Assembly: GCA_023379265.1 (NCBI GenBank)
Contig: JAMCUI010000007.1
Span: forward strand, 14,780 to 78,779
Length of the DNA stretch: 64,000 bases
Direction: 5' to 3'
Source of the DNA: Patescibacteria group bacterium
GTDB taxonomy: Bacteria; Patescibacteriota; Microgenomatia; 2-02-FULL-39-11
Under the pieces are notes generated by a model. The model ran no database searches. It had not been told where the DNA came from and worked only from the letters and a program-made list of their open reading frames with translations. This document shows positions 1 to 64,000 of this stretch, piece by piece (positions within the stretch are counted from its first letter, which is position 1; every line of letters begins with the position of its first letter). Both the position numbers and the translations under genes were made by a program.

Positions 1-34
1 TCGGGGAATCACCCAATGGTATTTCCAGTATGGA

Positions 35-427
35 ATGGATAAAGTCATCGCTTTTACATCTGAAAATGAAAGGAAATATAAAAATATAATAATAGACAAT
101 ACTATCAATCAACCCTATATTTATGTCCTTTTTTACAAGAAAGTCGATCCAAAAACATTAACTGAGCAAGACTACAAGGATTTTTCCCACGTAGATCCTA
201 CAACCAACTGGTTAGCAGTCTCTAAATTCCGCAACTACGGCTTCCGGAAGATTACTAGTGAAAACATGCAAGGAGCAAAATTATTAAAAACAGTTTATAA
301 CAGCCCTTATTCCCAATACGGTATCTATACAAAAGGCGGAAATCTGATAGTCAGGTTTGAAGTAATAAATTCCAATGTGACTGTTTCAAACGCGTTGATT
401 TCTGAAGCCAATTCAGTTAAAATATGA
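35..427 (+). CDS. hypothetical protein (frame open to window start; may be 5'-partial)
   Basis: 130-aa ORF with no recognisable motifs. The reading frame has no stop between position 2 and the ATG at 35, so the true start may lie outside the window. Confidence 0.35.
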   Translation: MDKVIAFTSENERKYKNIIIDNTINQPYIYVLFYKKVDPKTLTEQDYKDFSHVDPTTNWLAVSKFRNYGFRKITSENMQGAKLLKTVYNSPYSQYGIYTKGGNLIVRFEVINSNVTVSNALISEANSVKI

Positions 428-439
428 TAACCAAATTAC

Positions 440-512
440 CGCGGGGTAGTGTACAGTTGCACAGGAGGCTCATAATCTCCTAGGCCGGGTGCGACTCCCG
501 GCTCCGCAACCA
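440..512 (+). tRNA. tRNA-like element, initiator tRNA-fMet-like (anticodon CAT, encoded CCA), non-canonical D-arm and T-loop
   Basis: The 5' end CGCGGGG and 3' end CTCCGCAACCA mirror the E. coli tRNA-fMet acceptor, including the C1xA72 mismatch and an encoded CCA. The anticodon stem GGAGG/TCTCC carries the loop CTCATAA (CAT at 471-473). The T-stem is CCGGG/CCCGG. The D-arm is shortened with a 3-4 bp stem and no GG, and the T-loop TGCGACT is atypical. Confidence 0.45.
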
Positions 513-522
513 ATAACTAAAT

Positions 523-547
523 AGCGCCTCACAAGGCGCTGTTTTGG
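523..547 (+). terminator. rho-independent terminator-like hairpin
   Basis: AGCGCC-TCACAA-GGCGCT stem-loop followed by GTTTTGG. It sits between convergent genes and just downstream of the tRNA-like element. Confidence 0.4.
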
Positions 548-569
548 TATTTCAATAAAAACAGTTATC

Positions 570-1493
570 CTATGAAACGATATTAACTGGTTTTCCTTGG
601 AGATAAGACTCAATATTTTTAGTCACACCATTTGCCAATCTCTCTTGAGATTGCCTAGTATTCCAAGCGATATGTGGTGTCACAACTACATTTGATAGTG
701 AAAAAAGTGGATTATTTTTATCCGGCGGTTCTTTTTCGAAAACATCAAGACCAGCTCCATACAAATGTCTATTCTTCAGGTATTTAATTAAAGCTTTTTC
801 ATCCACCACTTTCCCCCTTGAGGTATTAACCACAATTGCTCCGGCAGGAAGAAGTGACAGCTCTTTTTCACCTATTAATTTTTCTGTTTCTGGCGTCAGA
901 GGAATATTAATTGAAAGTACATTGCTTTGTCTGAGTAGATTTTCTAAATCAGATTGTGATGATTTAGAATTTATATAAACAGTCTTCATTCCGAAGGCAC
1001 GTGCCAACTTCCCTACTCTTCTACCGATATTGCCATACCCTAAAATACCCAAAGTCTTGCCTTTAAGTTCTTCTCCTGCATTACCTTTGGGATCAAATTT
1101 CCCTATCTTAATTGTATTTTGCGCCAAGTTCAGCTGACGGGAAACAGAGAGCATTAGAAGAATTGCGTGCTCGGCAACAGATTCAGAGGAAAATGCTGGC
1201 ACATTGGACACTCTCACTTTATATTTTCTTGCTGCCTTAATATCCGTCCAATTCTGATATCCTGTCATAGCCATCACTACATAATGCAAATTTTTGGCAT
1301 TTTGGAAAATTTTTTCCCCTATGTAAACCCATTTGCTGACTATAATTGTCGCGTCTTTTACTAGCTCCAACACTTCTTTCTCTTTGGGCCAGGAAGAATA
1401 CGGTAAAACAACATCAGCCTGTTTCTTAAGCTTATCAATAAGCTCTTCCGATATCTGCAATTTATCAAGGAATACTATCTTCTCCCTTTTCAT
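570..1493 (-). CDS. D-isomer-specific 2-hydroxyacid dehydrogenase (glycerate/phosphoglycerate dehydrogenase family)
   Basis: 307 aa. Rossmann NAD-binding motif GILGYGNIGRRVG, and a catalytic-domain arrangement typical of the D-2-hydroxyacid dehydrogenase family. Confidence 0.8.
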   Translation of the reverse strand: MKREKIVFLDKLQISEELIDKLKKQADVVLPYSSWPKEKEVLELVKDATIIVSKWVYIGEKIFQNAKNLHYVVMAMTGYQNWTDIKAARKYKVRVSNVPAFSSESVAEHAILLMLSVSRQLNLAQNTIKIGKFDPKGNAGEELKGKTLGILGYGNIGRRVGKLARAFGMKTVYINSKSSQSDLENLLRQSNVLSINIPLTPETEKLIGEKELSLLPAGAIVVNTSRGKVVDEKALIKYLKNRHLYGAGLDVFEKEPPDKNNPLFSLSNVVVTPHIAWNTRQSQERLANGVTKNIESYLQGKPVNIVS

Positions 1494-1656
1494 TTCGTAG
1501 AGTATATACCATCCGTACCAAAAAGTTAATAAACTTTTATAATATTAAATTTCTTAAATAACTTTGTTTTCTTTTTTTTCTAGCCGAATTCTTTATGCTA
1601 TAATTGGAAAATTGACGGATAGCAAGCCAGCTATCTCAAGAGAACATTATCAAACT

Positions 1657-1690
1657 TTGAATTAAATTTTGGGTAAAACTTTAGTAATAT
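1657..1690 (+). promoter_or_regulatory. candidate sigma70-type promoter for tRNA-Met
   Basis: TTAAAT (1662-1667), a 17-bp spacer, then TAATAT (1685-1690) ending 5 bp before the tRNA 5' end. The genome is AT-rich, so specificity is weak. Confidence 0.25.
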
Positions 1691-1695
1691 AGCTT

Positions 1696-1768
1696 GCCAG
1701 CGTAGCTCAGTGGTAGAGCAGCGTCTTCATAAGGCGTGGGTCACAGGTCCGAATCCTGTCGCTGGTAC
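1696..1768 (+). tRNA. tRNA-Met (anticodon CAT), elongator type
   Basis: Full cloverleaf. Acceptor GCCAGCG/CGCTGGT (G1-U72), D-arm GCTC-AGTGGTA-GAGC, anticodon stem GCGTC/GGCGT with loop TTCATAA, T-arm ACAGG-TCCGAAT-CCTGT, discriminator A. No CCA is encoded. It could alternatively be Ile2 (lysidine), but a separate tRNA-Ile(TAT) is present in the window. Confidence 0.85.
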
Positions 1769-2079
1769 TGTATCACAAATCTCCGGTCCGAATCCTGTCG
1801 CTGGTACTGTATCACAAATCTCCGGTCCGAATCCTGTCGCTGGTACTGTATCACAAATCTCCGGTCCGAATCCTGTCGCTGGTACTGTATCACAAATCTC
1901 CGGTCCGAATCCTGTCGCTGGTACTGTATCACAAATCTCCGGTCCGAATCCTGTCGCTGGTACTGTATCACAAATCTCCGGTCCGAATCCTGTCGCTGGT
2001 ACTGTATCACAAATCTCCGGTCCGAATCCTGTCGCTGGTACTGTATCACAAATCTCCGGTCCGAATCCTGTCGCTGGTA
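1746..2079. repeat. perfect 39-bp tandem repeat array; each unit is the 3' 22 nt of tRNA-Met plus a 17-nt spacer (9 copies of the tRNA segment)
   Basis: The unit CTGTATCACAAATCTCC+GGTCCGAATCCTGTCGCTGGTA repeats head-to-tail without mismatches. The first copy of the 22-mer is the T-arm and acceptor 3' end of the tRNA itself. Stop-free frames on both strands produce the artefactual repeat-peptide ORFs seen in the six-frame track. Confidence 0.95.
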
Positions 2080-2086
2080 CAATATT

Positions 2087-3133
2087 TTAATAGAAAATGA
2101 TTGAAGTCAGCATATAATTGTATATATAGGTGATGTCCGAAATGCTGACATTACTGGCTATTCCAAACGATCCGTTGAACCTCGGAAATATTGAAGCTAT
2201 ATAGCTTTGTCCCAAAGCTCCCTGCGTATATAGAGTTCCGTTTACCCCATCAACAACTATCGGTACAACGTATGGTGGATTATTGTTTACCTGGGGCATT
2301 GTGTAATTTGCCGCCACTCCAAGCCCTATATGAGGCGTATCAGGAGAATTTATGTCATATCCCGGAGGAAATACCGCTATCCCCTCATGATTGTTGGAAA
2401 TACTTTTTATCATCTGCCAGTTTGATGGATATTGGATCATATACCTATCCTGTGGATTATCATAGACTGCCCATGTCACTTGTACGGGAGGTGTGGAAGG
2501 CGGAGTATAGACTTGAGTTTGCCCATTAGTATCTTGAAAGATTATCTGCACGCTAGTGACTGGATTGGGTGTAGGATTTACAGAATTTCCATTATTGGAA
2601 TTGACAGAGGTTTGTGAATGTGATGTATTTACTAATCCTTCCGAAGTTGACATCCCTCCCTGTTTAGAACTATTTGAAGTACTATTTTGGGAAGTTTGAT
2701 TTGGTACATTCCCGCTTCCGGTCACAGATAAACTATTTTTTTTATCTTCATTTCCCACATTCACACCTGTAACTAGTGGGCTTTGTGGGCTAGTAGCATC
2801 TGTACCGGTTTTCCTGTTTGTGCCTGGAGTAATCTTTAGTAATATATCAATTAGCCAATTTGGGTTATCTTGGCTTGTTGTTGGTATCAAGTCTCCTAAT
2901 TTATGCTTGTAAATAAAATTACTTGAACTTTGGGGAGGTTTAGGCAAAAAAATCCTAATAATTATCAGTATTGCTGCTATGCTTAAGACGCTTATAATTC
3001 CGGGGATAAATAACTTATGTAAGTGTGAGGGCAAAACCATTTTCTTCTTTGATTTTTCCGTAATCATGCCCTTGCTGTCTATACTGTAAGCCATAACTAA
3101 TTTTAGAAAAAAAGTTTTACCCACTTTTGCCAA
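2087..3133 (-). CDS. hypothetical membrane-anchored/secreted protein with Ser/Thr/Asn-rich linker
   Basis: 348 aa. N-terminal TM (IISVLSIAAILIIIRIFL), a low-complexity S/T/N-rich stretch, and a C-terminal globular region with no recognisable motifs. Confidence 0.45.
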   Translation of the reverse strand: MAKVGKTFFLKLVMAYSIDSKGMITEKSKKKMVLPSHLHKLFIPGIISVLSIAAILIIIRIFLPKPPQSSSNFIYKHKLGDLIPTTSQDNPNWLIDILLKITPGTNRKTGTDATSPQSPLVTGVNVGNEDKKNSLSVTGSGNVPNQTSQNSTSNSSKQGGMSTSEGLVNTSHSQTSVNSNNGNSVNPTPNPVTSVQIIFQDTNGQTQVYTPPSTPPVQVTWAVYDNPQDRYMIQYPSNWQMIKSISNNHEGIAVFPPGYDINSPDTPHIGLGVAANYTMPQVNNNPPYVVPIVVDGVNGTLYTQGALGQSYIASIFPRFNGSFGIASNVSISDITYIYNYMLTSIIFY

Positions 3134-3456
3134 TTCAAACTTGCATCCTGAGGCGTAGGCGATGGTTCCGCTATTGGAGAAACCGTAGGAAGCAAAAGTA
3201 CCACCTCGTCTTCTTTACCTAGATTCAATTTATCCCGCGCCTCCTTTTCTATATATTGCTTACTTTCCACTTCAGCTAGTTTTCTTTTCAGCTGGTTATT
3301 GTTGTTTTGTGCGTCCTGAAGCTGATTTTGGGTACTCTGTATAATTTTTTCCCGTTGGGAAATCTTTACCCATGAACGGACTATTCCTACAACAAGCATA
3401 ACAAACACTATCAAAAGTATCCAATTTAGCAGTTTATATCGGTCCATAATTGACAA
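3103..3456 (-). CDS. septum formation initiator FtsB/DivIC-like protein
   Basis: 117 aa. N-terminal TM followed by a coiled coil, and the family-typical motif YIEKEARDKLNLGKEDEVVL. Confidence 0.6.
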   Translation of the reverse strand: MSIMDRYKLLNWILLIVFVMLVVGIVRSWVKISQREKIIQSTQNQLQDAQNNNNQLKRKLAEVESKQYIEKEARDKLNLGKEDEVVLLLPTVSPIAEPSPTPQDASLNWQKWVKLFF

Positions 3457-3485
3457 AAATCCCTTCTTGATGTATTATAGGCCCC

Positions 3486-4355
3486 ATGAATTCAGATAAA
3501 AACACTGATTTGTCTTCTGCTCGTGAACAATTTATCAGATATCTCACAGAAAACAGAAGGGCTCATGCTACTATTTTAGCATACAGCAAAGATATAGAGC
3601 AGCTGGTCGCCTTTCTTTCTGACATGGGCAAAAAGCAGATTATTGAAGTAGAAAAAATAGATCTTGATGGCTTTCTGAAAAAACTTTCCACAGATGGTTA
3701 TACTCTTAAATCCCTCTCCCGAAAAATAAACTCCATAAAAACATTCTATCGGTTTCTTAAAAACCAAAATCTTATTACAACCAATCCAGCAGCAGAGATT
3801 ACCCACCCAAAATATGAGACTAAACCCCCCAGAATACTATCAAAGATGGAATATAGAGCTTTAAGGGACGCTTGCAGATCAGATATAAGAACTTATGCCA
3901 TCGTGGAGCTCTTCCTTCAGACGGGCATAAGAATTGGAGAATTGGCTAATTTAAAACTGATAGATGCCAATGAAAGAGAATTAATAATTAGACCTCAAGA
4001 GAGTCATCCGCAACGCTCAATACCTTTGAATAAGGCAGCCAAAGCTGCACTGGATAAATGGCTAATTATAAGACCAAAAACCAATGGCGAAGCTCTTTTT
4101 GTCACCAAAACCGGCAGGCCGCTTTTAGTTCGTAATATTAGGACTACTATAGATAGATATTTTAAGATTGCCGGTATTGAAAACGCCAAAGTAAATGATC
4201 TCAGACATACTTTTATTGCACACCATCTAGCTGCAGGAACAGATCTTACCATGATCAGCCAGTTAGTAGGACACAAAAGACTGGCTACTACAGAAAAATA
4301 CCTAGACCTCATAAAGGACAAGGCCGTCTCCAACCTGAAACTGGAAGAGCTTTAA
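3486..4355 (+). CDS. tyrosine site-specific recombinase, XerC/XerD family
   Basis: 289 aa. N-terminal core-binding SAM-like domain. C-terminal catalytic signature LRHTFIAHHLAAGTDLTMISQLVGHKRLATTEKYLDL, i.e. the R...HxxR...Y tail. Confidence 0.8.
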   Translation: MNSDKNTDLSSAREQFIRYLTENRRAHATILAYSKDIEQLVAFLSDMGKKQIIEVEKIDLDGFLKKLSTDGYTLKSLSRKINSIKTFYRFLKNQNLITTNPAAEITHPKYETKPPRILSKMEYRALRDACRSDIRTYAIVELFLQTGIRIGELANLKLIDANERELIIRPQESHPQRSIPLNKAAKAALDKWLIIRPKTNGEALFVTKTGRPLLVRNIRTTIDRYFKIAGIENAKVNDLRHTFIAHHLAAGTDLTMISQLVGHKRLATTEKYLDLIKDKAVSNLKLEEL

Positions 4356-4568
4356 CTTGAACTGTTGAGCATTAACGTCTCTTCTTACCTTACTCTCCTT
4401 CCTTTTCCGATATTATTAATTTCATCACTTGTGAGTCCAGATAAGTTGATTTTATTGTGAAACGTGAGGGATAAAAGCACTGTTTTTTCTGTTGAAGTAT
4501 TTAGAACCGAAACTCTTAAGTTTTCCAGCAGTGCAAACAATGAACAAGTTTTTTAATTGGATTTTATG

Positions 4569-4640
4569 TGGAACCGGATGGAGTCGAACCATCTACATCG
4601 ACTTTATAAGAGTCGCGTTCTGCCGGTGAACTACGGTTCC
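4569..4640 (-). tRNA. tRNA-Ile (anticodon TAT/UAU)
   Basis: Reverse complement folds as acceptor GGAACCG/CGGTTCC, D-arm GTTC-ACCGGCA-GAAC, anticodon stem CGACT/AGTCG with loop CTTATAA (TAT), T-arm GATGG-TTCGACT-CCATC, discriminator A. No CCA. Confidence 0.8.
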
Positions 4641-4756
4641 ATGCAACCTGTCCCATAAATTTGCCTCGATTACAAATTATTCAGACAGTCGAAAATTAAA
4701 GGAACAAAGCGCTAACGTGTCTGAAATTATAGAATATACGGGGAGAAATGTAAATT

Positions 4757-7102
4757 TTATAGTTTAGCGCGCTGGGATATTTCTGCTTCTACTAATTCCC
4801 TAGGCCTTCCATACTTCAACCGTGAAAGAGAAAGTATCGCCTCTGCCACCTTGGGGTTTTCAATCTTCTTTTGCGCTGCCATATCTTTTCTCAAATCAAC
4901 AGAAAATGGTGGAACCGGTTTATTCCCTACTATGGTATTTACATAGGCATTATAAACGTCAACGTTAATAAGATCTCCTTCATTAAATACCGGAGTAAAC
5001 CAGTGTTGTAAATAATTAGCATCAGTTACGCCTACTCTAAATGTAATAAGTGTCCCAACGTTACCAAAGACGGCATTTTTTACCTCCTCCTCCATTTGTC
5101 CTATAAACTGGTTAGCCACACAAAGGTTTAGCCTGAATTTCCTGGCCTCAGAGAGTATTTGGGCAAAATCAGGTGTTGCAAAATTCTGAAATTCATCAAC
5201 ATAAAGAAAAAAGTCTTTTCTTTTATCTTCAGGAGTATCCACCCGACTCATGGCGGCTACCAGAATTTTTGGCACCAGGATTAAACCAAGGAAACTGGAA
5301 TTTTCTTCTCCCAGTTTTCCCTTGGCAAGATTGACAAGAAGAATCTTCCCTTCATCCATCACTTTTCTAAAATCAAACGCACTTTTACTTTGTCCGATTA
5401 TGTTTCTCATAAGTTTATTAGTGACAAAACGGCCGAATTTTGAAACAATATAATCCAATACTTCAGATTTATGAAAATCTGAAGTCTGCGCAATCTGGTC
5501 AGTCCAATAACGTCTTACAATCGGATCCTGAACTTTTGGAAGAAGCTCCTGAACATATGAAGAATCAGTCAGAACTCTAACAACCTCTACAAAAGAAGCA
5601 CCTGGCTCCACCATAACAGTCAACATTGCATTTCTTATGGCGTGCTCAAATCGTGGGCCAATAATACCTGTTTTCTGCGGATCATAAAGTTTGTACATTA
5701 ACCCTATGATTGAAGTGACTATAAAATGTTTCTGTTCCTCGGTATAGGCTTCAAGCATATTAAGTCCCATTGGTCTTTCTCCATCTGAAGGATCAAAATA
5801 GATGATATCCTCAGCTCTTTCTGGAGGAATAAGAGGTAAAAGTCCCTCAACTAAATCTCCGTGAGGATCAATAACTGCAACTCCTTTCCCTTCCTTTATA
5901 TCCTGCAAAACCATATCTTTCAGAAGTACAGATTTACCAACCCCTGTTTTCCCAATTATATAAACATGCCGCCTTCTGTCATCAAGTTGCATGTAAACAG
6001 GACGCATAATTCCACGGTAGACACTTTTACCTAAATACATTCCCGATGTTGGAGTTTCGGCAGGAGCTGGGGCTTTTTTGGATGTTACCCAGTTGATATG
6101 AGGCGTTTCAATAGTTTTATTGGGAAAATGGAATATTGTAGCCAACTCTTCACTGGAAAGGATAGAAAGTTGCCTATGTGGCCAGTTCACCATAGGAAAA
6201 TACCGATATATAAAATCCACCATAAATGAACTCTTCATTAGGTGCTTGGCACGGGTGAAGTGATTTAAGTCGGAAGCAAACTGTGCAAAGACCGCCTCAA
6301 TATTATGAAGATGCATGTTGGCTGACTCAAGCGTTGTCGAGGTTACTACTACCCTTATAACAGTCTTAAAACCAGGTTTTGAGGTCTTATTTTCAACCGC
6401 TTCAAGTACTTTAGGATCAACATTATACTTTGCTTTTTCAGGATTGGCTTCATTTTTCTTGATGCTGGAAACGTAACTTCTACCCTTTTTCTTCCACTTA
6501 CCATCAGCGGGAGTTATCAATATTTGTATAGAAGCACCTTCCCCAGTCTGCATTTTTCCTAGTGCAGAAGTAACTGCTGAAAGAGGATCGACAGGCAAGT
6601 CCTTATAAAAACGCATCGGGTAAAAATCCGCATGCTGTAGTATATAGGAGGCAAAAGCTACCTTTCCGTCTTCATTAAAAATATTATACTCATCCACCTC
6701 CTTAATTTCTGCCTCTGGATACATTCCGTAGATCTGCTTTTCTAACAGATCGCGCAAATGGTGATGAACAGATATATAAAACTTTATGTCTCCAGGGGTA
6801 CCGACTATCTCAAACGAAATATGATCTGAAGCTTTCAGGAATGACAAAAATCCTCCGTGAGAGAGTGAAGCGAGAGAGGAAAAAAACTGTTCAGCCGCAT
6901 CAATTTTTATTTCATTATTTTTGGGAACCATTACCTGCAATAACACAAACTCGAGACTTTTTTTCTCGCGTCCCCGGTGTTTCCACCAAAGAAAAAGAAA
7001 ATATGAAAGAAGCGACAATCCTACTAAAAGAATTACCAACGCTCCCATAACCAAAGCTAAGTCTTCAAGCCTAAAAACAATTTGTGAAGGATCAGTGTAC
7101 AT
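4757..7102 (-). CDS. membrane-anchored P-loop ATPase, VirD4/TraG/TraD-type type IV coupling protein-like (FtsK-HerA superfamily)
   Basis: 781 aa. N-terminal TM. Walker A GKTGVGKS followed by VIDPHGD (the DPKGE-like T4CP motif). IIYFDPSD...GLNML (NPL-like). Walker B YVDEFQNF. ARKFRLNLCVANQFIGQM resembles the T4CP RKxG...Q motif. The ~340-aa N-terminal domain before the P-loop is unusually long. Confidence 0.5.
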   Translation of the reverse strand: MYTDPSQIVFRLEDLALVMGALVILLVGLSLLSYFLFLWWKHRGREKKSLEFVLLQVMVPKNNEIKIDAAEQFFSSLASLSHGGFLSFLKASDHISFEIVGTPGDIKFYISVHHHLRDLLEKQIYGMYPEAEIKEVDEYNIFNEDGKVAFASYILQHADFYPMRFYKDLPVDPLSAVTSALGKMQTGEGASIQILITPADGKWKKKGRSYVSSIKKNEANPEKAKYNVDPKVLEAVENKTSKPGFKTVIRVVVTSTTLESANMHLHNIEAVFAQFASDLNHFTRAKHLMKSSFMVDFIYRYFPMVNWPHRQLSILSSEELATIFHFPNKTIETPHINWVTSKKAPAPAETPTSGMYLGKSVYRGIMRPVYMQLDDRRRHVYIIGKTGVGKSVLLKDMVLQDIKEGKGVAVIDPHGDLVEGLLPLIPPERAEDIIYFDPSDGERPMGLNMLEAYTEEQKHFIVTSIIGLMYKLYDPQKTGIIGPRFEHAIRNAMLTVMVEPGASFVEVVRVLTDSSYVQELLPKVQDPIVRRYWTDQIAQTSDFHKSEVLDYIVSKFGRFVTNKLMRNIIGQSKSAFDFRKVMDEGKILLVNLAKGKLGEENSSFLGLILVPKILVAAMSRVDTPEDKRKDFFLYVDEFQNFATPDFAQILSEARKFRLNLCVANQFIGQMEEEVKNAVFGNVGTLITFRVGVTDANYLQHWFTPVFNEGDLINVDVYNAYVNTIVGNKPVPPFSVDLRKDMAAQKKIENPKVAEAILSLSRLKYGRPRELVEAEISQRAKL

Positions 7103-7145
7103 GGAAACTTAAAGCTATATTTACTAGATAAATCATTCTATCTTT

Positions 7146-7628
7146 CTAATCAGATTTTACTCTGATTATTTTTCCGTGTATGACTTTGAGCATTACATGA
7201 GCCTTTTTTAGTTTTTTGACACACCATACGGCCATCCATCGCAAAGCACTGCTTATTTGACTATGAAGTCCCGCTACAACCTGCTGATCCGAGATGGGCA
7301 AAACTACATTTGGTAAGGGGGTAACTGAAGCAACTAAGGGAATCGAAGCCCCAGATTGAGTTACTCCCAACTTTTTGACATCAGGAGGTAATTCAATTGA
7401 CTCTTTTATTGCTGTCACCCCCACCTCTGATACTTCTTTTGGTATCTCAACCTCTTTGGAAATCATCTGAGGTGTCTCGGAAGATGCAATTTTTATCGCC
7501 TCATGTTCTTTCCCTATCGATACAGATACTGTCTGATTCTTTACTCCCTTGTCTGACTTTATCCCAGAATTGCTTTTTACGCTTTGAGAATAATTCTTCT
7601 GTTGGGAGTTGGCAGGTGTGGTGTTCAT
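7146..7628 (-). CDS. hypothetical protein (Ser/Lys-rich, C-terminal amphipathic/hydrophobic tail)
   Basis: 160-aa ORF packed between the S-component-like gene and the ATPase. No motifs recognised. Confidence 0.35.
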   Translation of the reverse strand: MNTTPANSQQKNYSQSVKSNSGIKSDKGVKNQTVSVSIGKEHEAIKIASSETPQMISKEVEIPKEVSEVGVTAIKESIELPPDVKKLGVTQSGASIPLVASVTPLPNVVLPISDQQVVAGLHSQISSALRWMAVWCVKKLKKAHVMLKVIHGKIIRVKSD

Positions 7629-7663
7629 AATTATTCTTTAACTTAATTTATGCGGATAAACAG

Positions 7664-8296
7664 TCAGTTTTCCCTTGCTTTGTGATTCAATTTTATTCCA
7701 GAAAAATTAAGTGAAGACAGAAAAGTTTTTATGGTTTCAGCTGTAAAGAAAGAGATAGGAACTAAAACTACATTGCCTATGAGGTTGTATTTGAAAAAAG
7801 GCAAACCTAAAATATAAGCATCAACTAATCCGGATAATGTTCTTGGATACATACCCCAATTATCCAAAAACCATACGCCGAAATTCGTCCAAAGATAAAA
7901 CCAAAAAGACGCAGCAATACCCACACCTCCTGCCGTTAAAAGCTTAAAAACTAAATTTCTTTCTCCGGCAGCTTTACTTTTGAAATTTAGTTTCAAAATT
8001 CCCATCAAACCAATCACAATATAACCGCTCCATGTGAACATAAATATATTTGTATTTCCAATCAACACATCCGTAACCGCCATAATAAAAAAAGGTACAA
8101 CCAAAGCGTATTTTTTGCCCAAGTATGCAGCTGAAAGAAGAGTTGCTGAGGTAACAAATTCCACATTATCTCCGATATGAAAAACCGTTCTAGAGAGAAT
8201 ACCTAAAATTACTAGGATAAAAGCGAGTAAATATTTTTCTTTATCTTTTCTTCCCATTTTCCTCAAATTAAAATTTAGAATAAATCCATTCGACAT
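7664..8296 (-). CDS. small polytopic membrane protein, ECF-transporter S-component-like (candidate cobalamin/corrinoid substrate-binding component)
   Basis: 210 aa with ~6 predicted TM helices and a short basic C-terminus. Size and topology resemble ECF S components. It overlaps the DUF4430 gene and lies in an operon headed by a cobalamin-riboswitch-like leader. Confidence 0.35.
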   Translation of the reverse strand: MSNGFILNFNLRKMGRKDKEKYLLAFILVILGILSRTVFHIGDNVEFVTSATLLSAAYLGKKYALVVPFFIMAVTDVLIGNTNIFMFTWSGYIVIGLMGILKLNFKSKAAGERNLVFKLLTAGGVGIAASFWFYLWTNFGVWFLDNWGMYPRTLSGLVDAYILGLPFFKYNLIGNVVLVPISFFTAETIKTFLSSLNFSGIKLNHKAREN

Positions 8297-8741
8297 GGTC
8301 TCCTGGATATATCACATATCTATCAGCAGCAATAGTACCCGTTTTCCCATTTACCTTATATATCCAGCCGTATTGTCCACCATTTGCCCTATCGCCAATC
8401 TTGGTCACCATTATTCCGTATTTATACTGTTTTATCTCTATATCTATTTTCTTGTCAGTAGCCAATTTTTTAAGCGCCTGATATACTGTCTGTACGTATA
8501 CCTCGCCTGTTTCATTTTTTCCATTACCAAAATCAATTGACACTATTTCCAAAGATGTTACACTCTGCGTGGGTGACGGCTGCTGTTGATTGCTTAGCTC
8601 TGTGGTTTGAATATTACGGTTTACGATATTTGGTAAATTAATAACCGATTGCTGTTTTTGCAACACATATTGCCCAAAGACAACCAAAATTACTACGATT
8701 AAACCGGTAAATATAAACAATTTTTTTGAATTTCTTTTCAT
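8268..8741 (-). CDS. DUF4430-family (transcobalamin/intrinsic-factor beta-domain-like) secreted protein
   Basis: 157 aa. N-terminal signal anchor. The C-terminal motif GWIYKVNG...YVIYPGDHVEWIYS matches the W-x-Y-x-V-N-G ... D-G-D-x-V-x-W-x-Y signature of DUF4430 proteins, which are found next to ECF/cobalamin transporters. Confidence 0.5.
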   Translation of the reverse strand: MKRNSKKLFIFTGLIVVILVVFGQYVLQKQQSVINLPNIVNRNIQTTELSNQQQPSPTQSVTSLEIVSIDFGNGKNETGEVYVQTVYQALKKLATDKKIDIEIKQYKYGIMVTKIGDRANGGQYGWIYKVNGKTGTIAADRYVIYPGDHVEWIYSKF

Positions 8742-8796
8742 ACTGTCCCCCTTCCTTTCTATTGTGTCATATATGCTCCAGCCTTGACAAGTGGCG

Positions 8797-11283
8797 TTAA
8801 TTTATTGCTGTTTCTGAAGTAGCAGTGTCGCTAAAACTGTAAATTACTCCAGATAGGAGTATATTTGTTCTAAATCTCTTGTCATTCACTTTTATATTTT
8901 TTGTGTTTGCATTTTTGCCTTGAAATTTTCCTGAAAATAACAGTTTTTCTATTGATTTTACCTGCTGATCTTTGCCTTTTTTATACCATCTCCGGCTATT
9001 TTGACATTGTATTATATGCTGCTTAAGTTTGATAAATAAAACAAGACAATAAATTATAAAAAGAATCTCCCAATATGCTTCCTTATACTTATCCATTTCA
9101 AGATTTGACACCCGGTCTTGCAGTAATAATAACGGTAATAACCCATCTTTTAAGTTTAGGTATTGCTCCTCAAATAAGCTGTCATAACTTTTAAGAAATT
9201 CTATTTTCTCCTGTAACTGGTCTAGATTTTCTTGTGTAAATCTGTCGGAATAATCAGATATAAGCCGTTTCAGCTGAATATAGATAATTGTTGAAACAAG
9301 AAATTTAATCTGTTCGGGCATTTTATCCACTCTAAACACCTCCGTAAGTACTGACAATGAGGTAACAATATCTGAAATATTTTTGAGAATGGAAGGGATC
9401 TCTGGCTTTAAGAATGTCTGATCTCTAGAATCTTTGAGTAAATCTATTATTTCCTCAGTTAGAAATATCAAATCCATATATATTTCTCTTCTACCATTAC
9501 GAGTCAAACTATCCCGTTTTCCTGGATACGTAGCATTATTTTCCCCACATGTAAGAAAAGATTCCAATCTAAAATCATCAAAATATCTGAAAATATGTAC
9601 AAATCTTTCTGTAAAATCTGCATCCCACATCGGTTGAAAAATAAAACCATCCTTTTGAAAAGATGTGCTTTGTGAAATATCAAATCTATATTTATGCGCA
9701 ATAAGGCTATGTAATTTCATAAAGTCTTGCTGCACTTCTTTAGTATTTTGTGATAAACTAAATTCTCCAAATTGTCTACCTAACTTATTGCTATGTTCAG
9801 CGCTAAATTCTTTCTCTTCACTTAACTCTAAAGGTTTATTAGGACTCATCTCGATAATTTGTTTTTCGCTTCGTTTATAGCTCCCGGTCGTGCTTGAAAG
9901 TAGGGTTTTGAGATGACTTCTAGACTGATCTGGATTATGAGAAATCAGAAGAAACTGTTCAAAATTCAGTAATTGTTCTTCTAGTAAATCAATCTCAGCC
10001 AAAGTGTCTTTGACATAATTCCACGGCAATATTTCCTTTCGTTCATTGCTCTTTTCTTCACCATCTAAGATTTCTTTTTCTTCTTTCCCCTCCACGCTCT
10101 TTAACCATTCTTTTTTATCTAAAACATCTACTGGAAACACTTTGGGCAAAACAGTAGCTCCTACTGTATCATCAATCAAACTCCTCATAAAAGCATAAGC
10201 AGCCAACACACGCATCCGGTCTAGAGTATCAATCTCTCTAACCTCCTTGGCAAATTCGGTTTGAGATTTATCAAAATCACTTTTATTATCAGCATAAAAA
10301 TCTATCTCTTTGAAGTTTTCTTCTTTTTTCCTTTCTCTACCGTTTATCCTTTGAGTGGACATTCCATCAGACTCTAGTCTTTTGATACCATTTGTTCCGT
10401 TACCTCTACCTTCTCTAACAAAATCTTCTTCCACCTGTAAAACCAAAGCTTGAGCCATCATCGCAAAAGCTGTCTTTATATTCTTGTCTTTCTCTGCCAT
10501 CTTTTCCATTTCCCCTGCATAAAATTGCTCCTTTGCCTTATTTTCTGACTCTCTTTGGAAATCAGAGATTAATGTTTCCTGCTTAAACTTATCTAAAACG
10601 CTTTTCTCGCTTTCCCTCTTTTCTGCTGAAAACGATTGGGAAAATGATTCAAATATTTCCGTATGGTCAATATTTTTCCCCCGGGATTCAACTAAAACCG
10701 TTTCTTCTTCAATCGTATCGTGACGATCATGTTTTTCTCCAGTTACTCTATCCAAAAAATTCCATAGCGTGTCGCTATCCCCACCTACAGTATATGAAGT
10801 CAATTTGACGGTATCACCTTTTTTCTCTGCCTTATAAATCCTGTTATTTCTTCCGTGAGTATCCTTCGTCTCTTTCCTACTACTCACCCACACTGCAGTT
10901 ATATCAGACTCATCAGAAGCTATCTTATGATATTTATCAATAAGCTGACGATAGGTCTGCCCCCCATTCTCCTTATCATCAATCCATACCTCTGCCGCTT
11001 CTCCTTCCTGTGAGAGCAAAGTGTCCACGAATTCCTCCTGTCCGGAAATTTTATTTCTCACTTTTACATTTTTGCCTATCCTCAATGTAACTTGATTTAT
11101 GACGCTTCCATCGGTACTAAATTCATCCTGATATGTCCTCATATCCCGCGCCATGGCTGATACTGCTTTTTTACCCTCACCCAACCGCTCCATCACGCTA
11201 AAGGCTCTGGCGCTTGATAAATCATGATCTCCAGCTGAACCATTTGTTCCGATTCCCATCGGTGCAATCGCTTCAACCATCAT
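8797..11283 (-). CDS. large uncharacterised protein (828 aa), acidic/charged, single TM near C-terminus; first gene downstream of cobalamin-riboswitch-like leader
   Basis: Long ORF with no signal peptide and one hydrophobic segment (WEILFIIYCLVLFIKL) about 90 aa from the C-terminus. No catalytic motif recognised. Confidence 0.45.
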   Translation of the reverse strand: MMVEAIAPMGIGTNGSAGDHDLSSARAFSVMERLGEGKKAVSAMARDMRTYQDEFSTDGSVINQVTLRIGKNVKVRNKISGQEEFVDTLLSQEGEAAEVWIDDKENGGQTYRQLIDKYHKIASDESDITAVWVSSRKETKDTHGRNNRIYKAEKKGDTVKLTSYTVGGDSDTLWNFLDRVTGEKHDRHDTIEEETVLVESRGKNIDHTEIFESFSQSFSAEKRESEKSVLDKFKQETLISDFQRESENKAKEQFYAGEMEKMAEKDKNIKTAFAMMAQALVLQVEEDFVREGRGNGTNGIKRLESDGMSTQRINGRERKKEENFKEIDFYADNKSDFDKSQTEFAKEVREIDTLDRMRVLAAYAFMRSLIDDTVGATVLPKVFPVDVLDKKEWLKSVEGKEEKEILDGEEKSNERKEILPWNYVKDTLAEIDLLEEQLLNFEQFLLISHNPDQSRSHLKTLLSSTTGSYKRSEKQIIEMSPNKPLELSEEKEFSAEHSNKLGRQFGEFSLSQNTKEVQQDFMKLHSLIAHKYRFDISQSTSFQKDGFIFQPMWDADFTERFVHIFRYFDDFRLESFLTCGENNATYPGKRDSLTRNGRREIYMDLIFLTEEIIDLLKDSRDQTFLKPEIPSILKNISDIVTSLSVLTEVFRVDKMPEQIKFLVSTIIYIQLKRLISDYSDRFTQENLDQLQEKIEFLKSYDSLFEEQYLNLKDGLLPLLLLQDRVSNLEMDKYKEAYWEILFIIYCLVLFIKLKQHIIQCQNSRRWYKKGKDQQVKSIEKLLFSGKFQGKNANTKNIKVNDKRFRTNILLSGVIYSFSDTATSETAIN

Positions 11284-11319
11284 AAGAACTTAGAGAAACT
11301 ACATTTTCATTTAAGCCAA

Positions 11320-11345
11320 TAAAAAACCCTCTATCTCAAGAGGGT
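11320..11345 (-). terminator. intrinsic terminator (riboswitch expression platform)
   Basis: On the minus strand: ACCCUCU-UGAGAUAG-AGGGU hairpin followed by UUUUUUAUU. It lies between the aptamer and the start codon at 11283. Confidence 0.5.
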
Positions 11346-11454
11346 CAAAATGATCAACGAATTCTCAAGTTACCCAATTTCAAACAAGCAAATTATGTGT
11401 ACTTATTGATTGATTGGATAATTGTATTGTTTGTTGATTTATTACTTTCCTGCT

Positions 11455-11575
11455 CGGGATAAACTTGAAGGGGAGTTCCCGGCTTATATCGCAGAAGGCG
11501 AAATTCACGGTTGCGGCACAGTCCCTGATTTTCACAGGGTTCCTCTTTTCCTTCAATAGAGTTGTTAATTTACTT
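11455..11575 (-). ncRNA. cobalamin (B12) riboswitch, short-type aptamer
   Basis: The minus-strand RNA reads GGAACCCUGUGAAAAUCAGGGACUGUGCCGCAACCGUGAA...AAGCCGGGAACUCCCC. This matches the cobalamin riboswitch core GGAA-nnn-GGUG-AAA-UCC...GC-C-CCGCAAC-UGUAA and a B12-box-like AAGCC-GGGA...CCCC. It is followed by a terminator and then a gene. Confidence 0.55.
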
Positions 11576-12154
11576 CGTACTCAACCAGACATTTTCTTTT
11601 ACTTTTGCCATCTTATTAAGATATCTGGCTGTCTCAAAAAAAAGATCCGACAATCTATTTAAGTACACCAAGACTAATCTGTCAACATTGCTTTCTGTAT
11701 TATAAAGTCGCACTACTTCCCTCTCAGCTCTACGGCAGACAGATCGAGCAAGATGGGAAAACGATGCGGCTTTTGTGCCTCCCGGCAATATAAAATTTTT
11801 CAAAGGCTCAAGCTTTTCATCTATACTATCAATTAGCACTTCCATCTCACTATCACGCCCCTTTATGTTAACCAAATCGGATTTTCCAAGCGCCAGATGC
11901 GAACCAATTGAGAGTAAATCAGACTGTATTTTATGGAAAAAATCGGAAAGTTTCTTCTCTTTTTCCAAATGGGAAATAAGAACTCCAACTACAGAATTGA
12001 GCTCGTCAACTGTACCAAAAGCAACAACCCGCAAATTATGCTTCTCGACCCTTGTACCACCGTATAAAGAGGTTTTCCCATCATCACCAGTACGTGTGTA
12101 TATCTTTACTCTATTACCGGTTTTAATACTTCGTTTGGAATTTTTGCTTTTCAC
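11570..12154 (-). CDS. pduO: ATP:cob(I)alamin adenosyltransferase, PduO type
   Basis: 194 aa. N-terminal IYTRTGDDGKTSLYGGTRVEKHNLRVVAFGTVDELNSVVGV matches the PduO/MMAB signature (IYTRTGDxGxTSL...R...YG..DEL). Confidence 0.8.
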   Translation of the reverse strand: MKSKNSKRSIKTGNRVKIYTRTGDDGKTSLYGGTRVEKHNLRVVAFGTVDELNSVVGVLISHLEKEKKLSDFFHKIQSDLLSIGSHLALGKSDLVNIKGRDSEMEVLIDSIDEKLEPLKNFILPGGTKAASFSHLARSVCRRAEREVVRLYNTESNVDRLVLVYLNRLSDLFFETARYLNKMAKVKENVWLSTK

Positions 12155-12184
12155 GGAACCGCCTGTTCTTGTGTATAAAGTGAC

Positions 12185-14515
12185 TTAACATTCACTATAC
12201 CCGCAGCTGTAACACTTTTTACAACCTTCCTCAAAAGCCAACGATGCTTCTCCACATGAAGGACATAAATCATAGTCTGACTTTTCGGCGAGTAACGGCT
12301 GCTGCGTCAGGACTGATATTGTCGTCATACCATTTTGTATCTGATTATGCGCTACGCCATTTCCGTTTTTTATCTTGTAACCAAAATGCATTGCTAGCAC
12401 TTTGGCAACAGCATCCGGTAGTGACCTTACTTTTTTATCACCAAACCCTAAAGATTTTGATCCGCCAATACCGATAAGCTGATTGAATATCTGTTTGGCT
12501 CTTTCACTAGATGGAACGTTGGACTGCATCCTCAGCGCCAATGAAGCCAACCTACCCATAGCTTCTGCCATGGCAGTGACGTCAGATCCGGCCTTTCCGA
12601 CATTAATAAAGATTTCCAACGGTTCATTACTTTCACCGGTATTTATGGTGACAAAGGCCGCTCCAACTGGTGTATCGATCTGATATGTAGCTCCGTTTAC
12701 CATCATCGGTCTTGATTTTATCTGAGCTTTTGCCTCTCCATTGTGTTTTTCTTCCTTCTTCTCTTCAGTTTTTTCCGTAACTCTCTCCAACACTCCCGGC
12801 CTGCTACCATCTCTCATATACGTCATCCCTTTACAACCCAGATCATAAGCCAGACGATAAAGTTTTTGGACGTCTGCTACGGTATGCGTTTTGGGAGCGT
12901 TTACAGTCTTAGAGATAGAAGCATCCACATATTTCTGGATGGCAGCCTGCACCTTTACATGATCCTCAGGAGACAAATCATTGGCTGAGACAAAATATGA
13001 GGGAACAGGATCATTGGGATTCTTCTTTTTCCATTCTTCAAACAGCGGATGATAAAGCCTATGCTCTCCCAACCTGTCACGTCTGATGAACGAAAACTCA
13101 TAAACAGGCTCTATTCCTGAGGATACTCCAGCCAGAAGCGATGTGGAACCTGTTGGTGCTTGCTGTAGAAGAACTGAATTCCTTATGCCCCATTTTTTTA
13201 TTCCGTCCCTAATTTTCTTGGGCAATTGCTTGATAAAATAGCCTTTAAGATGTTTCTTTGTATCAAGTTTGGGAAATGATCCTTTTTCTTTGGCTATTTC
13301 AATTGAAGACTCGTAAGCAGCATCCCTTATTATCCTGTAAATTTTATCTATTATTTTGAGTGACTCGTCAGATCCATATCTAATCTTCATTTTTATCAGG
13401 GCATCTCCCAACCCCATCGTGCCCAAGCCGATACGTCTTTCACCGTTTTGCTGCACTTCCCTTATCTGGGGAAATACGTAAGCATCAGCATCAATTATGT
13501 CATCCTGAAACCTGACGCCAACTTTGGCGATTTCTGCCATTTGCTTGAGATCTATCCTTCCTTCCTCATCAACCAGTGAAGCCAGATTTATTGAGCAAAG
13601 ATTGCAGACTCCCCAGGCGGGTAGACCTTCTTCACCACAAGGATTTACGCAGTTTATCTTATTGAAATACCAATTATTAAACCATTTATTATATCTCTCC
13701 ATAAATACCACACCCGGCTCTGCTGAAGCCCAAGCAGCCTCGGCTATCATATCCCAGATTTTTCTAGCCTTTACTGTCTTCACCACTCTCACTTTTTTCC
13801 CAAGTTTTAACCAATTATCTAGATAACCATCCCATTTGGTATCATATTCCTTATCATTTATATCGGGGAACACCAGATCCCAATCACCATCTTTTTTTAC
13901 CGCATCCATAAATTTATCAGAAACACAAACCGAAAGATTGGCGCCGTTTATTCTGGATAAATCTCTTTTGACGGTAATGAATTCCTCGATATCTGGATGC
14001 CAATCCCACAACATAAGCATGAGGGCTCCACGCCTTGTTCCTCCCTGCTGGATGATATCTTTTGTTGCTACCGAAAAAAGTTCAGCCCAATTGCATGGAC
14101 CCGAAGAAAATCCATTTACCTTCTTCACACGGGAACCACGCGGCCGCAGAGATGAAAGGTTTATACCCACCCCTCCTCCTCTAGCCATAATCTCAACCAT
14201 TTGCTTTAGTGTTTCCAGTATTCCATCACGTGAATCTTTTGGGGAAGGAATAACAAAACAGTTGTAATAAGTTACTTTATATCCTGTTCCTGCTCCTGAT
14301 AGTATCCTTCCTCCAGGAACAAGTTTGAAATTTTCCATAGCATCGTAAAACTTCTTCTCCCAAGATTTTCTTTCTTCAGGCTTTTCCATCTCTGCCACAC
14401 CTCTGGCCACTCTTTTCCATAATTCTTCCGGTGTTTTTTCCTGGGGATTACCTTTATCGTCTTTTAAGGAGTAACGATCTAAAAAGACCTGTTCGCGGAT
14501 GCCTGTTAATTTCAT
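12185..14515 (-). CDS. nrdJ: ribonucleoside-diphosphate/triphosphate reductase, adenosylcobalamin-dependent (class II)
   Basis: 776 aa. Class II active-site region NPCGEEGLPAWGVCNLCSINL, a glycyl-radical-free architecture, and a C-terminal Cys-rich zinc ribbon CPSCG...CKKCYSCGYSEC. Confidence 0.9.
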   Translation of the reverse strand: MKLTGIREQVFLDRYSLKDDKGNPQEKTPEELWKRVARGVAEMEKPEERKSWEKKFYDAMENFKLVPGGRILSGAGTGYKVTYYNCFVIPSPKDSRDGILETLKQMVEIMARGGGVGINLSSLRPRGSRVKKVNGFSSGPCNWAELFSVATKDIIQQGGTRRGALMLMLWDWHPDIEEFITVKRDLSRINGANLSVCVSDKFMDAVKKDGDWDLVFPDINDKEYDTKWDGYLDNWLKLGKKVRVVKTVKARKIWDMIAEAAWASAEPGVVFMERYNKWFNNWYFNKINCVNPCGEEGLPAWGVCNLCSINLASLVDEEGRIDLKQMAEIAKVGVRFQDDIIDADAYVFPQIREVQQNGERRIGLGTMGLGDALIKMKIRYGSDESLKIIDKIYRIIRDAAYESSIEIAKEKGSFPKLDTKKHLKGYFIKQLPKKIRDGIKKWGIRNSVLLQQAPTGSTSLLAGVSSGIEPVYEFSFIRRDRLGEHRLYHPLFEEWKKKNPNDPVPSYFVSANDLSPEDHVKVQAAIQKYVDASISKTVNAPKTHTVADVQKLYRLAYDLGCKGMTYMRDGSRPGVLERVTEKTEEKKEEKHNGEAKAQIKSRPMMVNGATYQIDTPVGAAFVTINTGESNEPLEIFINVGKAGSDVTAMAEAMGRLASLALRMQSNVPSSERAKQIFNQLIGIGGSKSLGFGDKKVRSLPDAVAKVLAMHFGYKIKNGNGVAHNQIQNGMTTISVLTQQPLLAEKSDYDLCPSCGEASLAFEEGCKKCYSCGYSEC

Positions 14516-14566
14516 ACTTTTAATATAAGCTAAATCTTAATAATGACTGACAAAACATGAGACTAT

Positions 14567-15013
14567 TTACAACAATTTATTCAACTCTCTCTCAAAATCT
14601 TCCAAATCTACAAATCTTCTGAAAACTGACGCAAACCTTATATATGCAATCTTGTCTACTTTCTTCAGTTTGTTTGCAACCAGCTGACCTATTTTTTTAC
14701 TGTCAACCTCTGTCGTATCCAAACCTCTCAGTTCTCTTTCTATCTCATCTGTAATCCGCTCTATATCTTCTATTCCAACAAGCGTCTTTTCGCAAGATTT
14801 TATAATCCCGTGTTTCAATTTATCTCTGTCAAACTGCTCTTTTCTCCCATCTTTTTTTATGACAATTATAGGAACACTTTCCACTCTTTCGTATGTGGTA
14901 AATCTTTTCGTACATTTACTACATTCCCTTCTCCTTCTGGTTGTACCCAGATCTTCACTATCTCTTGTTTCAACAACCTCTGTATCGCTATTACTACAAA
15001 ACGGGCATTTCAT
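14567..15013 (-). CDS. nrdR: transcriptional repressor NrdR
   Basis: 148 aa. N-terminal zinc ribbon MKCPFCSNSDTEVVETRDS...CSKC followed by an ATP-cone domain. Confidence 0.9.
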   Translation of the reverse strand: MKCPFCSNSDTEVVETRDSEDLGTTRRRRECSKCTKRFTTYERVESVPIIVIKKDGRKEQFDRDKLKHGIIKSCEKTLVGIEDIERITDEIERELRGLDTTEVDSKKIGQLVANKLKKVDKIAYIRFASVFRRFVDLEDFERELNKLL

Positions 15014-15176
15014 TTTTTATTTATTAATTTTCTTATCAAAAAAAACTGTCTTAAACTATATATTGAGCTTCTAATGGCTAGTTTATAGTATAAAATCCAG
15101 TATTTTCAGTAATATTTTGGCAATATTTAGTCGTTTTTGGCGCATAAAAAACACGCGTTTGCGTGAAAAACTTTCA

Positions 15177-15192
15177 ACCCTATCTATAGTGT
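15177..15192. promoter_or_regulatory. candidate NrdR box upstream of nrdR
   Basis: ACCCTATCTATAGTGT matches the NrdR-box consensus acaCwAtATaTwGtgt at about 14 of 16 positions. A weaker second site is at about 15053-15067 (AAACTATATATTGAG). The spacing is not canonical. Confidence 0.25.
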
Positions 15193-15380
15193 TCAAAACT
15201 ATACTATGACCCTAAATAGACACTGTCAAGAAGACAAATTATATCAAACGACATCAGTTTAAAAATCAGCCTCAGGAAAATTTTTTTTCTTATAATGGCC
15301 GTATTTTCTTTAGTCTTTCTTTTCGTTTGTGAAAACACTTTTTCAGTTGGAAAATTATTGTATCCAAAAAACAGCTAATA

Positions 15381-15965
15381 TCACCTTGAGGCAGCAATCT
15401 GTTGTATCGCCTGATGAGTAACACCTAAGGCATCTAACAACCTTTTACTGTAATTTTTATCGTTACTGTTAGCGTTAATTCCGTTTATTATTTCCTCATG
15501 TTTTTTTGCTGCCAAATCCAGCTTATCAGCCAATCCCGGGGGTAAATCTCCTGTCTTTTTTATATCGTTTAACTCTACAGCAGCAGTCAGGAGATATTTT
15601 TCTCCTTTGGTAATAGTATCGATACTCAAGTTGTACTCATTCTTATCCCATAATTGTTGACCCATAACCAGCCGTTTATCAGAAAAAAGAAGATTAAGTT
15701 GTACCTTTCTAACCGAATCTTTGGTGAAAAAAAGCAGTATATGATCTCTTAATACTTTAAGAAAGTATAAAGGACTATCAGGTAAGATTCCTGGATAAGG
15801 CAATGTATATTCTACAGAGGGTGTAGGGGTAAGCGTGATACTGGGAATGGACGCCTCTGTCGTCTTTGATAGAACAGCGTAAACAGAAACCTGGGGAAAA
15901 ATAAAGATAAAAAGCAGGCAGAATATGGCTATAAATAATCTGCGAATCATTCTTGGTAGTACCAA
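15381..15965 (-). CDS. secreted DUF5667-like protein
   Basis: 194 aa. Signal peptide, then the motif YTLPYPGILPDSPLYFLK typical of DUF5667 proteins, which are common in CPR genomes. Confidence 0.45.
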   Translation of the reverse strand: MVLPRMIRRLFIAIFCLLFIFIFPQVSVYAVLSKTTEASIPSITLTPTPSVEYTLPYPGILPDSPLYFLKVLRDHILLFFTKDSVRKVQLNLLFSDKRLVMGQQLWDKNEYNLSIDTITKGEKYLLTAAVELNDIKKTGDLPPGLADKLDLAAKKHEEIINGINANSNDKNYSKRLLDALGVTHQAIQQIAASR

Positions 15966-16045
15966 TTATATACCTTACAGGTAATAATGCAATTACAGTT
16001 TCGCCTTATGTAGCCGTCTAATAAACAAATATATTATGGTATTTA

Positions 16046-16646
16046 TCAACTTTTAAGCATTTTGTACGTATTTAAGGTTTTATAGATTGGCCCTGAAGAA
16101 GTCAATGTACTGTCAATAAGTGAAATTCCTCTTACTGAAAATTTTTCCGTAAGTTGGAATTTATGATTTAGAATAGTATATTTTAATTCTTCTTGCCTAT
16201 TACCTCCAATATGTCTTCCGCGTCCTAATGTAATATGTGAATTATATTTTCTTTTCTCTTTTTCAAAACCTAAAACCGCTAGATTATCATCAAGATTCTG
16301 CACCAACCTCAATAAATTATGGTTTGTGTTTGCACCCAACCAGACGATAAACTGTTCTTTGGAAAAATATCCAATCTTATTGAAAATAATATCAAACTGA
16401 TATACGTTTTCAACACATTTTTCAATTGCGGCGTTTATCCTTTTTAATAATTCTCTTGTGTCCTTTGATTTTATTTTGGCAACTCTCAAATCAGAATTTA
16501 TGTTGCCTAAAAATTTCAGTGTCAAATGTATATTTTCCCTTTTAGTCCAGGCAACCTCAGGGAATTTTTCTCTCAGTTCGGTAAAAAAGAGAAATTACGT
16601 TGTTTCTAAACACTTGGGGAAATTGAAAGGCGATAAATAACCTCAT
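16046..16646 (-). pseudogene. thpR: RNA 2',3'-cyclic phosphodiesterase (2H phosphoesterase LigT/ThpR), interrupted by a frameshift at an A6/T6 homopolymer
   Basis: The ATG at 16646 opens MRLFIAFQFPQVFRNNVISLF, which hits a stop after 28 codons. The neighbouring frame continues TELREKFPEVAWTKRENIHLTLKFLG... through the second H-x-T motif (HITLGRG). Deleting one T from the T6 run (forward A6 at 16583-16588) restores one continuous ~200-aa LigT. Confidence 0.6.
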
Positions 16647-16855
16647 ATATACATACGTATAAACAACTCGAGCCAGTCATTATTTAGAGATGCAACGTAT
16701 GGTAAATTTCAGAAGATCGCAGATGGAATGATTATTCCAGTTTTTTATATGTATATGAAATAGGTAATAATATACGTTCTACTCTCTAAACAACATACTA
16801 ACAAAATATTCTATCCTAGCAAGCTAGTAAATTTCCCTACAATAGAACTAGAGTA

Positions 16856-18424
16856 TTATTCCCACTCCATTGTTGCAGGAGGTTTGGTAGTGATATCGTA
16901 GACTACTCTTACTACTTCAAAAACTTCAGTGACAATCCTTTCTGAAATTCTTGCCAGAACTTCATACGGTAAACGTACCCAATCAGCAGTCATTGTATCT
17001 TTTGACTCTATTGCTCTAATGGCGATTGTTTCTCCGTATTTTCTTTCATCACCTGCAACACCCGTAGATTTTACTCCAGTCAGAATGGCAAAAGACATCC
17101 ATATATCTTCATAAAGTCCAGCTTTTTTTATCTCCTCCACTACAATCTTGTCCGCTTTTCTCAAAATTTCCAATTTTTCTTTTGTCACCTCACCAATAAC
17201 CCTAACTCCCAGACCGGGACCTGGAAAGACATGTCTGGAAATCATTTCTTTAGGAAATCTTAGTGTTTTTGCTATATCGCGAACTTCATCCTTATACAAT
17301 GTTCTTAGAGGTTCAACTATACGGAAACCGTGTTTTGCAGGAATCCCTCCTACATTGTGATGGGTTTTAATTTTCTGGGCATGCTTTGTACCCTTACTTT
17401 CGATCACGTCAGGATATATGGTCCCCTGAACTAATATTTTTGCGCCCGACTTTTTTGATTCTCTCTCAAACACTCTTATAAATGTCTCCCCTATTACCTT
17501 TCTTTTCTGCTCAGGATCAACAACTCCTCTTAATCTTTTCAAAAAATCTCCTTCAGCGTTTATAACTTTAACAGGCAACTTTAATTTATACTTAAAAGTA
17601 TTTTTTATCTCCTCCGTCTCCCCAAAACGCATAAGTCCGGTATCTACATAAAAACATGTCAGGTTTTTACCAATTGCCTGGTATGTAAGATACGCCGCCA
17701 CACTAGAATCAATACCTCCGGAAAGAGCACAAACTACTTTATTATTTCCGATTTGTTTCTTTAGTTCTGTGATTTTCTCCCCAATAAATTTTTGAAGTTT
17801 TTTCTCCTCAGGCCGTAATCCTGTTAAAGTCGACTTATCTCCTGAAGGATTTTCTTTACATATACGGATAACAAAATTTTCCAAAATGTCGGGACCGTAC
17901 TCTGTATGATGAACCTCGGGATGGAATTGAATTCCATAAAATTTTCTTTTTTCATCTGCAAATGCAGCCACTTCCACTGAAGGGGTAGAACCGGTAATAA
18001 AAGCTCCCTCCGGGGGTTTTAACACTTGATCAAAATGGCTCATCCAAACTGTAAAGTTTTTTTTCTTTTTTTCCCATCCAGCAAAAAGTGAATTATTTTT
18101 TGTGAGAGTAAAACTAGTTGGACCGTATTCTTTTTTCTTTCCCGGCATTACCTTTCCCTTAAGCTGCTGACCCATAATCTGCAAACCATAACAAATTCCC
18201 AATACGGGAATTTTAGCCTGGAAAATTTTTGGGTCCGGTAGAAGAGCATTCTTCCCATAAACTGATGAAGGTCCGCCTGAGAGGATTATCCCATTTGGTT
18301 TACATTCTTTTATTTTGGAAACAGCTCTCTTTGGTAGAACTATTTGCATTGCAACCCCCATCTCGCGGATACGTCTGCCTATAAGGTGACATGTCTGGGA
18401 CCCAAAATCGATTATGAGAATCAT
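16856..18424 (-). CDS. guaA: GMP synthase (glutamine-hydrolysing)
   Basis: 522 aa. N-terminal class I GATase (GICYGLQ), PP-loop SGGIDSSV, and the C-terminal dimerisation domain ending ...TKPPATMEWE. Confidence 0.9.
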   Translation of the reverse strand: MILIIDFGSQTCHLIGRRIREMGVAMQIVLPKRAVSKIKECKPNGIILSGGPSSVYGKNALLPDPKIFQAKIPVLGICYGLQIMGQQLKGKVMPGKKKEYGPTSFTLTKNNSLFAGWEKKKKNFTVWMSHFDQVLKPPEGAFITGSTPSVEVAAFADEKRKFYGIQFHPEVHHTEYGPDILENFVIRICKENPSGDKSTLTGLRPEEKKLQKFIGEKITELKKQIGNNKVVCALSGGIDSSVAAYLTYQAIGKNLTCFYVDTGLMRFGETEEIKNTFKYKLKLPVKVINAEGDFLKRLRGVVDPEQKRKVIGETFIRVFERESKKSGAKILVQGTIYPDVIESKGTKHAQKIKTHHNVGGIPAKHGFRIVEPLRTLYKDEVRDIAKTLRFPKEMISRHVFPGPGLGVRVIGEVTKEKLEILRKADKIVVEEIKKAGLYEDIWMSFAILTGVKSTGVAGDERKYGETIAIRAIESKDTMTADWVRLPYEVLARISERIVTEVFEVVRVVYDITTKPPATMEWE

Positions 18425-18439
18425 AATTTTTGCTCTTTG

Positions 18440-19522
18440 TTATTTGTTCTCTGTTATTTGAACAATATCATGCGGATGGCTCTCAATAAGAGAAGATTGG
18501 GTAATACGCATCAGTCTTGAATTCTCTTGAAGCTCAGAAATACTTTTTACCCCCGCATAATACATGCCGGAACGCAAACCTCCTACAAGTTGCGTCACAA
18601 CATCTTCAACGCCTCCTTTTATAGGTACTGCACCTTCTATACCTTCTGCAACTAGCTTTTTTTCCTGACCGCGCCTATATTCCTGTCCGTAACGGGAGCT
18701 ACTTCCCTCTTTCATCGCGGCTACAGACCCCATCCCTCTGTATTTTTTATATTTTTGTCCGTTTATTGTCATCACTTTTCCCGGTGATTCGGTACATCCG
18801 GCAAAAAGAGAACCGGCCATGACAGTTGAAGCTCCTGCTGCCAATGCTTTTACAATATCTCCTGAAAAGCGCAAGCCCCCGTCAGAAATAACAGGTATAT
18901 TAAACCTTTTTGCAATAGACACAGTTTCCAAAACTGCCGTAATCTGTGGCACTCCCATACCGGCTACGATTCTCGTGGTACAGATTGAACCCGGGCCCAT
19001 ACCTACTCGGATTGCCTGGGCTCCTGCTTCTATAAGAGCTTTTGCTCCAGCGGCTGTTGCTATACTTCCGGATATAAGAGCGATGTCTTTATATTCATTA
19101 GCAATAAAACTTGTCGCTTCAATTACCCACTTGGAAAAACCGTGTGCACTGTCAACTACTAAAACGTCAACCCCAGCGTCACTTAAACCCATAACTCTCT
19201 CTTTCAAATCGTCACCCACTCCAACGGCAGCCGCCGCAAAAAGACCTACATTCTTTACTATCTTTACCTCTTGTGCCTGTTTTTCAATTGACAGATTTCT
19301 ATGGATTACTCCAAGACCGCCTAGCTTCCCCATAGCTATGGCAAGTTTGGATGTGGTTACAGTATCCATTGGTGAAGAAATAATGGGAATATCAAGTCGT
19401 ACATTACCAGCCAATCTTGAAGAAATATCTATATCCCCTCTTTTCACCTGTGCGTAGTTTGGCAAAAGAAGAACATCGTCAAAAGTCAAACCTGTGTTTT
19501 CAACAATTTTTTGTTGGTCCAT
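18440..19522 (-). CDS. guaB: IMP dehydrogenase lacking the CBS subdomain
   Basis: 360 aa. Catalytic loop GMGPGSICTTRIVAGMGVPQ. Flap/finger region RYGQEYRRGQEKKLVAEGIEGAVPIKG, which is IMPDH-like rather than GuaC-like. There is no insertion where the CBS pair normally sits. Confidence 0.75.
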   Translation of the reverse strand: MDQQKIVENTGLTFDDVLLLPNYAQVKRGDIDISSRLAGNVRLDIPIISSPMDTVTTSKLAIAMGKLGGLGVIHRNLSIEKQAQEVKIVKNVGLFAAAAVGVGDDLKERVMGLSDAGVDVLVVDSAHGFSKWVIEATSFIANEYKDIALISGSIATAAGAKALIEAGAQAIRVGMGPGSICTTRIVAGMGVPQITAVLETVSIAKRFNIPVISDGGLRFSGDIVKALAAGASTVMAGSLFAGCTESPGKVMTINGQKYKKYRGMGSVAAMKEGSSSRYGQEYRRGQEKKLVAEGIEGAVPIKGGVEDVVTQLVGGLRSGMYYAGVKSISELQENSRLMRITQSSLIESHPHDIVQITENK

Positions 19523-19562
19523 AATTAGATTTTTCGGAATTAATAATCTAAAATATCTTTGG

Positions 19563-20567
19563 TTAAACCGATTTGCTTCTTATAAAACTAGCTTCCTTTG
19601 CTTTTTGCGATGCTTTATTCAAATCTTCTAAACTTAGTATATTATTGTCCAAAAGTGTCTGGTATTCATTAAGCAAATTTGTCCTCAACATCTCCGGACC
19701 ATCGGTGTTAACAGTAAATGCAACTCCTTGTTCTTTTAAAATAGCAAAAATATTTTTAAAATCGGACAGGTTTTTTACTACCCTTGTGTTTAGATTTGAT
19801 GTAGGACAAACCTCAAGAACAATATTTCTGTTTTTCAACTCTAAAAGCACATTTTTATCCTCTACTGCCCTAACACCATGACCGATTCTGTCCGGTTCTA
19901 GAAGTTTAATGGTGCGCATCATCTCATCAGCCCCTGTTGCTTCACCAGTATGGATTGTCACTCCGAGTCCTACCCTCTTACATGCTTTTATCGGCTCAAC
20001 CAAAGTTTCCATGCTAAACTGTGGATCAATTGGTCCGGCCAAATCTATTCCTATTACGCCCCGTCTCGCATACTTTACCGCTTTTTCGGCAATTATGGAA
20101 TTTAGTTTTTGGGAAAACCTGCGGTCACACATAAGAATCAGTCCTATCCTCATGGGATATGAAAGCATCGCTCTTTCCATACTGTGAATACTTGAAAGGA
20201 TAATATGGTCCAGATCTCTTTCCCCGCCGCGGTTTCTCAGCATAGGATTGAAACGAATTTCAAGAGTTGTAATACCGTTTTTGCGATAAGCTCCGGAAGC
20301 GATAGAATAAATGCTTTTTTCCATCGCTTCAGGCGAGGATTGAATAAGTTCCGTCCAGTGGAAAAGGTCAAGATATTTTTTGTAGTTGGTATCGTCAGAT
20401 ACAGTAATAAGTTTTTCAAAATCCCAGTAGTTTTTAGTTGGCAGTCTTATCCCCTGCTCCTGGGCTATTTCCCACATGATGGGTGGGTCTACAGCTGATC
20501 CTATATGAACATGCAGCTCCGTCAGTTCTCCGAATTTTTTCGCAGCTGTATCCATATTATTTTTCAT
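19563..20567 (-). CDS. add: adenosine deaminase family metal-dependent hydrolase
   Basis: 334 aa. N-terminal LTELHVHIGS (the HxH metal site), HTGEA motif, and a C-terminal D...D consistent with adenosine/adenine deaminase. Confidence 0.7.
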   Translation of the reverse strand: MKNNMDTAAKKFGELTELHVHIGSAVDPPIMWEIAQEQGIRLPTKNYWDFEKLITVSDDTNYKKYLDLFHWTELIQSSPEAMEKSIYSIASGAYRKNGITTLEIRFNPMLRNRGGERDLDHIILSSIHSMERAMLSYPMRIGLILMCDRRFSQKLNSIIAEKAVKYARRGVIGIDLAGPIDPQFSMETLVEPIKACKRVGLGVTIHTGEATGADEMMRTIKLLEPDRIGHGVRAVEDKNVLLELKNRNIVLEVCPTSNLNTRVVKNLSDFKNIFAILKEQGVAFTVNTDGPEMLRTNLLNEYQTLLDNNILSLEDLNKASQKAKEASFIRSKSV

Positions 20568-20967
20568 TCTCCAGATATTTTACTAAATTTTGGGGAGAAA
20601 CGACTGCTTTGACAAAATTAGTCACGGTAATATCCTTAATTTTTGCTCTGGCAAAAATGGGTTTTTCAAGAGCCAATGAATAACCGATCTCCACTGTAAC
20701 GGCAGGACCCAGATACGAACCCTGGTTGAATATATAGATAACATCACTTTTCCTGATATTCTCTAAATGCGAAAAAGCCCCCTCCCCTTCCCACTTTGTC
20801 AGAGTAGCTTTATCGTATTTCGTTTTCAACTCTTGCGGCTTGTGCCCGTGTCTGACATGTGAAGGCTGTGGAACTATTACCGTAAACCCTTTTCCCCGAA
20901 GTAATTTTGCCACATTCTCCATCTGGTTATAAAATTTAAAACTGCCGCAGAAACAGATTGTTTTCAT
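20557..20967 (-). CDS. nucleoside 2-deoxyribosyltransferase-like protein
   Basis: 136 aa. The C-terminal AVTVEIGYSLALEKPIF resembles the nucleophile-Glu motif (GTAFEIGYA..GKP) of N-deoxyribosyltransferase/DNPH1-like proteins. It sits next to purine salvage genes. Confidence 0.45.
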   Translation of the reverse strand: MKTICFCGSFKFYNQMENVAKLLRGKGFTVIVPQPSHVRHGHKPQELKTKYDKATLTKWEGEGAFSHLENIRKSDVIYIFNQGSYLGPAVTVEIGYSLALEKPIFARAKIKDITVTNFVKAVVSPQNLVKYLENEK

Positions 20968-21138
20968 GTATAAACTCCATCAAAAAACCCGGCCGCAGCC
21001 GAGTCGTAAAGAATTATTATTGTTTGTCTTAAATCAATTTGACCAACCATATTATATATTACCACAATTATACCCAACCTGTCAAAAAGAAATTAGCAAT
21101 CTCTTGTTGACATCCTAAAAAATTGATACACTGATTTT

Positions 21139-21885
21139 GTGGGGATATTTTTTACCGCTGTCATAGTCTTTCTTATTCTTCTTGTTCTATCTGGTCTAAA
21201 AGTAATCGACCAGTATGAAAGAGGTATTGTTTTGACTCTTGGTTCATATTCCTATACTCTTGACCCTGGTCTTAAAGTAGTTTTCCCTATTTTCCAAAGA
21301 CTGATTAAAGTAGATATTCGAATCACAACCTCTGATATTCCCCAACAGGAAGTCATCACTAAAGATAACGTGCCGGTGGGAATAAACGCAGTTGTTTACT
21401 TCCAAGTTAATAAACCCGAGGATGCGGTCCTCAAAATTCAGGATTATACTTATGCTGTCACCCAATATGCCCAGACAGCACTGCGTGACGTTATTGGAGG
21501 TGTGGAGCTAGATAGTCTTCTTGTGGACAGACAGAAAATTGCCGAAGAGATAAAAAAGATCGTTGACAGTGAAACTACCGAATGGGGAGTTGATGTCACA
21601 GCCATTAAAATCCAAGACATAGAGTTACCAGCAGATATGAAAAGAGCAATGGCTAAACAAGCCGAGGCGGAAAGGGAAAGAAGGGCGACAATCATCCGCT
21701 CACAGGGAGAATTATCTGCTTCAGCAAACCTTAAAAAAGCTATGGAACAAATGGCTACATCAGGGGCAATCTCTTTAAGAACTCTACAGACAATTGAAGC
21801 AACTACTGCCAATCCTTCAAATACAGTCGTCTTTGCTCTTCCCATCCAGGTTTTGGAAGGATTGAAAAAACTTGCTAACCAATAA
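21139..21885 (+). CDS. SPFH/band-7 (stomatin/prohibitin-like) membrane protein
   Basis: 248 aa with a GTG start. N-terminal TM, SPFH core, then a coiled-coil region DMKRAMAKQAEAERERRATII. Confidence 0.8.
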   Translation: MGIFFTAVIVFLILLVLSGLKVIDQYERGIVLTLGSYSYTLDPGLKVVFPIFQRLIKVDIRITTSDIPQQEVITKDNVPVGINAVVYFQVNKPEDAVLKIQDYTYAVTQYAQTALRDVIGGVELDSLLVDRQKIAEEIKKIVDSETTEWGVDVTAIKIQDIELPADMKRAMAKQAEAERERRATIIRSQGELSASANLKKAMEQMATSGAISLRTLQTIEATTANPSNTVVFALPIQVLEGLKKLANQ

Positions 21886-21897
21886 TTTCTTAAATAA

Positions 21898-22572
21898 TTA
21901 CTTAATAGCCTTCAAAAACTCTTCTGCCAGTTGACTGGTGTCAGCAGTTGACTGATAAAATTCTTTCCATACTACTACTATATCAGCGTCATTAAAAACT
22001 GCCCGCTGGACTTCCCTTATTGTATCCCCTCCGGCTATCGAGAGAAGAAGATTATAACTGGCATGAATCTTGTTTATCTGGATATAGGGAATGGGTTTGT
22101 CTCTGTTGAATTTTTCCTCATCTACCCCTCGGTGAAGAAGTACCACATCTGGAAGTTTTTTCAGCTTCCTTAACACCTTTACAGACTCCTCAACATTCAT
22201 CATATCAAGCATACTATCCAAGCCTTCTCTCTTACAGGATTCAATAAATGAATTAATCGTCTCAACTGGCGCCCAACCCAGACTGACTGCGGCAGACGCC
22301 CCGGCATTTTTGGCGATATTCACTTCTGTCTCTGCCCTATCCATTGTCTTTAAGTCTGCCACGATATAAGGACTAACATCCAATCCTTCCAGCCTTTCAC
22401 CCCACCACCGATAAAGACTGGCAATGGCCTCCATCCCATACCTTTTAATAAGAGGGGTACCAGCTTCGATAATAATTCTGTCGCTTGCAGGAAGTGATTG
22501 TATTATGTTGTATGCGTCATTTAGCGTACTATTTAGGGCAATCTGCAGGTAACGTTTTTTTCTATCCAACAT
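21898..22572 (-). CDS. 3-hexulose-6-phosphate synthase (HPS/HxlA) family, OMP-decarboxylase-like fold
   Basis: 224 aa. IIIEAGTPLIKRYG (compare ELGTPLIK in HPS) and DLKTMD (compare DMKTMD in HPS). Confidence 0.6.
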   Translation of the reverse strand: MLDRKKRYLQIALNSTLNDAYNIIQSLPASDRIIIEAGTPLIKRYGMEAIASLYRWWGERLEGLDVSPYIVADLKTMDRAETEVNIAKNAGASAAVSLGWAPVETINSFIESCKREGLDSMLDMMNVEESVKVLRKLKKLPDVVLLHRGVDEEKFNRDKPIPYIQINKIHASYNLLLSIAGGDTIREVQRAVFNDADIVVVWKEFYQSTADTSQLAEEFLKAIK

Positions 22573-22687
22573 ATTTTTATTCTATACCCATCTTATCCTG
22601 ATTGCAGTACCAAACAAAATAAAGCACTAAAAAACGGATTAGATATATACTGAAAAACAAGTGTAAATATGAGTTTTTGAAGTATAT

Positions 22688-23491
22688 CTATTTATCAATG
22701 AGATATAAATGATGGAGAGGCCCGTGTCCTTTTCCAATATTTAATCCAACGGAATATTTCAACGCTTCCGAGATATATCTTTTGGCTATTTTGACTGCTT
22801 GAGGTAAACTTTTACCTTTGGCGAGTTCTGCTGCGATAGCTGAAGAGAAAGTACATCCTGTACCGTGAGTATTTTTTGTTTCTATTCTTTTTTCATCAAA
22901 AATATGGAATGATTTTCCGTCATAAAGAATATCTATGGAATTTTTACTTTCTGGCAAATGCCCACCTTTAACAATTACATTTTTAGGGCCCATTTTTTTG
23001 AGAAACACAGCGGCTTTTTTCATTTCTGATATTTCCCTCACTTCAATTCCCAGCATAGCTTTGACTTCGTGAAGATTGGGAGTAATGACAAATGATAAAG
23101 GAAAAAGATATTTTATAAGTGTCGACTGAGCATCTTTTTTTAATAACCTATCCCCGCTTTTTGCGACCATGACAGGATCAACAACAATAGGGATTTCCTT
23201 ATATTTCTTCAGTCCAGAAGCGACTGTTTTTATTATTTGATTACTAGCTAACATACCGATTTTTATGACATCCGGCTTCAGATCTTCCATTACCGATTTT
23301 ATCTGCTCTGTCACAATAGATATTGGCAACTCAAAAACTCTCTGCACCCCAATAGTATTTTGGGCCGTAATGGCAGTAATAACACTCATTCCATAAACTC
23401 TTCTTGCGGCAAAAGTTTTCAAGTCCGCCTGGATACCTGCTCCCCCGCCGCTATCTGACCCTGCAATAGTCAATACTTTTTTTAGTTGCAT
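22688..23491 (-). CDS. thiD: hydroxymethylpyrimidine/phosphomethylpyrimidine kinase
   Basis: 267 aa. N-terminal LTIAGSDSGGGAGIQADLKTFAA signature of ThiD. Confidence 0.85.
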   Translation of the reverse strand: MQLKKVLTIAGSDSGGGAGIQADLKTFAARRVYGMSVITAITAQNTIGVQRVFELPISIVTEQIKSVMEDLKPDVIKIGMLASNQIIKTVASGLKKYKEIPIVVDPVMVAKSGDRLLKKDAQSTLIKYLFPLSFVITPNLHEVKAMLGIEVREISEMKKAAVFLKKMGPKNVIVKGGHLPESKNSIDILYDGKSFHIFDEKRIETKNTHGTGCTFSSAIAAELAKGKSLPQAVKIAKRYISEALKYSVGLNIGKGHGPLHHLYLIDK

Positions 23492-23536
23492 AAATTCTAA
23501 ATATCATGCCAAACTTGTTTCGGCATCTCGTTAATA

Positions 23537-24568
23537 TTAACTAGATTCTGAAACAAGTTTAGGAAGACTTAAAATATGATCCCAACTCTCCAATTTTAAT
23601 CGTATGCGTTTACCATCACTATTAACTAACCAACTTCCTTCTTTTTCTGGCAAAATTTTACCGATTATGTTCACATTTGTGTTTGTCTTTTTTTTAATTT
23701 TAGAAATTAAGAGTTCTGTATTCTTTTTACTAACGGTAAATAATAATTCGTAATCTTCTCCTCCGTTAAGAGCTAAATCATATGGATTCTTTTTAATAGA
23801 TTTAGCAAATTCCAACATGTCTTTGGCAACCGGAAGCTTATCCTCATATATCTCAACTCCGACTCTACTTCTCTCACAAATGTGACCTATGTCACCGCTT
23901 AATCCGTCACTTACATCAATCATTGCTGTTGCCATATGACTGGCGGCAATTAATTTTGACTCGCCAATTCTGGGATTTGGGGCCAGCTGTCTCTGCAATA
24001 ATCTTTTAGTTTTTACCAATAAAAATTTTCTATCTTTGGCTATAAAAAGACCCGCAGCAGCATCTCCCAACGTACCAGTTACTAAAACGTTATCTCCAAT
24101 ATTTGCGCCGGACCGTAAAAGCAGATCCCTCTTTTTTACTTTTCCCAGCATAAAAATATCAATTGCCCAATCTTTTCCCGAAGATATATTTCCTCCTGCC
24201 ACCTGTATATTGTATTTATTACAAGCTATATCTATTCCTCTATAAATTCTTTGAACAAAATCGGTAGAGATATTCTTGGGCAAAATCAGAGAAATCAGAC
24301 AGACGGTGGGTAACCCGCCCATTGCGGCAATATCGCTAATGTTTATTGCAATTGCTTTGTGGCCGATATTTTCCGGCTCCAAATTTTCCAAAACAAAATG
24401 TCTGCCCGCAACCTGTATATCACAAGTTACCAGCTCAAGATAATTTTTATCAAAAGACAAAACTGCACAGTCATCACCGATTCCCACAATTACATCACGA
24501 TTCTTTACTTTCAACTCTGACGTAAGCTTTTTAATTAACTCAAATTCACCAGGTAACTTAAGCGGCAT
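23537..24568 (-). CDS. thiL: thiamine-monophosphate kinase
   Basis: 343 aa. GEFELI...IGDDCAVL...HF motif of the AIR-synthase-related ThiL family. Confidence 0.8.
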   Translation of the reverse strand: MPLKLPGEFELIKKLTSELKVKNRDVIVGIGDDCAVLSFDKNYLELVTCDIQVAGRHFVLENLEPENIGHKAIAINISDIAAMGGLPTVCLISLILPKNISTDFVQRIYRGIDIACNKYNIQVAGGNISSGKDWAIDIFMLGKVKKRDLLLRSGANIGDNVLVTGTLGDAAAGLFIAKDRKFLLVKTKRLLQRQLAPNPRIGESKLIAASHMATAMIDVSDGLSGDIGHICERSRVGVEIYEDKLPVAKDMLEFAKSIKKNPYDLALNGGEDYELLFTVSKKNTELLISKIKKKTNTNVNIIGKILPEKEGSWLVNSDGKRIRLKLESWDHILSLPKLVSESS

Positions 24569-25367
24569 ATATTTTTGCTCCCTTTGCCAGTTGGCTCGGG
24601 CTCATATTATATAAAGTATCAAGAAGAGCGATTTTGAAACTAGCCGGGCCTTTTGCATTTTTAGCTGCGATTTCAGCAGCATAACCATAACATGCAAGCG
24701 CTGCAGAAGATGCAAAAGCATAATTCTTTTCTACTGCACAAAAAGCAGCCACCATGGTAGTAGACATACAACCTGTTCCGGTGTTCGTCGAAAGCCATTG
24801 GTCACCGTTATCAACAAAATATGTTTCTTTTCCAGAAGATACAATGTCGCGCTTTCCCGTAATAACCACAACTGTCTTATATTTTTTAGCTAGACTTTGT
24901 GCTACTTTCACTGGGTCCTTTATGCCTTCAACGCTTTCCACTCCTTTTACTTTACCTCCTGCACCAGCCACAGCACCTATCTCTCCGTGGTTTCCCCTCA
25001 ATACTGCTATTTCCAATTTACTTAATAGCTCAAGTGAAGTACTGGAACGCAATTTAGTAGCGCCTGCCCCAACTGGGTCAAGTATAATCGGAATCCTCAT
25101 GCTGTTTGCTTTTCTTCCAGCAATAAACATTGATTCAATCCATTCTTTTGATAATGTTCCAATATTTAAAACCAATGCGTTTGCAATACCTGTCATTTCC
25201 TTCATCTCTTCCCTTGCATGGGCCATGACTGGAAGAGCTCCCACATGCAGTGTGACATTTGCCGTATCATTCATCACGACAAAATTAGTAATATGGTGCA
25301 GAAGCGGTCTTTTTTCTCTCACTCTTTTTAATATTTCTCCTGCTCCTTGATTTAATTTTTTATCCAT
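24558..25367 (-). CDS. thiM: hydroxyethylthiazole kinase
   Basis: 269 aa. ITNFVVMNDTANVTLHVGALPVMAH and Gly-rich ATP-binding segments typical of ThiM. Confidence 0.8.
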   Translation of the reverse strand: MDKKLNQGAGEILKRVREKRPLLHHITNFVVMNDTANVTLHVGALPVMAHAREEMKEMTGIANALVLNIGTLSKEWIESMFIAGRKANSMRIPIILDPVGAGATKLRSSTSLELLSKLEIAVLRGNHGEIGAVAGAGGKVKGVESVEGIKDPVKVAQSLAKKYKTVVVITGKRDIVSSGKETYFVDNGDQWLSTNTGTGCMSTTMVAAFCAVEKNYAFASSAALACYGYAAEIAAKNAKGPASFKIALLDTLYNMSPSQLAKGAKIYAA

Positions 25368-25405
25368 AACTCTCCTAATAATTAAATTTAATAATTTATA
25401 TAAAA

Positions 25406-26038
25406 TTAACTTTTCGCTTCACTAACTATTTTTTTTAATTTTTCTGCAGCTAATTTCGGTTCATTTACCAGAAATACTGCAGATATTACGGCAATTCCAT
25501 CGGCTCTCGCCCGTATTACTTGATTTGCATTTTCCAAAGTTACTCCTCCTATTCCTACAATGGGAATTTTTACCACTTTTTTAATTTTTTTAAGCATGCC
25601 AATCCCGACAGGCTTACCTGTATCTGTTTTAGTTGTGGAGCCGAAAATGTCACTTACACCCAAATAGTCAGCCCCGTCTTTGACTGCTTTTTTTGCTTCT
25701 ACCACATTGCTCGCTGTAACCCCCAATATTTTTTCCCGTCCGATAATCTGTCGGACAATATTTGCTGGCATATCGCTTTGCCCCACATGTACTCCTTCAG
25801 CATCAATTGCCAATGCCACATCAATCCTGTCGTCAATGATAAGAGGAATACCCGCTTTCGTTGTAATTTTATGAAGAGCTCTACCTTCTTCAATCATCAG
25901 TCGTGTGGAAGCATTTTTTTCCCTATATTGCACAATTGTCACTCCACCTTCTATTGCTAATGCAACAATTGAAAGGACTGATTTTTTTCCGGCCAAATTC
26001 TTGTCAGTGACCAAATAAAGACTGTAGTCAATATTCAT
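25406..26038 (-). CDS. thiE: thiamine-phosphate synthase
   Basis: 210 aa. YLVTD...VQYREK...GADYLGV motifs of ThiE. Confidence 0.85.
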   Translation of the reverse strand: MNIDYSLYLVTDKNLAGKKSVLSIVALAIEGGVTIVQYREKNASTRLMIEEGRALHKITTKAGIPLIIDDRIDVALAIDAEGVHVGQSDMPANIVRQIIGREKILGVTASNVVEAKKAVKDGADYLGVSDIFGSTTKTDTGKPVGIGMLKKIKKVVKIPIVGIGGVTLENANQVIRARADGIAVISAVFLVNEPKLAAEKLKKIVSEAKS

Positions 26039-27353
26039 TGAAAATCACTCTCAGTTTCATAAAAAGTAAATATACAATAGACACGCAGACAAATGTCGGA
26101 AGGGATGCTCCCAGATCTGGCAGTTTTCTGGTAATAAACTGGTAGACTAAAATCCCAAAAACCCAAGATGACATTGCCAACCAATTAATTCCTTTTGAAA
26201 ACCAATACAGACCATGTCTGCTATAAAGCTCTTTTGTAGCTATATTTCCTTTATGTATAAAAAAATAGTCAGTAATAAGAATGGCAAAAAGAGGAATGAA
26301 TATTGACCCTATAAGATAAAGGAAATTCTCATACTGTGTAATATTCAGGAACATTGCGGAAATTAAAGAGAATATTCCCAAAAAAATAATAAGTGTCCGT
26401 TGCTTTATATGGGGAAAGATATTTTGTGTTGATACTGCTGAAGAGTATAAATCTGCCCAGGCTTCTTTTGTCTCGTCAACCAAAAGTATAAGAAGCGCCA
26501 GTGAACCGGCAGACAATAAAACCGCCTGAATGAATCCTATCGTCTCCTGGGTTATGGAAGTTGTCATAAGTATGACCGCGCCAACAGTATAAAGCCATAT
26601 ATTTGAGAGAAAATACCCCCAAAAAGACCCCCAAAAAGCATGCCTGTCGTTTTTTGCAAACCTATTAAAATCAGCAATCAAAGGCAACCAAGATATAGGC
26701 ATAGCAATCACTATATCCACCCCAGACCAGAAAGAGAGGCTACCATCTCCGGCTTTTCTCAAAAGTGTGGAAATATTGTTTCCGGCAAAAATATGATAAG
26801 TCAACCAAGCTGTAGTCAAAATCACAATCCACACGGCATACCTTTTGAGCCACTTTCTTACCACAGCCGTTACTCCCCCTATTCCCATTAGAATGACTAA
26901 AAAAGCAAATATAATGATACTTATGTAATAATTTCCAAATCCAAAGAGTGATTTTAGTATCGCCACTGCCGTCATGCCCATAACGACAAATTCAAAGATT
27001 GTCCAGCCAATAAGTTGTATCACATTAAAAAATGATGGTAACCATGATCCTCTTATGCCCAAAATCGATCTTAAAAGAACCATTGTTGGAGCATGAGTCC
27101 TGCTGCCCATAAGACCCACAGCTGCCAAAAGTATGCATCCGACAAAAGAACCTATGATAATTGCGGTAAATGCCTGAAAAAAACCAAGCCCCGGAGAAAG
27201 AAAACTGCCTGCCAAAAGAACAAGAAGACCCATACCCAAATCTCCCCACAGGACAAAATAATCAAAGAAACCAAGTATCTGATATTTTTGGGGTACAGGC
27301 TCAATCCCCCATTCCGGGAGGGACCTGACAATCTGAATTTTCTTTTTACTCAT
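26028..27353 (-). CDS. cytX: NCS1-family permease, candidate hydroxymethylpyrimidine transporter CytX
   Basis: 441 aa with about 12 TM helices. It is the first gene after the TPP riboswitch and is co-operonic with thiE/thiM/thiL/thiD, the classical CytX context. Confidence 0.55.
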   Translation of the reverse strand: MSKKKIQIVRSLPEWGIEPVPQKYQILGFFDYFVLWGDLGMGLLVLLAGSFLSPGLGFFQAFTAIIIGSFVGCILLAAVGLMGSRTHAPTMVLLRSILGIRGSWLPSFFNVIQLIGWTIFEFVVMGMTAVAILKSLFGFGNYYISIIIFAFLVILMGIGGVTAVVRKWLKRYAVWIVILTTAWLTYHIFAGNNISTLLRKAGDGSLSFWSGVDIVIAMPISWLPLIADFNRFAKNDRHAFWGSFWGYFLSNIWLYTVGAVILMTTSITQETIGFIQAVLLSAGSLALLILLVDETKEAWADLYSSAVSTQNIFPHIKQRTLIIFLGIFSLISAMFLNITQYENFLYLIGSIFIPLFAILITDYFFIHKGNIATKELYSRHGLYWFSKGINWLAMSSWVFGILVYQFITRKLPDLGASLPTFVCVSIVYLLFMKLRVIFNEY

Positions 27354-27380
27354 ATGGATTCGTCGCTTTGCTTCTCACAT

Positions 27381-27405
27381 AAAAAAACCATTCCGCAAGG
27401 AATGG
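27381..27405 (-). terminator. intrinsic terminator (TPP riboswitch expression platform)
   Basis: On the minus strand: CCAUUCC-UUGC-GGAAUGG followed by UUUUUUUAU, immediately 5' of the cytX start. Confidence 0.6.
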
Positions 27406-27520
27406 CTGTATATTTTCCCTGCGTTGGCATTATCCAAATCAGGTTATATGGGTCATCCCGATATATTTCGAGAACTCTCAGCCTGATTTCCATCAAGCTC
27501 CCCATTTAATAATTAATATT
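27405..27520 (-). ncRNA. TPP (THI-box) riboswitch
   Basis: Minus-strand RNA contains GGGGAGC...GGCUGAGA...GAUGACCC...AACCUGAUUUGGAUAAUGCCAACGCAGGGA. This is a near-consensus THI element (CUGAGA; ACCUGAUCUGGAUAAUGCCAGCGUAGGGA). Confidence 0.85.
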
Positions 27521-27603
27521 CTAATCCTCAAAAAAGACTAAGTCAACGTCTTAAAATAATTAAAAGTCTTGAGAAGAATAACCGTTTCCGCTAATATTAC
27601 TCT

Positions 27604-28161
27604 ATGAATACACCTATTACTATTCCCGAAGTAAGAAACATTACCGTCTCAGGACACGCAGCAAGTGGCGCCACCACCCTTTCCAAAGCGCTTGGTGAAA
27701 AACTTGGTTGGCAGGTGATAAACGGAGGAGAAATTTACCGCGAGTACGCCAGGAAAAACGGCATACCTCTGGAACAAACCGGTCAATCTTCTGATGAATA
27801 CCATCTACAACTGGACAATTTCATCAAAGAAAAATTAAAAAAGGAGAAAAACCTTATTGTAGAATCATGGCTTTCCGGTTTTGATGCCAAAAATATAGAA
27901 GGCGTCTTTAAAATATTCGTCACTTGCTCAGACGATTCACTCCGGGCAAAAAGAATTGTTAAGAGGGATAAAATGTCTCTTGAAAAAGCAATAATTCATC
28001 TGAAAACCCGAGAAGGGGAAAACCTGAAAAAATGGGATAAGCTGTATCACTCAAGAGAGTTCTGGAATCCTAAAATATACAACATTGTCATTGATACTTA
28101 TAAAACCAATCCTACTGAAACACTCAATCTCGCTTTAGTAGCACTTGGGGTAACCGGGTAA
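27604..28161 (+). CDS. cytidylate-kinase-like P-loop NTPase
   Basis: 185 aa. P-loop ITVSGHAASGATTLSKALGEKLG and a size typical of archaeal-type CMP kinase-like family proteins. Confidence 0.45.
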   Translation: MNTPITIPEVRNITVSGHAASGATTLSKALGEKLGWQVINGGEIYREYARKNGIPLEQTGQSSDEYHLQLDNFIKEKLKKEKNLIVESWLSGFDAKNIEGVFKIFVTCSDDSLRAKRIVKRDKMSLEKAIIHLKTREGENLKKWDKLYHSREFWNPKIYNIVIDTYKTNPTETLNLALVALGVTG

Positions 28162-28234
28162 AAAACGAGGAAGGTGAAAATTTTGTCTGAAAATTTCCAA
28201 TACAAGCTTTTGATGTAAAAGGATTGTTCAAAAT

Positions 28235-29719
28235 TTACTGAGGTTTGTTCAGAACTATGGGTTTGAGACGAGACATGGCTTCAAGCGTATAACGTATCCC
28301 CTGGACCCCTGAGCCGCTTCCCTTTATCCCAAGAAAAGGAAAATGGTCAGGACCTCTTTGAGGTTTACTGTTTATCTGAACTGTACCTACATCAACAATT
28401 TGGGCCAACTTTATACCAGCCCCCTCATCACTTGTAAAAACTGATGCCTGCAGACCGTAATTTGACTCTCTTATGATTTTTACCGCTTCATCTACTGAAT
28501 TTATTCTTATAAAAGAGACAACTGGCCCGAATGTTTCTGTCTGAATTATCTCCATTGACGATTTTACCATATCTAATATCGTAGGCTCTATATACCTACC
28601 ATCTCTTTTTCCACCTACCACAACCTTTGCACCATCGGCTTTGGCTTTCAATATTCTTTTTTCAATAGTCTGGGCAGAACTATCTGAAATGACCGGACCC
28701 ATGTTGAATTTTTCTTCCCTAGGATCACCCATTTTCATTATTTCTTTTGTTTTTACAACCACAAGCGGCAGGAGTTCATCAATCGTAGAAGACATCCCCA
28801 ATACATACTTTATGGCGGTACATCTTTGACCGGCAAAAGAAAAAGCGCCTTTGACTATTTCGGTTGCAGTAAACTGTAAGTCAGCATCAGGCAATACAAT
28901 TGCCGGATTATTTCCACCGCACTCAAAAAGTATTGGAATCATACCTATTTCTTCAGCAATTGATTTACCCACTTGTGAAGAACCGGTAAACGTAACCATG
29001 TCAATTCCCTGATGAACACAAAGATAATTGCCTGTATCTTCTCCTCTACCGGTTACAATCACTATCAATCCTTTAGGCAATCCTGCCTGATAAAAAATTT
29101 GGGCAAGGTGCAAACCGGATATACCACCTTGTGAAGGAGGCTTAAAGACGACCGCATTTCCCATTATAAGTGCTGGGGCAATCTTTGAAACGGCAAGATT
29201 TACCGGGTAGTTAAAAGGAGCAATTGCCAAAACGGTTCCCAAAGGCACGCGTTCCACTATCGCCATTTTCGTCTGATCATATCCCGGAAATACCTCGCCT
29301 GATAACTCCTCACCAGTCACATGTAATCCTTCATTGGCAAAGTAATCTATCATGTCTGCACTTCTTAAAATTTCATCCTTTGCTTCTGAAAAAGGTTTAC
29401 CTATTTCTCTTATAAGTGTTGTAGTAAGATAATGCTCATGCTGCCTTATCCAGTCAGCGGCAAGATGTAATATTTTTGCCCTTTTTATCATGGGAATGGA
29501 CTTCCACGAAAGTTGTGCTTCTTTCGCTCTGTCAATCGCCTGGTCAATCTCTGAATGGGAAACTTCTTGTATTTTCCCCATGACTTTGCCGTCAATCGGT
29601 GAAACAACGTCGATGGTTTTTCCTGAAAGCGAAACTGTCCATTTCTCTCCGTCAAAATAGTTGTATGTAGCCGGAGATTTGCCGTCAGCGATTTCCGAAA
29701 AATAATTATTGTATGCCAT
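28235..29719 (-). CDS. NAD(P)-dependent aldehyde dehydrogenase (GapN-like non-phosphorylating family)
   Basis: 494 aa. ALDH glutamate and cysteine active-site regions (ECGGNNP; GQRCTA) and the FTGSSQVGK NAD-binding segment. Confidence 0.7.
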   Translation of the reverse strand: MAYNNYFSEIADGKSPATYNYFDGEKWTVSLSGKTIDVVSPIDGKVMGKIQEVSHSEIDQAIDRAKEAQLSWKSIPMIKRAKILHLAADWIRQHEHYLTTTLIREIGKPFSEAKDEILRSADMIDYFANEGLHVTGEELSGEVFPGYDQTKMAIVERVPLGTVLAIAPFNYPVNLAVSKIAPALIMGNAVVFKPPSQGGISGLHLAQIFYQAGLPKGLIVIVTGRGEDTGNYLCVHQGIDMVTFTGSSQVGKSIAEEIGMIPILFECGGNNPAIVLPDADLQFTATEIVKGAFSFAGQRCTAIKYVLGMSSTIDELLPLVVVKTKEIMKMGDPREEKFNMGPVISDSSAQTIEKRILKAKADGAKVVVGGKRDGRYIEPTILDMVKSSMEIIQTETFGPVVSFIRINSVDEAVKIIRESNYGLQASVFTSDEGAGIKLAQIVDVGTVQINSKPQRGPDHFPFLGIKGSGSGVQGIRYTLEAMSRLKPIVLNKPQ

Positions 29720-29745
29720 ATTACACTACGATAGCAAAAAGGGTA

Positions 29746-30207
29746 TTATCGTACAACCTTAATCCCGCCTGATTCCAACATGATAGTCACCGGTCCGTCA
29801 TTAACCAAACTAATATTCATATAAGCCCCAAATTCGCCAGTTGCTACTTTCCGCACACCCAAATCTTTTAATTTTTTAATAAAAGACTCATAAAGAATTT
29901 TTGCTCTTTCCGGTTTGCCCGCTTTTATGAAAGAAGGTCTTCGACCCACACCAGTATCGGCATATAAAGTGAATTGCGATACCACCAATATCTCACCGTT
30001 TACATCCAAAATAGACAAATTCATCCTGTCTTCTGCATCACTCATAATCCGCAAATTTACAGTTTTTTCGGCTAATACATCTGAATCTCCTTCATAATCT
30101 CCCTCTTTTACTCCCAATAAAATTAGATAACCTTTTCCTATTTCTCCTACAATTTTATTGCCAATATAAACTTTTGCAGAGGTTACCCTTTGGATAAGTA
30201 CGCGCAT
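29746..30207 (-). CDS. dtd: D-aminoacyl-tRNA deacylase
   Basis: MRVLIQRVTSAKV...GYLILLGV... is the canonical Dtd N-terminus. The real start is most likely the internal Met (MRVLIQRV) rather than the longer ORF in the track. Confidence 0.8.
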   Translation of the reverse strand: MRVLIQRVTSAKVYIGNKIVGEIGKGYLILLGVKEGDYEGDSDVLAEKTVNLRIMSDAEDRMNLSILDVNGEILVVSQFTLYADTGVGRRPSFIKAGKPERAKILYESFIKKLKDLGVRKVATGEFGAYMNISLVNDGPVTIMLESGGIKVVR

Positions 30208-30208
30208 T

Positions 30209-31243
30209 TTAGTTGGTAAATTCCTGTACAAACATTTCCCCATAAATTCCGCCATCCATTACCCCTACGCCCACTTTATGGAATTCTGGAGAAAGTATGT
30301 TTGCACGGTGTCCGGGACTGTTCATAAGACCCTGAAAGGCTAAATCCACATTTGGCGCTAGCGCCAAATTTTCTCCTGCGGAAAGAAAACTTATTCCTGC
30401 TTTTTGCATCCGGTCAAAGGGAGATTGTCCTTCCGGATTGTAATGGGAGAAATATCCCCTAGCAAACATGTCTTTGGCGTACGCGCGAGCAAGATCCCGC
30501 AACCTATAATCAAGAGACAATCCCCTCAAACCGTTCTGCACCCGAGCCTGATTTACCAAATTCAGCATTGTAGTCTCAGCAGTTTCATCAACGGAAACAT
30601 TCTTTTGTGTAAAGTTTAGATTGACTTTTTCCTCTGATTGGGGATTTGGATTTATAGTGATGAAATTAAGAGTCTCGTTTACTGCCTGTCCAAAAACAAT
30701 ATTAAGAGTACTTTCGATACCTTGAGTTTTGGCAACCAGGATTCCACCAATCCTTGATGAGATAATATCTTTTTTTACACTTCCTTTTATGGGCAAAGCG
30801 ATCAGAAGAGTCAGTATAAAAGCTACAAATATGACCGCTTCCCCCATTGCAGGAATAAGTCCTAATGCTTTATTGACCAGGATGGAATATGAGTAAAGTT
30901 TCTGTTTTTTTAACCCGTCAATAAACTTGGGATATACTTTGCCGTATAAAAAATTTATTAGTGTGGAAAAAACCAGTTCAAATATAAACCCAACAAGTAA
31001 AAATCCTGCAGCATTGGCAATTCCACGGGATAGGGAAAAATTGCTCACAATAAGATCAGCAACAATATTGTAAAATTTCAAGGATCCGATAAATGAAAGC
31101 AAAAATCCTCCCAAATCCACCAATCCCAAAAGCAAACCTCTCCCCCATCCCTCAAGAAGATAAAAAATAAAAACTAGAATTATGATTAGGTCTACCCAAT
31201 TACCATGTAGAGAAAAATTTTGCATATAGACCGTAACAAACAA
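30209..31243 (-). CDS. CvpA-family membrane domain fused to a CAP/SCP (PR-1-like) domain
   Basis: 344 aa. The N-terminal four-TM region resembles colicin V production protein CvpA. The C-terminal GYFSHYNPEG...GENLA...GHRANIL matches CAP-domain (YkwD-like) motifs. Confidence 0.55.
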   Translation of the reverse strand: MFVTVYMQNFSLHGNWVDLIIILVFIFYLLEGWGRGLLLGLVDLGGFLLSFIGSLKFYNIVADLIVSNFSLSRGIANAAGFLLVGFIFELVFSTLINFLYGKVYPKFIDGLKKQKLYSYSILVNKALGLIPAMGEAVIFVAFILTLLIALPIKGSVKKDIISSRIGGILVAKTQGIESTLNIVFGQAVNETLNFITINPNPQSEEKVNLNFTQKNVSVDETAETTMLNLVNQARVQNGLRGLSLDYRLRDLARAYAKDMFARGYFSHYNPEGQSPFDRMQKAGISFLSAGENLALAPNVDLAFQGLMNSPGHRANILSPEFHKVGVGVMDGGIYGEMFVQEFTN

Positions 31244-31377
31244 ACCAATAGTTATCCATATACAACCTTGCTATTTCCATGGAGAAATCTGCTCTGTATA
31301 TTACATTAAGGAACTACACGTATTGATAACAAATCTAAAATCCGTCCGGATAATATTGTATAATAAAAAACCCTTTT

Positions 31378-33627
31378 ATGAAAAACGGAATTTTTGTGAA
31401 AGCCGGAAAACTGAAGTCAAAGCAGATATTCTACAAAAAGAAATTCATTTTTATTATTGTAGTGGCTATGTTATGCCTATCGTCGATTTATTACCTTTTT
31501 TCTATATTAAAGGATTTACCTTCTCCTACCAAACTTTCTCTTCGGGAAGTCCCTCAAACGACAAAAATTTTTGACAGAAACGGTACCCTTTTATACAACA
31601 TATATGCCAACCAGAATAGGACATTAGTAAAACTAGCAGTTATTCCAATCTCCCTCCGAGAGGCAACTATAGCTATTGAGGATAAAGATTTTTATAAACA
31701 TGGCGGCATAGATCCCATAGGTGGAATCATAAGAGCAGTACGTGACACTCTGTTACGCAGACAACTTCAAGGAGGTTCTACTATAACTCAACAACTGGTC
31801 AAAAATGCTCTTTTAACACCTGAACGAACCGTTACAAGAAAAATTAGAGAAATTATTCTCTCATACTGGACTGAAAAATTGTATTCCAAGGACCAAATTC
31901 TTGAAATGTATCTCAATCAGGTCCCCTATGGCGGTACAGCCTGGGGGATAGAAGCTGCCGCCCAAACTTATTTTGGCATACACGCTAAAGATCTTGATCT
32001 GGCACAATCTACTCTTCTTGCTGGCCTACCACAAGCTCCGACAATTTATTCTCCTTTCGGAGCTCATCCTGAATACGCTATCCAACGACAAAGGGAAGTA
32101 CTACAAAGAATGGTTGATGATGGATACATTGGAAAAGATCAGATGGAAAAAGCCGAAAACGAAATTTTACATTTCCGCCCCCAACAGACAGACATTAAAG
32201 CTCCACACTTTGTAATGTATATCAAAGAACAATTGGTGAATAAATATGGTGAAAAAATAGTCGAACAGGGAGGGTTGAAAGTCACAACCACACTTGACCT
32301 TCCTCTTCAAGAAATGGCCCAGGACACTGTTGCCAGTGAAGTAGCGAAACTGAAAGCCTTAAACGTCAGCAATGGAGCCGTTGTAATAACAAGACCTACA
32401 ACCGGGGAAATTCTGGCTATGGTAGGTTCAAAAGATTATTTTGCCTCTGATTCTGGAAATTTCAACGTCACGACTGCTCTTCGACAACCAGGATCTTCAA
32501 TCAAACCTATAAACTATGCCATCGGTCTGGAATCACATAAAGTCACTGCATCCACGGTTTTTCTTGACACTCCCACTTGTTTTGACGTAGCTGGACAAAA
32601 GCCGTATTGTCCGGTAAATTATGACGGTAAATTCCACGGACCAGTGCAACTCCGCTTTGCTCTGGGAAATTCCATAAATATACCTGCGGTAAAAATGATG
32701 GCCGTCAACAGTGTTAAAACCATGATAGCAACGGCCTCTGCCATGGGTATCACTACCTATAAAGACCCATCAAAATATGGACTGTCTTTGACTTTGGGGG
32801 GAGGAGATGTCACTATGCTTGATATGGCCCAAGCTTATGGAGTCTTTGCAAACACCGGTATTAGGCGCGATCTAATCTCAATTCTGAAAGTAGAGGATAA
32901 TAATGGAAAAACACTGGAAGAATATAAAGATCCTAATTTCGTCAAAGATGTGGAAAAACCGTTAAACTACCCTTCTTCTATACTTATTTCAGGTCCAAGA
33001 ATTTTTTCCATGGAAACGTCATTTCTTATTTCACACATTCTTCTTGATAATAACGCCCGCACTATGGAATTTGGCCCCGACTCTGCCCTTGTCATACCGA
33101 AACATGCCGTTTCCGTCAAAACCGGTACGACTGATGATAAACGTGACAACTGGACAATAGGCTATACTCCGAATTTTCTGGTAGCCACATGGGTAGGCAA
33201 TAATGACAATTCTCCGATGAATCCGTTTCTTGCATCGGGTATAACGGGAGCTGCTCCAATATGGAACAAAGTGATGACGTCCGTTTTAAAAAATCAGCCC
33301 GATATTTGGCCTCGACAACCGGACGGTATAGTCGGGGCGCAAATTTGCTCATTATCAGGACTGACACCTCCAAATTCCGATCCCAACGCTTCAGATAAAG
33401 GTTGTGCAACACGTTATGAGTATTTCATAAAAGGAACGGTCCCAACCGAACCAGAACATCTTGAGCAAACTATTGCCGTTGACAAAACTACGCATAAAAT
33501 GGCTTCGCCTAATCAGACAGATAACGTTTCCATGGAACAACACCAGGTCGTGTCTGATATGTTTGGTAAATATTGTCTTGACTGTTCTCATGATGGAGGC
33601 GATCCAATAACTAACATAAAACTTTGA
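31378..33627 (+). CDS. class A penicillin-binding protein (bifunctional glycosyltransferase/transpeptidase, PBP1A-like)
   Basis: 749 aa. GT51 motifs EDKDFYKHGGID and GGSTITQQL. Transpeptidase SSIKP (SxxK), SIN, KTGT. Confidence 0.85.
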   Translation: MKNGIFVKAGKLKSKQIFYKKKFIFIIVVAMLCLSSIYYLFSILKDLPSPTKLSLREVPQTTKIFDRNGTLLYNIYANQNRTLVKLAVIPISLREATIAIEDKDFYKHGGIDPIGGIIRAVRDTLLRRQLQGGSTITQQLVKNALLTPERTVTRKIREIILSYWTEKLYSKDQILEMYLNQVPYGGTAWGIEAAAQTYFGIHAKDLDLAQSTLLAGLPQAPTIYSPFGAHPEYAIQRQREVLQRMVDDGYIGKDQMEKAENEILHFRPQQTDIKAPHFVMYIKEQLVNKYGEKIVEQGGLKVTTTLDLPLQEMAQDTVASEVAKLKALNVSNGAVVITRPTTGEILAMVGSKDYFASDSGNFNVTTALRQPGSSIKPINYAIGLESHKVTASTVFLDTPTCFDVAGQKPYCPVNYDGKFHGPVQLRFALGNSINIPAVKMMAVNSVKTMIATASAMGITTYKDPSKYGLSLTLGGGDVTMLDMAQAYGVFANTGIRRDLISILKVEDNNGKTLEEYKDPNFVKDVEKPLNYPSSILISGPRIFSMETSFLISHILLDNNARTMEFGPDSALVIPKHAVSVKTGTTDDKRDNWTIGYTPNFLVATWVGNNDNSPMNPFLASGITGAAPIWNKVMTSVLKNQPDIWPRQPDGIVGAQICSLSGLTPPNSDPNASDKGCATRYEYFIKGTVPTEPEHLEQTIAVDKTTHKMASPNQTDNVSMEQHQVVSDMFGKYCLDCSHDGGDPITNIKL

Positions 33628-33734
33628 TCTCATACGCTAATAAACACCTCATCAACTGTTCTCACGAAATAGGAAATCTAGTAAATAATATTAGTCTTTA
33701 ACTTTCCCCTCACTCTTTACACACCCTATAATGT

Positions 33735-36110
33735 GTGATATATTTTCTCACCATGGTAAAAAGACCGTCACAACGTGATTATAAGACGAATAAAACAAAT
33801 GTTTTAGCCTTAATCTTTCTCTTACCGATATTATTCCTAAAATGGATCGGTGACCTCATTATTTTCCCATTCAAAAAAATACCATCACTTGTCTATAAGA
33901 CCTATATTATTTTGGGGGCATCAATAAGTAAAATACTGATCTTGCTCAAACTTTCCTTGGCAAAGATTAAATTCAAACCGCCAGCTATAAAAGTAAAACC
34001 ACAAACCAAACCCGTAATAATCTTTAGAAAAAGACATACTCTGGAAGACATAAGAGATAAAATCTCAATCTTACAGCAAAAAATTAACTCATTTCGTATT
34101 CCCTGGCCCTCCATGCAAAAATCCATAAAAATAAAAAGAGCGATAAAACTGCTGATTATTAAAATTAAATATTTTTTCCTTGGAGCGTTAGCGGTTGCCA
34201 TCATCGCAACCGCTTTAGAACTAAACAGTGAAATCCAGTCGCTGCCGAATCCTATTTTTCTTTCCAACCGTGCCGTACCCACTACCACAAAAATTTATGA
34301 TAGAAACGGAAAACTTTTATACGAAATTTATGCTGATGAAAACCGCACACCTGTCAAGCTGTCAGAAGTCCCGTTGATAGTTAAGGAAGCTACTGTTGCA
34401 GTAGAAGATAAAGGCTTTTATAACCACGGAGGTTTTTCTATCCCGGGAATTGTCAGGGCCGCTCTTCATGATATAAATTCATCCAATCTAGAAGGAGGTT
34501 CCACAATTACACAACAACTTGTCAGAAGCGCCCTTCTTACACCTGAAAAAACTTTTGAGAGAAAACTGAAAGAGATTGTTCTTTCTGTATGGGCAGAACA
34601 AATTTATTCCAAAGACCAGATTCTAGAAATGTATCTCAACCAGGTCCCTTACGGCGGGACTGCATGGGGAATAGAAGCTGCTTCAGAAACATATTTCGGT
34701 AAAAAGGTCCAAAATCTGACACTACCTCAAGCCGCACTTATAGCAGGGCTACCTGCAGCGCCAACGCTTTACTCCCCTTTTGGAACACGCCCTGAGCTTG
34801 CGAAAGTAAGACAGGAGGAAGTATTAGATGAAATGGTAAAAAGTGGTTACATTTCAGCTCAAGAAGCACAACAGGCAAAAAATGAACCTCTAAATCTACG
34901 AAAACCCTCAGTACCTATTGCAGCTCCACATTTTGTCATGTACGTCAAGGATTTACTGGAAGAACAATACGGACCCAGATTGGTAGAAATGGGAGGCCTG
35001 CGTGTCACAACAACACTTGACCTTTCCATACAGGAAATGGCGCAAAAAATCGTCACTAACAACATAGAAAATCTGAAATCGCTGAATGTAGGTAATGGAG
35101 CGGTGCTTATCACTGATCCAAAAAATGGGCAAATATTAGCTATGGTTGGATCAGCCAATTATTTTGATAAAAATTCCGACGGAAATGTAAATCTTACCAC
35201 AGCACTTCGTCAACCTGGTTCGTCAATAAAAGTTGTCAATTACGCTAAAGCTCTAAGCATGGGTTATACAGCTGCAACTATTATCAATGATTCACCGGTT
35301 ACATTCACTTCGCCAGGTGCGCCTTCTTACTCACCTGTAAACTACGATGGTAAATTCCATGGAAATGTACCTTTAAGGGTGGCATTGGCATCATCCTTTA
35401 ACATTCCAGCGGTTAAAGTTTTGACGGCAATTGGTGTAAAAAATATGATTGAACAGGGAAAACTTATGGGGATTACCACCTGGAACAATGACAGTCTTTA
35501 TGGTCTATCACTGACTCTTGGAGCAGCTGATGTCACAATGATTGACATGACCAAAGTCTATGGAACTTTGGCTGACAATGGAATAAAACATGATCTGACG
35601 CCTTTTTTGAAAATCGAAAACTACAGGGGAGAAATTCTTCCTTCTCCGATCACTGATAATGAGACACAGGCAGTATCACCTGGTATAAGCTTTATTCTTT
35701 CAAGTATATTATCCGACAACAACGCTCGAATCCCGGCTTTCGGCCCCAACTCGTCACTTGTCATCCCCGGTAAAACCGTAGCCGTCAAAACAGGCACCAG
35801 TGACAATAAAAGAGACAATTGGACAATAGGCTATACGCCCGATTATGTTGTTGCCGCATGGGTAGGCAATAATGACAATTCTCCGATGAATCCACTTCTC
35901 ACTTCGGGAATCACTGGCGCAGCTCCAATCTGGCACGACATCATGGTTAACCTGCTTTCAAATACCCCTGATAAACCATTCTCGCCACCGTCAGATATCA
36001 TTTCTATACCATGTTATGGACATATTGAATATTTTATCCAGGGCACAGAACCAAAAGGTGGCTGTATTCTACCTCCTACAAACATTCCCAAACCTACAGA
36101 TAAACAATAA
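33735..36110 (+). CDS. class A penicillin-binding protein paralogue with extended N-terminal region
   Basis: 791 aa. GT51 (EDKGFYNHGGFS, GGSTITQQL) and TP (SSIKV, SFN, KTGT) motifs. The core is about 55-60% identical by eye to the upstream PBP. It has a ~150-aa basic, hydrophobic N-terminal extension before the TM. Confidence 0.85.
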   Translation: MIYFLTMVKRPSQRDYKTNKTNVLALIFLLPILFLKWIGDLIIFPFKKIPSLVYKTYIILGASISKILILLKLSLAKIKFKPPAIKVKPQTKPVIIFRKRHTLEDIRDKISILQQKINSFRIPWPSMQKSIKIKRAIKLLIIKIKYFFLGALAVAIIATALELNSEIQSLPNPIFLSNRAVPTTTKIYDRNGKLLYEIYADENRTPVKLSEVPLIVKEATVAVEDKGFYNHGGFSIPGIVRAALHDINSSNLEGGSTITQQLVRSALLTPEKTFERKLKEIVLSVWAEQIYSKDQILEMYLNQVPYGGTAWGIEAASETYFGKKVQNLTLPQAALIAGLPAAPTLYSPFGTRPELAKVRQEEVLDEMVKSGYISAQEAQQAKNEPLNLRKPSVPIAAPHFVMYVKDLLEEQYGPRLVEMGGLRVTTTLDLSIQEMAQKIVTNNIENLKSLNVGNGAVLITDPKNGQILAMVGSANYFDKNSDGNVNLTTALRQPGSSIKVVNYAKALSMGYTAATIINDSPVTFTSPGAPSYSPVNYDGKFHGNVPLRVALASSFNIPAVKVLTAIGVKNMIEQGKLMGITTWNNDSLYGLSLTLGAADVTMIDMTKVYGTLADNGIKHDLTPFLKIENYRGEILPSPITDNETQAVSPGISFILSSILSDNNARIPAFGPNSSLVIPGKTVAVKTGTSDNKRDNWTIGYTPDYVVAAWVGNNDNSPMNPLLTSGITGAAPIWHDIMVNLLSNTPDKPFSPPSDIISIPCYGHIEYFIQGTEPKGGCILPPTNIPKPTDKQ

Positions 36111-36125
36111 AACTACAAATCGAGT

Positions 36126-36650
36126 TTATTGTGTCACTTTCACCACACCAGTGTCTGACGGTAACATATGATTGTGATATCCCCAGTTTCCGACTTTTTC
36201 AAAAGTATAAGTATACGTTCCATCTTTCCCAATGCTGCTTAATTGATCAAATCCCGGCAAATCGGTATGAACCGGATGTGGATTTGAGGCTACCCACATC
36301 AGTGAACCGGTCTTATTTATCCAAGTAACTGATGTACCTATCTTTATATTAATGATATTTGGCACAAAACCATTATCAGTATAATCAACCGATTCTTTTA
36401 CCATAGATTGCCCTCTTTCTGAAGCCGAAGAAGAACCAGCAGCTGAACTTGAAGCGACAACGTTCTCGTTTTTTATAGTACTTGATGATCCTGAAGCGGT
36501 ATTTCGCATTACGTTTTGGACTCTTTCGGTCTCGTTTGTTGTACTAACGCTCATTTCGCTTTTTGACTGTTTACCTTTTACTGCAAAATATCCTGCAGCA
36601 ACCGCAAGTATCACCACTATCAACGCGATTACATAACTTTTAGAATTCAA
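36126..36650 (-). CDS. hypothetical secreted protein (signal anchor, Ser-rich linker, C-terminal beta-rich domain)
   Basis: 174 aa. N-terminal TM IALIVVILAVAAGYFAV, then an S-rich linker. The C-terminal domain has several His but no Cys. Confidence 0.35.
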   Translation of the reverse strand: MNSKSYVIALIVVILAVAAGYFAVKGKQSKSEMSVSTTNETERVQNVMRNTASGSSSTIKNENVVASSSAAGSSSASERGQSMVKESVDYTDNGFVPNIINIKIGTSVTWINKTGSLMWVASNPHPVHTDLPGFDQLSSIGKDGTYTYTFEKVGNWGYHNHMLPSDTGVVKVTQ

Positions 36651-36683
36651 GGTCTATCACCTCCCTCCGAAATAAATAGAGTT

Positions 36684-37163
36684 TCACGTGTGTCTATCTG
36701 CCACTTTTGACGCTCCGTAAGACTCAGGCTTTGTCTTTACCCTAAAACCTGAACCTCTTATCATTCCAACAATTTCAGTTATCATTTCTTTAGTCTCTCC
36801 CCTGTTACCAATATCAACATGTATCTCTACATCATACTTTGTAATCCCATCTTTCTCAAAAACATTCAGAAACTCGTCTGCAGCAACTAGAGATAAGGTT
36901 GCTTCTTTATAAATTCGGCTGCGCAAAACCATGTTTTTTACTTCAACAATCCTCTTCCAGAAATATATCCCTCCCGTTCCAATACGGTGTACCACAATTG
37001 CTGTAACAAAATCTATTCCTGACCCGTTTTTAGGCTGTGAATCTGTCCCTATTACAATCTGGTATTTTTCCTGAGGCAATTTTTCCATAAACTGGAGTAT
37101 TCTTTCACGAACTTCAGAGAGGTTTAACAGACCATATGTGACACTATTATACTGATTATTCAT
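36684..37163 (-). CDS. YkuK/DUF458-family RNase H-like protein
   Basis: 159 aa. IVIGTDSQ...FVTAIVVHRIGTGG...IHVDIG... matches the conserved GTDSQ / ...VVH..G.GG / HvD pattern of the YkuK family. Confidence 0.5.
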   Translation of the reverse strand: MNNQYNSVTYGLLNLSEVRERILQFMEKLPQEKYQIVIGTDSQPKNGSGIDFVTAIVVHRIGTGGIYFWKRIVEVKNMVLRSRIYKEATLSLVAADEFLNVFEKDGITKYDVEIHVDIGNRGETKEMITEIVGMIRGSGFRVKTKPESYGASKVADRHT

Positions 37164-37336
37164 TTTTCTAATTTTCTCAAAGAGGTAGATAGCAAAACGT
37201 TTCCTATTCTACCACACAAATATAATTCATTGACAATTTTAGGTTCAGACTTTTATATCAAGCCAAAACTTGACAAACTGACCATATTAGTATATTATAG
37301 GCCGAATTTCCGCATTATTGCGGATTATATTTATAT

Positions 37337-37702
37337 ATGACTTCAAGCAGATTCATTCTTATATTTTTAGGATTTATTATCCTTATTATTGTTATACTTT
37401 CAAGTAGCCGAATAGCATCAACCCTAAGAGATAAGTTTGGCAACTTTATTCCTCCATCCTTAAGGCTGGCCCAAATTTCTCCTTCGCCTACACCGGTATT
37501 AACTCAAAAAACACCAACGCCTTCTGTCTATATGAAAGTTATATCGGGGGGCAATAATTCTTCAAACAATACTTTTTCCCGAAGCCGTACATCCTCACCT
37601 GAACAAATTCCGGCTACAGGCCCAGAAGATATAGCCTGGCTAATTTTGGGAGGCAGCTTTATTGCTGGAATCTCCCTTAAAAGAATTACTGCAAAGGTTT
37701 AA
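37337..37702 (+). CDS. small secreted protein with C-terminal sortase-like sorting signal (IPATG + hydrophobic + basic tail)
   Basis: 121 aa. N-terminal signal/TM. C-terminal IPATGPEDIAWLILGGSFIAGISLKRITAKV, i.e. an LPxTG-like motif, a hydrophobic stretch and a KR-rich tail. Confidence 0.3.
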   Translation: MTSSRFILIFLGFIILIIVILSSSRIASTLRDKFGNFIPPSLRLAQISPSPTPVLTQKTPTPSVYMKVISGGNNSSNNTFSRSRTSSPEQIPATGPEDIAWLILGGSFIAGISLKRITAKV

Positions 37703-37726
37703 TTTCTCCACACAAAGTCTAACTTC

Positions 37727-38332
37727 TCAATTAATCAATCTCAAAAATGTCAACAACATATAACCAGCAGGATATGACGAAGTTGTTGCTAAATGGGAAG
37801 ATGTTGAGGCGGGAATTACAGGAATTACTATTGATGAATTAGTTGCAATTGGTACGGATAATATCGGAGGAGAAGTCAATACTGGAGTTTCCTCTAAAGA
37901 GATTGTGGGCGTCACTTTCTGTAAAGTATTAACAAATCCTGGCAAATGCATATCAGTATTAACCTTAAAAAACGTAGTAAATAGAAGTGTGGTTACAGCA
38001 ATAAACAAAAAAAAAGTAAGAAGAAATATAAAATAAAACCATATAGGAATACCATCCCCTTTTGCATGAAGAAGTATTTTGGGATTCCTTTCGGGTGATT
38101 GCGAAAATACCGGAATTTGACTAGACGTTGTATTTTCACCAGCATACCACCTCGTCTGATCTGACTCAGTTGAAAAACTAGAGGCAATATCCTTACTTTC
38201 AGATTGATTATTGAGTTTAAAGTTGTCCACAATCACCGACTTATTTGTTAACTTATTTATTTCATTTTGATTTATTATCCTTTTTACGTCAAGCGATAAC
38301 CAATGCAATAAATCCATCCGTAACCTTGCCAA
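37727..38332 (-). CDS. hypothetical membrane protein
   Basis: 201 aa with one central TM (IWFYFIFLLTFFLFIAVTTLLF). No motifs recognised. Confidence 0.3.
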   Translation of the reverse strand: MARLRMDLLHWLSLDVKRIINQNEINKLTNKSVIVDNFKLNNQSESKDIASSFSTESDQTRWYAGENTTSSQIPVFSQSPERNPKILLHAKGDGIPIWFYFIFLLTFFLFIAVTTLLFTTFFKVNTDMHLPGFVNTLQKVTPTISLEETPVLTSPPILSVPIATNSSIVIPVIPASTSSHLATTSSYPAGYMLLTFLRLIN

Positions 38333-38377
38333 TTATCATATTTCCGAATATAATAATTTTGCCTCTGAAAAATTTTT

Positions 38378-39052
38378 ATGCTAAAAATGACTACACCCCT
38401 TTCACTTACGTCACTTAAGAAACAATTCCCGCATATTACCCGCATAATTGCCGCACCGCTTCAAATATTCAGTTTTAGAAATATATTCCTATCCGTAGTT
38501 CTATTATTTTTATCTATCAATACTATCCTTCCCATAACTAACCCAAAAAATCACATCAAGAAAATAAAACAAGAGATTTTAGCCACTCCCTTTACATCAG
38601 CACTTCATGAAGAACTCGGCCAGTCTTATCTGAATATAAACAAAGACGCTTCATATCATGAATATATATTGGCCCAGGAATATTTCAATAACTTAGAGGA
38701 AGCAAATATTCCTGCAAGTAGTGAAAAAGGGAGTAAAGTTTTAGGAAGCCAATCGCAAAACTCAAATATTTTATCAGTATGGGATAAAAATAAAACTTAC
38801 AATACTACATCACCTATGGATAAATTGGGTAACATATTGACGGCTAAAGAAAGGCTTGATCAGGAAAAAGCATACTGGCAATCAGTAAACCTCACACATC
38901 CAAATTATCTGTATGCCTATATGAGATTAGCCGTAATTAGCCTCGAAGAAGAAGATAAAAACAGTGCCTCCAATTATATCAAAATACTCAATCAAAACGC
39001 CCCGTTTGACCCAACAGTTATTGAACTTACCAGGAAATTAAAAGAGGAATAA
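38378..39052 (+). CDS. hypothetical membrane-anchored protein
   Basis: 224 aa with an N-terminal TM. The C-terminal region has helical repeat-like content. No motifs recognised. Confidence 0.3.
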   Translation: MLKMTTPLSLTSLKKQFPHITRIIAAPLQIFSFRNIFLSVVLLFLSINTILPITNPKNHIKKIKQEILATPFTSALHEELGQSYLNINKDASYHEYILAQEYFNNLEEANIPASSEKGSKVLGSQSQNSNILSVWDKNKTYNTTSPMDKLGNILTAKERLDQEKAYWQSVNLTHPNYLYAYMRLAVISLEEEDKNSASNYIKILNQNAPFDPTVIELTRKLKEE

Positions 39053-39073
39053 ATTATACTGTACCAGAAATTA

Positions 39074-39832
39074 TTACTTACCAGCTTCTTTTGCAGATCC
39101 ACTTGTAGCCGCAGCTCCAACAGAAGCTCCTTGTTGTGCAGCTTTTGTTTCATTTCCGCTCGTTGATGCAGTTCCTCCAGCTTCTTGCACTGCGCCTTCA
39201 CCGCTAGCTGCGGGTGCAGCTGTTGCTGCAGCGGCTGCAGCTGCAGCTTCTTCTGCGGCCATCTTCTCTGCTTCTTTTGAAACCAATGGAGCTACTTTAA
39301 CCATTTCAAGCGCTTGGTCGGTTAGTATTTTTACTTTATCAGAAATCTTCAGATCAGCCACTTTTATGGCTTGGTCAATCGAGGCAAGACCTGACACATC
39401 AACCTTTATCTTCTCAGGCAAATCAGCAGGAAGCGCTTCAACTTCTACCTCCGACATGATGTTTAGAAGCACACCTACTTTATCCTTTACCGCAGGAGAC
39501 TCTCCAACCATCTCCAAAGGCACTTTCGTAGTCACTTTCTCTTTAAGATCAACCTGATGGAAATCAACGTGAAGAGGTCGGCTGCTGACTGGATCCATCT
39601 GAATATTATGTATTAAAACCGGCCTAACTTCTCCGTCAACAATTAACTCTACAAGCCCTGTCTCCCCTACTTTGGCATATACTGAAAGCAGTTCTTTTTC
39701 CGAAAGTTGCACTGCATGAGATTTTATTTTCTTACCATATATATTACCAGGGATATTGCCTTCCTGCCTCAGTTTTTTGACTTTGCGGCCGGATATGGTT
39801 CTTTTAGTTGCTTTTAAGGTATGTTTTTCCAT
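39074..39832 (-). CDS. rplY: 50S ribosomal protein L25 / general stress protein Ctc, with Ala-rich C-terminal extension
   Basis: 252 aa. The N-terminus KATKRTISGRKVKKLRQEGNIPGNIYGK is canonical bL25. The C-terminal ~60 aa is an Ala/Gly/Ser-rich low-complexity tail. Confidence 0.8.
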   Translation of the reverse strand: MEKHTLKATKRTISGRKVKKLRQEGNIPGNIYGKKIKSHAVQLSEKELLSVYAKVGETGLVELIVDGEVRPVLIHNIQMDPVSSRPLHVDFHQVDLKEKVTTKVPLEMVGESPAVKDKVGVLLNIMSEVEVEALPADLPEKIKVDVSGLASIDQAIKVADLKISDKVKILTDQALEMVKVAPLVSKEAEKMAAEEAAAAAAAATAAPAASGEGAVQEAGGTASTSGNETKAAQQGASVGAAATSGSAKEAGK

Positions 39833-39937
39833 AATGACAGGACATTATTTTATCTATTAGAAAGGCGAAAGTCAACGGTTATTATAAAATTATGACGCTT
39901 CTTTCTATTCCGTCATTTGTGTTTATAATAAACTAAG

Positions 39938-41104
39938 ATGAAGAAACTGCCCAAAATTTCCCTTTTCCTAACAACTCTTTTTTTTGCTGTCATTTTCTCT
40001 CTTACTTATTCTTATGCTTCCCACCCCAAAGAAACAGTGTTTCTTAGTCCTCTACCGACGGAAAACAAAAGTAAAAGTAATATGATACTAATAAAATCAA
40101 TTAATACCAATAACTTCCAAACATTGCCGGAAAAGACTAATATACTTCTCCTTGGACTAGACGCACGAAAAGGAGATGCAAGTCCTAGATGTGACGCAAT
40201 CCATATGATAACGATTGATAATACTCAAGGAATAATCACAATTACTTCAGTTCCGAGAGGCACAATTGTCAACACGCCTGGAGTAGACAAAGAAAGTGAC
40301 TACATCTCAAATGCATGCCACTATATGGGGATAAAATATGCAGTAGATCTCATCAGTAAAATCACAGGAATAACTCCTGACTATACCGTCAAAGTAGGTT
40401 TTTCTCAAACTCTGGGAATTCTGCGAATGTTGGAATTACCCACTACGCCCGCATTGGAATTTTTGAGAAACCGAAGCCTGCCGTATGGAGACAACCAAAG
40501 AAGTCATGACCAAGCACTTTTTATAAAAGACATTATAGCCAAACATGCGTCCGACATATCATCTTTACCCCAACCGCTTCGCTATATATTGTACCAAATG
40601 GTGGATACTGATATGCCATACAATACCGCCGAGACTATTTTTGATAATTTGGCAAAAGAGGGAACTTTTAAAAATCCAGGTTTAATCACTTTAGTGACTA
40701 AACCGGACAATTCCTATAATCTGCAAAACCTGCATTTTGACCCTGACATTTATGCAAGCGGAGACTGGATGAAAAATACAGATTATGAAAATTACCAGAA
40801 AGATCTGGAAACTTATTTGGATAATTTACTTCTAAAATCCGAAGATTATATCGCAAGTGGAAATGTTCAAGATTCATTTAAGTTATTAAATGTACCGTTT
40901 TCCCAACAATTGTGGCTGCAAATAGATGCGACCGGTAAAAGAAATGATTATCACTATCGTCTTCTCACCGATTATGTTTTGAGTAATCCTGATAAAACTC
41001 AAAATTCTTTCTTAGTAGAGGATTTTGTAAAAGAAATGAAAACAGAAAAACAATTCGATTTTGAAACAAAAGGAGAGAATCTTCTAAAAACGTTACATGT
41101 TTAA
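39938..41104 (+). CDS. LytR-CpsA-Psr (LCP) family cell-envelope phosphotransferase
   Basis: 388 aa. N-terminal TM, then NILLLGLDARKGDASPRCDAIHMITID, the LCP core motif (LGxDxR...R.DT/AI). Confidence 0.7.
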   Translation: MKKLPKISLFLTTLFFAVIFSLTYSYASHPKETVFLSPLPTENKSKSNMILIKSINTNNFQTLPEKTNILLLGLDARKGDASPRCDAIHMITIDNTQGIITITSVPRGTIVNTPGVDKESDYISNACHYMGIKYAVDLISKITGITPDYTVKVGFSQTLGILRMLELPTTPALEFLRNRSLPYGDNQRSHDQALFIKDIIAKHASDISSLPQPLRYILYQMVDTDMPYNTAETIFDNLAKEGTFKNPGLITLVTKPDNSYNLQNLHFDPDIYASGDWMKNTDYENYQKDLETYLDNLLLKSEDYIASGNVQDSFKLLNVPFSQQLWLQIDATGKRNDYHYRLLTDYVLSNPDKTQNSFLVEDFVKEMKTEKQFDFETKGENLLKTLHV

Positions 41105-41116
41105 GTAAAAACTTCC

Positions 41117-42016
41117 ATGCTGACACTAAAACCAATTCCAGAAGACAAAGCTGATGCCCAAACACAAAAAATCTACCACTCTATAAAAAATGCTTTATCT
41201 ACTGATTCTGTACCCTTGATATTCCAGTATTTGGCCAACTTTCATTCATATTTTTTTTATCTTTGGGAACAGGCAAGAAAAAATCTGGCTGATAATAACT
41301 TCCGAAGACAGTCTGACGAGATTAAAAACTTCAGCCAAACTGCCATGGATCAGATATATAAACCGTCGGAATCGACCAAAATCTTTTTAGAAGGTATTGA
41401 GGGGACGGGGGAGAATCATGAACTGTCAAAATTTACAAATTCTGCTCTTCATCTTTACTCTTCGCTTTATCTACTCAGCCTTGCCATAAGAGAAAGCATA
41501 AAGGGTATCTATCTTGGCATAAAACAGATAGGGGAGAGAATGAATGAAAGTGACAAATCTGTATTTGACGATCTATCTGAAGGATTTACCTCTGAAATAA
41601 ATTCAAAATATGATTATCCTGAAAAAACCGTAGGTAATGAATTACTAAAACATGAAACTTCAATAACTAAAATGCCGGGCGGGGGACTGACCAAAAATGT
41701 TTACAGTGAGTTTTTCCGCCTTATGGACATGGAGATGAAAAATCTTATAAAAGAGGAGGCTTATCTGGTACGGCGGGTGGAACTGGAACGCTTTACATTG
41801 TCTCAGCTTCATTTCCTGCCTCATCCTTTAGAATCATCATTCCCCACGGTTATCAGACAAACTTCACATCTACCCGGATTCCCTGAACTAGTTTATCTTG
41901 TCGCCGACCTTTTCCCCACCCAGGCTCCCTACAAACTTCTGGCAACATCAGTGATGCAAAAAGCCCTAAACAGGAGTGTCGGAAATTATTCCCAGACTCT
42001 ATTAAATAAGACTTAA
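41117..42016 (+). CDS. hypothetical protein
   Basis: 299-aa ORF tightly following the LCP gene. No motifs recognised. Confidence 0.3.
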   Translation: MLTLKPIPEDKADAQTQKIYHSIKNALSTDSVPLIFQYLANFHSYFFYLWEQARKNLADNNFRRQSDEIKNFSQTAMDQIYKPSESTKIFLEGIEGTGENHELSKFTNSALHLYSSLYLLSLAIRESIKGIYLGIKQIGERMNESDKSVFDDLSEGFTSEINSKYDYPEKTVGNELLKHETSITKMPGGGLTKNVYSEFFRLMDMEMKNLIKEEAYLVRRVELERFTLSQLHFLPHPLESSFPTVIRQTSHLPGFPELVYLVADLFPTQAPYKLLATSVMQKALNRSVGNYSQTLLNKT

Positions 42017-43099
42017 ATCCAGCTTCGGAAAGCCTAACCTAACTAACGAATTGGTGAATTCTTCTATATTATTTTCTTGCACTTCACCTCTAACCAACCG
42101 CATGAGTAATTTTATCCTATCCCAAAATTCATTCGCTGCACCTTCTCCTTCATTACTACGCAATTCTTCCCTATAATCTACTAGTGCTTTCATATAAGTA
42201 CGTTCATTACCATGCAATACATCCAATGCCATTTCGCTGATTGGAAAGTTAACTAAATTCTTGGCTAACTTTTTCCCTATTGAGCCTCTTTTATTTAAGA
42301 CATCAATTATTCTTCTTTTCATACGAGCTACATTCTCAGCCGCTTTTGCCTTAGGCAATTCATATAAAGCTGCGGCTACCCAACCATTTAACGCCTCCGG
42401 CAATTCATCACTTTTAGGAAATTGAGTCAATTGTTCTTTTGCATCTGGAACATCAACGACCAAGGCAAAGTCTTTCCATAATATAGAAGCACCATATCTT
42501 CCTACCCAATTCTTCTTTTCTTCCAATTTTTTTCTATCAATCAGACCTGCATCTAACAAATATCCTGCCCCTTCACTTGGCTTAAATAAGACGGCGGCAA
42601 TATCGCTTTCTTTATCCACTACCATAACCTCTCGCAAGCGTAAATATGGAATATTTTCTTTCCCATCCATAAATTTACCATCTCTTACTGCTTCGTAATA
42701 AATCTCCCGATTCCATGGTGGCGATGAGTAATCAAAAATAGACAATAAAGTTAACCCGCCTTCCATTTCTTCCTCAACCAGAATGGTGTCTGCAACGTCT
42801 TTATAATTTGGCGTTTCCTTAGGAAGATCACGCCTCAAAAGTACGCAATATTTTCTCTTTTTCTGTGCATCAAAATAAGGCTTAATATCATCTGCATCTG
42901 GAACACTTTCTTGCGCTTTACCCTCATAATTATCTTTAACAGTTGCATGGAGATCTCTTCCAGAAATTCTGCTAAAAGGTTCTAAAGCTTGGCCTAGAGG
43001 AATAAATCCGAATCTTTCAAAATCTTTTCTCACCTCAGTTTTATTTCTTGGTGTAGGTTGCACTACTCTTCCAACATCACTATTACCCTCAATTACCAT
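42002..43099 (-). CDS. hypothetical protein
   Basis: 365-aa ORF, charged, with no TM. No motifs recognised. Confidence 0.3.
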   Translation of the reverse strand: MVIEGNSDVGRVVQPTPRNKTEVRKDFERFGFIPLGQALEPFSRISGRDLHATVKDNYEGKAQESVPDADDIKPYFDAQKKRKYCVLLRRDLPKETPNYKDVADTILVEEEMEGGLTLLSIFDYSSPPWNREIYYEAVRDGKFMDGKENIPYLRLREVMVVDKESDIAAVLFKPSEGAGYLLDAGLIDRKKLEEKKNWVGRYGASILWKDFALVVDVPDAKEQLTQFPKSDELPEALNGWVAAALYELPKAKAAENVARMKRRIIDVLNKRGSIGKKLAKNLVNFPISEMALDVLHGNERTYMKALVDYREELRSNEGEGAANEFWDRIKLLMRLVRGEVQENNIEEFTNSLVRLGFPKLDLSLI

Positions 43100-43104
43100 A
43101 TCTT

Positions 43105-45573
43105 CTATTGTATTGAATTATTAAATGCAAAAATCCTGTCAACCGAAGTGTCTGTAGAATAATATACTTCGCCAGTATTCCCCCCAGAAGTAGATTTGAA
43201 ATTTGCAGGAGAAAAGGAAAACTGGGGGGGGTAGGTAAATGATAATACAAAAGGCGCCACCTTATCACCCCCCTGTTTCTGGAAAAAAAGCTGATATTCT
43301 GAAACAGCTGTTGTAACAGGTCTGGGTAATGTATAAGTAACCTTCACAATTCCTTTATTTTCCGGAGCTATTTTTATAAGGAAGCCAAACGACATTTTAT
43401 CCAACTCATAATTTTGCAGGTCAACGTCATTGGCTGACATTGGAACGTCATTTAGCGTTACGCTATCCAGATGACTTCCCACCGGCACAAAGACACGGAT
43501 ATAATTAGTATATGTATCATTGCTGTAAATCTCTGGCGTGCTGGAGTTTTGATATGAAAGAGTTAAAACAGTAACAATCCTGCCATCTGCCCCTATCTTT
43601 TTTTCAACAGCCTCGGACTTGCTGACAAAATAGTTTGCTTTGTTCACGCCAAGATTTGCTTCGATGATTGAAAGATAATCGGGGTAACACTTATCGGGAT
43701 TTGACAAGTCATTAACCTCTCTGGTTGTAGAGTTAGACAGACATTTTACCTCCACTGTCCTTCCACCCCAACCCTGTTTCTCTATCAAATCCTGTGTTTG
43801 ACCGTCGTTGGAATACAAAAGTAGATTTTTTTCATCAAGCGACTGCTTAATAACGGGCAATAGATCCACCATGGTAAAACCTTTGTTAGAACTCAATCTA
43901 TCTATAAGGACATTTGTCATCGCCGTAAGAAAATCCCTCTTTTGTGTTGAACCCGGAAAAAACTTATTTTGTGAATAGTACTGGGCTTTGAAGAAAAAAT
44001 TCTCTGCGTTTATCTCGTCATTGTTAAAATCAGGCAACTTAACAGGACCAACTGTCTGCAGAATTTTTTGCACGACAAAGAGATTGAAACCAATCACGCC
44101 ATCAGCGCTTTTACCCAATTCTTTATTTAGAAAAAACTCTGCTTGAATACTTGATGCGGCAAAATCTGGATCAAAATTGCTGTCCCTCAGGAAAAAATTT
44201 GGCTGAGACATATATTTCCTAATAGGCAGGGGAGGATCAACGTGCCCTTTAAGCTGACCGTCAGCAGTGTAAACATCTTCTATCTTGAAATCCAAAATTT
44301 TACCATGATCAACTGCCAATAGGCCAAAAGACCCGATGAACCCTCCCGTTGGCCTAAGTTCCATACTATTTTGGAATAGAACCAAGTAAAGCTTGGGTTT
44401 GTCAGAAAGAAACAATTTTTCCATTACCGGCAACATATCCGACACTGATGATAAACGTTGGGAAATAGAGGTAAGAAATGAGAGGTAATCATCCTTGGGA
44501 AAGTATGGCAAATCCACTTCGTCCATCTGTTGTTTTGCTAGAACCATAGATTTTTGCAAAGATATAATTTTCTGATTGAGAGTGTCAAGATCACTTTGAG
44601 TTAAGCTTGAACTCTGGTTAATGAATCCTGAATTTTTTTTCTGAAACTCTATAGTAAATGCAAAAGCATCTTGTCCTGCTGTAAGTAAATCATCAGTTGC
44701 CGAAAGAACATCCCCAATACTTCTCATAAAAGTTGTTGAGCGCAAAGGAAAAAGTAGAGTATCCGAAACCCCGTAGATCTTCTTGGCTAGAAACAATTTA
44801 TTTTTTGCCTCATTCAAATCGATTAAAAGCGCCGTAGGATTGGAGGCTGCCATATCTTTTTGGAAACGGCCGGTAAGATCTTTTACTGAGGAGACATAAA
44901 ATAACATCGCTGAAAAACCAACAATAATTATCAATAAAATAAATAATCCGAAAACAGCAAAACTTTTTTTGGATACTAAGTGTCTTTTTTTTACAAGCAA
45001 AACTTTTTGTTTTTCTTTTGGAAAAACCTCATTGGTAGAAGTCAAAAAATTCTTTTTAACTTCAGGAACAAAATTGTGATTTTCAACAATTGGTTTTTTT
45101 TCTTCAAATGATCGGCTAAATGGTACAGTCTCTTTGGTAAATTTTCGGTAAATATCTTTTTTTAGTGACGATATTTTCCTGACATTTACTATTTCATAAT
45201 TGCTAGAAAATATAGTTTTCAGGAGTATATTAACCAACCTATCTGGATTCCAAAGGCTGATGTCGCCGATACGGACGATTTTTATGCCCCCGGGTTTTTC
45301 CGGTAGTACTTCTTTTTCCGTTTCTATAAAGAGGATTTTCCCGGTTGTCTTGAGATAATTTTTTTGGGCTATCTCAACTGCAGAAAAATTACCGAATTGG
45401 AAGATATAATCGAACTTTCCTAAAGCCGGATAGTATGAATCAGTTTTTGTCACATGGCAACTTAACTCTTCCAATTTTTGCGTAAGAAGATCTGCAATAA
45501 TTGCACCACCAATGATAAGCGTCTGAGGTAATTCTTTTTCCTCAACCAACTCCACAACTTTCCGTCTTTGCAT
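43105..45573 (-). CDS. DUF4012-domain membrane protein
   Basis: 822 aa. A ~200-aa N-terminal cytoplasmic region, a TM (FAVFGLFILLIIIVGF), then YLVLFQNSMELRPTGGFIGSFGLLAVDHGKI...DVYTADG, the hallmark of DUF4012. This family typically neighbours LCP genes. Confidence 0.6.
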   Translation of the reverse strand: MQRRKVVELVEEKELPQTLIIGGAIIADLLTQKLEELSCHVTKTDSYYPALGKFDYIFQFGNFSAVEIAQKNYLKTTGKILFIETEKEVLPEKPGGIKIVRIGDISLWNPDRLVNILLKTIFSSNYEIVNVRKISSLKKDIYRKFTKETVPFSRSFEEKKPIVENHNFVPEVKKNFLTSTNEVFPKEKQKVLLVKKRHLVSKKSFAVFGLFILLIIIVGFSAMLFYVSSVKDLTGRFQKDMAASNPTALLIDLNEAKNKLFLAKKIYGVSDTLLFPLRSTTFMRSIGDVLSATDDLLTAGQDAFAFTIEFQKKNSGFINQSSSLTQSDLDTLNQKIISLQKSMVLAKQQMDEVDLPYFPKDDYLSFLTSISQRLSSVSDMLPVMEKLFLSDKPKLYLVLFQNSMELRPTGGFIGSFGLLAVDHGKILDFKIEDVYTADGQLKGHVDPPLPIRKYMSQPNFFLRDSNFDPDFAASSIQAEFFLNKELGKSADGVIGFNLFVVQKILQTVGPVKLPDFNNDEINAENFFFKAQYYSQNKFFPGSTQKRDFLTAMTNVLIDRLSSNKGFTMVDLLPVIKQSLDEKNLLLYSNDGQTQDLIEKQGWGGRTVEVKCLSNSTTREVNDLSNPDKCYPDYLSIIEANLGVNKANYFVSKSEAVEKKIGADGRIVTVLTLSYQNSSTPEIYSNDTYTNYIRVFVPVGSHLDSVTLNDVPMSANDVDLQNYELDKMSFGFLIKIAPENKGIVKVTYTLPRPVTTAVSEYQLFFQKQGGDKVAPFVLSFTYPPQFSFSPANFKSTSGGNTGEVYYSTDTSVDRIFAFNNSIQ

Positions 45574-45667
45574 ATTGAATTTATTTTACTATACTTCTTG
45601 TTTATGGAAATACAACTTAAATAAGAATATGACCTAAGGGAATAAATATTTGGATAAGGGGAACGGA

Positions 45668-46096
45668 CTAATCCCGACTGTCCAATGCTTTATTTACCAG
45701 ATAATCTGCTCTTTGGTTTTTTTCCCTGGGGATATATGCGTATGAAATATTCCCTTTAACTTCTTGCTCTAACCGTCTTACCTGAAACATCAATTCCCTA
45801 AGATGTGCTTCCTTTACCTTAAAAAGCCCGTTTAATTGGTTTACTACTAATGTCGAATCGAGGAAAAAATGGATCTCTATTTGGTCACTTTGACCCTTTG
45901 TCGCCTTATCACTTTTTAACCATTTCAGTGCCTCAATTACTGCTGCATACTCAGCAACATTATTGGTCGTTTGCCCGATGTTTCGGGACAACTCCGCAAG
46001 AACTTGCCCGTTTTCGGTTTTTATGACTACACCAATGGCTGAAGGTCCCGGATTTCCCCTTGCACCCCCATCAGTATTGATCAATATAGAATCCAT
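45668..46096 (-). CDS. rnhA: ribonuclease HI family protein
   Basis: 142 aa. TDGGARGNPGPSAIGVV...NNVAEYAAVIEAL carries the RNase H1 DEDD-fold signature (DGG.RGNPGP; E in AEY). Confidence 0.75.
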   Translation of the reverse strand: MDSILINTDGGARGNPGPSAIGVVIKTENGQVLAELSRNIGQTTNNVAEYAAVIEALKWLKSDKATKGQSDQIEIHFFLDSTLVVNQLNGLFKVKEAHLRELMFQVRRLEQEVKGNISYAYIPREKNQRADYLVNKALDSRD

Positions 46097-46335
46097 ATGA
46101 TTTTTTACAGAATCGAAACTTAGGGATAACTACTAATATTCCGTTCGTTCTTGATTATTAATAATTTATATTATTTTCCCAAAAACAACAACAGGTCCGT
46201 GCAATGAAAAATTCAGATGAGGATCAGAAAATCCCAAACTTTCTATGTTTTCGTATTTTATATTACTAACAACTCTAACATTTACCGAAAGCAATAAAGT
46301 TATCCTGACTAAAATGATGAAATTTGTAGATAATA

Positions 46336-49300
46336 TTGCTTGACTTTCATCTGAAGCTGCTTTACGCTGAAATTATGGTTCATCTAGGCGAAAATCTACC
46401 AACACCGGCCGACGCAATTATCCGAGCAAAAACGACTTACGATATGGTAAGAAAACGTCTTGGTGGAACTGTTAATACAACATTAACGCCAATTGAAATA
46501 ATCCGGAATTATAACGCAAATATTACACAAGGCCAACCAACATTTAATGAAAATCATCCTGAAAATATAGAAGCTGTCCGAAATGCACAACGGTATCAGC
46601 GTGATATAAACATGATGGGTTTACAGCCCGATGATGAATCCAGCGTAGTACAGCAAAAAATTAGAGATTTGGGAACGCTGGTAGGAAGCCTGGCGACAGA
46701 ACCTGAAAACATACTTTCGCACCTCAGACAATTTCAAGAACATGGAGCAAGACTTGGGCTGACCGGATCAACAATTGAGGAAATGGCTGCAAGTGTAGAT
46801 ACGATCTTGGCATCTGATGCTCCACTTGTCGGACTAGATTTAAATCATGATTCTCTTTTGGATATTGCTACATCTGTTTATGACACCCGCCATGATGCTG
46901 AACTTTCGGGTATGGGGAATGCCTTTACCGCACCAATGGATGAAGCGCTTCATGCTGTGGACGATTTCCGGCAACATGCTGATCGGTTGGGCATTGTAAA
47001 TGCAATAGGAAGGAATCAGCGGCCTATGAATGAACTTTTGGGAGACTTGGCAGACAGGGCACAAAGAGCAGGAGCGGGGGGCGGTACAACAGTAGCTGAA
47101 CAATTTGCTGCCGTTGATAGATTTGGAACGTTTAGAACACAAGCCACAAGAAATATCCGCATGGGGAATATTGACGCTCTCACCCGACACCAGATAGAAA
47201 ACAGGTTGAGAGATTATGCAGAAAACCTGGAACTAAGTAGAGATGGCAATGTGGACGAGGTTATCGGAAGAATTGAGAATTTTCTTACTACACAGATACA
47301 AACAGCAGGGTACGACATCACACAAAACATACCAGATTTGGTACGAACCATAAGAGCAGACCAGGATATCCTTTTCCGAGACAATCAACAACAGGGGGCA
47401 AGACGTCAACAACAACAACATCGGATACAAGAAATCGTCAACCGCGCAATTGGACTACGTAATATGGTTGACGCCGCTCTAATCACTGATCGGACTAATA
47501 CTATGCCTCTTAGGGAATTGGGCAGCCATGTCATAAACGACGCACAAATTGCAGGTGGTATTAATATTCAACAAAACCAACGGCCGCGCCTGGCATATGA
47601 AATTGCCCAAGATATTAGAAACCTCAGAAATAGCGTAAGGGCTGCACATTTTGGAAACCTTGCCAATCGTAGGATGGAGGAAATGGCACGGCAACTACGA
47701 ATACAAGGTCCTGCGCTCAGAGTAAAAGACTCAGCCAACCAACCGTTAGCAGTTATCGTCAGTGCTGCTGATAAAGTAATCAAGGAGGAAATTGGGGCGG
47801 GTGTTGAAAACGCAGATGATCTTGCTAATTCATTGCGCACGATACAAACCGACGTACAAAAATTCAGAGTAGCTGCCAAAAATGCTGGAATCGATGATGC
47901 TGATAATGCCCAGACTCCTACTGAATCGATTACCATGGAATTGCAAGCACGCGCAGGAGTCGCTCAACTGGAAAATATTGACAATTTATCTCCAACTGAG
48001 ATCGCTCAAAAACTTGTCGAGTTCAATAAGAAAATAAAGACTGCAAAAGTAGAAGTTGTTGCGGGGGATTTTAGCACAACAGTTGATAACATCTATAATA
48101 CTGCGGGGTTACTCCAAATCCCGGATCATCTAGACCAAACTCCTGAGGAACTTCTCGGACAGATCACTACAATTCTTCAAAATACCAGAACAGCCGGGTT
48201 TGCCGAAGTTCAGGCCGGGCATGTTGGAGACCTTATTGATGAGATGAGACATACAACCGGAGCATTGAGACTGACACAGGATGCACCACTTACTGACATC
48301 ATCACTTCTGCCACACAATATCGCACTGATGCGCAAACAATGGGATATGACAGAAATGCAGATATTCAGACGGTTGCCGATAATGTCAGAGGATTCAGAA
48401 CTCTAATAACGAAAAATAATATTGCCGGAGCAAGTCTTACAGAACAGGTTGCTACACTTGAAACACATCGTGCCACACTTGGTCTACCAGACCATACTGC
48501 TGCCTACCAAATACTAAATACAGTGGAAACTACCAGACAGGATGCCATAAGGATTCAAACAGGTTTTGACGCATACAATCAAAACGTCGGCGAATCACTC
48601 CGAGTAGTCAATGAGTTTCGTGACCACGCGCAAGCCTCAGGAGTCGCAGACGCAAGGGGAGAACATCAGGTTGATATAACCCATCTCATGACAAATATCA
48701 ACACAGATGCCAGAGCTGCAGGAATTGACGCGACAGATACTTGGCAAAATAAATTCGACGCAATTACGGCTTTACGCCATGATGCAGAAACCATAGCCGG
48801 AATCCAAAACGTAAATAACACATCAATGGACAATATCAAAAGACAGCTTCGCGGCATTGCAGAAGCAATAGGTTTTACCTTCAACGACAGCACATCAATC
48901 AGAAATTTTCTCACAGGTATTGACCGGTTCAACAATCTGGCAGCTGGGGCAGGTTACCAAAGAGCTCCCGGCACATCTTATACAGATATCGCTTCCCAAA
49001 TAAGACAGGACGCCCAACAATATTTTAATATTAATCAAAACGACAATGGGGTTTCCCTGGAGACTAGATTGGCACGGGTGAAGACTTTGCGTGATCATGC
49101 AGAAAAAGCTAAATATACCGGGGATGTCAGGGCAGATCAATTGTCAAGCGTGGTTGCCTTTATAAACACCGAGGCACAGGCAGCTGGACTTGATAATGCG
49201 TTAACTTTGGAAGTCAAGGCGGATACTTTGGTTAAATTAAGACAAAGAGCGATAGCAAGAGGGATAACCGATGCAAATACTGCACTTATGTCCACTTTAG

Positions 49301-51210
49301 CAGTAAATATCAAAACCGCAGGTACTGCAATCGGAAAAACTGGAAGTCTTGATGAAATATTAATAGCACTTGAGGAAACAAGCAGTCAAAGCGCTAGAGC
49401 AACCAGCGCTGTAGTTCCTCCTGCCGCCGACGCTCTTAGAATACAGGCTGAAAGAGTTACTAACTTAAGGCAGTTATTATCCACAGCGCTTCCCGGCGTT
49501 GACACTACTGGTAATTTGGATCCACTAATCGTTACGCTTCGAAATGATGCTACAGCAGCCCAAATAACCATAAATAACGCCGAGCTTCCTGAAACCATTG
49601 CTCAAAGACTGATAGATTTCAGAAGAAATGCTGAAGATGCCAGAGTTTTTGGGGCCATGACCCAAAGAGATATAAATGTCGTCGTAAGTCAAATCAGACA
49701 AGATGCCACAGTCCTTAATGTCGCAAACGCAAATGCTGACACACCGGCTAATCTTACTGCAGTGATCCACGGAATAATTCAAAGAGCCAGAGCTGCCGGC
49801 TTTCCGGATATTACACCGACAGCTGATTCGGCCAGAAACTTCAGAAATACTTTGACAGCTGCTGGCAACATACTTCACGCTGCTGCCAATGCGACACCGG
49901 ATGAGATCATAAATCTGGCCCGTACATACAGAGATAACGCCTTGGCAATCGGTATTGCCACGGCAAACACTGACATGCTTGAAGGTGATACCGGAGTAGT
50001 CAGAAGAGTTGACAATTTCGTGACTCTTGCTAATAATTACGGCTTTGCCGGTGCCAGATATGCCGATATAGAACCACAGATAAATACCATCAATCGTGCA
50101 TCACTAGGCCTCACCGCTGCAGCCACACGGGAAACAGTACTCAATGCAGTTGTTGAGAGAAAAACCCTAACAGGAAATATCGGAATGGCCAATGCCAGGG
50201 GAGCTGATATTGCCAACGTCATAAATGCTATTGACCAGTTTTGGACCAACGTGCAACACACCAACATTCCCGAGTTTACTCAAGCACACGCAGCAAGAAA
50301 TCTTGAACAACTACGACCCCTGCTTCGCACTCAAGCGGATATTGTAAACGCCTCTCCTACCGCAACACCCAGAGAAATGATTGTGACTATCGGAAATTTT
50401 AGAACAGACGGCGGGTTGATAGCGGTACCCAACGCCAATAACTGCCCTCTTGCCACAATAAGAACTGCTATAGATTCCTTTATAGGTGAAGCCGAAAAAG
50501 TTGGAGCGCCTAGAATAAATCCTGCCACTGGAGCAATAAATGATGTACAAACAATTGTGAATGACGTGAGGACAATTGCTCAAAATCTGGGAGTAGCAAA
50601 TGCCATGGCAGATTCAATACCAACAATTCTTCCACAAATTTTATTCTTTCAGGAAAGAGTCCGTCAAGAAACATCTCTTATCCATGATGCCGGACCCGGT
50701 AGGGCACGAATTGATATTGCCAGAGTAGATTGGTTAAACACTCAAACCAATGACGCAGCGGCTCAAATCATGCTACTACATAATATAGCTATATTGACTG
50801 GAACAGATATTCGTCGCAACGGCCACAATGCAAGACCTGACAATGGAGGAATCATCGCGGTTCAGCGAAACAGAATCGTTGCTACAAGAGCAGGAGCCAA
50901 CCCAGCGGTTACTGCTGATTTAGATATAGAAGATCAAAATATGAGAGAGGTGCAAGCCTATTTGGCTGGTTTCAATCGAATGAATATATCAAATCTTCTT
51001 GGGCTTATTACAACACGCCAGATTATGACTGACCCCACCGTACCAGCAGGTCTTCGTCAGGCATTTAAGACTATACCAAGCGAGGTATGGACACGACTTC
51101 CTCAGGCCGGACCTCTTCGTGGAATGAACCCAAATCGTTTATACACAATCAAAGTTGCCAGAATACTTGCTGGATTGCCGGTAGAACAGATAAATGGAGC
51201 AATTATTTAG
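46336..51210 (+). CDS. giant (about 1610-1624 aa) Ala/Arg/Gln/Thr/Asn-rich protein built from ~35 degenerate ~45-aa repeats; function unknown
   Basis: The long ORF starts at TTG 46336 or ATG 46374. It has no TM and no signal peptide. A recurring motif (F/L/I)R-x-(D/H/N)A-x-x-x-G-(I/L/F/Y)-x-x-A appears about every 40-50 residues. Examples are FRQHADRLGI, FRDHAQASGVADA, LRQRAIARGITDA and YRDNALAIGIATA. G+C is markedly higher than the flanks. Confidence 0.55.
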   Translation: MLDFHLKLLYAEIMVHLGENLPTPADAIIRAKTTYDMVRKRLGGTVNTTLTPIEIIRNYNANITQGQPTFNENHPENIEAVRNAQRYQRDINMMGLQPDDESSVVQQKIRDLGTLVGSLATEPENILSHLRQFQEHGARLGLTGSTIEEMAASVDTILASDAPLVGLDLNHDSLLDIATSVYDTRHDAELSGMGNAFTAPMDEALHAVDDFRQHADRLGIVNAIGRNQRPMNELLGDLADRAQRAGAGGGTTVAEQFAAVDRFGTFRTQATRNIRMGNIDALTRHQIENRLRDYAENLELSRDGNVDEVIGRIENFLTTQIQTAGYDITQNIPDLVRTIRADQDILFRDNQQQGARRQQQQHRIQEIVNRAIGLRNMVDAALITDRTNTMPLRELGSHVINDAQIAGGINIQQNQRPRLAYEIAQDIRNLRNSVRAAHFGNLANRRMEEMARQLRIQGPALRVKDSANQPLAVIVSAADKVIKEEIGAGVENADDLANSLRTIQTDVQKFRVAAKNAGIDDADNAQTPTESITMELQARAGVAQLENIDNLSPTEIAQKLVEFNKKIKTAKVEVVAGDFSTTVDNIYNTAGLLQIPDHLDQTPEELLGQITTILQNTRTAGFAEVQAGHVGDLIDEMRHTTGALRLTQDAPLTDIITSATQYRTDAQTMGYDRNADIQTVADNVRGFRTLITKNNIAGASLTEQVATLETHRATLGLPDHTAAYQILNTVETTRQDAIRIQTGFDAYNQNVGESLRVVNEFRDHAQASGVADARGEHQVDITHLMTNINTDARAAGIDATDTWQNKFDAITALRHDAETIAGIQNVNNTSMDNIKRQLRGIAEAIGFTFNDSTSIRNFLTGIDRFNNLAAGAGYQRAPGTSYTDIASQIRQDAQQYFNINQNDNGVSLETRLARVKTLRDHAEKAKYTGDVRADQLSSVVAFINTEAQAAGLDNALTLEVKADTLVKLRQRAIARGITDANTALMSTLAVNIKTAGTAIGKTGSLDEILIALEETSSQSARATSAVVPPAADALRIQAERVTNLRQLLSTALPGVDTTGNLDPLIVTLRNDATAAQITINNAELPETIAQRLIDFRRNAEDARVFGAMTQRDINVVVSQIRQDATVLNVANANADTPANLTAVIHGIIQRARAAGFPDITPTADSARNFRNTLTAAGNILHAAANATPDEIINLARTYRDNALAIGIATANTDMLEGDTGVVRRVDNFVTLANNYGFAGARYADIEPQINTINRASLGLTAAATRETVLNAVVERKTLTGNIGMANARGADIANVINAIDQFWTNVQHTNIPEFTQAHAARNLEQLRPLLRTQADIVNASPTATPREMIVTIGNFRTDGGLIAVPNANNCPLATIRTAIDSFIGEAEKVGAPRINPATGAINDVQTIVNDVRTIAQNLGVANAMADSIPTILPQILFFQERVRQETSLIHDAGPGRARIDIARVDWLNTQTNDAAAQIMLLHNIAILTGTDIRRNGHNARPDNGGIIAVQRNRIVATRAGANPAVTADLDIEDQNMREVQAYLAGFNRMNISNLLGLITTRQIMTDPTVPAGLRQAFKTIPSEVWTRLPQAGPLRGMNPNRLYTIKVARILAGLPVEQINGAII

Positions 51211-51592
51211 TAGAAGAAGAACCTGGTAAAGCCTTTCCATTCACTTCAACTTTCGAAGAAATCATTTGTTTGAATTCATCTCTTAACTGCGTAATCGTCT
51301 CGCTCTCTTGTTGTTCACGCAAATCACGCATAAATTTTTGATATACCTGATCTTCTATTTTCCTATATAAACTCTTATCCATTGATCTTTTTCCTTCTTG
51401 TACATCCAGAAGCGCTCTTTCAAATTCATATTGGATGTTGGCCTTTAGATAGTCATAGTATGCTGACCATAAGATTTTCTCTAGCATCAGTTTCTGGTCG
51501 GGAGTATATGACCCGATTTTAGCAAGAGTATCCTGCCTGACTTTTTCATCAATCGGCAGGAATTTAAGAAGCTGCTGCGTCGTTACAACCAT
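51203..51592 (-). CDS. hypothetical protein
   Basis: 129-aa charged helical ORF, convergent with the giant gene. No motifs recognised. Confidence 0.35.
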   Translation of the reverse strand: MVVTTQQLLKFLPIDEKVRQDTLAKIGSYTPDQKLMLEKILWSAYYDYLKANIQYEFERALLDVQEGKRSMDKSLYRKIEDQVYQKFMRDLREQQESETITQLRDEFKQMISSKVEVNGKALPGSSSTK

Positions 51593-51607
51593 ATTTACCT
51601 TAAAAAT

Positions 51608-53761
51608 TTAGACAGGATAATTTTCAATTCTATTCTCTACCACTTTCATCATATCAAATATTGCCAATTGTAAATCTACACGAGATAAGCTTCCCCCTTC
51701 ATAAAGAGTTCTTAAGGCTGAAAGCGCTTGTTCCAACCTGTCGCCAGGATTTAAGGTCAACTCAAACCGCTCAACTAGAATATCTGCCACTGCTTCCGGA
51801 GGTAAAAGCTCAGAAGCCCATCTGGCATGGTCAACCGCCTGAACGCCACCCGGAACTCTTCCAAAAACAAGTCTCTGTATCATGCTATAACCGTGAAGAA
51901 GCGTCACGTTGGTTCTTGTAGCATCACCCGGTGGCGCTACAATCGTCTCTTGAGATATATCAGTCAAACTTTGCATGGAAAACTCCTGTTGATTATCAGG
52001 ATCATTAAGTTCTCCATGAATCTGTCCGTATCTAAGAAGTGCAGCCTTTGCAGTGTCGATTATGTGTATAACATCTTCTGATGCCGATATAGGCTTTTCC
52101 GCATCTTTAACCACTTCACTTAGTCTCAAAATTTCAGTTTCTAAATTGGTTATCTCACCCGTCAACTGAGTGACCTCCTGATCTTTTACCTGCCGTTCTC
52201 GCTCTTTTGTCGGAATACTGGCTAAATCTCTTTTCACTTCAGTTAATCTCGTTTGTTTTGCAGCCAATCCTCTTTCAGTATTTCGCCTATCAACTTCAGC
52301 CAGCCTTGAATTAAATTCCGCTTCATCTTCCTGCCACTCGGTTTTATATTGCCGAGCCAGTCCTATATTATTATGAACCATTGCATCATTATAAAGTCTT
52401 CTATTTTCACGACGAGCCTCCTCTTTTTCCCTTTCGATAGTACTTCTTGCCTCGGTCATTTCTCTTATTTCCCCCTCCAAATTTCCCTGTTCCTGCTGTA
52501 AACTTGCCTGGTTGTTTCTTAAACCCTGCAACTCTCCCTCAAGTCTTGTAACTGCTTCCCTTGCAGTTTGCAATTGAGATCTTTTTTCTGTTCTTCTGGC
52601 CTTTGCATCCTCTAACTCCTCACCCCGCATCTGTTTTTGAGCTTCTGTCATTCTCGGTTTTGCTGCTGCAGCCCTTTTAGAATCAAGTTGCTCGATTACA
52701 GGTCTAAATACCTTTCCAGGCTCAGTATTAAGTAATTCCAACGCCCTCTCGGTAAAATGCACTACAGTCTCTCTCTGAGCCTTATCCCATATTTCCACCC
52801 TCCGCTGTTGAGATAAAGGACCAACAAACATACCTCCCTCTCTTGCTCTTCTCATCCTATAACCATTCCACCGACTTGCAACGTTATATCCCAAAGCATC
52901 TGGATTTACCTGTGCATTTCCCGCTGCAGTTAAGGCAAAGGAATCCCAACTGGTAAAATTACCCATCATATTTAGCTTTACCCCCAATAGATGATAAAGA
53001 TCGGCGTGCGCCCGACCTGTCTCCATTAATTCAGTCACCACCCTATCATCTGTTGCCAAAGAATTATCTCTCATATATTCCAAATAGGCTCTCTCCTCAG
53101 CTGGTAAAAAATTCCAGCTGATTGCTCCCGCACCTCTGTTTAATACGAGCCTGCCTTGAGCATCTATTAATCCAAAAGCATCAACAAGCTGATTTATCGC
53201 TTGCCTCACACCCTCACTTAATCTTTGTATTTGACCGGCATACGCATCCAAAACCACTTCTCTATCGGCAGGCCGGGGGACATCCCCTCTTGCACCTGTC
53301 ATCGCTTCCTGTCTAACCATAAGTTTGCGGAACAATTCAGTTTCAGACATGACGTGAATAGCGATTATTCCTGCCTCTGATTTTACTAGTTCGCTAAAAT
53401 CACCGTTCGCCCTTTTATAGAGTTCAAGAAATGTCTTCTGATCTGCTAACAAAACTCCTCCCGCATCCTGATATTGTTCAAGTTGAGCTCCAATATTCTC
53501 TCCCATCTTTTGGTATTCCTTCATTACTCTTGGATCAGCAATTATTTCATGGAGAGCTGGCCTACCAAATTCTCTTCCTTTCCATTTTGTTACATTTGGT
53601 TGAGATGGAGTACGTTCGTGAGGCGCATTCCTTTGCTGAGGCTCAGGAGTATCCACATGAGGGCGAGGCGTGTTTGCCGCCGGAGCCATAGCAGCAGGTT
53701 CTATAGTTGTATGAGCCGGTGGCATCGCTTGCGGTAATGTATCTGGAGTCGCTTGTGCCAT
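51608..53761 (-). CDS. coiled-coil protein with Pro/Ala-rich N-terminus (717 aa)
   Basis: The N-terminal ~60 aa are P/A/T-rich. The central ~250 aa have strong heptad, coiled-coil character (RLEGELQGLRNNQASLQQEQGNLEGEIREMTEARSTIEREKEEARREN...). There is no TM. G+C is elevated. Confidence 0.45.
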   Translation of the reverse strand: MAQATPDTLPQAMPPAHTTIEPAAMAPAANTPRPHVDTPEPQQRNAPHERTPSQPNVTKWKGREFGRPALHEIIADPRVMKEYQKMGENIGAQLEQYQDAGGVLLADQKTFLELYKRANGDFSELVKSEAGIIAIHVMSETELFRKLMVRQEAMTGARGDVPRPADREVVLDAYAGQIQRLSEGVRQAINQLVDAFGLIDAQGRLVLNRGAGAISWNFLPAEERAYLEYMRDNSLATDDRVVTELMETGRAHADLYHLLGVKLNMMGNFTSWDSFALTAAGNAQVNPDALGYNVASRWNGYRMRRAREGGMFVGPLSQQRRVEIWDKAQRETVVHFTERALELLNTEPGKVFRPVIEQLDSKRAAAAKPRMTEAQKQMRGEELEDAKARRTEKRSQLQTAREAVTRLEGELQGLRNNQASLQQEQGNLEGEIREMTEARSTIEREKEEARRENRRLYNDAMVHNNIGLARQYKTEWQEDEAEFNSRLAEVDRRNTERGLAAKQTRLTEVKRDLASIPTKERERQVKDQEVTQLTGEITNLETEILRLSEVVKDAEKPISASEDVIHIIDTAKAALLRYGQIHGELNDPDNQQEFSMQSLTDISQETIVAPPGDATRTNVTLLHGYSMIQRLVFGRVPGGVQAVDHARWASELLPPEAVADILVERFELTLNPGDRLEQALSALRTLYEGGSLSRVDLQLAIFDMMKVVENRIENYPV

Positions 53762-53834
53762 AATTTCAGCCTAGCAAATGAGGTAGGGAAATGCAACTGC
53801 CGGCAAAATATCTTTCGAACAAATACTGGAAAAT

Positions 53835-55781
53835 GTGTCAGCCGCTATGTATGATAGAAGCATGGTACTAGCTGAAGCACCGGTCACACCACCAGTTGTA
53901 GAAGCACCACACGCTCCCGCGCCTTATGTGGAACCTAAACTCCCCGGTGAAGCACCTGAACAAGCGGCTCCCGGAGAGGATGCACGACTCCATAAAGATT
54001 TCAAACAACTTATTCAGATTGACGGGACAGCCAACGGTAACAGGGCATTGGTTGATAGGGGATACGCCAAAAAAGAGACAGTTACCGCGGAATTTAAGGC
54101 AGCGGGGAAAAATGTAGGGGATGCTGCAGTACAGCAGGAAATTGATACTGAAGTGCAAAGAAGAGAAACGGAACAGCAGGATGCTAGAAAACCCAAAAAA
54201 GAAGACGCGTCAGAGGAAATGATTGCGGCTGAGGCAAAAAAGATGGCGGCAGAGGACGGACCATGGAAAGGAAAAGACGCGAATGACCCTGCATTGAGGG
54301 AAGAAGCTGCCCTTAGAGCGGCACAAAAAAGGATTGACGGATTGACAGGCGCTTATGACATTCTTTATACCGCACAGGACGCTGTAGCCTCCTACAATGC
54401 TGCTGTAGAAAGCGCCATCCAAGGGGAGGGCAACCGGCTTATCCAAGAGGAAATTGCAAAAAGGAATGCCCAGGCTCATCTTAAAACTCCTCCCGATCCT
54501 GATATTACTGATTTACCTGATGGGGAAAAAGAACAAATTAGAGCTGGAATTAATAGAAGTGAAGTCGGGAAAAGAGTCAAAAGAGAAGATTATTATGATC
54601 CGGACAATCGCAAATATCACAAAGTTGGCGCAGACGGAAAACCGACTGCAGACGTAGTCTCCTACGACGACGCGTACGAAGCCATGTATGAAGAACTCAT
54701 CAGAGTCTCTGGCTTACCACCTGCTGCTGACGGTACACCCAATCCTGATGCTGAAAGAGCCCAACAACTGTTAAAGTCACTTCACTACAATAGGGATGAA
54801 AATGCCTTCCAGGTATATACTCCGGAGCAAAAAATGCTCAAAGAGCGTGAAGCAGGACAGGAACTCCTTATCCAGACAGCCGAAAATGTCTTTAACTCCA
54901 TTTGCGACCAGGGAGTACCGCCAGCAAAAGAAGCGTCTTCGCTTGTTTCCTCACTCGGACTCTTTCTTGACCGCTTAAAAACAACCAACCCCCCGCTTAA
55001 TCCTTTACAACGCAACATGGTTCTGGCAGCTATAAATGAGAGACTGATGGGTCTTGCCAATGCCCAAACAGCAGTCATTGTCTCCGCAGAAGACGCCCGA
55101 ATGCTTGATATGCTGAAGAAAAAACCAGGCGCTATAAGACAGCTAAACGCTTTCAAAAACAACCAGGCGCTTAAAGGCATGATGAGTGACATACACAGTT
55201 CTATAAAACAAGGTTATGTGGATATCATAATGGGCACCACCCAGCACGACGTAAACATGGAACATTTCTTCCAGTCAGTTAGCCTTGCTGCGCTTTGCCG
55301 GGAACAGGGATTGACTAAACCGTCGGAAGTAAAACGGATACTGGTAAAATTCAAGATAGCCCTGACAGCTGGAGATCAACAATTGATAACTTTCCTTGCA
55401 GGGGAAGACACAGGGGGAATACGCACAAAACTTCCGGGGGGTAAAAAAGAAAATACCAACCTTGACCAAATGCTCGATCTTATAGGCATGAACGCTAAAG
55501 ATATAGGCGATTTCCCCAAATATATAGCTGCCAACGCTAAACGGATTGTGGAAAACGCGGCCATGCCTGGAGAAACCAGCCAGGCAAACTGGGCAGAAGT
55601 TGCCAAAAACAGGGAAGCCGCGCTTCGCGGTCATGCAGTGATAGCAGAAAAGTTCGTCAAAGATCCAAAGTTTAAGCTTGATGCAGGAAAAATTCTTATG
55701 CTTATTATGGGCGGTGGAACAGTCATGGGATTAGTACAACCAATACTCGAAACAAACCCCGAAGAGAAACAACAAACATGA
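53835..55781 (+). CDS. Pro/Ala-rich protein with C-terminal tail-anchor TM (648 aa)
   Basis: The N-terminus is PVTPPVVEAPHAPAPYVEPKLPGEAPEQAAPGEDA. There is a single C-terminal hydrophobic segment ILMLIMGGGTVMGLVQPIL followed by an acidic tail. It is divergent from the 717-aa gene across a 73-bp spacer. Confidence 0.45.
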   Translation: MSAAMYDRSMVLAEAPVTPPVVEAPHAPAPYVEPKLPGEAPEQAAPGEDARLHKDFKQLIQIDGTANGNRALVDRGYAKKETVTAEFKAAGKNVGDAAVQQEIDTEVQRRETEQQDARKPKKEDASEEMIAAEAKKMAAEDGPWKGKDANDPALREEAALRAAQKRIDGLTGAYDILYTAQDAVASYNAAVESAIQGEGNRLIQEEIAKRNAQAHLKTPPDPDITDLPDGEKEQIRAGINRSEVGKRVKREDYYDPDNRKYHKVGADGKPTADVVSYDDAYEAMYEELIRVSGLPPAADGTPNPDAERAQQLLKSLHYNRDENAFQVYTPEQKMLKEREAGQELLIQTAENVFNSICDQGVPPAKEASSLVSSLGLFLDRLKTTNPPLNPLQRNMVLAAINERLMGLANAQTAVIVSAEDARMLDMLKKKPGAIRQLNAFKNNQALKGMMSDIHSSIKQGYVDIIMGTTQHDVNMEHFFQSVSLAALCREQGLTKPSEVKRILVKFKIALTAGDQQLITFLAGEDTGGIRTKLPGGKKENTNLDQMLDLIGMNAKDIGDFPKYIAANAKRIVENAAMPGETSQANWAEVAKNREAALRGHAVIAEKFVKDPKFKLDAGKILMLIMGGGTVMGLVQPILETNPEEKQQT

Positions 55782-55796
55782 AGTCTGAACTAAATT

Positions 55797-56507
55797 ATGA
55801 TCATCCAGATTTTGCTATTCCTCATATTACTTATCCTTCTCTATTTTATTAGCAAAAAAATCTCTTCTGCAATTTATACTATATTTCTTCTAATATCGAA
55901 AAACAAACATTTTACAAACATTCTATTGGCGCTTATATTCTTACCCGGAACCATTCTTCATGAGATGTCCCATTTCCTTGTCGCAACGGTACTTAGAGTA
56001 CCCACAGGAAATCTGTCGGTTCTTCCAGAGCAGGAAAAAGAGGGGGAAATAAAGGCTGGGAAATTGGAACTTGGCAAAGCTGATCCTTTCCGATATTCCT
56101 TAATAGGCCTTGCGCCAATTTTGACCGGCCTAACTGTTATCTTTATTTTAGGCAAAAACTATGGTTTAGAGCTTAATTTTTTGCTTAACTTCAAAATAAC
56201 AGTCATACAACTTGCAGTATTTTTCGTTTCTATAATTATCTCAGTCACTATGTTTTCCAGCAGAAAAGACGCAGAAAGCTTGATCATTTCAGGTCCGATT
56301 ATTTTACTAATATCCATATCTTTATACCTGATAGGAGTAAGGGTCATCCTCAATCAAAATCTGGCAGAAGCAATTACGGCCTTTTTTACAGACATCAATA
56401 AGTATCTATTGTTCATTCTTATACTAGACTGGCTTCTACTGATAATATTGCAACTAATGGTAAATCTTTTGAGTAAAATATTGGGAAGAAAATTTATTGA
56501 AAGATAG
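55797..56507 (+). CDS. polytopic membrane protein with intramembrane HExxH (HEMSH) motif, putative zinc metalloprotease
   Basis: 236 aa with about 6 TM helices. HEMSHFLVA lies at the end of TM2. Composition is host-like and AT-rich, starting 16 bp after the GC-rich block. Confidence 0.4.
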   Translation: MIIQILLFLILLILLYFISKKISSAIYTIFLLISKNKHFTNILLALIFLPGTILHEMSHFLVATVLRVPTGNLSVLPEQEKEGEIKAGKLELGKADPFRYSLIGLAPILTGLTVIFILGKNYGLELNFLLNFKITVIQLAVFFVSIIISVTMFSSRKDAESLIISGPIILLISISLYLIGVRVILNQNLAEAITAFFTDINKYLLFILILDWLLLIILQLMVNLLSKILGRKFIER

Positions 56508-56511
56508 AAAT

Positions 56512-59500
56512 TTAAGTTGTGGAGGCTGATGTTTTAGAATCCGCAGCACCTTCTTTTACCCCCGTATCTTCCGTAGGTAAAACTGGCCCTGTATCTGCGG
56601 CGGGAGACTGACTTTGATCTAAAGAGGTATTTTGTTGAAAATAATCACTCAAGGGATTCTGACTTTGAGCTTCTTGTACCGGTGAATTATTCTCCTGTGG
56701 AGACACGCTAACGGTTTTATCCTTACCCTCCTCACTTGATACCTCCTGCATGCTGAAATCCTTTACTTGGGTTTCCGGATTTCCTGTATTTGGTTTATCT
56801 TTTTGACCTGCCGCTTCAACTGACGTCCCAGATGGTTTCTGTTCCATTTCCTTTACTAATTCACTGGCGCATTTGGGACAGGAAAGGGGAGAAGCATCAT
56901 CTGTTTTCCTCTGCCAGATATTGGAACAGTTAAGACACTGGTATGATTTGGAGTCTTCTTGAGGTTTGTTTCCCCCAGGCACTTCTTCTACCTGTGGATT
57001 TTTTGTCTTATCATCTACCACAGCTGGCTTTTTAAGCTCCATCTTCTTTACGTTAAAAGCTAGTTGCTGCCCGTCATAATCCACCATTACCGTATCACCC
57101 GCAGCTAATTCTCTTTTTATAAGAAGAGAGGAAATTTCATTCTCTATAAGACGTTGCATTGTCCTGCGCAAAGGCCTGGCGCCAAATACGGGATCATAAC
57201 CCACCTCGGCTAGATACGTCTTTGCATCATGACTGATATCTATAGCAATATCCTGTTCCTCAAGCAGTTTAGAAAGAGCTTTCACCTGAAGTCCTACTAT
57301 TTCCACCATATGTTTTCTGGTCAACGGTCTAAAAACTACCACCTCGTCAAAACGATTAAGAAGTTCCGGACGGAAAAACTTGCGCAACTCTTCCATCAGG
57401 CGATCCGCCAATCGAGCAAACATCTCATCTTCTCCACTATCGGATTTTTCCTCGTCTTTATTCTCCAAACCCAAAGGAATAATATCTTCAGGCTTTTTAG
57501 TCTGTGCCTCTACTGTACTAAACAATTTCACCATCTTTCCAGAAATCCATTCGGTTGAATCCGTATTTGCTCTCTGGAAATAACGTCCGACAGCAACGAT
57601 TAATTCCTCACCAGTAGGCTTAAAAACGTGTTGATCCCATTTTTCAATAGGAAACTCAATCTTTTCCTCGTCTTTAGGATTAATCTCAACTCCTGTTTTA
57701 TCCTCTGACTGTTGTGCATTATCAATTCTTTTCTCACTTGTATTTACCTCAACCTGATTGGTGCCGCCATTATCTGTTTTATTGTTTACGGTTTTTAATT
57801 CGTCTGTCTTTATATCTCCACCTGAAATATCCGAACCGTCTGTTTTTTCTTTCCCTTCCGGTGTTTTTCCTATAGAAACAACGTCTGCGCCCTTCAACGT
57901 ACATCCCGTAAAATACTCAGCTAGCGTACCCGTAGTCCAATCTGTTGTCTGCAAATTCTCCCTTAGCCAAAACCTGTCTCCGAAAGAAACCACTTCAGTA
58001 TTGGTAGGGGATACAGCATGTGTATCAATCCTCGCAGTAGGCAACTGTTCTTGAGGCCGGTCAGGAAGAGCATTCACCACTACACCTCCTTTTACATAAT
58101 CCAAAAGAGATTTTTGTGTCCATTCTTTGGTCGTTGTTGAGGTACGCTGCCACAACCTATCGTCAAAAGTTATAATTTCCGAGCCGTCAGGAGCGATAAG
58201 ATGAGTATCTATACCGTCCTGAGGGAAATCTTTTTCTCCCTCTGTTACCGTGGAACCGGCAAAATAGTCTAAGAGTGAAGAAACTGTCCAGAACTTATCG
58301 CTTCCTTCCTTCTCCCACAGTTTTCCCTTAAAACTCACAAGTTCCCGTCCAGTTGGCGAAATAGTATAAGTACTAAAAATTTCCTTTTCTTTAGTTTCAT
58401 GACTTTCTTCATTATTTTTTGACTTATCACTCCAACCCAACATTTCATCCTGGATGATACCGCTACCTAGATTGGAAGTACAAATAACAATGGTATTCTT
58501 GAAAGAAATGGTATGTCCTTTATTATCAGTCAACCTACCATCATCTAGAAGCTGTATAAGAATATTAAAAACATCTGGATGGGCTTTTTCTATTTCATCA
58601 AATAAAACTACTGAATATGGTCTTCTTCTCACCGCTTCAGTTAATTGCCCTCCCTCTTCATAACCAACATATCCAGGAGGCGCACCAATTAATTTTGCGA
58701 CCTCGTGCTTTTCCATATACTCGGTCATGTCAAGCCGGACGATCATCTCCTCGCTTCCAAAAAGTATCTCAGCTAAAGCTTTCGCCAACTCTGTTTTCCC
58801 TACTCCGGTTGGTCCCATAAAGATAAAACTACCAATCGGCCTCTTGTTTGATTTAAGTCCTGCCCGGCCGCGTCTGACTGCTTCGGCTACCGCCAATACC
58901 GCATCTTCCTGATCTATAAGCCTCTTATGGATAATATCCTCCAGACTCATCAACTTTGTCGATTCGCTTTCAGTCAACCTGCTTATTGGAATATTTGTCC
59001 AGCGGGAAACAATATCGGCAATTATATCCGGCCCGACAATATTGGTCGTAGTCGATTTCTTTACCTGATATTGCTCTTTAAGTTCTGTTTGGGCCTGCTC
59101 CAATTCCTGAATGTCTTTTTTTATAGTCTGGAGGTGAACTTCATCTCCTAATTTTTCCGCTTCTTTTGCTTCACTATCCAACTTTTTCAATTTATCTTCG
59201 CCTTTTTTTATTTCCTCCGGTAAGGAAATTGCGGGCAATCTTACAGAAGCCGCAGCTTCATCAATTAGATCAACTGCTTTATCAGGCAAAAACCTGTCAC
59301 CAATATAACGCTGTGATAGTTTTACAGCTGCATCCAAAGCCTCGTCTGATATTTTTACACGGTGAAAAGCTTCGTATTTATCACGAAGAGCAGAAAGCAT
59401 TTCAACGGCCACATCAGCTGTAGGCTCCAAAACATATACTGGCTGAAATCTTCTTTCAAGTGCTGGATCCTTCTCCACATATTTTCTGTATTCAGTCACT

Positions 59501-60843
59501 GTTGTCGTCCCTATCACCTGCAATTCACCACGGGCAAGGGATGGTTTAAGAATATTTGACGCGTCCATGGTTCCTTCACCACCAGAACCCGCTCCCACCA
59601 TATTATGCAACTCATCAATAAAGAGAATAATTGCTCCACTTGCGGCCTTGACTTCTTTAATAAGGTTTTTCAACCTCTCTTCAAACTCCCCCCTATGCTT
59701 TGCTCCGGCGATAAGAGACATCAAGTCAAGCAATAACACTCTTTTATGAAGAAGGGTTTCCGGAACATCTCCATGAGCAATGCGAAGAGCCAAACCCTCT
59801 ACAATTGCAGTCTTACCCACGCCCGCATCTCCGATTAACACAGGATTATTTTTAGTTCTTCGTGAGAGTATGTGAATGATACGTTCAATCTCAGTACTTC
59901 GGCCAACCACCGGATCAAGCTGTCCCTGGGCTGCTTTAGCGGTTAAGTCTTCAGTGTATTCCTCAAGGGCAGAACTGGTCTTTTTCTCCTCTTCTTTCTC
60001 TAATTCTTTCTTTCCTGTTATCTTTTTATTCAACACCTCAGGCTTCAAATTGTATTTAACTAAAGTTCTTGCAGCTAGGCCTTCCCCTTCATGCGAAAGA
60101 GCCAATAATATATGCTCTGGAGAAACAAACTCGTACCCTAAAGATCTTGCAGCAGACAACGACAACTCAAGCACCCGCTTCACTCGGGGGGAAAACTGCG
60201 GTTGCCCGGAAAAATTGCCTTGTTTGAAACTTTTCTCCAATTCCGTTTGTATCTCTGATGGAGTAGCCTTACATTCGGAAATAATCTGGTAAATACTGCT
60301 ATCTCGAAGAAGCCCCCAAAGCACATGTTCTGTATCTATGTACTGGATTTTCAACTCTTTTGCTTTTCCCACAGCACTCATTAGAGCAGTATTCGCTCTT
60401 TGGGTAAGTCGAGAAAGAACGTCCATTCCAGCTCTCTTTTTCATATCTATATTCGTCTGACCATCACTTGAAGTGTCTTTTTTTTGTGGGGTATTTTTAT
60501 CTTTTTGCTGTTGTTCTGTCTTTCCTTTTGATTGGTCTGGTTTTTGAGAAACACTATTCTGCTGCTGTCCGACAACAGGCGGCTTGCCTATTCCAGAAAA
60601 AGCTTTACCACCAGGAGGATTACCAATTCCCGAATAACTTGTGCCTGATGGGGAATTACCTATCCCTGAATAAGAAGTGTTTGTATCTTGCACGGTATCC
60701 GAAGCCGCTTGGGTTGAGTTTTTTGTAATGGTAACTACCCGTTGGTCTACATCTTGACCACCCGTAGCATCATTTTGCTGACTCTTGCCACCTGAAGCGT
60801 CTTTTTTCAAGTATCTGCTGAAATTAAAAAGTCCTGCGGGCAT
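56512..60843 (-). CDS. ClpB/ClpC-like two-ring AAA+ chaperone with GS-rich N-terminal leader, large D2 insertion of four novel repeats, and C-terminal zinc ribbon
   Basis: 1443 aa. Clp-N repeats. D1 Walker [16 protein letters not shown] short M-domain coiled coil. D2 Walker [15 protein letters not shown] and TSNLGS. The '[15 protein letters not shown]' sensor motif (standard spacing from TSNLGS ~45 aa) is then delayed by about 340 aa, a stretch carrying four copies of H-x-x-x-P-x-G-x-E-(I/V)-x-x-F-...-W-...-W-T-...-L-x-x-Y-F. There is a CxxC...CxxC zinc ribbon near the C-terminus. The true start may be the internal Met near 60444. Confidence 0.75.
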
Positions 60844-61140
60844 AAATTATTTCGGAATGCAATTATAATTTTCAGTCATATGCTCCATAAATTGCCTACC
60901 ATTTACCATAGATTTCCTAGAGCAAAAATTCTAGAACACAGTTCTAGTTAAACATGGCTGATAAAATCTGTCAATACTAAATAAAATGGGTAAAAAAAAC
61001 TTTTCACGGAAAATTAATCTATTTAGGTCATAATATGACCTGGAAAGCCTTACTTGCAAGATAATTTTTCACATTTTACGCTAGAAACAGTTATTGTTTT
61101 GTAGTCCGTATAAGAATTGTACACTAACTGACAACGACTT

Positions 61141-62634
61141 ATGGAACAACATCCAGTCCCAAGAAATATTAGCGGTTTCCAGTTCCACCTTATCGGAGAT
61201 ATGACGCTGCGCCAATTTGGTTATTTAGCTGTAGGAATTGGAGGAGCTTATTTCATTTTTAAGCTTGCGCCGTTCCCGTCTATAATCAGTTTTCCGCTTG
61301 CGGGAATAGTAGGATTGGCAGGTTTTGCTTTTGCCTTTTTACCGATTCAGGAAAGACCTTTGGATAAATGGTTAGTAGCGTTTATAAAAAGCGTCACTTC
61401 TCCCACGCAATATTTATGGATAAAAAACAACCCTCCACCTGATGTACTAACAAGACCAATTGTAATTGGACAACGGGTGATATCACAATCAACACCCCAT
61501 ATAGTTGCGCATAGAGAAGCGCAACAAAAATTAGCTTCATATCTAGCATCGCTTCCTCAATCACCCCATGAAACCTTAAATCTAAGGGAGAAAAAATATA
61601 TCAACTCCACGCTGTCACTTTTTCAAACATCGGGTGTATATATAGGAAACAACCCGACAACATATGTCGCCTCAAAACCGTCTTACGCACAACATGTCGA
61701 GCCCTTAAGATATACCCCTCTTTCCAAACAATCCACACCCATTAACGCTTCTTTTACCAGCCATGTAGTAAAATCGCCACAAACCGATGCAGCGACTCAA
61801 CCTAAATCTGATAAAGTTGCTGCGGGTTTTAAGCAAATAACTATAAGCCAACCGTCAAACATAAAGTCAAATACACAAATAACCTCTACACCTACTATTC
61901 ACGACGCGCCAACACAGCAAGCAACTGAAAAAAATGCTACGCAAAAAAATGTCCAGCAGCAGACTAAAAAACCTGCTATTTTGCCTTCAAACCTAAAACC
62001 AATAACACAATCAATAAACCCACCCACTTCGCAAAAATCAATCGCCCAAGCTGATAAGGTTAAAGATCAAAATATTCCAGAAACTCAAAACGAAACAAAT
62101 AGCCTCCAAAAACAACTAACAGACTTGGCCGCGGAAAAAAAGAGGCTTGAAGACGAATTGAACAAACTTAAAAATGAAAGAGTGAATTTGGAAAAACCAG
62201 AGATTGTAAAACCTGTTGCCATGGAGGAAAAACCCTCAAAAGAACCAACGATAAAAACTATACCAGCAAAATCTGTTGCTTTAGAAATGGGCATTACAAA
62301 TATAAACCAAAACCCCAATATTATTGCGGGTGTTTTTAAGGATCCTCAACATAAAATTTTACCAAACATTATTCTCACAATAAAAGATAAAAACAATAAC
62401 CCCTTAAGAGCAATGAAAACTAACAAACTTGGTCAATTTGCTACTGCCACACCTTTACCAAATGGGGTATATCTACTAGAAGCCGAAGATCCGCTGAAAA
62501 GGTATGTCTTTGATATTGCCGAAATCACGCTTGCCGGTAAAGTATTTTCTCCAGTAGAAATAATAGCCAAAGGTGAAAAAGAACTTATGAGGGAAAAACT
62601 TAACAAAGCGGTTTTTGGCAATGCTACAATATAG
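61141..62634 (+). CDS. membrane protein with N-terminal double-TM domain and Thr/Pro/Gln-rich extracellular region plus coiled coil; possible T4SS-associated (VirB3-like N-terminus)
   Basis: 497 aa. Two N-terminal TMs (FGYLAVGIGGAYFIFKL / SFPLAGIVGLAGFAFAFLPI) followed by ERPLDKWL, a low-complexity T/P/Q/K-rich region and the coiled coil LQKQLTDLAAEKKRLEDELNKLKNE. It sits directly upstream of a VirB4-like gene. Confidence 0.35.
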   Translation: MEQHPVPRNISGFQFHLIGDMTLRQFGYLAVGIGGAYFIFKLAPFPSIISFPLAGIVGLAGFAFAFLPIQERPLDKWLVAFIKSVTSPTQYLWIKNNPPPDVLTRPIVIGQRVISQSTPHIVAHREAQQKLASYLASLPQSPHETLNLREKKYINSTLSLFQTSGVYIGNNPTTYVASKPSYAQHVEPLRYTPLSKQSTPINASFTSHVVKSPQTDAATQPKSDKVAAGFKQITISQPSNIKSNTQITSTPTIHDAPTQQATEKNATQKNVQQQTKKPAILPSNLKPITQSINPPTSQKSIAQADKVKDQNIPETQNETNSLQKQLTDLAAEKKRLEDELNKLKNERVNLEKPEIVKPVAMEEKPSKEPTIKTIPAKSVALEMGITNINQNPNIIAGVFKDPQHKILPNIILTIKDKNNNPLRAMKTNKLGQFATATPLPNGVYLLEAEDPLKRYVFDIAEITLAGKVFSPVEIIAKGEKELMREKLNKAVFGNATI

Positions 62635-62668
62635 TAGTAAGTGAATTTAATAAGGCTTAATTTATTAT

Positions 62669-63349
62669 ATGTCACAACCGACATCCGCCCCCATAAGGGC
62701 AACAACTCAAGAATTTTTAGATATTGAAGATATTAAGGAGGATATTATTATTCTTCGGGATGGTTCAGCCGCCCTGGTTATAGAAACAACTGCGGTAAAT
62801 TTTGGCCTTTTATCTGAAGAGGAACAAGACGCTCTAATTTATGCTTACGCTTCACTAATTAACTCCCTTTCATTTTCTCTCCAAGTAGCCATCTTATCCA
62901 AACGGATGGACATTTCCTCATATATCGAAACTATCACCCAGGAAGAAGAAAAACAGAATAATCCTGTTGTGAGAAGCCGTTTACACACCTATAAGGAATT
63001 TATTATGTCTATTGTAAAAGAAAATCGGGTTTTGGAAAAGAAGTTTTATCTAGCAATTCCTTTCTCAGCGTTAGAATTGGGGGTAAAAGGAGCTGTTGGT
63101 GGAAATAAAAAAAGATTGCCATTTTCCATAGATTATATAGTTTCAAGAGCTAAAACATCGCTTTTACCCAAACGAGACCATCTTTTAAGACAGTTAGGAA
63201 GAATCGGATTAAAAGGCAGACAACTACCAACGCAGGAATTGGTAGAAATTTTTTATAACATTTACAATCCCACATTGACCGGTGAAAAGCTCGGTGAAAT
63301 CGCGGGATACACCAAACCTTTAGTCGAAGGGTTAGGAAAGAACCTATGA
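62669..63349 (+). CDS. VirB4/TraC-family conjugative ATPase, N-terminal segment encoded as a separate ORF
   Basis: 226 aa. QEFLDIEDIKEDIIILRDGSAALVIETTAVNFGLLSEEEQDALIYAYASLINSLSFSLQVAILSKRMDISSYIE follows the N-terminal pattern of Gram-positive-type VirB4 proteins (QEFLPI..I.DGII..KDG....IEV.PINF.L.SE.E). Its stop overlaps the next ATG (ATGA). Confidence 0.45.
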   Translation: MSQPTSAPIRATTQEFLDIEDIKEDIIILRDGSAALVIETTAVNFGLLSEEEQDALIYAYASLINSLSFSLQVAILSKRMDISSYIETITQEEEKQNNPVVRSRLHTYKEFIMSIVKENRVLEKKFYLAIPFSALELGVKGAVGGNKKRLPFSIDYIVSRAKTSLLPKRDHLLRQLGRIGLKGRQLPTQELVEIFYNIYNPTLTGEKLGEIAGYTKPLVEGLGKNL

Positions 63350-64000
63350 CATTCTCGTTATTTGCTAAAAAAAATAATGTGGCTAATCAAAATCAAATCC
63401 CAATTCCTCAACAGACTACACAAACAACTGGATTTGCTAAAACTGCAGTAGCTACCCAAAATATAAAAAACATAAGCGCAGAAAGCAAAGTCGCCGCCTC
63501 CGCTTATATTCCATCAACAAAACTTGCAACACAAACTCAAAAATTAGCCCAAGGCATGGTAACCGTGAAAGACATCATTGCTCCTTCGCTTGTTGAAGTT
63601 GATTTCGACCATGTACGAGTAAATAACAGTTACTACAGAACTCTTTTTGTAGCAGGTTATCCGAGATTTGTATCAGCAAACTGGCTGCACCCACTTCTCT
63701 CTTTTGACCATTCTCTTTTTATATCCATGTATATTTACCCCACTGAGTCAAAAGTGATTTTGGAAGACCTCAAAAGAAAAATTGCGGAAATGGAAGCGAC
63801 TATTCAAGCTGACATGAAAAGAGGAAAAGTTGTAGATCCGTCAGTCCAAGTGGCTCTTGATGACGCACTCGCTCTCCAAGCACAATTGGCAAAAGGAGCG
63901 GAAAGATTTTTCCAATTTAGTCTGTACATTACCATTCCCTCTGAATCTGTTGAGGAATTAAACCGGATATCAAAAGAGGTAGAATCAACCATTGGTTCAC
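63346..64000 (+). CDS. VirB4/TraC-family conjugative ATPase, continuation (3'-partial at window end)
   Basis: Open to the window end. DIIAPSLVEVDFDHVRVNNSYYRTLFVAGYPRFVSANWLHPLLSFDHSLFISMYIYP matches the VirB4 segment IAP..IEF..DY.KIGDKY.RTLFI..YP......GWL..L....D.SIHI.P. Confidence 0.5.
   Translation, partial: MTFSLFAKKNNVANQNQIPIPQQTTQTTGFAKTAVATQNIKNISAESKVAASAYIPSTKLATQTQKLAQGMVTVKDIIAPSLVEVDFDHVRVNNSYYRTLFVAGYPRFVSANWLHPLLSFDHSLFISMYIYPTESKVILEDLKRKIAEMEATIQADMKRGKVVDPSVQVALDDALALQAQLAKGAERFFQFSLYITIPSESVEELNRISKEVESTIGS

Follow-up and report, generated by a model that had tools for sequence, protein, structure and literature searches.

The initiator tRNA-fMet of Escherichia coli is 77 nt long and combines G18 and Psi55 with a 9-nt D-loop, three G:C pairs in the anticodon stem and an A11:U24 pair in the D-stem, the last being a feature of E. 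coli-type initiators whose reverse, U11:A24, is the elongator-like orientation. In bacterial initiators, the C1xA72 mismatch, together with G2:C71 and C3:G70, is the signature for formylation by Fmt and for rejection by EF-Tu, and within the three G:C pairs it is G30 that is essential (PMC5389676). A natural variant of the initiator anticodon stem, au/GC/gu, occurs in some mycoplasmas and alpha-proteobacteria and sustains growth of E. coli (Shetty et al., NAR 2017, PMC5389676). Here, we describe a gene in a 64-kb stretch of DNA (the window) that very likely encodes a genuine initiator tRNA, compact in its core and with A18/G55 at the elbow, from a Gottesmanbacteria-like CPR bacterium of the Microgenomates, a conclusion drawn from sequence comparison.

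The tRNA at 440–512 has in common with the E. coli-type tRNA-fMet genes (metZWV/metY) the acceptor sequence CGCGGGG...CNCCGCAACCA, C1xA72, G2:C71, C3:G70 and A73, the anticodon loop CUCAUAA, G30:C40, U8, A14, G19:C56, U54-A58 and G53:C61, as well as a single-gene transcription unit. It differs from them in having A18/G55, a 6-nt D-loop, U11:A24 and a length of 73 nt, in the replacement of two of the three G:C pairs by A29:U41 and G31.U39, in a Watson–Crick 26:44 pair with a 3-nt variable region, and in a CCA end that is encoded in only about a fifth of its relatives. The pattern at 29:41, 30:40 and 31:39 is identical to that of the mycoplasma and alpha-proteobacterial au/GC/gu initiators; for those organisms, no change in the D- or T-loop has been reported (PMC5389676), whereas the 440–512 family adds an altered elbow and a compact core.

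A core of similar proportions is found in tRNA-Pyl and in bovine mitochondrial tRNA-Ser(UGA), with which the tRNA shares a 6-bp anticodon stem, a 3-nt variable region, a small D-loop, the lack of both G18G19 and T54-Psi55-C56, and the retention of U54.A58 and a purine at 57; the tRNA-Pyl of D. hafniense has G55 too (PMC1851642). In tRNA-Pyl, however, a single nucleotide separates the acceptor and D stems, where the 440–512 tRNA has two (U8, A9); its D-loop is 5 nt long, with A56 in D. hafniense, where G19:C56 is kept here; and it combines the anticodon CUA with a paired G1:C72, in place of CAU and C1xA72. We rejected membership in the tRNA-Pyl type, since four compact-core features are present but the one-nucleotide linker and CUA are not; the likeness is architectural and involves no sequence homology.

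The tymovirus valine-accepting tRNA-like structure (RF00233) offers a parallel for the two loops. In the Rfam alignment, its D-loop contains CAGU and its T-arm reads GGGUGCAACUCCC, and the corresponding parts of the 440–512 tRNA show CAGU and GGGUGCGACUCCC; a short D-loop with CAGU and a GUGCAACUC T-arm are the consensus of the viral element, as in our tRNA. The D- and T-loops of the tymovirus structure associate in nearly the same way as those of canonical tRNA (review, PMC4810234). This precedent of a solved structure suggests that such a loop pair can build a normal elbow, residue equivalence being taken from the Rfam alignment. In the tymovirus element, unlike the 440–512 tRNA, the acceptor arm is pseudoknotted, the anticodon is that for valine and the location is the 3' terminus of an RNA genome. 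Eukaryotic initiator tRNAs, with A54 and A60 as T-loop features, likewise bear a T-loop signature distinct from that of the elongators of the same cell, but in this other domain of life positions 54 and 60 are changed, not 18 and 55, and G18-Psi55 is kept. An A54-A58 pair in place of U54-A58 has been noted (PMC7912444).

The gene and its initiator features

Features of the initiator tRNA gene and of its surroundings, with coordinates in the window
Feature	Position	Strand	Description	Basis
tRNA-fMet(CAU) gene	440..512	+	73 nt, CCA encoded	ARAGORN, Rfam tRNA model, 60 distinct homologues with cloverleaf
Acceptor 5' strand	440..446	+	CGCGGGG; partner CUCCGCA at 502-508	sequence, family alignment
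D-arm	449..462	+	stem GUGU/GCAC (4 bp), 6-nt loop ACAGUU	sequence, family alignment
Anticodon arm	463..481	+	stem GGAGG/UCUCC plus A26:U44 (463:481), loop CUCAUAA	family alignment
Variable region	482..484	+	AGG, 3 nt after U44 pairing (4 nt counting U44)	sequence, family alignment
T-arm	485..501	+	stem CCGGG/CCCGG, loop UGCGACU (490-496)	sequence, family alignment
Discriminator and 3' end	509..512	+	A73 and encoded CCA	sequence
Sigma-70-type promoter-like site	395..423	+	TTGATT (395-400), 17-nt spacer, TAAAAT (418-423)	9/12 consensus matches
Intrinsic-terminator-like hairpin	519..549	+	AGCGCC-UCACA-AGGCGCU core, then T-rich tail	sequence
Elongator-type tRNA-Met(CAU)	1696..1768	+	paired G1.U72 end	ARAGORN, Rfam
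tRNA-Ile(UAU)	4568..4640	-		ARAGORN, Rfam

Much of what an earlier note had read from the letters of this gene stands. The two acceptor strands reproduce the tRNA-fMet ends, with C440 and A508 forming the unpaired C1xA72 next to G2:C71 and C3:G70 and with a G6.U67 wobble further in; the 7-nt anticodon loop CUCAUAA occupies 469–475, with the anticodon CAU at 471–473; and the T-loop is UGCGACU, in which U54, G55, C56, G57 and A58 correspond to 490, 491, 492, 493 and 494. The absence of a G18/G19 dinucleotide was also noted correctly, as the D-loop at 453–458 contains no GG and has A455-G456 at that place. The D-arm had further been described as truncated by about 4 nt, which does not hold: the stem is intact, with the four pairs G10:C25, U11:A24, G12:C23 and U13.G22, and only the loop is short, with 6 nt where the neighbouring tRNA at 1696 has 7 nt. 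Outside the D-arm, the variable region (4 nt) also lacks one nucleotide. The Watson–Crick pair 26:44 lengthens the anticodon stem to 6 bp and leaves 3 nt in the variable region. This core departs from the canonical class I core in that A18-G19 and G55-C56 replace G18-G19 and Psi55-C56, with G19:C56, U54-A58, U8-A14 and G53:C61 retained.

In the anticodon stem, one of the three consecutive G:C pairs of initiators (29:41, 30:40, 31:39) is kept, the au/GC/gu sequence consisting of A29:U41, G30:C40 and G31.U39. The stem conforms to the documented initiator variant, G30:C40 lying between purine:pyrimidine pairs. The auxiliary, non-defining A11:U24 is replaced by U11:A24; other CPR initiators retain A11:U24, for example in a GAGA/UCUC D-stem.

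The earlier note had warned that standard scanners may miss the gene, and had named ARAGORN and the score of the cloverleaf under a covariance model among the checks to be made. A default-filter Rfam scan of the whole window indeed failed to detect the tRNA, while reporting the two other tRNAs at 65.0 and 63.1 bits. ARAGORN, on the other hand, calls tRNA-Met(CAU) at exactly 440–512, and when positions 380–580 were searched, the Rfam tRNA model RF00005 matched with 39.1 bits (E=3.2e-07), well below the scores of those two tRNAs but above the gathering score of 29. Thermodynamic folding is unremarkable (z = -1.9), and in the minimum-energy fold the T-stem grows to 7 bp by using bases of the acceptor stem; since the thermodynamic fold does not discriminate, covariation was used in its place. 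An artefact of a single assembly was ruled out, since NCBI GCA_023487465.1 has the locus too, as does a Logan assembly made independently.

The family of homologues and its covariation

Homologues were collected as 22 copies from species-representative genomes, labelled Gottesman-, Woese- or Levyibacteria or Microgenomates, and 117 metagenome copies, which together reduce to 60 distinct sequences. The 5' half of the alignment was fixed by the search patterns, so that its invariance is partly by construction, and the constancy of the anticodon loop, specified in both patterns, is entirely so; the metagenome pattern left the T-loop and the 3' strand of the acceptor unconstrained. Across the 60 sequences, the D and anticodon stems pair in 100% of cells and the T stem in 99.7%, and only one pair is broken apart from the 1x72 mismatch. 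Seven pairs have changed on both sides, giving 100 doubly changed cells, with compensatory changes in the T stem at 49:65, 50:64 and 51:63; when the pairing partner is slid by 1–3 columns as a control, only 34–53% of cells pair. Chance is excluded as the origin by the compensatory changes with which the cloverleaf persists in 60 distinct homologues.

The features that mark an initiator are constant. C1xA72 is unpaired in 60/60 distinct sequences, G2:C71, C3:G70 and A73 are invariant, and so are A29:U41, G30:C40 and G31.U39 (60/60). Pair 6:67 is G:C in 54 sequences and G.U in 6, and pair 26:44 is A:U in 45, G:C in 15 and never unpaired. G55-C56 is invariant in all 60 despite the T-loop having been left free in the metagenome search; A14 is also invariant, the D-loop follows the consensus A-N-A-G-Y-N, and U11:A24 is present in 60/60, its 5' side having been set by the search pattern. 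U54 and A58 are lacking in some Microgenomates sublineages. At the 3' end, 107 of the 109 distinct homologous loci encode C74, and only 23 (about a fifth) the full CCA; as the full CCA is rarely encoded, the lineage would have to rely on a CCA-adding enzyme.

Candidate contacts around the altered positions were also examined. A Watson–Crick Levitt pair 15:48 was rejected, with only 20% of cells pairing, as was an intraloop G55:N59 pair, by inspection, position 59 being C, U or A among relatives. An antiparallel Y20:G55 pair beside G19:C56, forming a mini-helix, could not be judged from the invariable pyrimidine at position 20, because a pyrimidine is usual there in canonical tRNAs too.

Putative signals of transcription accompany the gene in most of the family. 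From the promoter-like site listed in the table, the transcript would begin roughly 10 nt ahead of tRNA position 1, and a strong -10-like hexamer lies 8–40 nt upstream of the tRNA in 94 of the 109 distinct homologous loci; downstream, within 45 nt, 58 of them have a hairpin and T run resembling a terminator.

Genomic setting and rival explanations

An elongator-type tRNA-Met with a canonical D-loop, AGUGGUA, and the T-loop UCCGAAU (C55) lies 1.2 kb from the initiator and is its usual neighbour in the lineage. The 139 family loci (820 kb, window included) contain 115 family initiators, 89 elongator-type CAU tRNAs and 17 tRNA-Ile(UAU) genes, the initiator usually being linked to elongator tRNA-Met, tRNA-Trp and tRNA-Ile(UAU). 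In the window, tRNA-Ile(UAU) and the two CAU tRNAs would cover AUA and AUG, and neither CAU tRNA would therefore need to act as a lysidine-type tRNA-Ile2. Housekeeping genes of the window include those for ribonucleotide reductase, GMP synthase, IMP dehydrogenase, penicillin-binding proteins and ribosomal protein L25, and a tyrosine recombinase gene (3486–4355) lies 3 kb from the initiator. The neighbouring tRNA-Met bears an att-like 39-nt tandem array. In L026, the closest relative, the flanking genes are the same and the initiator is turned round with respect to them, and a 25-nt copy of its 5' end stands in front of it.

No second initiator tRNA was found by ARAGORN in the 64-kb window, in agreement with the earlier note, the other CAU tRNA being of elongator type with its paired G1.U72, and no canonical C1xA72/U55 initiator is present in the 820 kb of family loci; the gene at 440–512 is probably the only initiator tRNA of its genome. 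None of fmt, def, infB and infC lies within the window; in 2.5 Mb of recovered loci infC has no match, and fmt was likewise not found. Published tRNA counts for 95 complete Patescibacteria genomes merge fMet under 'Met' or omit it (PMC13011429, Table S2).

Could the gene instead be an accessory initiator that arrived with a phage or integrative element, serving that element or carried as a passenger, while a canonical gene elsewhere acts as the real initiator? Viral contigs contain many initiator-like tRNAs with an A-G D-loop and a G55 T-loop, often inside tRNA arrays, and the recombinase gene, the att-like array and the inversion and duplication in L026 would all suit a mobile origin; it is conceivable that such a copy would help its element by boosting initiation or by escaping host control of initiation. 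We nevertheless consider this origin quite unlikely: the gene type is present in every recovered Microgenomates locus (Gottesman-, Woese- and Levyibacteria) in its usual linkage to other tRNA genes and amid housekeeping genes, the family loci lack a canonical initiator, divergence with compensatory changes across the class points to vertical inheritance, and none of the 45 commonest viral initiator variants, out of 66 distinct ones, has the Microgenomates D-arm GUGU-ANAGYN-GCAC. Still less probable is an identity as elongator tRNA-Met, or as tRNA-Ile2 with CAU modified to lysidine. ARAGORN's label goes no further than tRNA-Met, and U11:A24 is elongator-like by the general identity rules of E. 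coli, but C1xA72 in 60/60 sequences with G2:C71, C3:G70 and A73 is the initiator signature (PMC5389676), G30:C40 is invariant, a separate elongator-type CAU tRNA with G1 paired to 72 is encoded nearby, and the tRNA-Ile(UAU) gene leaves a lysidine-dependent tRNA-Ile2 unneeded.

Two further options had been set beside a functional minimal initiator in the earlier note, and neither finds support. That the gene is a decaying pseudo-tRNA, or a tRNA-derived repeat resembling an initiator, might be suspected from the loss of G18G19 and U55, the single remaining G:C pair of three, a covariance-model score below those of neighbouring tRNAs (39 vs 63–65 bits) and the weak thermodynamic z-score; the maintenance of every helix by double changes in 60 distinct sequences with one broken pair, the invariance of G55, C56, A14 and the whole anticodon loop, and the recurrent -10-like and terminator-like sites make it extremely improbable. 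Neither uncompensated loss of pairing nor a lack of transcription signals, the marks of a pseudogene, is seen. No more credible is a tRNA-like regulatory or structural RNA, whether a tRNA-like structure of viral type, a decoy or an att site for recombination, to which a weak match with the tymovirus element (20.8 bits, E = 0.017) and the rearrangements in L026 could point. The match falls far under the gathering score of 40 bits, and the shared D-loop and T-arm motifs alone explain it; membership in RF00233 was rejected on this score and on the acceptor, a normal paired stem of 7 bp and not a pseudoknot. Moreover, the family conserves every initiator identity element, and the gene occurs once per locus, on bacterial chromosomes, beside other tRNA genes. 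The reading as an initiator is favoured by its invariant initiator marks and by the promoter- and terminator-like signals, and the fragment appears to carry an ordinary, functional-looking initiator gene. The gene looks unusual because the lineage has changed its tRNA core, from G18/U55 to A18/G55 with a 6-nt D-loop and a 26:44 pair; what the earlier note had taken for a peculiarity of the locus is the standard initiator design of Microgenomates.

The A18/G55 elbow and its possible role

An A-G D-loop combined with a G55 T-loop extends beyond this family, to the initiator tRNAs of many CPR phyla and of phage tRNA arrays. How tightly are the two loops coupled? In a test set of 620 unselected tRNAs from viral loci, U55 is accompanied by a GG D-loop in 600 of 602 cases and C55 in 2 of 2, while all 16 tRNAs with G55 have A-G and no GG (Fisher p = 9e-30, relatedness ignored). 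In CPR loci, G55 is close to initiator-specific: it is found in 103/103 initiators, by construction of a search that required it, and, among the 165 true non-initiator tRNAs that these loci also carry, in only 3, each a tRNA-Met. To the shared elbow, Microgenomates add the Watson–Crick 26:44 pair with its 6-bp anticodon stem, the 3-nt variable region and the au/GC/gu stem. We found no description of an A18/G55 initiator variant in CPR/Patescibacteria in the open-access literature, an absence that is itself weak evidence.

We propose the following path for the tRNA, based on its sequence features. The gene would be expressed as a single-gene transcription unit, bounded by a promoter and a terminator that serve it alone, and the transcript would be trimmed by RNase P and a 3' nuclease. 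MetRS would charge the tRNA through the CAU anticodon and A73, and Fmt would formylate it through C1xA72, G2:C71 and C3:G70, the terminal mismatch presumably keeping the tRNA off EF-Tu. Placement in the 30S P site would be mediated by G30:C40 of the au/GC/gu stem. In the elbow, A18 and G55 would take the place of the G18-Psi55 contact, possibly by touching each other directly.

What is the relevance of the altered elbow? We speculate, tentatively and with more doubt than confidence, that A18/G55 is a deliberate initiator-specific mark, and not the outcome of neutral drift, in CPR bacteria and in phages that carry initiators. In the 30S pre-initiation complex, the N-terminal domain of IF3 contacts G19, Psi55, C56 and A57 of the initiator (PMC9723500). 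Given these contacts, the exchange to A18/G55 could retune or privatise recognition of the initiator by IF3 or uL5. Alternatively, it could hide the initiator from an enzyme or nuclease that reads Psi55/G18. If A18/G55 is such a mark, Microgenomates would have gone further, to a compact core resembling that of tRNA-Pyl.

The loss of the gene under the default filters of Rfam implies that the tRNA complements of CPR bacteria may be under-called or mis-typed, and A18/G55 could act as a sequence signature for CPR initiators. If A18/G55 is an initiator-specific mark, bacterial initiation can do without the supposedly universal G18-Psi55 contact, whose two partners have been exchanged in a coordinated manner. 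Throughout a bacterial class, and in a simpler version across many CPR phyla and phages, the initiator tRNA has A and G in place of G18 and U55, with the elongator tRNAs on the same DNA remaining mostly canonical. This amounts to a natural double-mutant experiment on the tRNA elbow, and bears on how the initiator is read by RNase P, the CCA-adding enzyme, TruB, IF3 and the ribosomal P and E sites.

The probable initiator tRNA gene and its family

Arm by arm, the gene at 440-512 reads CGCGGGG, UA, GUGU, ACAGUU, GCAC, A, GGAGG, CUCAUAA, UCUCC, UAGG, CCGGG, UGCGACU, CCCGG, CUCCGCA and ACCA. ARAGORN called a tRNA-Met with anticodon CAU over exactly this span, and its only other calls in the 64 kb were a tRNA(CAU) and a tRNA-Ile(UAU), in agreement with the earlier note that no other initiator is visible in the window. 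The cloverleaf also scored above threshold with the Rfam tRNA covariance model when region 380-580 was searched with permissive filters (39.1 bits, E = 3.2e-07; gathering score 29). The standard whole-window Rfam scan did not report the gene, while listing the other two tRNAs at 65.0 and 63.1 bits; the default speed filters thus lose a tRNA that stands 10 bits over the gathering threshold once they are relaxed, as had been anticipated for standard scanners, although ARAGORN did call it. Thermodynamic folding of the gene alone was unremarkable (z = -1.9). The description in the earlier note agrees with the sequence save for two refinements. The D-arm, called truncated, has a short loop of 6 nt but a complete stem of four pairs, and the missing G18/G19 dinucleotide is indeed absent, with A-G at the corresponding place. 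The short D-loop and a variable region of 4 nt account for a length of 73 rather than 77 nt.

Features of the window and their positions
Feature	Position (strand)	Remarks
Initiator tRNA-fMet(CAU)	440-512 (+)	73 nt
Promoter-like site, TTGATT-17-TAAAAT	ends 17 nt ahead of the initiator	consensus match
G+C-rich hairpin with T-rich tail	starts 7 nt past the initiator	terminator-like, consensus match
Elongator-type tRNA-Met(CAU)	1696-1768	C55 (T-loop UCCGAAU); G1.U72 end
39-nt tandem array	1746-2080	8.6 perfect copies, 100% identity; each unit comprises the final 23 nt of the elongator tRNA-Met and 16 nt of its trailer
Stretch shared with locus L026	2019-4320	95% nucleotide identity
Tyrosine recombinase gene	3486-4355	
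tRNA-Ile(UAU)	4568-4640 (-)	
828-aa ORF	8797-11283 (-)	behind the cobalamin riboswitch; no Pfam match
Cobalamin riboswitch	11453-11569 (-)	32.8 bits, barely over the threshold of 31.5
ClpB-like ORF	56512-60843 (-)	1443 aa, N-terminal extension; about 355 residues inserted between the second AAA domain (end 818) and the D2-small domain (start 1174)

A scan of one genome per species with the pattern CGCGGGG..CTCATAA..GGTGCRA returned at least 119 loci, nearly all from Patescibacteria/CPR. Among the matches listed, the short D-arm GUGU-ANAGNN-GCAC was found in the window and 21 others, those with informative titles being Gottesman-, Woese- or Levyibacteria or Microgenomates. A metagenome scan with the 5' half fixed and everything past the anticodon loop free added 117 loci, and the pooled copies comprise 60 distinct sequences. 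In their alignment pairing reaches 100% in the D and anticodon stems and 99.7% in the T stem, with both-sided changes at seven pairs (100 cells); as a control, a shift of the partners by 1-3 columns lowered pairing to 34-53%. Position 1x72 alone never pairs (C opposite A in 60/60). G2:C71, C3:G70, A73, A29:U41, G30:C40 and G31.U39 are invariant, the constancy of columns 1-23 and of the anticodon loop being partly by construction because the search patterns fixed them, with the 3' strands that pair with those columns left unconstrained. Pair 26:44 alternates cleanly between A:U (45) and G:C (15), giving a six-pair anticodon stem and a three-nucleotide variable region. The genome copies, aligned by themselves as a smaller set, gave the same picture. 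Judged by this conservation, the gene is a maintained one and no relic.

A strong -10-like hexamer lies 8-40 nt upstream in 94 of 109 distinct homologous loci, and in 58 of them the gene is followed within 45 nt by a terminator-like hairpin with a perfect stem; together with the window's own signals, this suggests that the gene is expressed. C74 is encoded in 107/109 loci and the full CCA in only 23/109, so that the window's encoded CCA is not typical of the family, for which one has to assume a CCA-adding enzyme. In 33 of the 109 loci, against a shuffled expectation of 5, the leader, about 14 nt long, folds into a perfect 4-bp hairpin whose end falls exactly on -1, typically GUUC-N5-8-GAAC or GUAC...GUAC (e.g., metagenome loci L135, L154 and L162); the window's own leader does not contain it.

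Bacterial initiators are marked by a 1x72 mismatch with 2:71 and 3:70, the formylase determinant, and by three G:C pairs in the anticodon stem; natural exceptions (au/GC/GC, GC/GC/gu, au/GC/gu) are found in some mycoplasmas and alpha-proteobacteria, the essential element is G30 in the middle pair, and au/GC/gu sustains E. coli (PMC5389676). The anticodon stem at 440-512 is exactly au/GC/gu. At a distance of 1.2 kb there is a separate tRNA(CAU) of elongator type, in which positions 1 and 72 pair; as a tRNA-Ile(UAU) is also close by, the gene is needed neither for AUG elongation nor for AUA decoding. In 139 family loci (820 kb) we found 115 initiators of this type and 89 elongator-type CAU tRNAs, and no canonical C1xA72/U55 initiator. 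On these sequence features, the gene is most likely an initiator tRNA, functional-looking for its genome. The anticodon UAU is rare for tRNA-Ile in bacteria; 17 such genes in the 139 loci, the window's included, suggest that AUA is read without lysidine (TilS) in this lineage.

The A18/G55 elbow and its possible roles

In canonical tRNAs, G19 pairs with C56, and G18 inserts between bases of the T-loop, where it forms a hydrogen bond with Psi55. The tRNA at 440-512 carries G55 and A-G in the D-loop, and G55-C56 is present in 60/60 family sequences, the T-loop having been unconstrained in the metagenome scan. In other CPR initiators the D-loop is 7 nt long and reads AGUAGUA, against AGUGGUA in ordinary tRNAs, a clean change of G18 to A alongside U55 to G. 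Among the matches listed, 364 tRNAs of genome loci combine U55 with a GG D-loop in 205/206 cases, G55 with A-G lacking GG in 119/129, and C55 with GG in 16/16. For 620 viral-locus tRNAs, which lie outside the selection by search pattern, the figures are 600/602, 16/16 and 2/2 (Fisher p = 9e-30, ignoring relatedness), the 16 G55 tRNAs covering ten amino-acid types. In CPR loci G55 occurs in just 3/165 non-initiator tRNAs, each a tRNA-Met, and is thus almost confined to initiators. Read most simply, an A18-G55 contact would take the place of G18-Psi55, with G19:C56, the flat face on which RNase P, the L1 stalk and others stack, and the U54-A58 reverse-Hoogsteen pair, which closes every T-loop, both kept.

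Several variations were observed alongside. In one metagenome sublineage C replaces U54 (CGCGACU), and some members also have C58 (CGCGCCU, CGCACCU), losing the U54-A58 pair with G55-C56 still invariant. C55, as in the window's tRNA-Met, is seen again in Microgenomates and other CPR, in their elongator tRNA-Met, and in one tRNA-Ile(UAU) (locus L094); always with a normal GG D-loop, it is a second, different departure from U55. Loci from Verrucomicrobia (L040, L065, L068), cyanobacteria (L039, L112) and Planctomycetes (L057) hold tRNA arrays in which many isoacceptors have G55 without the D-loop GG and a few have stranger T-loops (AGCGUUA, GGCGGAA, CGCGAUA); these resemble sets of non-canonical tRNAs, perhaps borne on mobile elements.

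Two RNAs offer precedents. The tymovirus tRNA-like structure has CAGU in the D-loop and GGGUGCAACUCCC as T-arm in the Rfam alignment. tRNA-Pyl, which works, has neither G18G19 nor T-Psi-C; its anticodon stem measures 6 bp, its variable region 3 nt, and its D-loop is small, and that of D. hafniense also has G55 (PMC1851642). The Microgenomates initiator shares the compact core of tRNA-Pyl but keeps two linker nucleotides and G19:C56; the resemblance is architectural only, and it belongs to neither family. By analogy, a normal L-shape for this initiator is plausible.

Why initiators? In 30S complexes, the N-terminal domain of IF3 touches the initiator at G19, Psi55, C56 and A57, and fidelity drops when the residues that make these contacts are mutated (PMC9723500). 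Position 55 is thus read in an initiator-specific step, making co-evolution with IF3 a reasonable hypothesis; no infC was found in the 2.5 Mb of retrieved loci. Equally, A18/G55 could be an anti-determinant, preventing formation of Psi55 or allowing escape from an elbow-reading nuclease, and neutral drift fixed by compensation is possible. Initiator-like tRNAs that combine an A-G D-loop (AGUAGUA, AGUAGAA, AGAAGAA) with a UGCGA or UGCAA T-loop are present on more than 120 IMG/VR contigs, the scan having required G55, so that these counts say nothing about frequency. Many sit in otherwise canonical arrays of up to 26 tRNAs, which hints that the feature is selectable.

Genomic setting and alternative readings

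The window is a chromosomal fragment (39.4% G+C) encoding ribonucleotide reductase, GMP synthase, IMP dehydrogenase, ribosomal protein L25 and ClpB, as well as two class A penicillin-binding proteins and a thiamine salvage operon behind a TPP riboswitch. The adjoining dehydrogenase, with the same two tRNAs beside it, recurs in NCBI GCA_023487465.1 and in independent Logan assemblies. Identical tRNA copies occur in Candidatus Gottesmanbacteria (L089), Candidatus Microgenomates (L049) and two 'uncultured Gammaproteobacteria' records (L026, L094). The label of L026 is probably wrong. Ten third-party-annotation records so labelled carry a Microgenomates-type initiator (L011, L014, L017, L026, L050, L060, L094, L097, L101, L107), and in L026, L094, L017 and L011 nucleotide similarity to window genes reaches past the tRNAs; these labels, too, are probably erroneous. 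Elsewhere in the window, the 828-aa ORF is followed by a 157-aa ORF and a DUF6580 membrane protein, and this riboswitch-led cluster may be an unrecognised B12-related uptake system. The ClpB-like ORF may contain an intein or other insertion.

The most serious alternative is an accessory initiator borne by a mobile element. Similar genes occur in phages, a tyrosine recombinase is encoded 3 kb off, and the neighbouring tRNA-Met bears the 39-nt array. In the closest relative, L026, the initiator is inverted between the same flanking genes, with a different terminator (L026 3614-3757). Ahead of it stands a second copy of its 5'-terminal 25 nt (L026 3614-3639), which marks the gene as a site of past recombination. 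The element-borne reading is opposed by the vertical conservation of the gene across the class, by its linkage to other core tRNAs and by its setting among housekeeping genes. The array itself, also present in GCA_023487465.1 (L357), a single copy in L026, and the place at or near which two independent Logan contigs stop, could reflect repeated att-site duplication, slippage or a copy number guessed by the assembler.

The other readings fare less well. A pseudogene, an option left by the earlier note, is contradicted by the covariation. An identity as elongator or tRNA-Ile2 is contradicted by the terminal mismatch, which never varies, and by the separate genes that serve as elongator and as tRNA-Ile(UAU). 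The earlier note also entertained a tRNA-like RNA element; as a regulatory element of this sort, the gene would draw on a tymovirus match of 20.8 bits, which does not reach the threshold and is accounted for by the loops that the two have in common.

Initiator tRNAs as a kind, and identical sequences in public assemblies, are already known; our search of open-access full texts found no description of the coordinated A18/G55 elbow in CPR and phage initiators or of the compact Microgenomates form. Annotations of CPR genomes from such Rfam-type pipelines may miss or mis-type initiators. For its own genome, the initiator tRNA at 440-512 is reassuring; for tRNA biology, it is mildly surprising.

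Follow-up and report, generated by a model that had tools for sequence, protein, structure and literature searches.

A perfect 39-bp tandem array fused to a tRNA-Met gene in Candidatus Gottesmanbacteria, probably a slippage minisatellite seeded by a relic tRNA fragment

The window analysed here is one stretch of DNA, 64,000 nucleotides long; the source names of its closest homologues point to Candidatus Gottesmanbacteria, of the Patescibacteria candidate-phyla group. A tRNA-Met gene in it continues directly into a tandem array built from the 3' end of that same gene. The features of the locus are listed below.

570..1493, reverse strand: 2-hydroxyacid dehydrogenase
1696..1767, forward strand: elongator-type tRNA-Met(CAT) (1696..1768 according to ARAGORN; 65 bits against Rfam RF00005)
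1746..2080, forward strand: perfect 39-bp array of 8.6 units (TRF); unit 1 is the tRNA's own 3' end
1746..1767, forward strand: first 22-mer, the genuine 3' end of the tRNA (positions 52-73); exact matches, with 0 expected by chance
1768..1784, forward strand: first 17-nt spacer, CTGTATCACAAATCTCC; the later ones start at 1807, 1846, 1885, 1924, 1963, 2002 and 2041
2058..2079, forward strand: terminal 22-mer abutting the unique flank CAATATTTTAATAG; homologue of the diverged relic TGTCCGAATCCTGTCGCAGGCA of the sister species
2087..3094, reverse strand: lineage-specific protein of 335 aa; a search of 5.8 billion proteins gave only four homologues
3103..3456, reverse strand: DivIC
3486..4355, forward strand: Xer-type recombinase of 289 aa, 1.4 kb from the array end
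4568..4640, reverse strand: tRNA-Ile(TAT)
4757..7102, reverse strand: VirD4-like ATPase

TRF assigns to the array (1746..2080) 8.6 copies of a 39-bp period with 100% matches, 0% indels and a score of 670; this is the only strong tandem repeat that it reports in the 64 kb. There are nine occurrences of the 22-mer GGTCCGAATCCTGTCGCTGGTA, all free of mismatches, at 1746, 1785, 1824, 1863, 1902, 1941, 1980, 2019 and 2058, i.e., at 1746+39k with a spacing of exactly 39 between all nine. The 17-mer CTGTATCACAAATCTCC occurs eight times, again with 0 mismatches and each time flanked by 22-mers. The “perfect tandem copies” with 17-nt spacers described in the initial annotation are thus borne out both by the TRF identity and by the nine and eight exact matches. 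Elsewhere in the 64 kb no further 22-mer is found even at up to 3 mismatches, and 0 of 100 shuffled sequences contained a match.

The array begins inside the tRNA-Met gene, at tRNA position 52. The 22-mer starts with the last 2 bases of the 5' T-stem strand and runs from there through the entire T-loop and the 3' strands of the T-stem and the acceptor stem to the discriminator A73; its earlier description as “T-arm 3' half, acceptor 3' strand and discriminator” is accurate for the last two elements, but the block (positions 52-73) exceeds the T-arm 3' half. The repeat units have no 5' acceptor strand and have lost most of the T-stem's 5' strand. They carry CTCCGG in place of CACAGG, so that the left half of the T-stem inverted repeat is gone and 2 of the 5 stem bases are left; judged by eye, the inverted repeat in the units is a 2-bp remnant.

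The tRNA-Met(CAT) gene itself is 72 nt long including the discriminator A73 and does not encode CCA. Its acceptor stem is GCCAGCG/CGCTGGT with a G1.U72 wobble, and its T-loop (1749..1755) reads TCCGAAT, with C at position 55. The C55 replaces the nearly universal U55 (pseudouridine 55), and the same holds for the related loci L005, L006, L009, L010 and L011; since the TCCGAAT T-loop is kept in at least seven genomes, it is not a sequencing error. The array-fused gene is the sole elongator-type tRNA-Met of the window. A tRNA-Ile(TAT) gene at 4568..4640 on the reverse strand is conserved in relatives, which suggests that the tRNA decoding AUA has a UAU anticodon and is not a CAU tRNA modified with lysidine; this favours taking the tRNA at 1696 for an elongator tRNA-Met over a tRNA-Ile2.

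The window contains two other tRNAs, and neither is surrounded by repeats or relic tRNA fragments. The initiator tRNA at 440..512 has a C1xA72 mismatch, an encoded CCA, a D-loop without the GG dinucleotide and the T-loop UGCGACU, and is near-identical across the examined Gottesmanbacteria loci; its score with the Rfam tRNA model is only 39 bits, and the scan of the whole window lost it at the fast filters. Just upstream of tRNA-Ile(TAT), several related Gottesmanbacteria carry an 8-bp tandem repeat (TAATCAAC) in 3.5-5.4 copies, which is missing at the matching place of the window (4641..4756):

L020, 3573..3660: 8-bp repeat TAATCAAC
L021, 1518..1556: the same repeat
L023, 4360..4387: the same repeat
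L024, 2766..2793: the same repeat

Some observations made further along the window concern other subjects. A cobalamin riboswitch at 11453..11569 on the reverse strand (32.8 bits against the Rfam gathering threshold of 31.5) is followed on that strand by an ORF for an 828-aa protein lacking any Pfam domain (8797..11283), and then by DUF4430 and DUF6580 proteins (ORFs 8268..8741 and 7664..8296, both reverse strand). These genes could form an uptake operon under B12 control, the large protein being a component of uncharacterised role. At 27398..27514 on the reverse strand there is a TPP riboswitch.

A perfect array in a metagenome-assembled genome (MAG) invites the objection that it was made by the assembler, i.e., that the array or its nine copies arose from traversal of a de Bruijn loop and that the true number of copies is one or two. 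The perfect 334-bp repeat does exceed typical short reads, and short-read assemblers only estimate the copy number; both nine-copy assemblies are MAGs, and the sister species described below has the two-copy form only. Nevertheless, the identical nine-copy array is present in both deposited assemblies: the NCBI MAG contig JAMDBJ010000021.1 (GCA_023487465.1), which is distinct from the contig of the window and differs from it in extent, matches window positions 1..5493 with one SNP, at 4106. In a cluster look-up the flanking genes have two NCBI protein accessions, on contigs of 187 kb and 48 kb.

Stronger evidence comes from the run SRR10267473, whose independently built Logan contigs (k=31, which we take to be the setting used) end at window position 1775 and, in the exit contig L016, begin at 2051. 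The last 31-mer to hold A1745, the base preceding unit 1, ends at 1775, and the first 31-mer to hold A2081, the first base unlike the spacer, starts at 2051. These are the expected entry and exit of a 39-bp cycle in a k=31 de Bruijn graph, so the reads hold spacer-22mer-spacer and, consequently, at least three 22-mers; the break points also imply that the last copy of the 22-mer is identical to the first. Two 22-mers only would share no 31-mer (22 < 30) and the contig would run through, which is precisely what is seen in the sister-species runs (L013 and L014). The assembly-graph support sought by the initial annotation is thereby obtained for three or more copies. The array is real, with at least three copies independently supported, and we regard an artefact as highly improbable. 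Nine is the figure that the two deposited assemblies give; the Logan contigs break at the array and yield no copy count.

When one genome of each species was scanned for the 22-mer, a single contig came up, L001 (CAZFNL010000099.1). Together with L012 it is syntenic with the window; the nucleotide identity is about 95% in the downstream genes and 88% in the upstream dehydrogenase gene. It has the identical 72-nt tRNA (2280..2352, reverse strand) and the identical 17-nt spacer; the spacer is followed by just one more 3' copy, TGTCCGAATCCTGTCGCAGGCA, with 3 differences in its 22 positions, and beyond this copy the flank CAATATTTTAATAG is that of the window. This structure was assembled identically and unbroken from two other runs (L013 and L014). 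The array thus comprises 8.6 units in the window vs 1.56 in the sister species. The initial annotation proposed that sibling genomes be compared for variable copy number: the number does vary between the two sister species, but within the species both assemblies show nine copies, so that polymorphism has not been observed so far. The relic copy of L001 keeps C72, the outgroup state, while the functional tRNA has T72.

Two properties of the L001 locus should be mentioned separately. Immediately upstream of the intact tRNA-Met, at 2353..2425 on the reverse strand, there is a copy of tRNA positions 1-21 (GCCAGCGTAGCTCAGTGGTAG) with 52 unrelated nt; this insertion is also found in L013 and L014 and is missing from the window. 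When the 52-nt insert and the 17-nt spacer were compared by BLAST with the window and the fetched loci, only chance matches of at most 12 nt appeared. In addition, L001/L012 (CAZFNL010000099.1, GCA_964520615.1) are titled “uncultured Gammaproteobacteria bacterium”, yet they are 88-95% identical to a Gottesmanbacteria locus; the MAG is probably mislabelled or contaminated.

Scanning metagenome contigs with a degenerate 22-mer added five genomes (L005, L006, L009, L010 and L011), all with the same tRNA type, the 3' end ...CGCTGGCA and a G1-C72 pair. Neither a downstream duplicate nor a tRNA-derived tandem repeat or relic is found in these five loci or in six others (L018, L020, L022, L023, L025 and L027), i.e., in none of the 11 related loci. 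The seed, consisting of the tRNA, 17 nt and a second 3' copy, is common to two species and is therefore older than the array. Judged by these comparisons, the expansion is specific to the lineage of the window.

We consider it likely that the array is a lineage-specific minisatellite of the VNTR type, generated by slippage from a relic tRNA 3' fragment and most probably devoid of function. The ancestor of both species would have held a small direct duplication: tRNA-Met, 17 bp and a second copy of its last 22 bp. In the lineage of the window, the 22-bp direct repeats 39 bp apart would have misaligned by slipped-strand mispairing or unequal sister-strand recombination, and whole 39-bp units would have accumulated to about nine 22-mers. 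Direct repeats of this kind are a classic substrate for slipped-strand mispairing and unequal sister-strand exchange, both of which add perfect units. Replication slippage was among the mechanisms initially proposed, and it is the best-supported one, as the unexpanded seed is kept in the sister species; that expansion took place by slippage is what we infer from this pair of structures. The accompanying statement that “perfect identity implies very recent expansion” agrees with our data insofar as the perfect identity of units fits a recent expansion.

One observation does not fit well. The terminal copy of the window is identical to the tRNA copy, whereas the terminal copy of the sister species has 3 differences in 22 positions; by simple slippage the copy next to the flank would never be replaced. 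The intergenic substitutions between the two species amount to 7 of 193 positions; given this divergence, the Poisson probability of 3 changes in 22 nt since the split is about 0.05 (our own arithmetic). The proposed history thus calls for one more event, for instance gene conversion, or else is not the true one: either the terminal copy was converted in the lineage of the window, or the L001 relic evolved unusually fast or was exchanged.

As to the seed itself, we presume that it is the scar of foreign DNA that was inserted into the tRNA gene or partly replaced it. This reading is suggested by the boundaries of the seed (T-stem to discriminator), which match the block duplicated by integrative elements that target tRNA genes; by the L001 relic, which retains the outgroup C72 opposite the T72 of the functional tRNA; and by the matching 5' fragment of L001 and a tRNA type foreign for the clade. 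tRNA gene fragments are documented as integration relics (PMC9897764; bioRxiv 10.1101/2020.12.28.424599).

The donor was sought in several collections. Among 2.9 million viral contigs none has the degenerate 22-mer; the tRNA with its 52-nt and 17-nt flanks showed only generic tRNA-body similarity to phages and plasmids, and phages and plasmids of this candidate-phyla group are probably poorly covered in these collections; the exact junction 35-mer had no match in JGI metagenome contigs; and neither the rest of the window and the fetched loci nor the phages, plasmids and viral contigs contain anything that resembles the 17-nt spacer. As neither the donor nor the source of the spacer was found, the scar origin stays at the level of a presumption. 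A 22-mer joined to CTGTATCAC... or ...AAATCTCC in a phage or plasmid contig would point to the donor element and to the scar origin.

The main competitor of slippage is a tyrosine recombinase, either the local Xer or an integrase encoded at another place or only temporarily in the cell, that would act on the T-arm inverted repeat and add units by unequal exchange between sister chromosomes. Positions 52-73 form a block typically common to the attP and attB of T-loop-targeting integrases (reportedly, it is the identity block typical of them), a Xer-family gene lies 1.4 kb away, and perfect units are the expected products, as seen. The recombinase itself, however, is a conserved core protein. 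Its best NCBIfam matches are XerC, XerD and XerA (E from 1e-45 to 1e-51, all under the equivalog cut-offs); it has more than 7000 homologues at E < 1e-60, nearly all of the top 120 being 289 aa long, and is conserved at 70-99% identity in more than 100 Gottesmanbacteria protein clusters. It adjoins DivIC in every relative inspected. In L005 and L010, which have neither the duplicate nor the array, it occupies the syntenic position with 45-50% identity. By this distribution we take it for a housekeeping-type core gene and not for the integrase of an element.

A tblastn search found no second tyrosine recombinase in the 64-kb window. The other units retain 2 of the 5 left T-stem bases, so a symmetric core site exists in unit 1 only, and no element with this att sequence was seen in the viral contigs, phages or plasmids. 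On this evidence expansion by a recombinase is unlikely. Of the earlier remark on “a XerC/D-family recombinase” 1.4 kb downstream, the location and the family are right, and the link to the array is not supported, the gene being a core one that array-less relatives also have. The idea of serial att duplication by an integrase fares no better: the window encodes no further tyrosine recombinase, and the 17 bp from one copy to the next leave no room for an element.

The array can also be compared with att relics, the partial tRNA copies (attL/attR) that integrative elements leave in tRNA genes (PMC9897764, with Reiter 1989 and Williams 2002 as cited there; for tycheposons, bioRxiv 10.1101/2020.12.28.424599). 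They have in common that the intact tRNA is followed by a direct copy of its 3' portion, up to the gene's 3' end, and the sister species has exactly one diverged copy together with a fragment of the 5' part. A row of several partial tRNAs is a known result of repeated integration. Here, in contrast, 17 bp and not kilobases of element separate the copies, there is neither integrase nor cargo, and the copies and spacers are all identical; the multiplicity therefore came from amplifying one presumed scar and not from serial integrations. A direct partial copy that runs to the tRNA 3' end is present, as att duplication demands, and a matching attP was not found in viral contigs, phages or plasmids. 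As in a Xer/dif system, the neighbouring recombinase is a XerC/D-like tyrosine recombinase conserved as a core gene. A dif-like site would have two inverted 11-bp arms about a centre of 6-8 bp; the inverted repeat seen by eye in the units is the 2-bp T-stem remnant mentioned above.

An integrated element between the full and partial tRNA copies was also considered and rejected: there are only 17 bp, the flanks are syntenic, and the sole recombinase is the core Xer. Separately, two high-GC metagenome contigs (L007 1792..1813 and L008 715..736, both reverse strand) carry what seems to be a lone 3' tRNA fragment ending in GGTCCGAATCCTGTCGCTGGCAcca; ARAGORN finds no complete tRNA there, and a tRNA-Val is nearby. 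The fragment resembles a typical att relic in an unrelated organism.

It is tempting to ascribe a role to the array, and one can propose that it is kept by selection, either as a DNA landing pad or decoy, or as an RNA string that titrates a factor which processes or targets tRNAs, or modulates the maturation of tRNA-Met. It is fused in register to the only elongator-type tRNA-Met of the window, there is no terminator between the two, so that co-transcription is plausible, and the homogeneity of units extends to the terminal copy, which slippage alone does not explain. All the same, the array is missing from the sister species and from 11 other relatives and so is not a conserved feature; there is no mobile element at its borders, and on either side the locus is syntenic with that of the sister species. 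The units have no 5' acceptor strand and cannot form a tRNA-like minihelix.

The folding of RNA and DNA is no better than that of shuffled sequence: the RNA of the tRNA with the array is less stable than shuffles (z = +1.45), and DNA folds of one and two units on both strands (-0.4 to -2.5 kcal/mol) do not surpass shuffles and give no hairpins. A scan of the locus for promoters and terminators gave the background level only. A coding repeat was rejected too, as the ORFs that span the array begin within the tRNA and three reading frames are open there. We therefore hold selection for such roles to be very improbable, and nothing was found in favour of the suggested landing pad or decoy. A bolder version, in which a selected battery of att cores or tRNA 3' ends absorbs or organises integrases, or in which eight extra 3' fragments per transcript protect or regulate the single elongator tRNA-Met, seems to us exceedingly improbable. 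From the absence of such signals, an array without function is the most likely case; its transcript, if made, would be part of the tRNA 3' trailer and would be removed during 3' end maturation.

A minisatellite born by slippage, as we favour, has obvious counterparts. Like bacterial VNTRs, the array consists of head-to-tail intergenic repeats with a unit of tens of bp, near-perfect identity and a copy number that differs between close lineages, and the presumed mechanism (slipped-strand mispairing or unequal recombination) is the same; the MIRU-VNTR loci of Mycobacterium tuberculosis have units of 40-100 bp. The period is constant, unit identity is high, and no coding or RNA/DNA structural element is present, as expected of such repeats. 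The differences are that the unit here comes from the 3' end of a functional tRNA gene, inside which the array starts, and that there is a single locus, not a dispersed family, with within-species polymorphism not yet seen.

In the mitochondria of animals, tRNA-derived sequence is also multiplied in tandem and the multiplication is ascribed to replication slippage; for instance, slipped-strand mispairing was invoked for a tandemly duplicated trnR with a truncated third copy (PMC5370444). Those repeats belong to an organelle and not to a bacterial chromosome, and what is repeated there is in most cases an entire tRNA gene or a piece of the control region, seldom in perfect copies. Our limited search of the literature found no description of such a minisatellite in bacteria or Patescibacteria. 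The initial statement that no minisatellite of this kind had been described can thus be kept for bacteria, within that search, but not in general, as tandem repeats of tRNA genes and pseudogenes have been reported in animal mitochondrial genomes.

Direct repeats of about 22 bp at regular distances, with short sequences in between, may also recall a CRISPR array. A repeat of 22 bp and a spacer of 17 bp are shorter than typical, and the repeat is a tRNA fragment. The CRISPR reading was rejected since the eight spacers are identical and no cas domains were detected in the ten neighbouring ORFs scanned; the initial annotation had dismissed it on the same grounds, and rightly.

The gene to which the array is fused has a history of its own. 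In six closer Gottesmanbacteria (Xer identity 80-86%), tRNA-Met is of another type, with the canonical GGTTCGA T-loop and other acceptor stems, and directly abuts DivIC:

L018, 2935..3008: tRNA-Met of the differing type
L020, 2043..2115: the same
L022, 3504..3576: the same
L023, 1745..1817: the same
L025, 1037..1109: the same
L027, 3434..3507: the same

In the window and in L001 this DivIC-adjacent slot is empty, and a tRNA of the GCCAGCG...GGTCCGAATCC type is located beyond the gene of the lineage-specific 335-aa protein, which is not homologous to the gene at the corresponding place of L020. The tRNA-Met type of the window matches that of the far more distant lineages L005, L006, L009, L010 and L011. 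It looks as if the essential elongator tRNA-Met gene has been replaced or relocated in this lineage, insofar as gene order and tRNA type can tell. Such a replacement or relocation would bear on the turnover of tRNA gene sets in the small genomes of this candidate-phyla group.

We believe that the array is an unusual but mechanistically ordinary minisatellite and does not constitute a new class of system. Perfect arrays of this kind break short-read assemblies and confuse tRNA annotation, and this one might be used as a marker to tell strains of the Gottesmanbacteria population apart. If our reading is true, the locus is a natural example of a tiny relic duplication of a tRNA gene turning into an unstable minisatellite, and the states before and after the birth of the minisatellite are preserved in two sister species.

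Follow-up and report, generated by a model that had tools for sequence, protein, structure and literature searches.

A membrane-anchored DUF8128-family ATPase and its small upstream partner form a conserved gene pair in Patescibacteria and lie beside B12 genes in Candidatus Gottesmanbacteria

Gene Content of the Locus

The stretch of DNA analyzed here (the window, 64,000 nucleotides) belongs to a genome of Candidatus Gottesmanbacteria (Patescibacteria/CPR). Its subject is a 781-aa P-loop ATPase, preceded on the same strand by a 160-aa gene across a 43-bp gap (7103-7145) and followed by a tRNA-Ile gene (TAT); the features are collected in table 1. An earlier note, made from the sequence alone, had described this arrangement correctly. 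All the motifs that it quoted are likewise present, namely GKTGVGKS (residues 384-391), IDPHGD, FDPSD...NML, YVDEFQNF (residues 634-641) and RKFRLN...Q, and the P-loop comes after about 340 residues. The gene can be taken as real: its homologues number more than 7,800, and the best 120 of them are 69-99% identical and about 781 aa long.

A cobalamin riboswitch heads a same-strand array that encodes, in order, an 828-aa protein (gene X), DUF4430, DUF6580, the 160-aa protein, and the ATPase, with successive gaps of 55, -29, 35, and 43 nt. The aptamer scores 32.8 bits against RF00174 (gathering score 31.5) and 71.8 bits against a custom riboswitch model, R1, and the leader with its terminator hairpin folds at z = -3.84. 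Gene X is the gene directly controlled by the riboswitch; it had no match in Pfam, PHROG, or PADLOC, and only four homologues of it were found. The DUF4430 and DUF6580 genes are presumed to be a corrinoid binding and uptake pair that was inserted between X and the small gene; a comparison of both proteins with PDB sequences yielded nothing useful. Some Microgenomates loci likewise have the block of adenosyltransferase, ribonucleotide reductase, and NrdR genes upstream of the ATPase. At the far end of the window is a group of T4SS genes, and the VirB4 gene that the note had placed there was recovered on a contig with the same genes (L097), where PrgI and TraC-like genes are followed by a 652-aa P-loop_TraG/DUF87/AAA_10 VirB4 and then by dnaN-dnaA.

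Table 1. Features of the window discussed in the text, in order of position
Feature	Position	Strand	Basis or remark
XerC/D-type tyrosine recombinase	3486..4355	+	XerC/XerD/XerA models, 1e-45 to 1e-51
tRNA-Ile(UAU), conserved downstream neighbor	4568..4640	-	ARAGORN and Rfam
Promoter-like TTTACA-17-TATAAT between ATPase stop codon and tRNA	4726..4754	-	11/12 consensus match only
781-aa membrane-anchored ATPase, DUF8128 family, VirB4/VirD4 clade	4757..7102	-	ORF, ATG start
RecA-like ATPase domain with helical insert, residues ~355-735	4898..6040	-	
Walker B of ATPase	5180-5203	-	
Walker A of ATPase	5930-5953	-	
DUF8128 domain, residues ~45-345, VirB4-N-terminal-domain-like fold	6068..6970	-	
N-terminal transmembrane helix, residues ~15-40	6983..7060	-	26 successive hydrophobic residues, then KHRGREKK
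160-aa partner gene, disordered N-terminus, basic amphipathic C-terminal helix	7146..7628	-	
DUF6580 gene	7664-8296	-	Pfam
DUF4430 gene	8268-8741	-	Pfam
Gene X, 828 aa, fast-evolving	8797..11283	-	First gene after riboswitch
Cobalamin riboswitch: aptamer 11453-11569, terminator hairpin 11325-11346	11325..11569	-	RF00174
PduO-type cobalamin adenosyltransferase, class II (B12-dependent type) ribonucleotide reductase, NrdR	11570..15013	-	Pfam
Chromosomal T4SS genes	61141..64000	+	PrgI/VirB3-like 61141-62634; TraC-like 62669-63349; VirB4 from 63346 onward

Family Membership and Domain Architecture

The ATPase is a member of a very large, uncharacterized family of DUF8128 plus DUF87/TrwB-like P-loop proteins that is spread across the ultra-small Patescibacteria. 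This assignment is based on the precomputed Pfam annotation (DUF8128, PF26449) of a 99% identical protein (P0001) and of all 120 listed homologues; the 99% identical homologues also carry TrwB_AAD_bind/DUF87. The organization of the window protein is that of the family, an N-terminal DUF8128 domain and then a P-loop ATPase in about 780-860 aa (PF26449 with PF01935/PF10412). PF26449 itself found no match on the window protein in our local Pfam scan, and that copy of Pfam presumably lacks the model. At E<=1e-3, the family numbers 23,433 cluster representatives (6,139 at E<=1e-30), and no variation is seen across it at the Walker A/B or arginine/glutamine sensor positions. Because residues 15-40 form one long hydrophobic helix, the protein is membrane-anchored; in an AF2 model the single N-terminal helix covers residues 5-41.

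Profile searches place the protein at the level of the superfamily. The matches to DUF87 (1.2e-7) and TrwB_AAD_bind (7.3e-7) lie mainly over the P-loop, with best-scoring stretches of 49-83 residues, and only weak CD1115 VirD4-like and VirB4_CagE matches span more of the protein (371-691 and 379-702). When the curated T4CP profiles were tried (PF02534, PF10412, PF12696, TIGR03743/03754, and NF045973), the protein did not score as a T4CP by their thresholds: PF10412 passed its gathering score of 20.5 with 28.8 bits, yet over just 49 residues at the P-loop; PF12696 (TraG-D_C) stayed at 20.6, under the threshold of 22; and PF02534 (T4SS-DNA_transf) was absent from the Pfam scan. Two TraD models fell below their cutoffs (NCBIfam TraD, 58.8 bits vs. 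366; a second, 38.9 vs. 648), as did the CD1115 VirD4-like model (31.6 bits vs. 250) and the VirB4 profiles (TIGR00929, 15.9 bits vs. 643; NF045975, 22.8 vs. 590; AAA_10, 15.9 vs. 27.5). A profile of the DUF8128 family, in turn, matched no VirB4 chain at E<=1. The HerA equivalog reached just 16 bits against a cutoff of 970. Hence, of the families in which the note had sought support, DUF87 and TrwB_AAD_bind were found, whereas TraG-D_C and AAA_10 remained below threshold and T4SS-DNA_transf was missing.

A comparison of architectures gives a similarly mixed picture. The ATPase shares with the T4CPs TrwB, VirD4, TraD, and DotL a nucleotide-binding domain that carries Walker A/B motifs and is interrupted by an all-alpha domain. 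However, T4CPs typically have two transmembrane helices directly before this domain, whereas here there is one, separated from it by a VirB4-N-terminal-domain-like domain of about 300 residues; T4CPs also associate with relaxase and/or T4SS channel genes, neither of which adjoins the ATPase. Conversely, the fold of an N-terminal domain plus RecA-like C-terminal domain is common to the ATPase and to VirB4/TrwK/TraC, but the profiles of the latter miss the protein, no VirB3-like gene precedes it, and the genome already has a canonical VirB4. A comparison of the N-terminal domain with the 226-aa TraC-like protein of the same genome gave no signal. Unlike HerA, FtsK, and DptH (DndH), the ATPase has no HAS-barrel, no FtsK alpha/beta/gamma organization, and no defense-system partner genes.

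The closest published counterparts are the orphan “T4CP (VirD4-type) homologues” of Patescibacteria (Quinonero-Coronel et al. 2025, PMC12102498), which in the available part of that study are chromosomal, usually far from virB4, and devoid of a relaxase; there, 5,713 such homologues were counted in 2,918 genomes, only 148 of them near virB4. The family studied here is thus already counted in the literature, and by that part of the study the window ATPase is a member that differs in nothing essential. These counts agree with the note's description of the protein as T4CP-like, which holds at the superfamily level; against a closer kinship are the curated T4CP scores, far below their cutoffs, and the VirB4-like N-terminal domain. 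The retrieved passages of that paper mention neither this domain nor the conserved small upstream gene, and the term “cobalamin” is absent from its text as available. It also reports, in the same passages, that a distant t4cp homologue, which may or may not be a DUF8128 protein, is not essential for epibiotic growth. Our searches found no literature on DUF8128, on DUF6580, or on cobalamin riboswitches in Patescibacteria.

Full-length relatives of the ATPase are also found on 437 plasmid records. For example, on a Niallia plasmid, a relative heads a cluster of genes for a replication-relaxation protein, TcpE, a VirB4-like ATPase, and a lytic transglycosylase, which is the position of a coupling protein. 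Such remote plasmid relatives do show an association of the relaxase/T4SS type, unlike the window locus. Others are encoded by large Bacillus phages devoid of a T4SS.

The Two-Gene Module

The 160-aa gene belongs with the ATPase and not with the B12 genes. In other Gottesmanbacteria, orthologues 36-46% identical to it immediately precede the ATPase, regardless of which gene lies further upstream, and across the CPR classes a same-strand gene, mostly of 100-190 aa, precedes the ATPase in 62 of 81 loci, mostly with a spacing between a small overlap and about 20 nt. These small upstream genes evolve rapidly. Homology among the small proteins of different CPR classes was sought by hhalign of clusters c5, c8, c11, and c78 and abandoned, the probabilities being <1%; just the position is conserved. 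Of 57 loci, 26 (background, 3.8%) have an extended -10 element (TGnTAnnnT) no more than 40 nt ahead of the small gene, and only 3 have one ahead of the ATPase. Since the small gene usually has a -10 element of its own, it forms with the ATPase an autonomous module.

The window itself departs from this pattern. No extended -10 was found upstream of 7628 in the promoter scan. The only hexamer pairs before the 160-aa gene are two weak 8/12 matches: one (TTATCC-18-AATAAT) has its -10 ending 1 nt before the ATG, an unsuitable spacing, and the other (TCTTCA-16-TAAAAT) lies about 60 nt upstream, inside the DUF6580 gene. Here, as in L001, L098, and L099, the small gene abuts DUF6580 and leaves little room for a promoter. 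Because there is so little room and no terminator was found, expression of the ATPase may be B12-dependent in this clade.

Corrinoid Genes and the ATPase

The earlier note had raised the prospect that the motor is part of a corrinoid system. The riboswitch transcript would then start with X and extend over DUF4430, DUF6580, and the small gene into the ATPase, and the motor would help the cell to obtain B12, for instance by powering the uptake of corrinoids or their extraction from a host cell. The closely spaced same-strand array is compatible with this, and its junctions fold no better than shuffled sequence. A riboswitch lies upstream on the same strand in all nine Gottesmanbacteria loci, with no further terminator before the ATPase in the window or in the other eight; in five of these (L002, L004, L006, L007, and L100), which lack the DUF4430/DUF6580 pair, it precedes X, the small gene, and the ATPase only. 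In Levybacteria L016, a second riboswitch precedes X, the small gene, and the ATPase. Since neither a terminator nor a convincing promoter was found between the B12 genes and the module in the window, which would have separated them, cotranscription is physically possible there, and B12-dependent read-through into the module is possible as judged from the sequence.

Nonetheless, the association is not kept wherever the ATPase family occurs. The module is CPR-wide, whereas model R1 found riboswitches in about 14 distinct loci, all of them Microgenomates, and none in any non-Microgenomates locus. In Woesebacteria (L023 and L027), the riboswitch and X lie on the strand opposite to the module, and in L013 and L031, where no riboswitch or X was detected, the adenosyltransferase gene directly abuts the small gene. 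Moreover, the strong enrichment of -10 elements just before the small gene extends to loci in which the latter adjoins X (L002, L006, L007, and L100). Finally, no B12 transporter is known to use a VirB4/VirD4 ATPase. A part for the motor in the corrinoid system is therefore improbable; its place beside the B12 genes reflects a gene order specific to the Microgenomates, not a shared function. That order is NrdR, ribonucleotide reductase, adenosyltransferase, then riboswitch, X, and uptake genes as an optional block, followed by the small gene, the ATPase, tRNA-Ile, and Xer. Any X-family gene comes first after the riboswitch, as seen in all nine Gottesmanbacteria loci, in L016, and in L023 and L027, where it lies on the minus strand. 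The DUF4430/DUF6580 pair separates X from the small gene in the clade of the window (L001, L098, and L099) only; in Levybacteria, DUF6580 follows a DUF4430-like gene (an unclassified 260-aa gene in L008) downstream of a riboswitch, together with an adenosyltransferase gene.

It is very improbable, too, that in Gottesmanbacteria and some Levybacteria an AdoCbl riboswitch gates a single transcript from X (and DUF4430/DUF6580 where present) through the small gene to the motor, so that the ATPase would be switched on under B12 starvation. Were this so, it would be the first link between a motor of the type IV secretion family and the acquisition of a cofactor from a host cell.

Role of the ATPase

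Our preferred reading, to which we give a probability of about 0.6, is that the ATPase is an intact core protein of Patescibacteria that forms a two-gene unit with the small gene and has no part in corrinoid metabolism, and that it most probably acts as a coupling or energizing ATPase of the chromosomal T4SS. The two genes would be transcribed as one unit, the small gene first. The protein consists of one transmembrane helix, a VirB4-type N-terminal domain (DUF8128), and a RecA-like ATPase domain of the VirB4/VirD4/HerA clade, which contains a helical insert and has every catalytic residue. Judged from its structural relatives, it would assemble into a membrane-tethered ring and, through ATP hydrolysis, deliver a polymer (protein or DNA) as substrate to a membrane channel. 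The T4SS so served would be a relaxase-less, chromosomal one with its VirB3/VirB4 genes 56 kb away near oriC. Of the three readings in the earlier note, such a partnership with the distant VirB4 apparatus is the most plausible. Some observations run against a T4SS role: no T4SS gene or relaxase was found within 50 kb of the ATPase (VirB3/VirB4 being at 61-64 kb), both T4CP and VirB4 scores are low, a Southlakia T4SS cluster without a recognizable coupling protein has been described (PMC10633639), and the distant t4cp homologue mentioned above is reported to be dispensable for epibiotic growth (PMC12102498).

The note had also suggested a relic of a mobile element next to tRNA-Ile. In this reading, a conjugative element would have inserted at the tRNA gene and be in decay, and the neighboring tyrosine recombinase would be its integrase. 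The ATPase does adjoin a tRNA and a gene of the Phage_integrase family, but this recombinase is a housekeeping enzyme of XerC/D type, with an orthologue (cluster c1) at the equivalent position in 23 loci. The ORF is intact, its catalytic residues are invariant, and its identity across the lineage is 70-85%. The synteny comparison that the note had called for found the order ATPase, tRNA-Ile(UAU), Xer, along with DivIC, in 20 of the 22 loci compared, which represent five CPR lineages, so that the adjacency is an ancient synteny. The GC content of 0.38-0.39 equals that of the flanks, and IMG/VR gave only 11 weak matches. The likelihood of a mobile-element relic is accordingly negligible, and we rejected this origin.

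Two further roles merit more weight, though both are unlikely. The ATPase could be a housekeeping DNA translocase, an FtsK-like membrane-anchored pump that serves chromosome segregation or dimer resolution independently of any T4SS. Its FtsK-HerA superfamily fold, its housekeeping-level conservation, and its neighbors are in keeping with this: Xer and DivIC in Microgenomates and Dojkabacteria, DnaX in Parcubacteria-like genomes, GyrB in Saccharibacteria, and NrdR-ribonucleotide reductase in the window. But these partners vary between classes, the closest relatives in sequence and context are of conjugation type and not FtsK, the FtsK gamma domain is missing, and TM7x has a separately annotated ftsK (PMC10768705). 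When the canonical FtsK motif G[AST]TGSGKS was sought in the window and about 100 loci, with about 15 kb sampled per genome, only one member of the ATPase family matched, and a sample of that size says little. Alternatively, a second VirB4-type energizing ATPase and its small partner might power a different membrane process (pilus dynamics or protein export, for instance) and not dock to a T4SS as a coupling protein. This is equally doubtful. The transmembrane helix, VirB4-like N-terminal domain, and C-terminal domain do come closer to a VirB3-VirB4 fusion than to a classical T4CP with its two helices, nucleotide-binding domain, and all-alpha domain; the gene is rarely near virB4 in the portion of the published survey available (PMC12102498); and the phage relatives manage without a T4SS. 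In opposition, profile searches put the P-loop region nearer to TrwB and DotL than to any VirB4, and the plasmid relative holds the coupling-protein slot beside a relaxase-like gene in a cluster with a separate VirB4-like ATPase.

Significance

Patescibacteria depend on host cells, and a T4SS is essential in the one species that is genetically tractable. Their abundant and highly conserved orphan “T4CP” genes are still without an assigned role, and hypotheses about these motors are sharpened by the VirB4-type N-terminal domain, the constant small partner gene that usually carries a promoter element, and the relatives on conjugative plasmids in the slot of a coupling protein. For the window itself, the outcome is largely negative: that the ATPase lies beside B12 genes is a matter of lineage-specific synteny and defines no new corrinoid machine. 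What does stand out as a puzzle is the B12-regulated gene X. With regard to the neighborhood of the ATPase in other classes, DnaX, GyrB, Xer, and DivIC would fit a chromosome-handling role equally well.

The ATPase and Its Genomic Setting

The ATPase has every motif quoted in the earlier note (Walker A, Walker B, IDPHGD, FDPSD...NML and RKFRLN...Q), its P-loop is preceded by ~340 residues, as had been claimed, and the 160-aa gene and the tRNA-Ile said to flank it are both in place; the original observation is therefore confirmed. Near its N-terminus there is a single long hydrophobic helix (residues 15-40), followed by KHRGREKK. The neighborhood is summarized in the table; beyond the riboswitch, whose leader folds much better than shuffled sequence (z = -3.84), lie genes for a PduO-type adenosyltransferase, a class II ribonucleotide reductase (RNR) and NrdR.

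Coordinates of the ATPase, its neighbors and other features discussed in the text (L numbers denote compared loci of other genomes or plasmids)
Feature	Location	Coordinates	Strand	Remarks
ATPase ORF	window	4757-7102	minus	781 aa
Walker A	ATPase residues	384-391		GKTGVGKS
Walker B	ATPase residues	634-641		YVDEFQNF
tRNA-Ile(TAT)	window	4568-4640	minus	
Small gene	window	7146-7628	minus	160 aa, 43 bp upstream of ATPase
DUF6580 gene	window	7664-8296	minus	upstream of small gene
DUF4430 gene	window	8268-8741	minus	
Gene X	window	8797-11283	minus	828 aa, no family match
Terminator hairpin	window	11346-11325	minus	beyond X
Cobalamin riboswitch	window	11453-11569	minus	beyond X
Gene X	L001	6142-8535		
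Gene X	L002	7699-9546		
Gene X	L016	5756-7204		
Gene X	L023	5539-6837	minus	
Gene X	L027	5965-7407	minus	
Class II RNR	L001	1971-5402		intein, LAGLIDADG endonuclease
Class II RNR	L004	2991-6500		intein, LAGLIDADG endonuclease
TPP riboswitch	window	27398-27514	minus	65 bits
Permease	window	26028-27353	minus	cytosine/purine/thiamine type
Large ORF	window	46336-51210	plus	1624 aa
Large ORF	window	51608-53761	minus	717 aa
Large ORF	window	53835-55781	plus	648 aa
ClpB homologue	window	56512-60843	minus	1443 aa
T4SS genes	window	61-64 kb		PrgI, TraC-like, VirB4
T4SS genes	L097	10001-17000		same genes as window 62669 onward
ATPase relative	L101	59899-62502		Niallia plasmid NZ_CP137637

The suggestion that the gene might be the relic of a mobile element beside tRNA-Ile did not survive comparison. 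In 20/22 loci, spread over five lineages (Gottesman-, Levy-, Woese-, Davies- and Dojkabacteria), tRNA-Ile(UAU) comes directly after the ATPase and usually shares its strand, and in many Microgenomates loci a XerC/D-type recombinase and DivIC are found downstream. This conserved order rules out such a relic, and the GC content of the ATPase is also unremarkable. Xer, DivIC and tRNA-Met genes often come after the tRNA-Ile(UAU), and in other classes the ATPase has DnaX or GyrB as neighbors.

Family Membership and Predicted Fold

Homologues of the ATPase, bearing the names Candidatus Gottesmanbacteria or Patescibacteria, are abundant. A word-indexed search gave >7,800 matches, the best 120 of which are ~781 aa long with 69-99% identity, and in a 50%-identity library the cluster representatives number 23,433 at E<=1e-3, of which 6,139 reach E<=1e-30. 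Their precomputed Pfam assignments place PF26449 (DUF8128) on the N-terminal region, together with weak DUF87, TrwB_AAD_bind, T4SS-DNA_transf and TraG-D_C matches. On the window's protein the profile matches are likewise weak and centered on the P-loop; only the low-scoring CD1115 VirD4-like (371-691) and VirB4_CagE (379-702) matches reach across the ATPase domain. DUF87 gave E 1.2e-7, TrwB_AAD_bind E 7.3e-7, TraG-D_C 20.6 bits (under the gathering score of 22) and the best NCBIfam model, SXT_TraD, 58.8 bits (vs a cutoff of 366); the VirB4, HerA and CedB/D models score lower still. Some family members have C-terminal extensions (total length 1000-2000 aa), and in a paralogous architecture, seen in P0187, P0206, P0210 and others, a ~50%-identical copy of the ATPase domain forms the C-terminus of a 1400-1500-aa protein.

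Genes of this kind have been reported before: Quinonero-Coronel et al. (PMC12102498) count 5,713 VirD4-type T4CP homologues across 2,918 Patescibacteria genomes, only 148 of them near virB4, and describe the homologue of S. epibionticum as not essential and perhaps exapted. The ATPase was correctly spotted, and is essentially an ordinary member of a known, uncharacterized CPR family.

An AF2 model (mean pLDDT 88), for which 29 diverse homologues were used, was closest in fold comparison to the VirB4 CTD (4ag5, 29.8), followed by the DptH C-domain (28.4), TrwB (27.6), HerA (24.8), DotL (23.3) and Cag-beta (21.8). By hhalign the genome's own VirB4 aligned with the C-terminal domain, the ELATxFHFP linker included (E 1.2e-4); the family profile matched TrwB (2e-7) and DotL (5e-6) among PDB sequences and no VirB4 there. 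The VirB4 fold match, set against the TrwB and DotL profile matches, points to a protein of VirB4-like overall architecture (membrane anchor, NTD and CTD) in which the P-loop region is closest to the coupling proteins. The predicted VirB4-NTD nature of DUF8128 is modestly new. Throughout the family there is no variation in Walker A and B or at the arginine/glutamine sensor positions, so the ATPase should be an active enzyme.

The ATPase and a Small Upstream Partner

In a sample of ~100 loci (80 from GTDB, the others on contigs of close homologues) the ATPase has one constant neighbor, a same-strand gene directly upstream (62/81 loci), mostly of 100-190 aa and in most loci separated from it by anything from a small overlap to ~20 nt. 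This gene is conserved inside classes (36-46% within Gottesmanbacteria), and no homology was detectable between CPR classes. An extended -10 (TGnTAnnnT) is present within 40 nt upstream of it in 26/57 loci (background 3.8%, p ~3e-22) and upstream of the ATPase itself in only 3/57; a -10 matching at least 5/6 positions precedes the small gene in 43/57 loci vs a 17% background. The constant pairing and the enrichment argue for a two-gene unit, usually with its own predicted promoter, and this partnership is new at a modest level.

The Riboswitch, Gene X and the Corrinoid Question

The riboswitch was sought in all loci with Rfam and a covariance model from nine aptamers. In Gottesmanbacteria it was present in 9/9 distinct loci (the window, L001, L002, L004, L006, L007, L098, L099 and L100), on the same strand and flanked by the adenosyltransferase gene and X, and in Levybacteria it was found in L008, L015 and L016, the last having two, of which one leads into DUF4430, DUF6580 and the adenosyltransferase gene and the other into X, the small gene and the ATPase. 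The DUF4430-DUF6580 pair between X and the small gene is confined, among Gottesmanbacteria, to the window's own clade (L001, L098 and L099; missing from L002, L004, L006, L007 and L100), and NrdR, RNR and adenosyltransferase genes lie upstream of the module in only part of the Microgenomates loci. By these distributions the riboswitch is tied to X and the uptake genes, the ATPase module being a neighbor whose relation to them varies by lineage.

Gene X, which in Gottesman-, Levy- and Woesebacteria comes first after an AdoCbl riboswitch, is the more puzzling object nearby, both riboswitch-controlled and hyper-variable. It is extremely divergent (only 4 matches among 5.8 billion sequences, and none in Pfam); its products share an S-P-(P/D)-G region, to which those of Levy- and Woesebacteria add a Cys4 C-terminus, and it appears to be an uncharacterized B12-regulated family. 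Its length ranges from 430 to 830 aa.

Could the ATPase itself take part in the corrinoid system? In the window the small gene is flanked by gaps of 35 and 43 nt, neither with a predicted terminator, and both junctions fold no better than shuffled sequence (z = +0.34, -0.92); upstream of 7628 there is no extended -10, and the hexamer matches are weak (8/12), with 1 nt between the nearer one and the ATG. Judged by the usual standards for operons, read-through into the small gene and ATPase that depends on B12 is plausible in this genome. However, relatives that have the small gene directly after X show a good -10 overlapping the end of X (TGATAGAAT in L002, TGATATGAT in L006 and L007, TATAAT in L100). 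Riboswitches were found in no locus examined outside Microgenomates; in the Woesebacteria loci L023 and L027 they are on the opposite strand and drive an X homologue, itself on the minus strand and divergent from the module, and in L013 and L031 (a complete Woesebacteria genome), where the small gene has the adenosyltransferase gene as its immediate neighbor, neither Rfam nor the covariance model detected one. Because of these comparative data a role in corrinoid handling would be improbable even if read-through were real, and of the three rival explanations it is the least likely, a very long shot.

Relatives Outside the CPR and a Probable Role

With tblastn, full-length relatives (N-domain too; 21-31% identity) were found on 437 plasmid records, from Bacillus, Streptomyces, Staphylococcus, Clostridium, haloarchaea and Sulfolobus, and in 58 phage records, mostly of large Bacillus phages; the phages include Bacillus phages G (gp156), CampHawk and Goe2. 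IMG/VR gave only 11 matches, all weak. The Niallia relative is the first gene of a Gram-positive conjugation cluster, preceding in order a replication-relaxation protein, a conjugal transfer protein, TcpE, an 851-aa ATP-binding (VirB4-like) protein, a conjugal transfer protein and a lytic transglycosylase; it occupies the coupling-protein position. On a Halorussus plasmid (L102) the match is split over two adjacent genes, one for a 376-aa hypothetical protein and the other for a TraM-recognition-domain protein; their neighbors encode a pilin and a second TraM-recognition-domain ATPase. This plasmid context, a modestly new observation, supports an origin in conjugation machinery and a role of the coupling type, in line with the published derivation of the CPR T4SS from conjugation systems of monoderms.

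The chromosomal T4SS genes of the window lie beside dnaN-dnaA. The ATPase is most probably the coupling or energizing ATPase of this chromosomal relaxase-less T4SS; on the best-supported reading of its mechanism it would be a membrane-tethered translocation ATPase, presumably ring-forming, that works with its small partner. Wang et al. described an essential T4SS cluster without a recognizable coupling protein or relaxase (PMC10633639). That the protein is instead an FtsK-like chromosome translocase seems unlikely, and an autonomous VirB4-type machine is equally doubtful. In L097, PrgI, TraC-like, VirB4 and a 500-aa protein are directly beside dnaN-dnaA, matching the near-origin location of CPR T4SS clusters given in PMC12102498.

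Other Features of the Window

The window's RNR (776 aa) is without the intein found in L001 and L004. In the ClpB homologue ~350 residues, which may be an intein or other insertion, separate AAA_2 (668-818) from D2-small (1174-1254). Three large ORFs without a Pfam match sit in a stretch of GC 0.42-0.45, vs ~0.38 elsewhere in the window. The TPP riboswitch is upstream of the permease gene, and the two look like an ordinary thiamine-uptake unit.

Follow-up and report, generated by a model that had tools for sequence, protein, structure and literature searches.

A cobalamin-riboswitch-like leader in front of a gene for an 828-aa protein raises the question of what the genes behind it do when B12 is scarce, and how much of such a system is new. 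The window analyzed here is a 64-kb stretch of DNA of an ultra-small Patescibacteria (CPR) bacterium. A preliminary description read the locus as a candidate for an undescribed, self-contained four-gene module for B12 acquisition, and placed an aptamer, a terminator and four packed genes on the minus strand 3' of pduO. All of these are present, every element of the locus lies on the minus strand, and their coordinates stand unchanged (Table 1). Our analysis supports a B12-riboswitch-gated locus that adjoins pduO and nrdJ, the gene of a class II RNR. It is probably a B12-repressed corrinoid acquisition locus, flanked on one side by nrdR-nrdJ-pduO, the cofactor users, and on the other by an unrelated unit of a small protein and an ATPase. 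The novelty lies in the family of the large protein, not in the uptake pair.

Table 1. Features of the B12 locus and its neighbours, in window coordinates
Feature	Position	Strand	Evidence or remark
781-aa membrane-anchored DUF8128/DUF87/TraD-like (HerA/TraD-like) P-loop ATPase	4757..7102	-	syntenic neighbour
160-aa protein	7146..7628	-	conserved family; separate unit with downstream ATPase
DUF6580 membrane protein, ECF S-component fold	7664..8296	-	PF20221 3e-30
DUF4430 (transcobalamin beta-domain-like, SLBB) protein	8268..8741	-	PF14478 2.2e-11, residues 85-156
828-aa protein, uncharacterised family	8797..11283	-	first regulated gene
Intrinsic terminator	11321..11346	-	stem CCCUCU/AGAGGG, 6-nt loop, U6
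Invariant element UCCCGAGCAGGA	11448..11459	-	3' of P1, mostly outside Rfam models
Cobalamin riboswitch aptamer, short-P6 variant	11453..11569	-	RF00174
PduO-type cob(I)alamin adenosyltransferase	11570..12154	-	PF01923 1.4e-55; TIGR00636 180.7 bits vs cut-off 108; directly upstream of riboswitch
Class II (adenosylcobalamin-dependent) RNR NrdJ	12185..14515	-	TIGR02504 569 bits vs cut-off 400
NrdR	14567-15013		TIGR00244

Composition of the locus

The adjacency to pduO and nrdJ is borne out by the TIGR00636 and TIGR02504 matches, and pduO and a class II nrdJ are kept upstream in L001, L002, L008, L015-L020 and L022-L025 (L numbers denote related loci). The bacterium is presumably auxotrophic for B12. 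A promoter of the locus could not be assigned.

The large gene and the DUF4430, DUF6580 and 160-aa genes share one strand and are separated by gaps of 35-55 nt or overlap. L001, L002, L015-L017, L019 and L024 keep this order, and no terminator-like site separates the DUF6580 gene from the 160-aa gene. This arrangement would fit a single functional B12 module comprising all four genes. We regard such a module as very improbable, since the 160-aa family is always found with the ATPase. The two genes stay together in L022, L023 and L025, where DUF4430 and DUF6580 are absent, and in L008, where the DUF4430-DUF6580 pair is present without any riboswitch and without the large gene; in L007 they are located on the strand opposite to the DUF4430-DUF6580 pair. 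The 160-aa gene, previously counted as the fourth member, thus belongs with the downstream ATPase and not with the B12 genes. The ATPase itself, which is strongly conserved (dN/dS 0.034), is probably outside the B12 module.

The regulatory leader

The leader had been described as a cobalamin-riboswitch-like aptamer with its own hairpin and U-tract terminator, and both parts of that description hold. The aptamer, which starts one base past the pduO stop codon, scores 32.8 bits with RF00174 in a covariance-model search (E 1.4e-4 over the whole window), only 1.3 bits above the gathering score of 31.5. Every related locus whose sequence extends sufficiently far upstream has a single copy of the aptamer core CTGTGCCGCAACNGT, correctly oriented and in the corresponding place, an agreement beyond chance. 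Among the orthologous aptamers the core CUGUGCCGCAACNGU and the box AGYCNGGAAC are invariant, and the P3 and P4 pairs each show 2-4 compensatory changes (10 sequences). Matches to RF01689 or RF00174 were found in 10-11 further loci, including L002, L004, L006, L011, L015, L018, L019, L022, L024 and L025, the best of them scoring 50.1 bits with RF01689; Rfam thresholds overlook several of these CPR riboswitches. In score, in core and covariation, and in its expression platform, the leader has the properties of a cobalamin riboswitch (Rfam clan CL00101), and ligand binding is predicted.

No other site on the minus strand within 4500-15400 looks as strongly like a terminator as the hairpin CCCTCT/AGAGGG at 11344-11327 with its T6 at 11326-11321, which lies 38 nt before the large gene starts. 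An equivalent hairpin followed by U5-8 is present in all 13 leaders analyzed and ends 1-100 nt (mostly 1-13) before the start codon. The element UCCCGAGCAGGA, of which TCYCGAGCA is common to all related leaders, pairs with the 5' arm of the terminator with dG values of -6.5 to -17 kcal/mol across loci. In 11 of the 13 loci the pairing is better than that of at least 95% of shuffled sequences, and compensatory changes in it are found in L004 and L006. Alternatively, UCCCGAGCAGGA can fold into a mini-hairpin, UCC(CGAGCA)GGA. We propose from these pairings that UCCCGAGCAGGA is the antiterminator strand, and that the leader would work as a transcriptional OFF switch. When corrinoid is scarce, UCCCGAGCAGGA would pair with the 5' arm of the hairpin as antiterminator and RNA polymerase would read on. 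When corrinoid is bound, UCCCGAGCAGGA would be withheld, the hairpin and U-tract would form, and transcription would halt before the first gene.

The leader resembles the class II and AdoCbl-variant riboswitches (RF01689, RF00174) in its conserved core, B12 box and P3-P6 junction, and would share with them OFF regulation of uptake genes. It differs from the models in the invariant 3' UCYCGAGCA, which lies beyond them and is the proposed antiterminator. We see no clear sign of the canonical kissing loop between L5 and L13, since the loop sequence CGAGCA and the L5 sequence GCCGCA do not complement each other. The length of P6 also varies widely among the CPR aptamers, from AdoCbl-II-like forms that lack a P6 extension to forms with a long P6.

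The DUF4430-DUF6580 pair and its Lactobacillales counterpart

The second protein had been assigned to DUF4430, and PF14478 agrees, with 44.4 bits against a gathering score of 23.8 and with profile positions 3-72 of 72 covered. The protein begins with MKRNSKK followed by a hydrophobic helix of ~20 residues, which fits a signal anchor. The domain is also encoded in L015-L019 and L024. In the DUF6580 protein, whose true start is likely Met14 at 8257, we find the six-helix fold of S-components. Among PDB sequences, a DUF6580 profile detected CbrT alone, below the threshold (E 0.005). The two proteins share the motifs R..PNV..VT and MVIS(D/N), with ~11% identity in structural alignment. Sub-threshold matches of DUF6580 members to PF12822 (13 of 43, best 3.7e-5) and PF07155 (8 of 43) were also seen. 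From its fold and these similarities we take the DUF6580 protein to be a divergent ECF S-component of the CbrT-like kind and probably a distant relative of CbrT.

The genes cbrS and cbrT were reportedly defined by Rodionov et al. in 2009. Transport of Cbl and Cbi by ECF-CbrT is proven, and cbrT is part of an nrdJ-cbrS-cbrT-pduO cluster (Santos et al. 2018, PMC5997447) in which CbrS is a DUF4430 lipoprotein (PMC5997447; PMC9963975). A DUF4430 protein and a cobalamin S-component beside nrdJ and pduO are thus already known in Lactobacillales (PMC5997447; PMC9963975), and the module cannot be called undescribed. The locus is the CPR counterpart of that cluster, and its uptake pair is not new in kind. 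Both combine a class II RNR and PduO with an S-component of ~190 aa and a small DUF4430 protein, which in the CPR locus is predicted to be extracytoplasmic. Unlike in Lactobacillales, the S-component belongs to another Pfam family (DUF6580), the DUF4430 protein has an N-terminal helix as its predicted anchor and no lipobox, and these CPR genomes have no known ECF module. The riboswitch and terminator also sit inside the CPR cluster, and the first regulated gene encodes an additional protein of 650-1439 aa. As early as 2007, Burroughs et al. predicted B12 scavenging by extracellular SLBB/transcobalamin-like proteins together with ECF-type transporters (PMC1796856). The SLBB-CbiO/CbiQ operons described there likewise combine an extracellular DUF4430/SLBB protein with an ECF-family membrane component in hosts that do not synthesize B12; they also encode the ATPase and T components, and their SLBB proteins are often multidomain, whereas the CPR locus has a single-domain SLBB protein and an S-component only.

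The folds, homology and context of the pair are apparent from these comparisons; from analogy with the nrdJ-cbrS-cbrT-pduO cluster of Lactobacillales we infer its substrate and its transport function. The DUF4430 protein is predicted to be an extracytoplasmic corrinoid binder, the counterpart of CbrS. Anchored in the membrane and facing outward, it would capture the corrinoid, which the DUF6580 protein would carry across the membrane and PduO would adenosylate for NrdJ.

For transport, the DUF6580 protein may work alone or dock on an ECF module. The third gene had been taken for either an ECF S component or a solitary BtuM-like transporter. BtuM of Thiobacillus denitrificans is a solitary S-component-like B12 transporter whose invariant, essential Cys80 serves as cobalt ligand and in decyanation (PMC6072759). 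The DUF6580 protein, too, is small and membrane-embedded and is encoded in B12-related surroundings that lack ECF genes; BtuM, in contrast, is found in Gram-negative proteobacteria beside btuB. No column of the 43-sequence DUF6580 alignment holds a conserved Cys, and there is accordingly no counterpart of Cys80. The S-component part of the earlier assignment is thus retained, and the BtuM-like part is not supported, given the missing cysteine and CbrT as sole sequence relative in the PDB. The AxxxA motif in TM1, through which group II S-components dock on EcfT, is not conserved in DUF6580 either (A25-x-x-x-I/V29; the next small residue is G32). Without the BtuM cysteine and without AxxxA, neither a solitary nor an ECF-coupled mode is backed by a motif.

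In the ECF-coupled mode, the DUF6580 protein would be a group II S-component and would dock on an EcfA/A'/T module that is shared and has its genes elsewhere in the genome, and ATP hydrolysis would drive B12 import. We find this plausible, if not quite probable. The relationship to CbrT argues for it, and the ECF module of L. delbrueckii is encoded away from cbrT, with solitary CbrT giving no growth (PMC5997447). This dependence also removes support from the label self-contained. Against it stand the lack of conservation of the AxxxA motif, the existence of solitary S-components such as BtuM and BioY (PMC6072759), and the lack of EcfA and EcfT. The family scan found no ABC ATPase or EcfT/CbiQ family among the other ORFs of the 64-kb window, in agreement with the preliminary description, and the gene tables of the fetched related loci list no EcfA or EcfT. 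The absence from 64 kb says little, because the ECF module of CbrT is encoded elsewhere in the genome. The TPP riboswitch of the window was considered as a lead to an ECF module and rejected, as the operon behind it is for thiamine salvage.

The large protein family

The 828-aa protein had been described as without recognisable domains and without precedent in B12 uptake, and our searches concur. It has no match in Pfam, NCBIfam, PDB, PHROG or PADLOC; the best Foldseek E value is 0.07 and the best profile-versus-PDB E value is 0.23. The latter, a 59-residue match of the N-terminal domain to a 'corrinoid iron-sulfur protein', was treated as chance. A permissive Pfam scan of 32 N-terminal domains gave no recurrent family; DICT matched two of them (E 0.016). 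As neither PHROG nor PADLOC gave a match, we rejected an origin from phage or defence systems. A word-index search recovered three relatives with the 828-aa query and one with the N-domain alignment; an exhaustive profile search exposed a family of about 51 clusters or representatives, 650-1439 aa in length. A search of genome contigs with a 4-sequence alignment returned only the two loci already known. The family is new and restricted to CPR. The large proteins encoded behind B12 riboswitches in other CPR lineages (735 aa in L004, 302 aa in L006) were rejected as distant relatives.

The N-terminal ~280-290 aa (10414-11283) form a conserved alpha/beta domain, and AF2 gives pLDDT values of 60-87 for residues 22-290 only. 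The ~540 aa that follow evolve fast and are charged and helical, with a tail rich in lysine and arginine; this C-terminal part varies in length across the family, and most of the length of the protein is low-complexity helical sequence. With dN/dS of 0.135 in the N-domain and 0.32 in the remainder, the protein is under purifying selection. One N-domain position is strictly Cys or His in all 52 sequences (Cys in 36, His in 16) and is His20 in the window protein (codon 11224-11226). In several members this Cys is the sole Cys of the protein, and apart from Cys/His no type of residue that could serve in catalysis or as a ligand is conserved.

In all 15 informative loci the large gene is preceded by a B12 riboswitch, whether transporter genes are present or not, so that homologues of the gene do occur in B12-related contexts, and the large gene is the one most tightly tied to the riboswitch. 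In most loci it directly follows pduO. The DUF4430 and DUF6580 genes are not nearby in L011, L014, L022, L023 and L025, and the role of the large protein therefore need not be related to uptake.

B12 riboswitches precede metE or nrdDG in other bacteria, and OFF logic is typical of B12-independent isozymes. The large protein could, by the same logic, supply a B12-independent function for times of B12 scarcity and handle no corrinoid at all, which would suit its presence behind the riboswitch in the five loci without transporter genes nearby. We consider this unlikely: the protein resembles no enzyme family, has a single conserved candidate for a catalytic or ligand residue type, is mostly low-complexity helix, and is usually encoded directly after pduO, within the cofactor-supply cluster.

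Bacteroides BtuG and BtuH are large accessory B12-binding surface proteins in riboswitch-controlled uptake loci. An exported large protein could similarly capture corrinoid at the surface, or contact a host, and feed the DUF4430 protein and the S-component, with export possibly through the TraD/VirD4-like ATPase. Its gene is the first of the unit and lies beside that of a predicted extracytoplasmic binder, a coupling-protein-like ATPase nearly always adjoins, and the variable, fast-evolving C-terminal part, as in many surface proteins, and its lysine/arginine-rich tail would fit export. We find such export more doubtful still. Unlike BtuG and BtuH, the protein has no signal peptide or lipobox, and its N-terminus is conserved from Met1; Pfam and PDB searches detected no sequence or fold similarity to them. 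The single C-terminal TM noted earlier is a marginal hydrophobic stretch (Kyte-Doolittle 1.73) that contains charged residues and is conserved neither in the closest relatives nor across the family, and a conserved TM was therefore rejected. The ATPase unit is equally present without the large gene (L008, L004, L006) and very strongly constrained, and other secretion components were not seen.

Phytochromes hold their tetrapyrrole via an N-terminal Cys on a PAS-GAF scaffold, to which the arrangement proposed here may be likened. Cys and His are known protein ligands of corrinoid cobalt, as in BtuM Cys80 (PMC6072759). In our preferred reading, the N-terminal domain would bind or process corrinoid in the cytoplasm with the conserved Cys/His as axial cobalt ligand, and the protein, as a trap or chaperone, would draw the cofactor inward and hand it over to PduO and NrdJ. 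This role is tentative, possible rather than probable. The fuller version, in which the N-domain is a corrinoid-binding fold not seen before and the protein, made only under B12 scarcity, is a cytoplasmic high-affinity trap or chaperone that gives direction to uptake by an ATPase-less S-component and feeds PduO and NrdJ, is more speculative and rather unlikely as a whole. If true, it would be a CPR-specific answer to life on scavenged B12 for DNA synthesis.

CPR bacteria have minimal genomes and depend on other cells. Judged from 64 kb of genome, deoxynucleotide synthesis in this organism appears to rely on an adenosylcobalamin-dependent RNR; if this dependence holds, B12 scavenging would be tied to DNA replication. 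The locus suggests testable roles for two DUFs, DUF6580 as a CbrT-like cobalamin S-component and DUF4430 as its capture partner. The only consistent feature of the new family is control by a B12 riboswitch, and its Cys/His signature is typical of a cofactor ligand. If the large proteins handle corrinoids, they would be a new component of B12 trafficking and could explain net uptake by an S-component without an ATPase, a question since BtuM.

Linkage of the large gene to a cobalamin riboswitch

The 828-aa open reading frame downstream of pduO, here called the large gene, is preceded by an RNA element that matches the cobalamin riboswitch family RF00174 at 32.8 bits, against a gathering score of 31.5 in the Rfam search. 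This slim margin is offset by comparative evidence from related loci on other CPR (Patescibacteria) contigs (L001-L025). At the equivalent position, Rfam reported aptamers of RF01689, RF00174 or RF01482. A 15-nt core, CTGTGCCGCAACNGT, occurs in exactly one copy on the coding strand of each related locus that reaches far enough upstream, and is also exact in L016, L017 and L020, where Rfam gave nothing at E ≤ 0.05. In an alignment of ten aptamers, P3 and P4 carry 2-4 compensatory changes per pair. The riboswitch recognized in the preliminary description is thus supported both by its score and by its orthologues. Several orthologous aptamers are missed or under-scored by the Rfam thresholds; in L001, a ~32-nt insertion in L4 and a longer P6 bring the score down to 19.8 bits. 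Orthologues differ in the P6 extension, which some lack and which reaches ~100 nt in others, so the form of corrinoid sensed is not deducible from the aptamer.

Features of the window and of related loci
Locus	Feature	Positions	Strand	Remarks
Window	nrdR	14567-15013	-	
Window	Class II nrdJ	12185-14515	-	TIGR02504, 569 bits (cut-off 400)
Window	pduO	11570-12154	-	
Window	Leader		-	286 nt, between pduO and the 828-aa ORF
Window	Cobalamin aptamer	11453-11569	-	
Window	Invariant element	11459-11448	-	
Window	Hairpin and U6	11344-11321	-	
Window	828-aa ORF (large gene)	8797-11283	-	
Window	DUF4430 gene	8268-8741	-	157 aa
Window	DUF6580 gene	7664-8296	-	210 aa
Window	160-aa ORF	7146-7628	-	
Window	DUF8128/DUF87/TraD-like ATPase	4757-7102	-	781 aa
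Window	160-aa ORF and ATPase unit	4757-7628	-	
Window	Thiamine salvage operon	22688-27514	-	
Window	TPP riboswitch	27398-27514	-	RF00059, 65.3 bits
Window	Very large ORF	46336-51210	+	1624 aa
Window	Very large ORF	56512-60843	-	1443 aa
L001	Aptamer	7662-7832		
L016	Aptamer	~5640-5720		Unreported by Rfam
L017	Aptamer	~5670-5750		Unreported by Rfam
L020	Aptamer	~1960-2056		Unreported by Rfam
L008	Stretch within nrdR-nrdJ-pduO-DUF4430-DUF6580-small-ATPase synteny	5365-5524		No riboswitch core or large gene
L004	735-aa and 465-aa proteins flanking DUF4430	1611-5954		Behind B12 riboswitch
L006/L007	302-aa protein	6571-7576		Woesebacteria; own second AdoCbl-II aptamer

The preliminary description had set beforehand, as a test of its proposal, whether homologues of the large gene occur in B12-related contexts. 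For the large gene this test came out in favour of such a context. The riboswitch lies directly upstream of the large gene in the window and in all informative loci (L001, L002, L011, L014-L020, L022-L025; L003 shows the 3′ element only and L012 is too short). DUF4430 and DUF6580 genes follow the large gene in the window, L001, L002, L015, L016, L017, L019 and L024, and DUF4430 also follows it in the truncated L003 and L012; neither follows it in L011, L014, L022, L023 and L025. L008 has the DUF4430-DUF6580 synteny without the large gene and without the riboswitch, no core being found there with up to 3 mismatches allowed. The riboswitch and the large gene therefore behave as a unit, linked more tightly to each other than the large gene is to the transporter genes, and L008 suggests that they were gained or lost jointly. 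Two MAG contigs titled ‘uncultured Gammaproteobacteria bacterium’ in GenBank (L009, CAZFNL010000099.1; L010, CAYUNW010000003.1) are probably mislabelled, because in gene content and gene order they agree with the Patescibacteria window, the large proteins being 84% identical. Other CPR lineages (L004, L006/L007) have different uncharacterized proteins behind their B12 riboswitches, and in profile comparisons none of these is related to the large family.

The hairpin and U6 in the window leader (6 bp, GC-rich) form the top terminator-like site on the minus strand of the region, and a hairpin followed by U5-8 is present in 13 of 13 leaders analysed, ending 1-13 nt from the start codon in most; the distance is 38 nt in the window and 100 nt in L020. 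An invariant element, UC(C/U)CGAGCA(G/A)G, follows P1 directly on its 3′ side and falls for the most part beyond the Rfam models; the terminator 5′ arm (CCUCUCGGG and variants) is complementary to it. The duplex between them has an energy of -6.5 to -17 kcal/mol and, in 11 of the 13 loci, is stronger than at least 95% of those formed by shuffled elements. The arm of L004 follows two changes in its element: CCCGAG to CUCGAG in the element goes with CUCGGG to CUCGAG in the arm, and CAGG to CAAGG goes with CCU to CCUU. An alternative mini-hairpin of the element has a covarying closing pair, C-G in most loci and U-A in L004 and both L006 riboswitches. The loop of the element (CGAGCA) has no complementarity to L5 (GCCGCA). 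From these sequence features we read the leader as a putative antiterminator/terminator OFF switch, in which ligand binding would withhold the element. In L006 the element is located 13-16 nt upstream of the AUG with no terminator there, which suggests translational control. The aptamer begins at the pduO stop codon, so the transcript would arise by read-through from nrdJ-pduO or from a promoter within pduO; promoter-like matches are no more frequent than expected by chance.

The large protein family

The large gene is a real gene: in comparison with an 84%-identical orthologue, residues 1-290 show a dN/dS of 0.135 and the remaining residues one of 0.32. A hypothetical protein from a ‘Patescibacteria group bacterium’ has the identical sequence to the 828-aa protein. 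A word-index search with the 828-aa protein found three relatives only; an exhaustive profile search with its N-terminal ~290 aa (the N-domain) found 51 representatives at 50% clustering. In all of these, apart from a 371-aa and a 92-aa sequence that are probably fragments, the N-domain occupies the extreme N-terminus and the protein is 650-1439 aa long. The 828-aa protein had been described as having no recognizable domains, and a Pfam scan of nine long family members likewise found none in any. The single C-terminal transmembrane segment also described for it is not a family feature: no hydrophobic segment is position-conserved across the family and about half of the members lack any. The family has no signal peptide, and conservation of the N-terminus begins at Met1 (M-x-E-A...G-P...).

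Residue 20 (window numbering) stands out most: 36 of the 52 sequences have Cys there and the other 16 have His, with zero exceptions, allowing for two one-column alignment slips, and in several members this Cys is the only one in the protein. Glu54, Thr88 and Arg148 are invariant. The AF2 model (four sequences) has a pLDDT of 60-87 at residues 22-290 and below 50 elsewhere. Fold searches returned nothing significant; Foldseek showed a faint similarity to bacteriophytochrome PAS-GAF (E 0.07), which is a lead only. A Pro-rich hydrophobic motif (phi-x-P-x-phi-P-phi-phi) is located 60-250 aa past the N-domain in 14 of 52 members (27%, compared with 2% of shuffles); it is not universal, and occurs at residues ~378-388 and 625-633 of the window protein.

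Its linkage to the riboswitch, the missing export signals and a Cys/His dichotomy like that of a ligand lead us to the hypothesis that the large protein would bind or process a corrinoid in the cytoplasm through its Cys/His residue. The cobalt ligand of BtuM is Cys80 (PMC6072759). Alternatively, the large protein could be an exported capture protein or could have a B12-independent function.

Putative uptake genes and known systems

The 157-aa protein matches PF14478 across the whole model, in agreement with its earlier assignment to DUF4430. Its basic N-terminus is followed by a hydrophobic helix, which fits a predicted outward-facing anchored binder. In bacteria, transcobalamin-like SLBB proteins whose genes lie with those of CbiO/CbiQ-type transporters were predicted to be B12 scavengers (Burroughs et al., PMC1796856).

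The next gene encodes 210 aa or, more probably, 197 aa from a start at Met14; its product matches PF20221 (DUF6580) and no named S-component family. Its structure is predicted with confidence, at a pLDDT of 88.8 and a pTM of 0.83 (43-sequence alignment). Among PDB sequences the family profile matches a single one (E 0.005), a 182-aa membrane chain in 6FNP (ECF-CbrT), taken from its length and name to be CbrT, which shares the motifs R..PNV..VT and MVIS(D/N). Sub-threshold PF12822 matches are found in 13 of the 43 members. No cysteine is conserved in the 43-sequence alignment, and DUF6580 therefore lacks the defining Cys80 of BtuM; an AxxxA motif in TM1 was not found. DUF6580 may be either ECF-coupled or solitary, the two possibilities first proposed. 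EcfA/T genes are absent from the 64-kb window, as first noted.

Cobalamin and cobinamide are imported by ECF-CbrT, and CbrT alone is inactive (Santos et al., PMC5997447). The cbrT gene is part of an nrdJ-cbrS-cbrT-pduO cluster, and the shared ECF module is encoded at a different place in that genome (PMC5997447). The module cannot therefore be called self-contained from a search of 64 kb. The DUF4430 lipoprotein of the Lactobacillales system drops along with RtpR under aeration (PMC9963975). Both systems have a DUF4430 gene and an S-component gene next to nrdJ and pduO, and since the Lactobacillales cluster is already described (PMC5997447, PMC9963975), the pair here is a CPR variant of that arrangement, not an undescribed uptake module. 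The large family is new and uncharacterized; the uptake pair is known in kind. We found no literature linking Patescibacteria, cobalamin and riboswitches, and none mentioning DUF6580.

The 160-aa gene had been counted as the fourth of the B12 module. Its family is always directly upstream of the ATPase gene, and the pairing persists without DUF4430/DUF6580 (L022, L023, L025; E 2e-39 to the 160-aa family profile), without the riboswitch (L008) and on the strand opposite to DUF4430-DUF6580 (L007). We therefore regard this pair as a syntenic unit of its own, although co-transcription in the window may occur. Its ATPase is very strongly constrained (dN/dS 0.034). The ATPase is a membrane-anchored DUF8128/HerA/TraD-like protein that matches phrog_5156 (1.7e-94) and PADLOC mad8 (5.6e-17), and the two-gene unit is conserved in all CPR loci seen, also in L008, L022 and L007. 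Elsewhere in the window are two very large ORFs, and transglycosylase/transpeptidase (PBP) domains are matched by two ORFs at other locations.

Proposed corrinoid uptake and a thiamine salvage operon

The analysis establishes the aptamer and terminator, the complementarity between element and arm, the protein folds and domains and the conservation of the gene context. By analogy to the characterized Lactobacillales system, DUF4430 would capture the corrinoid, DUF6580 would translocate it, PduO would adenosylate it and NrdJ would use it. A TPP riboswitch in the window heads a thiamine salvage operon encoding a CytX-type HMP permease, ThiE, ThiM, an AIRS/ThiL-like protein and ThiD, which is a second riboswitch-controlled vitamin-scavenging locus of the window.
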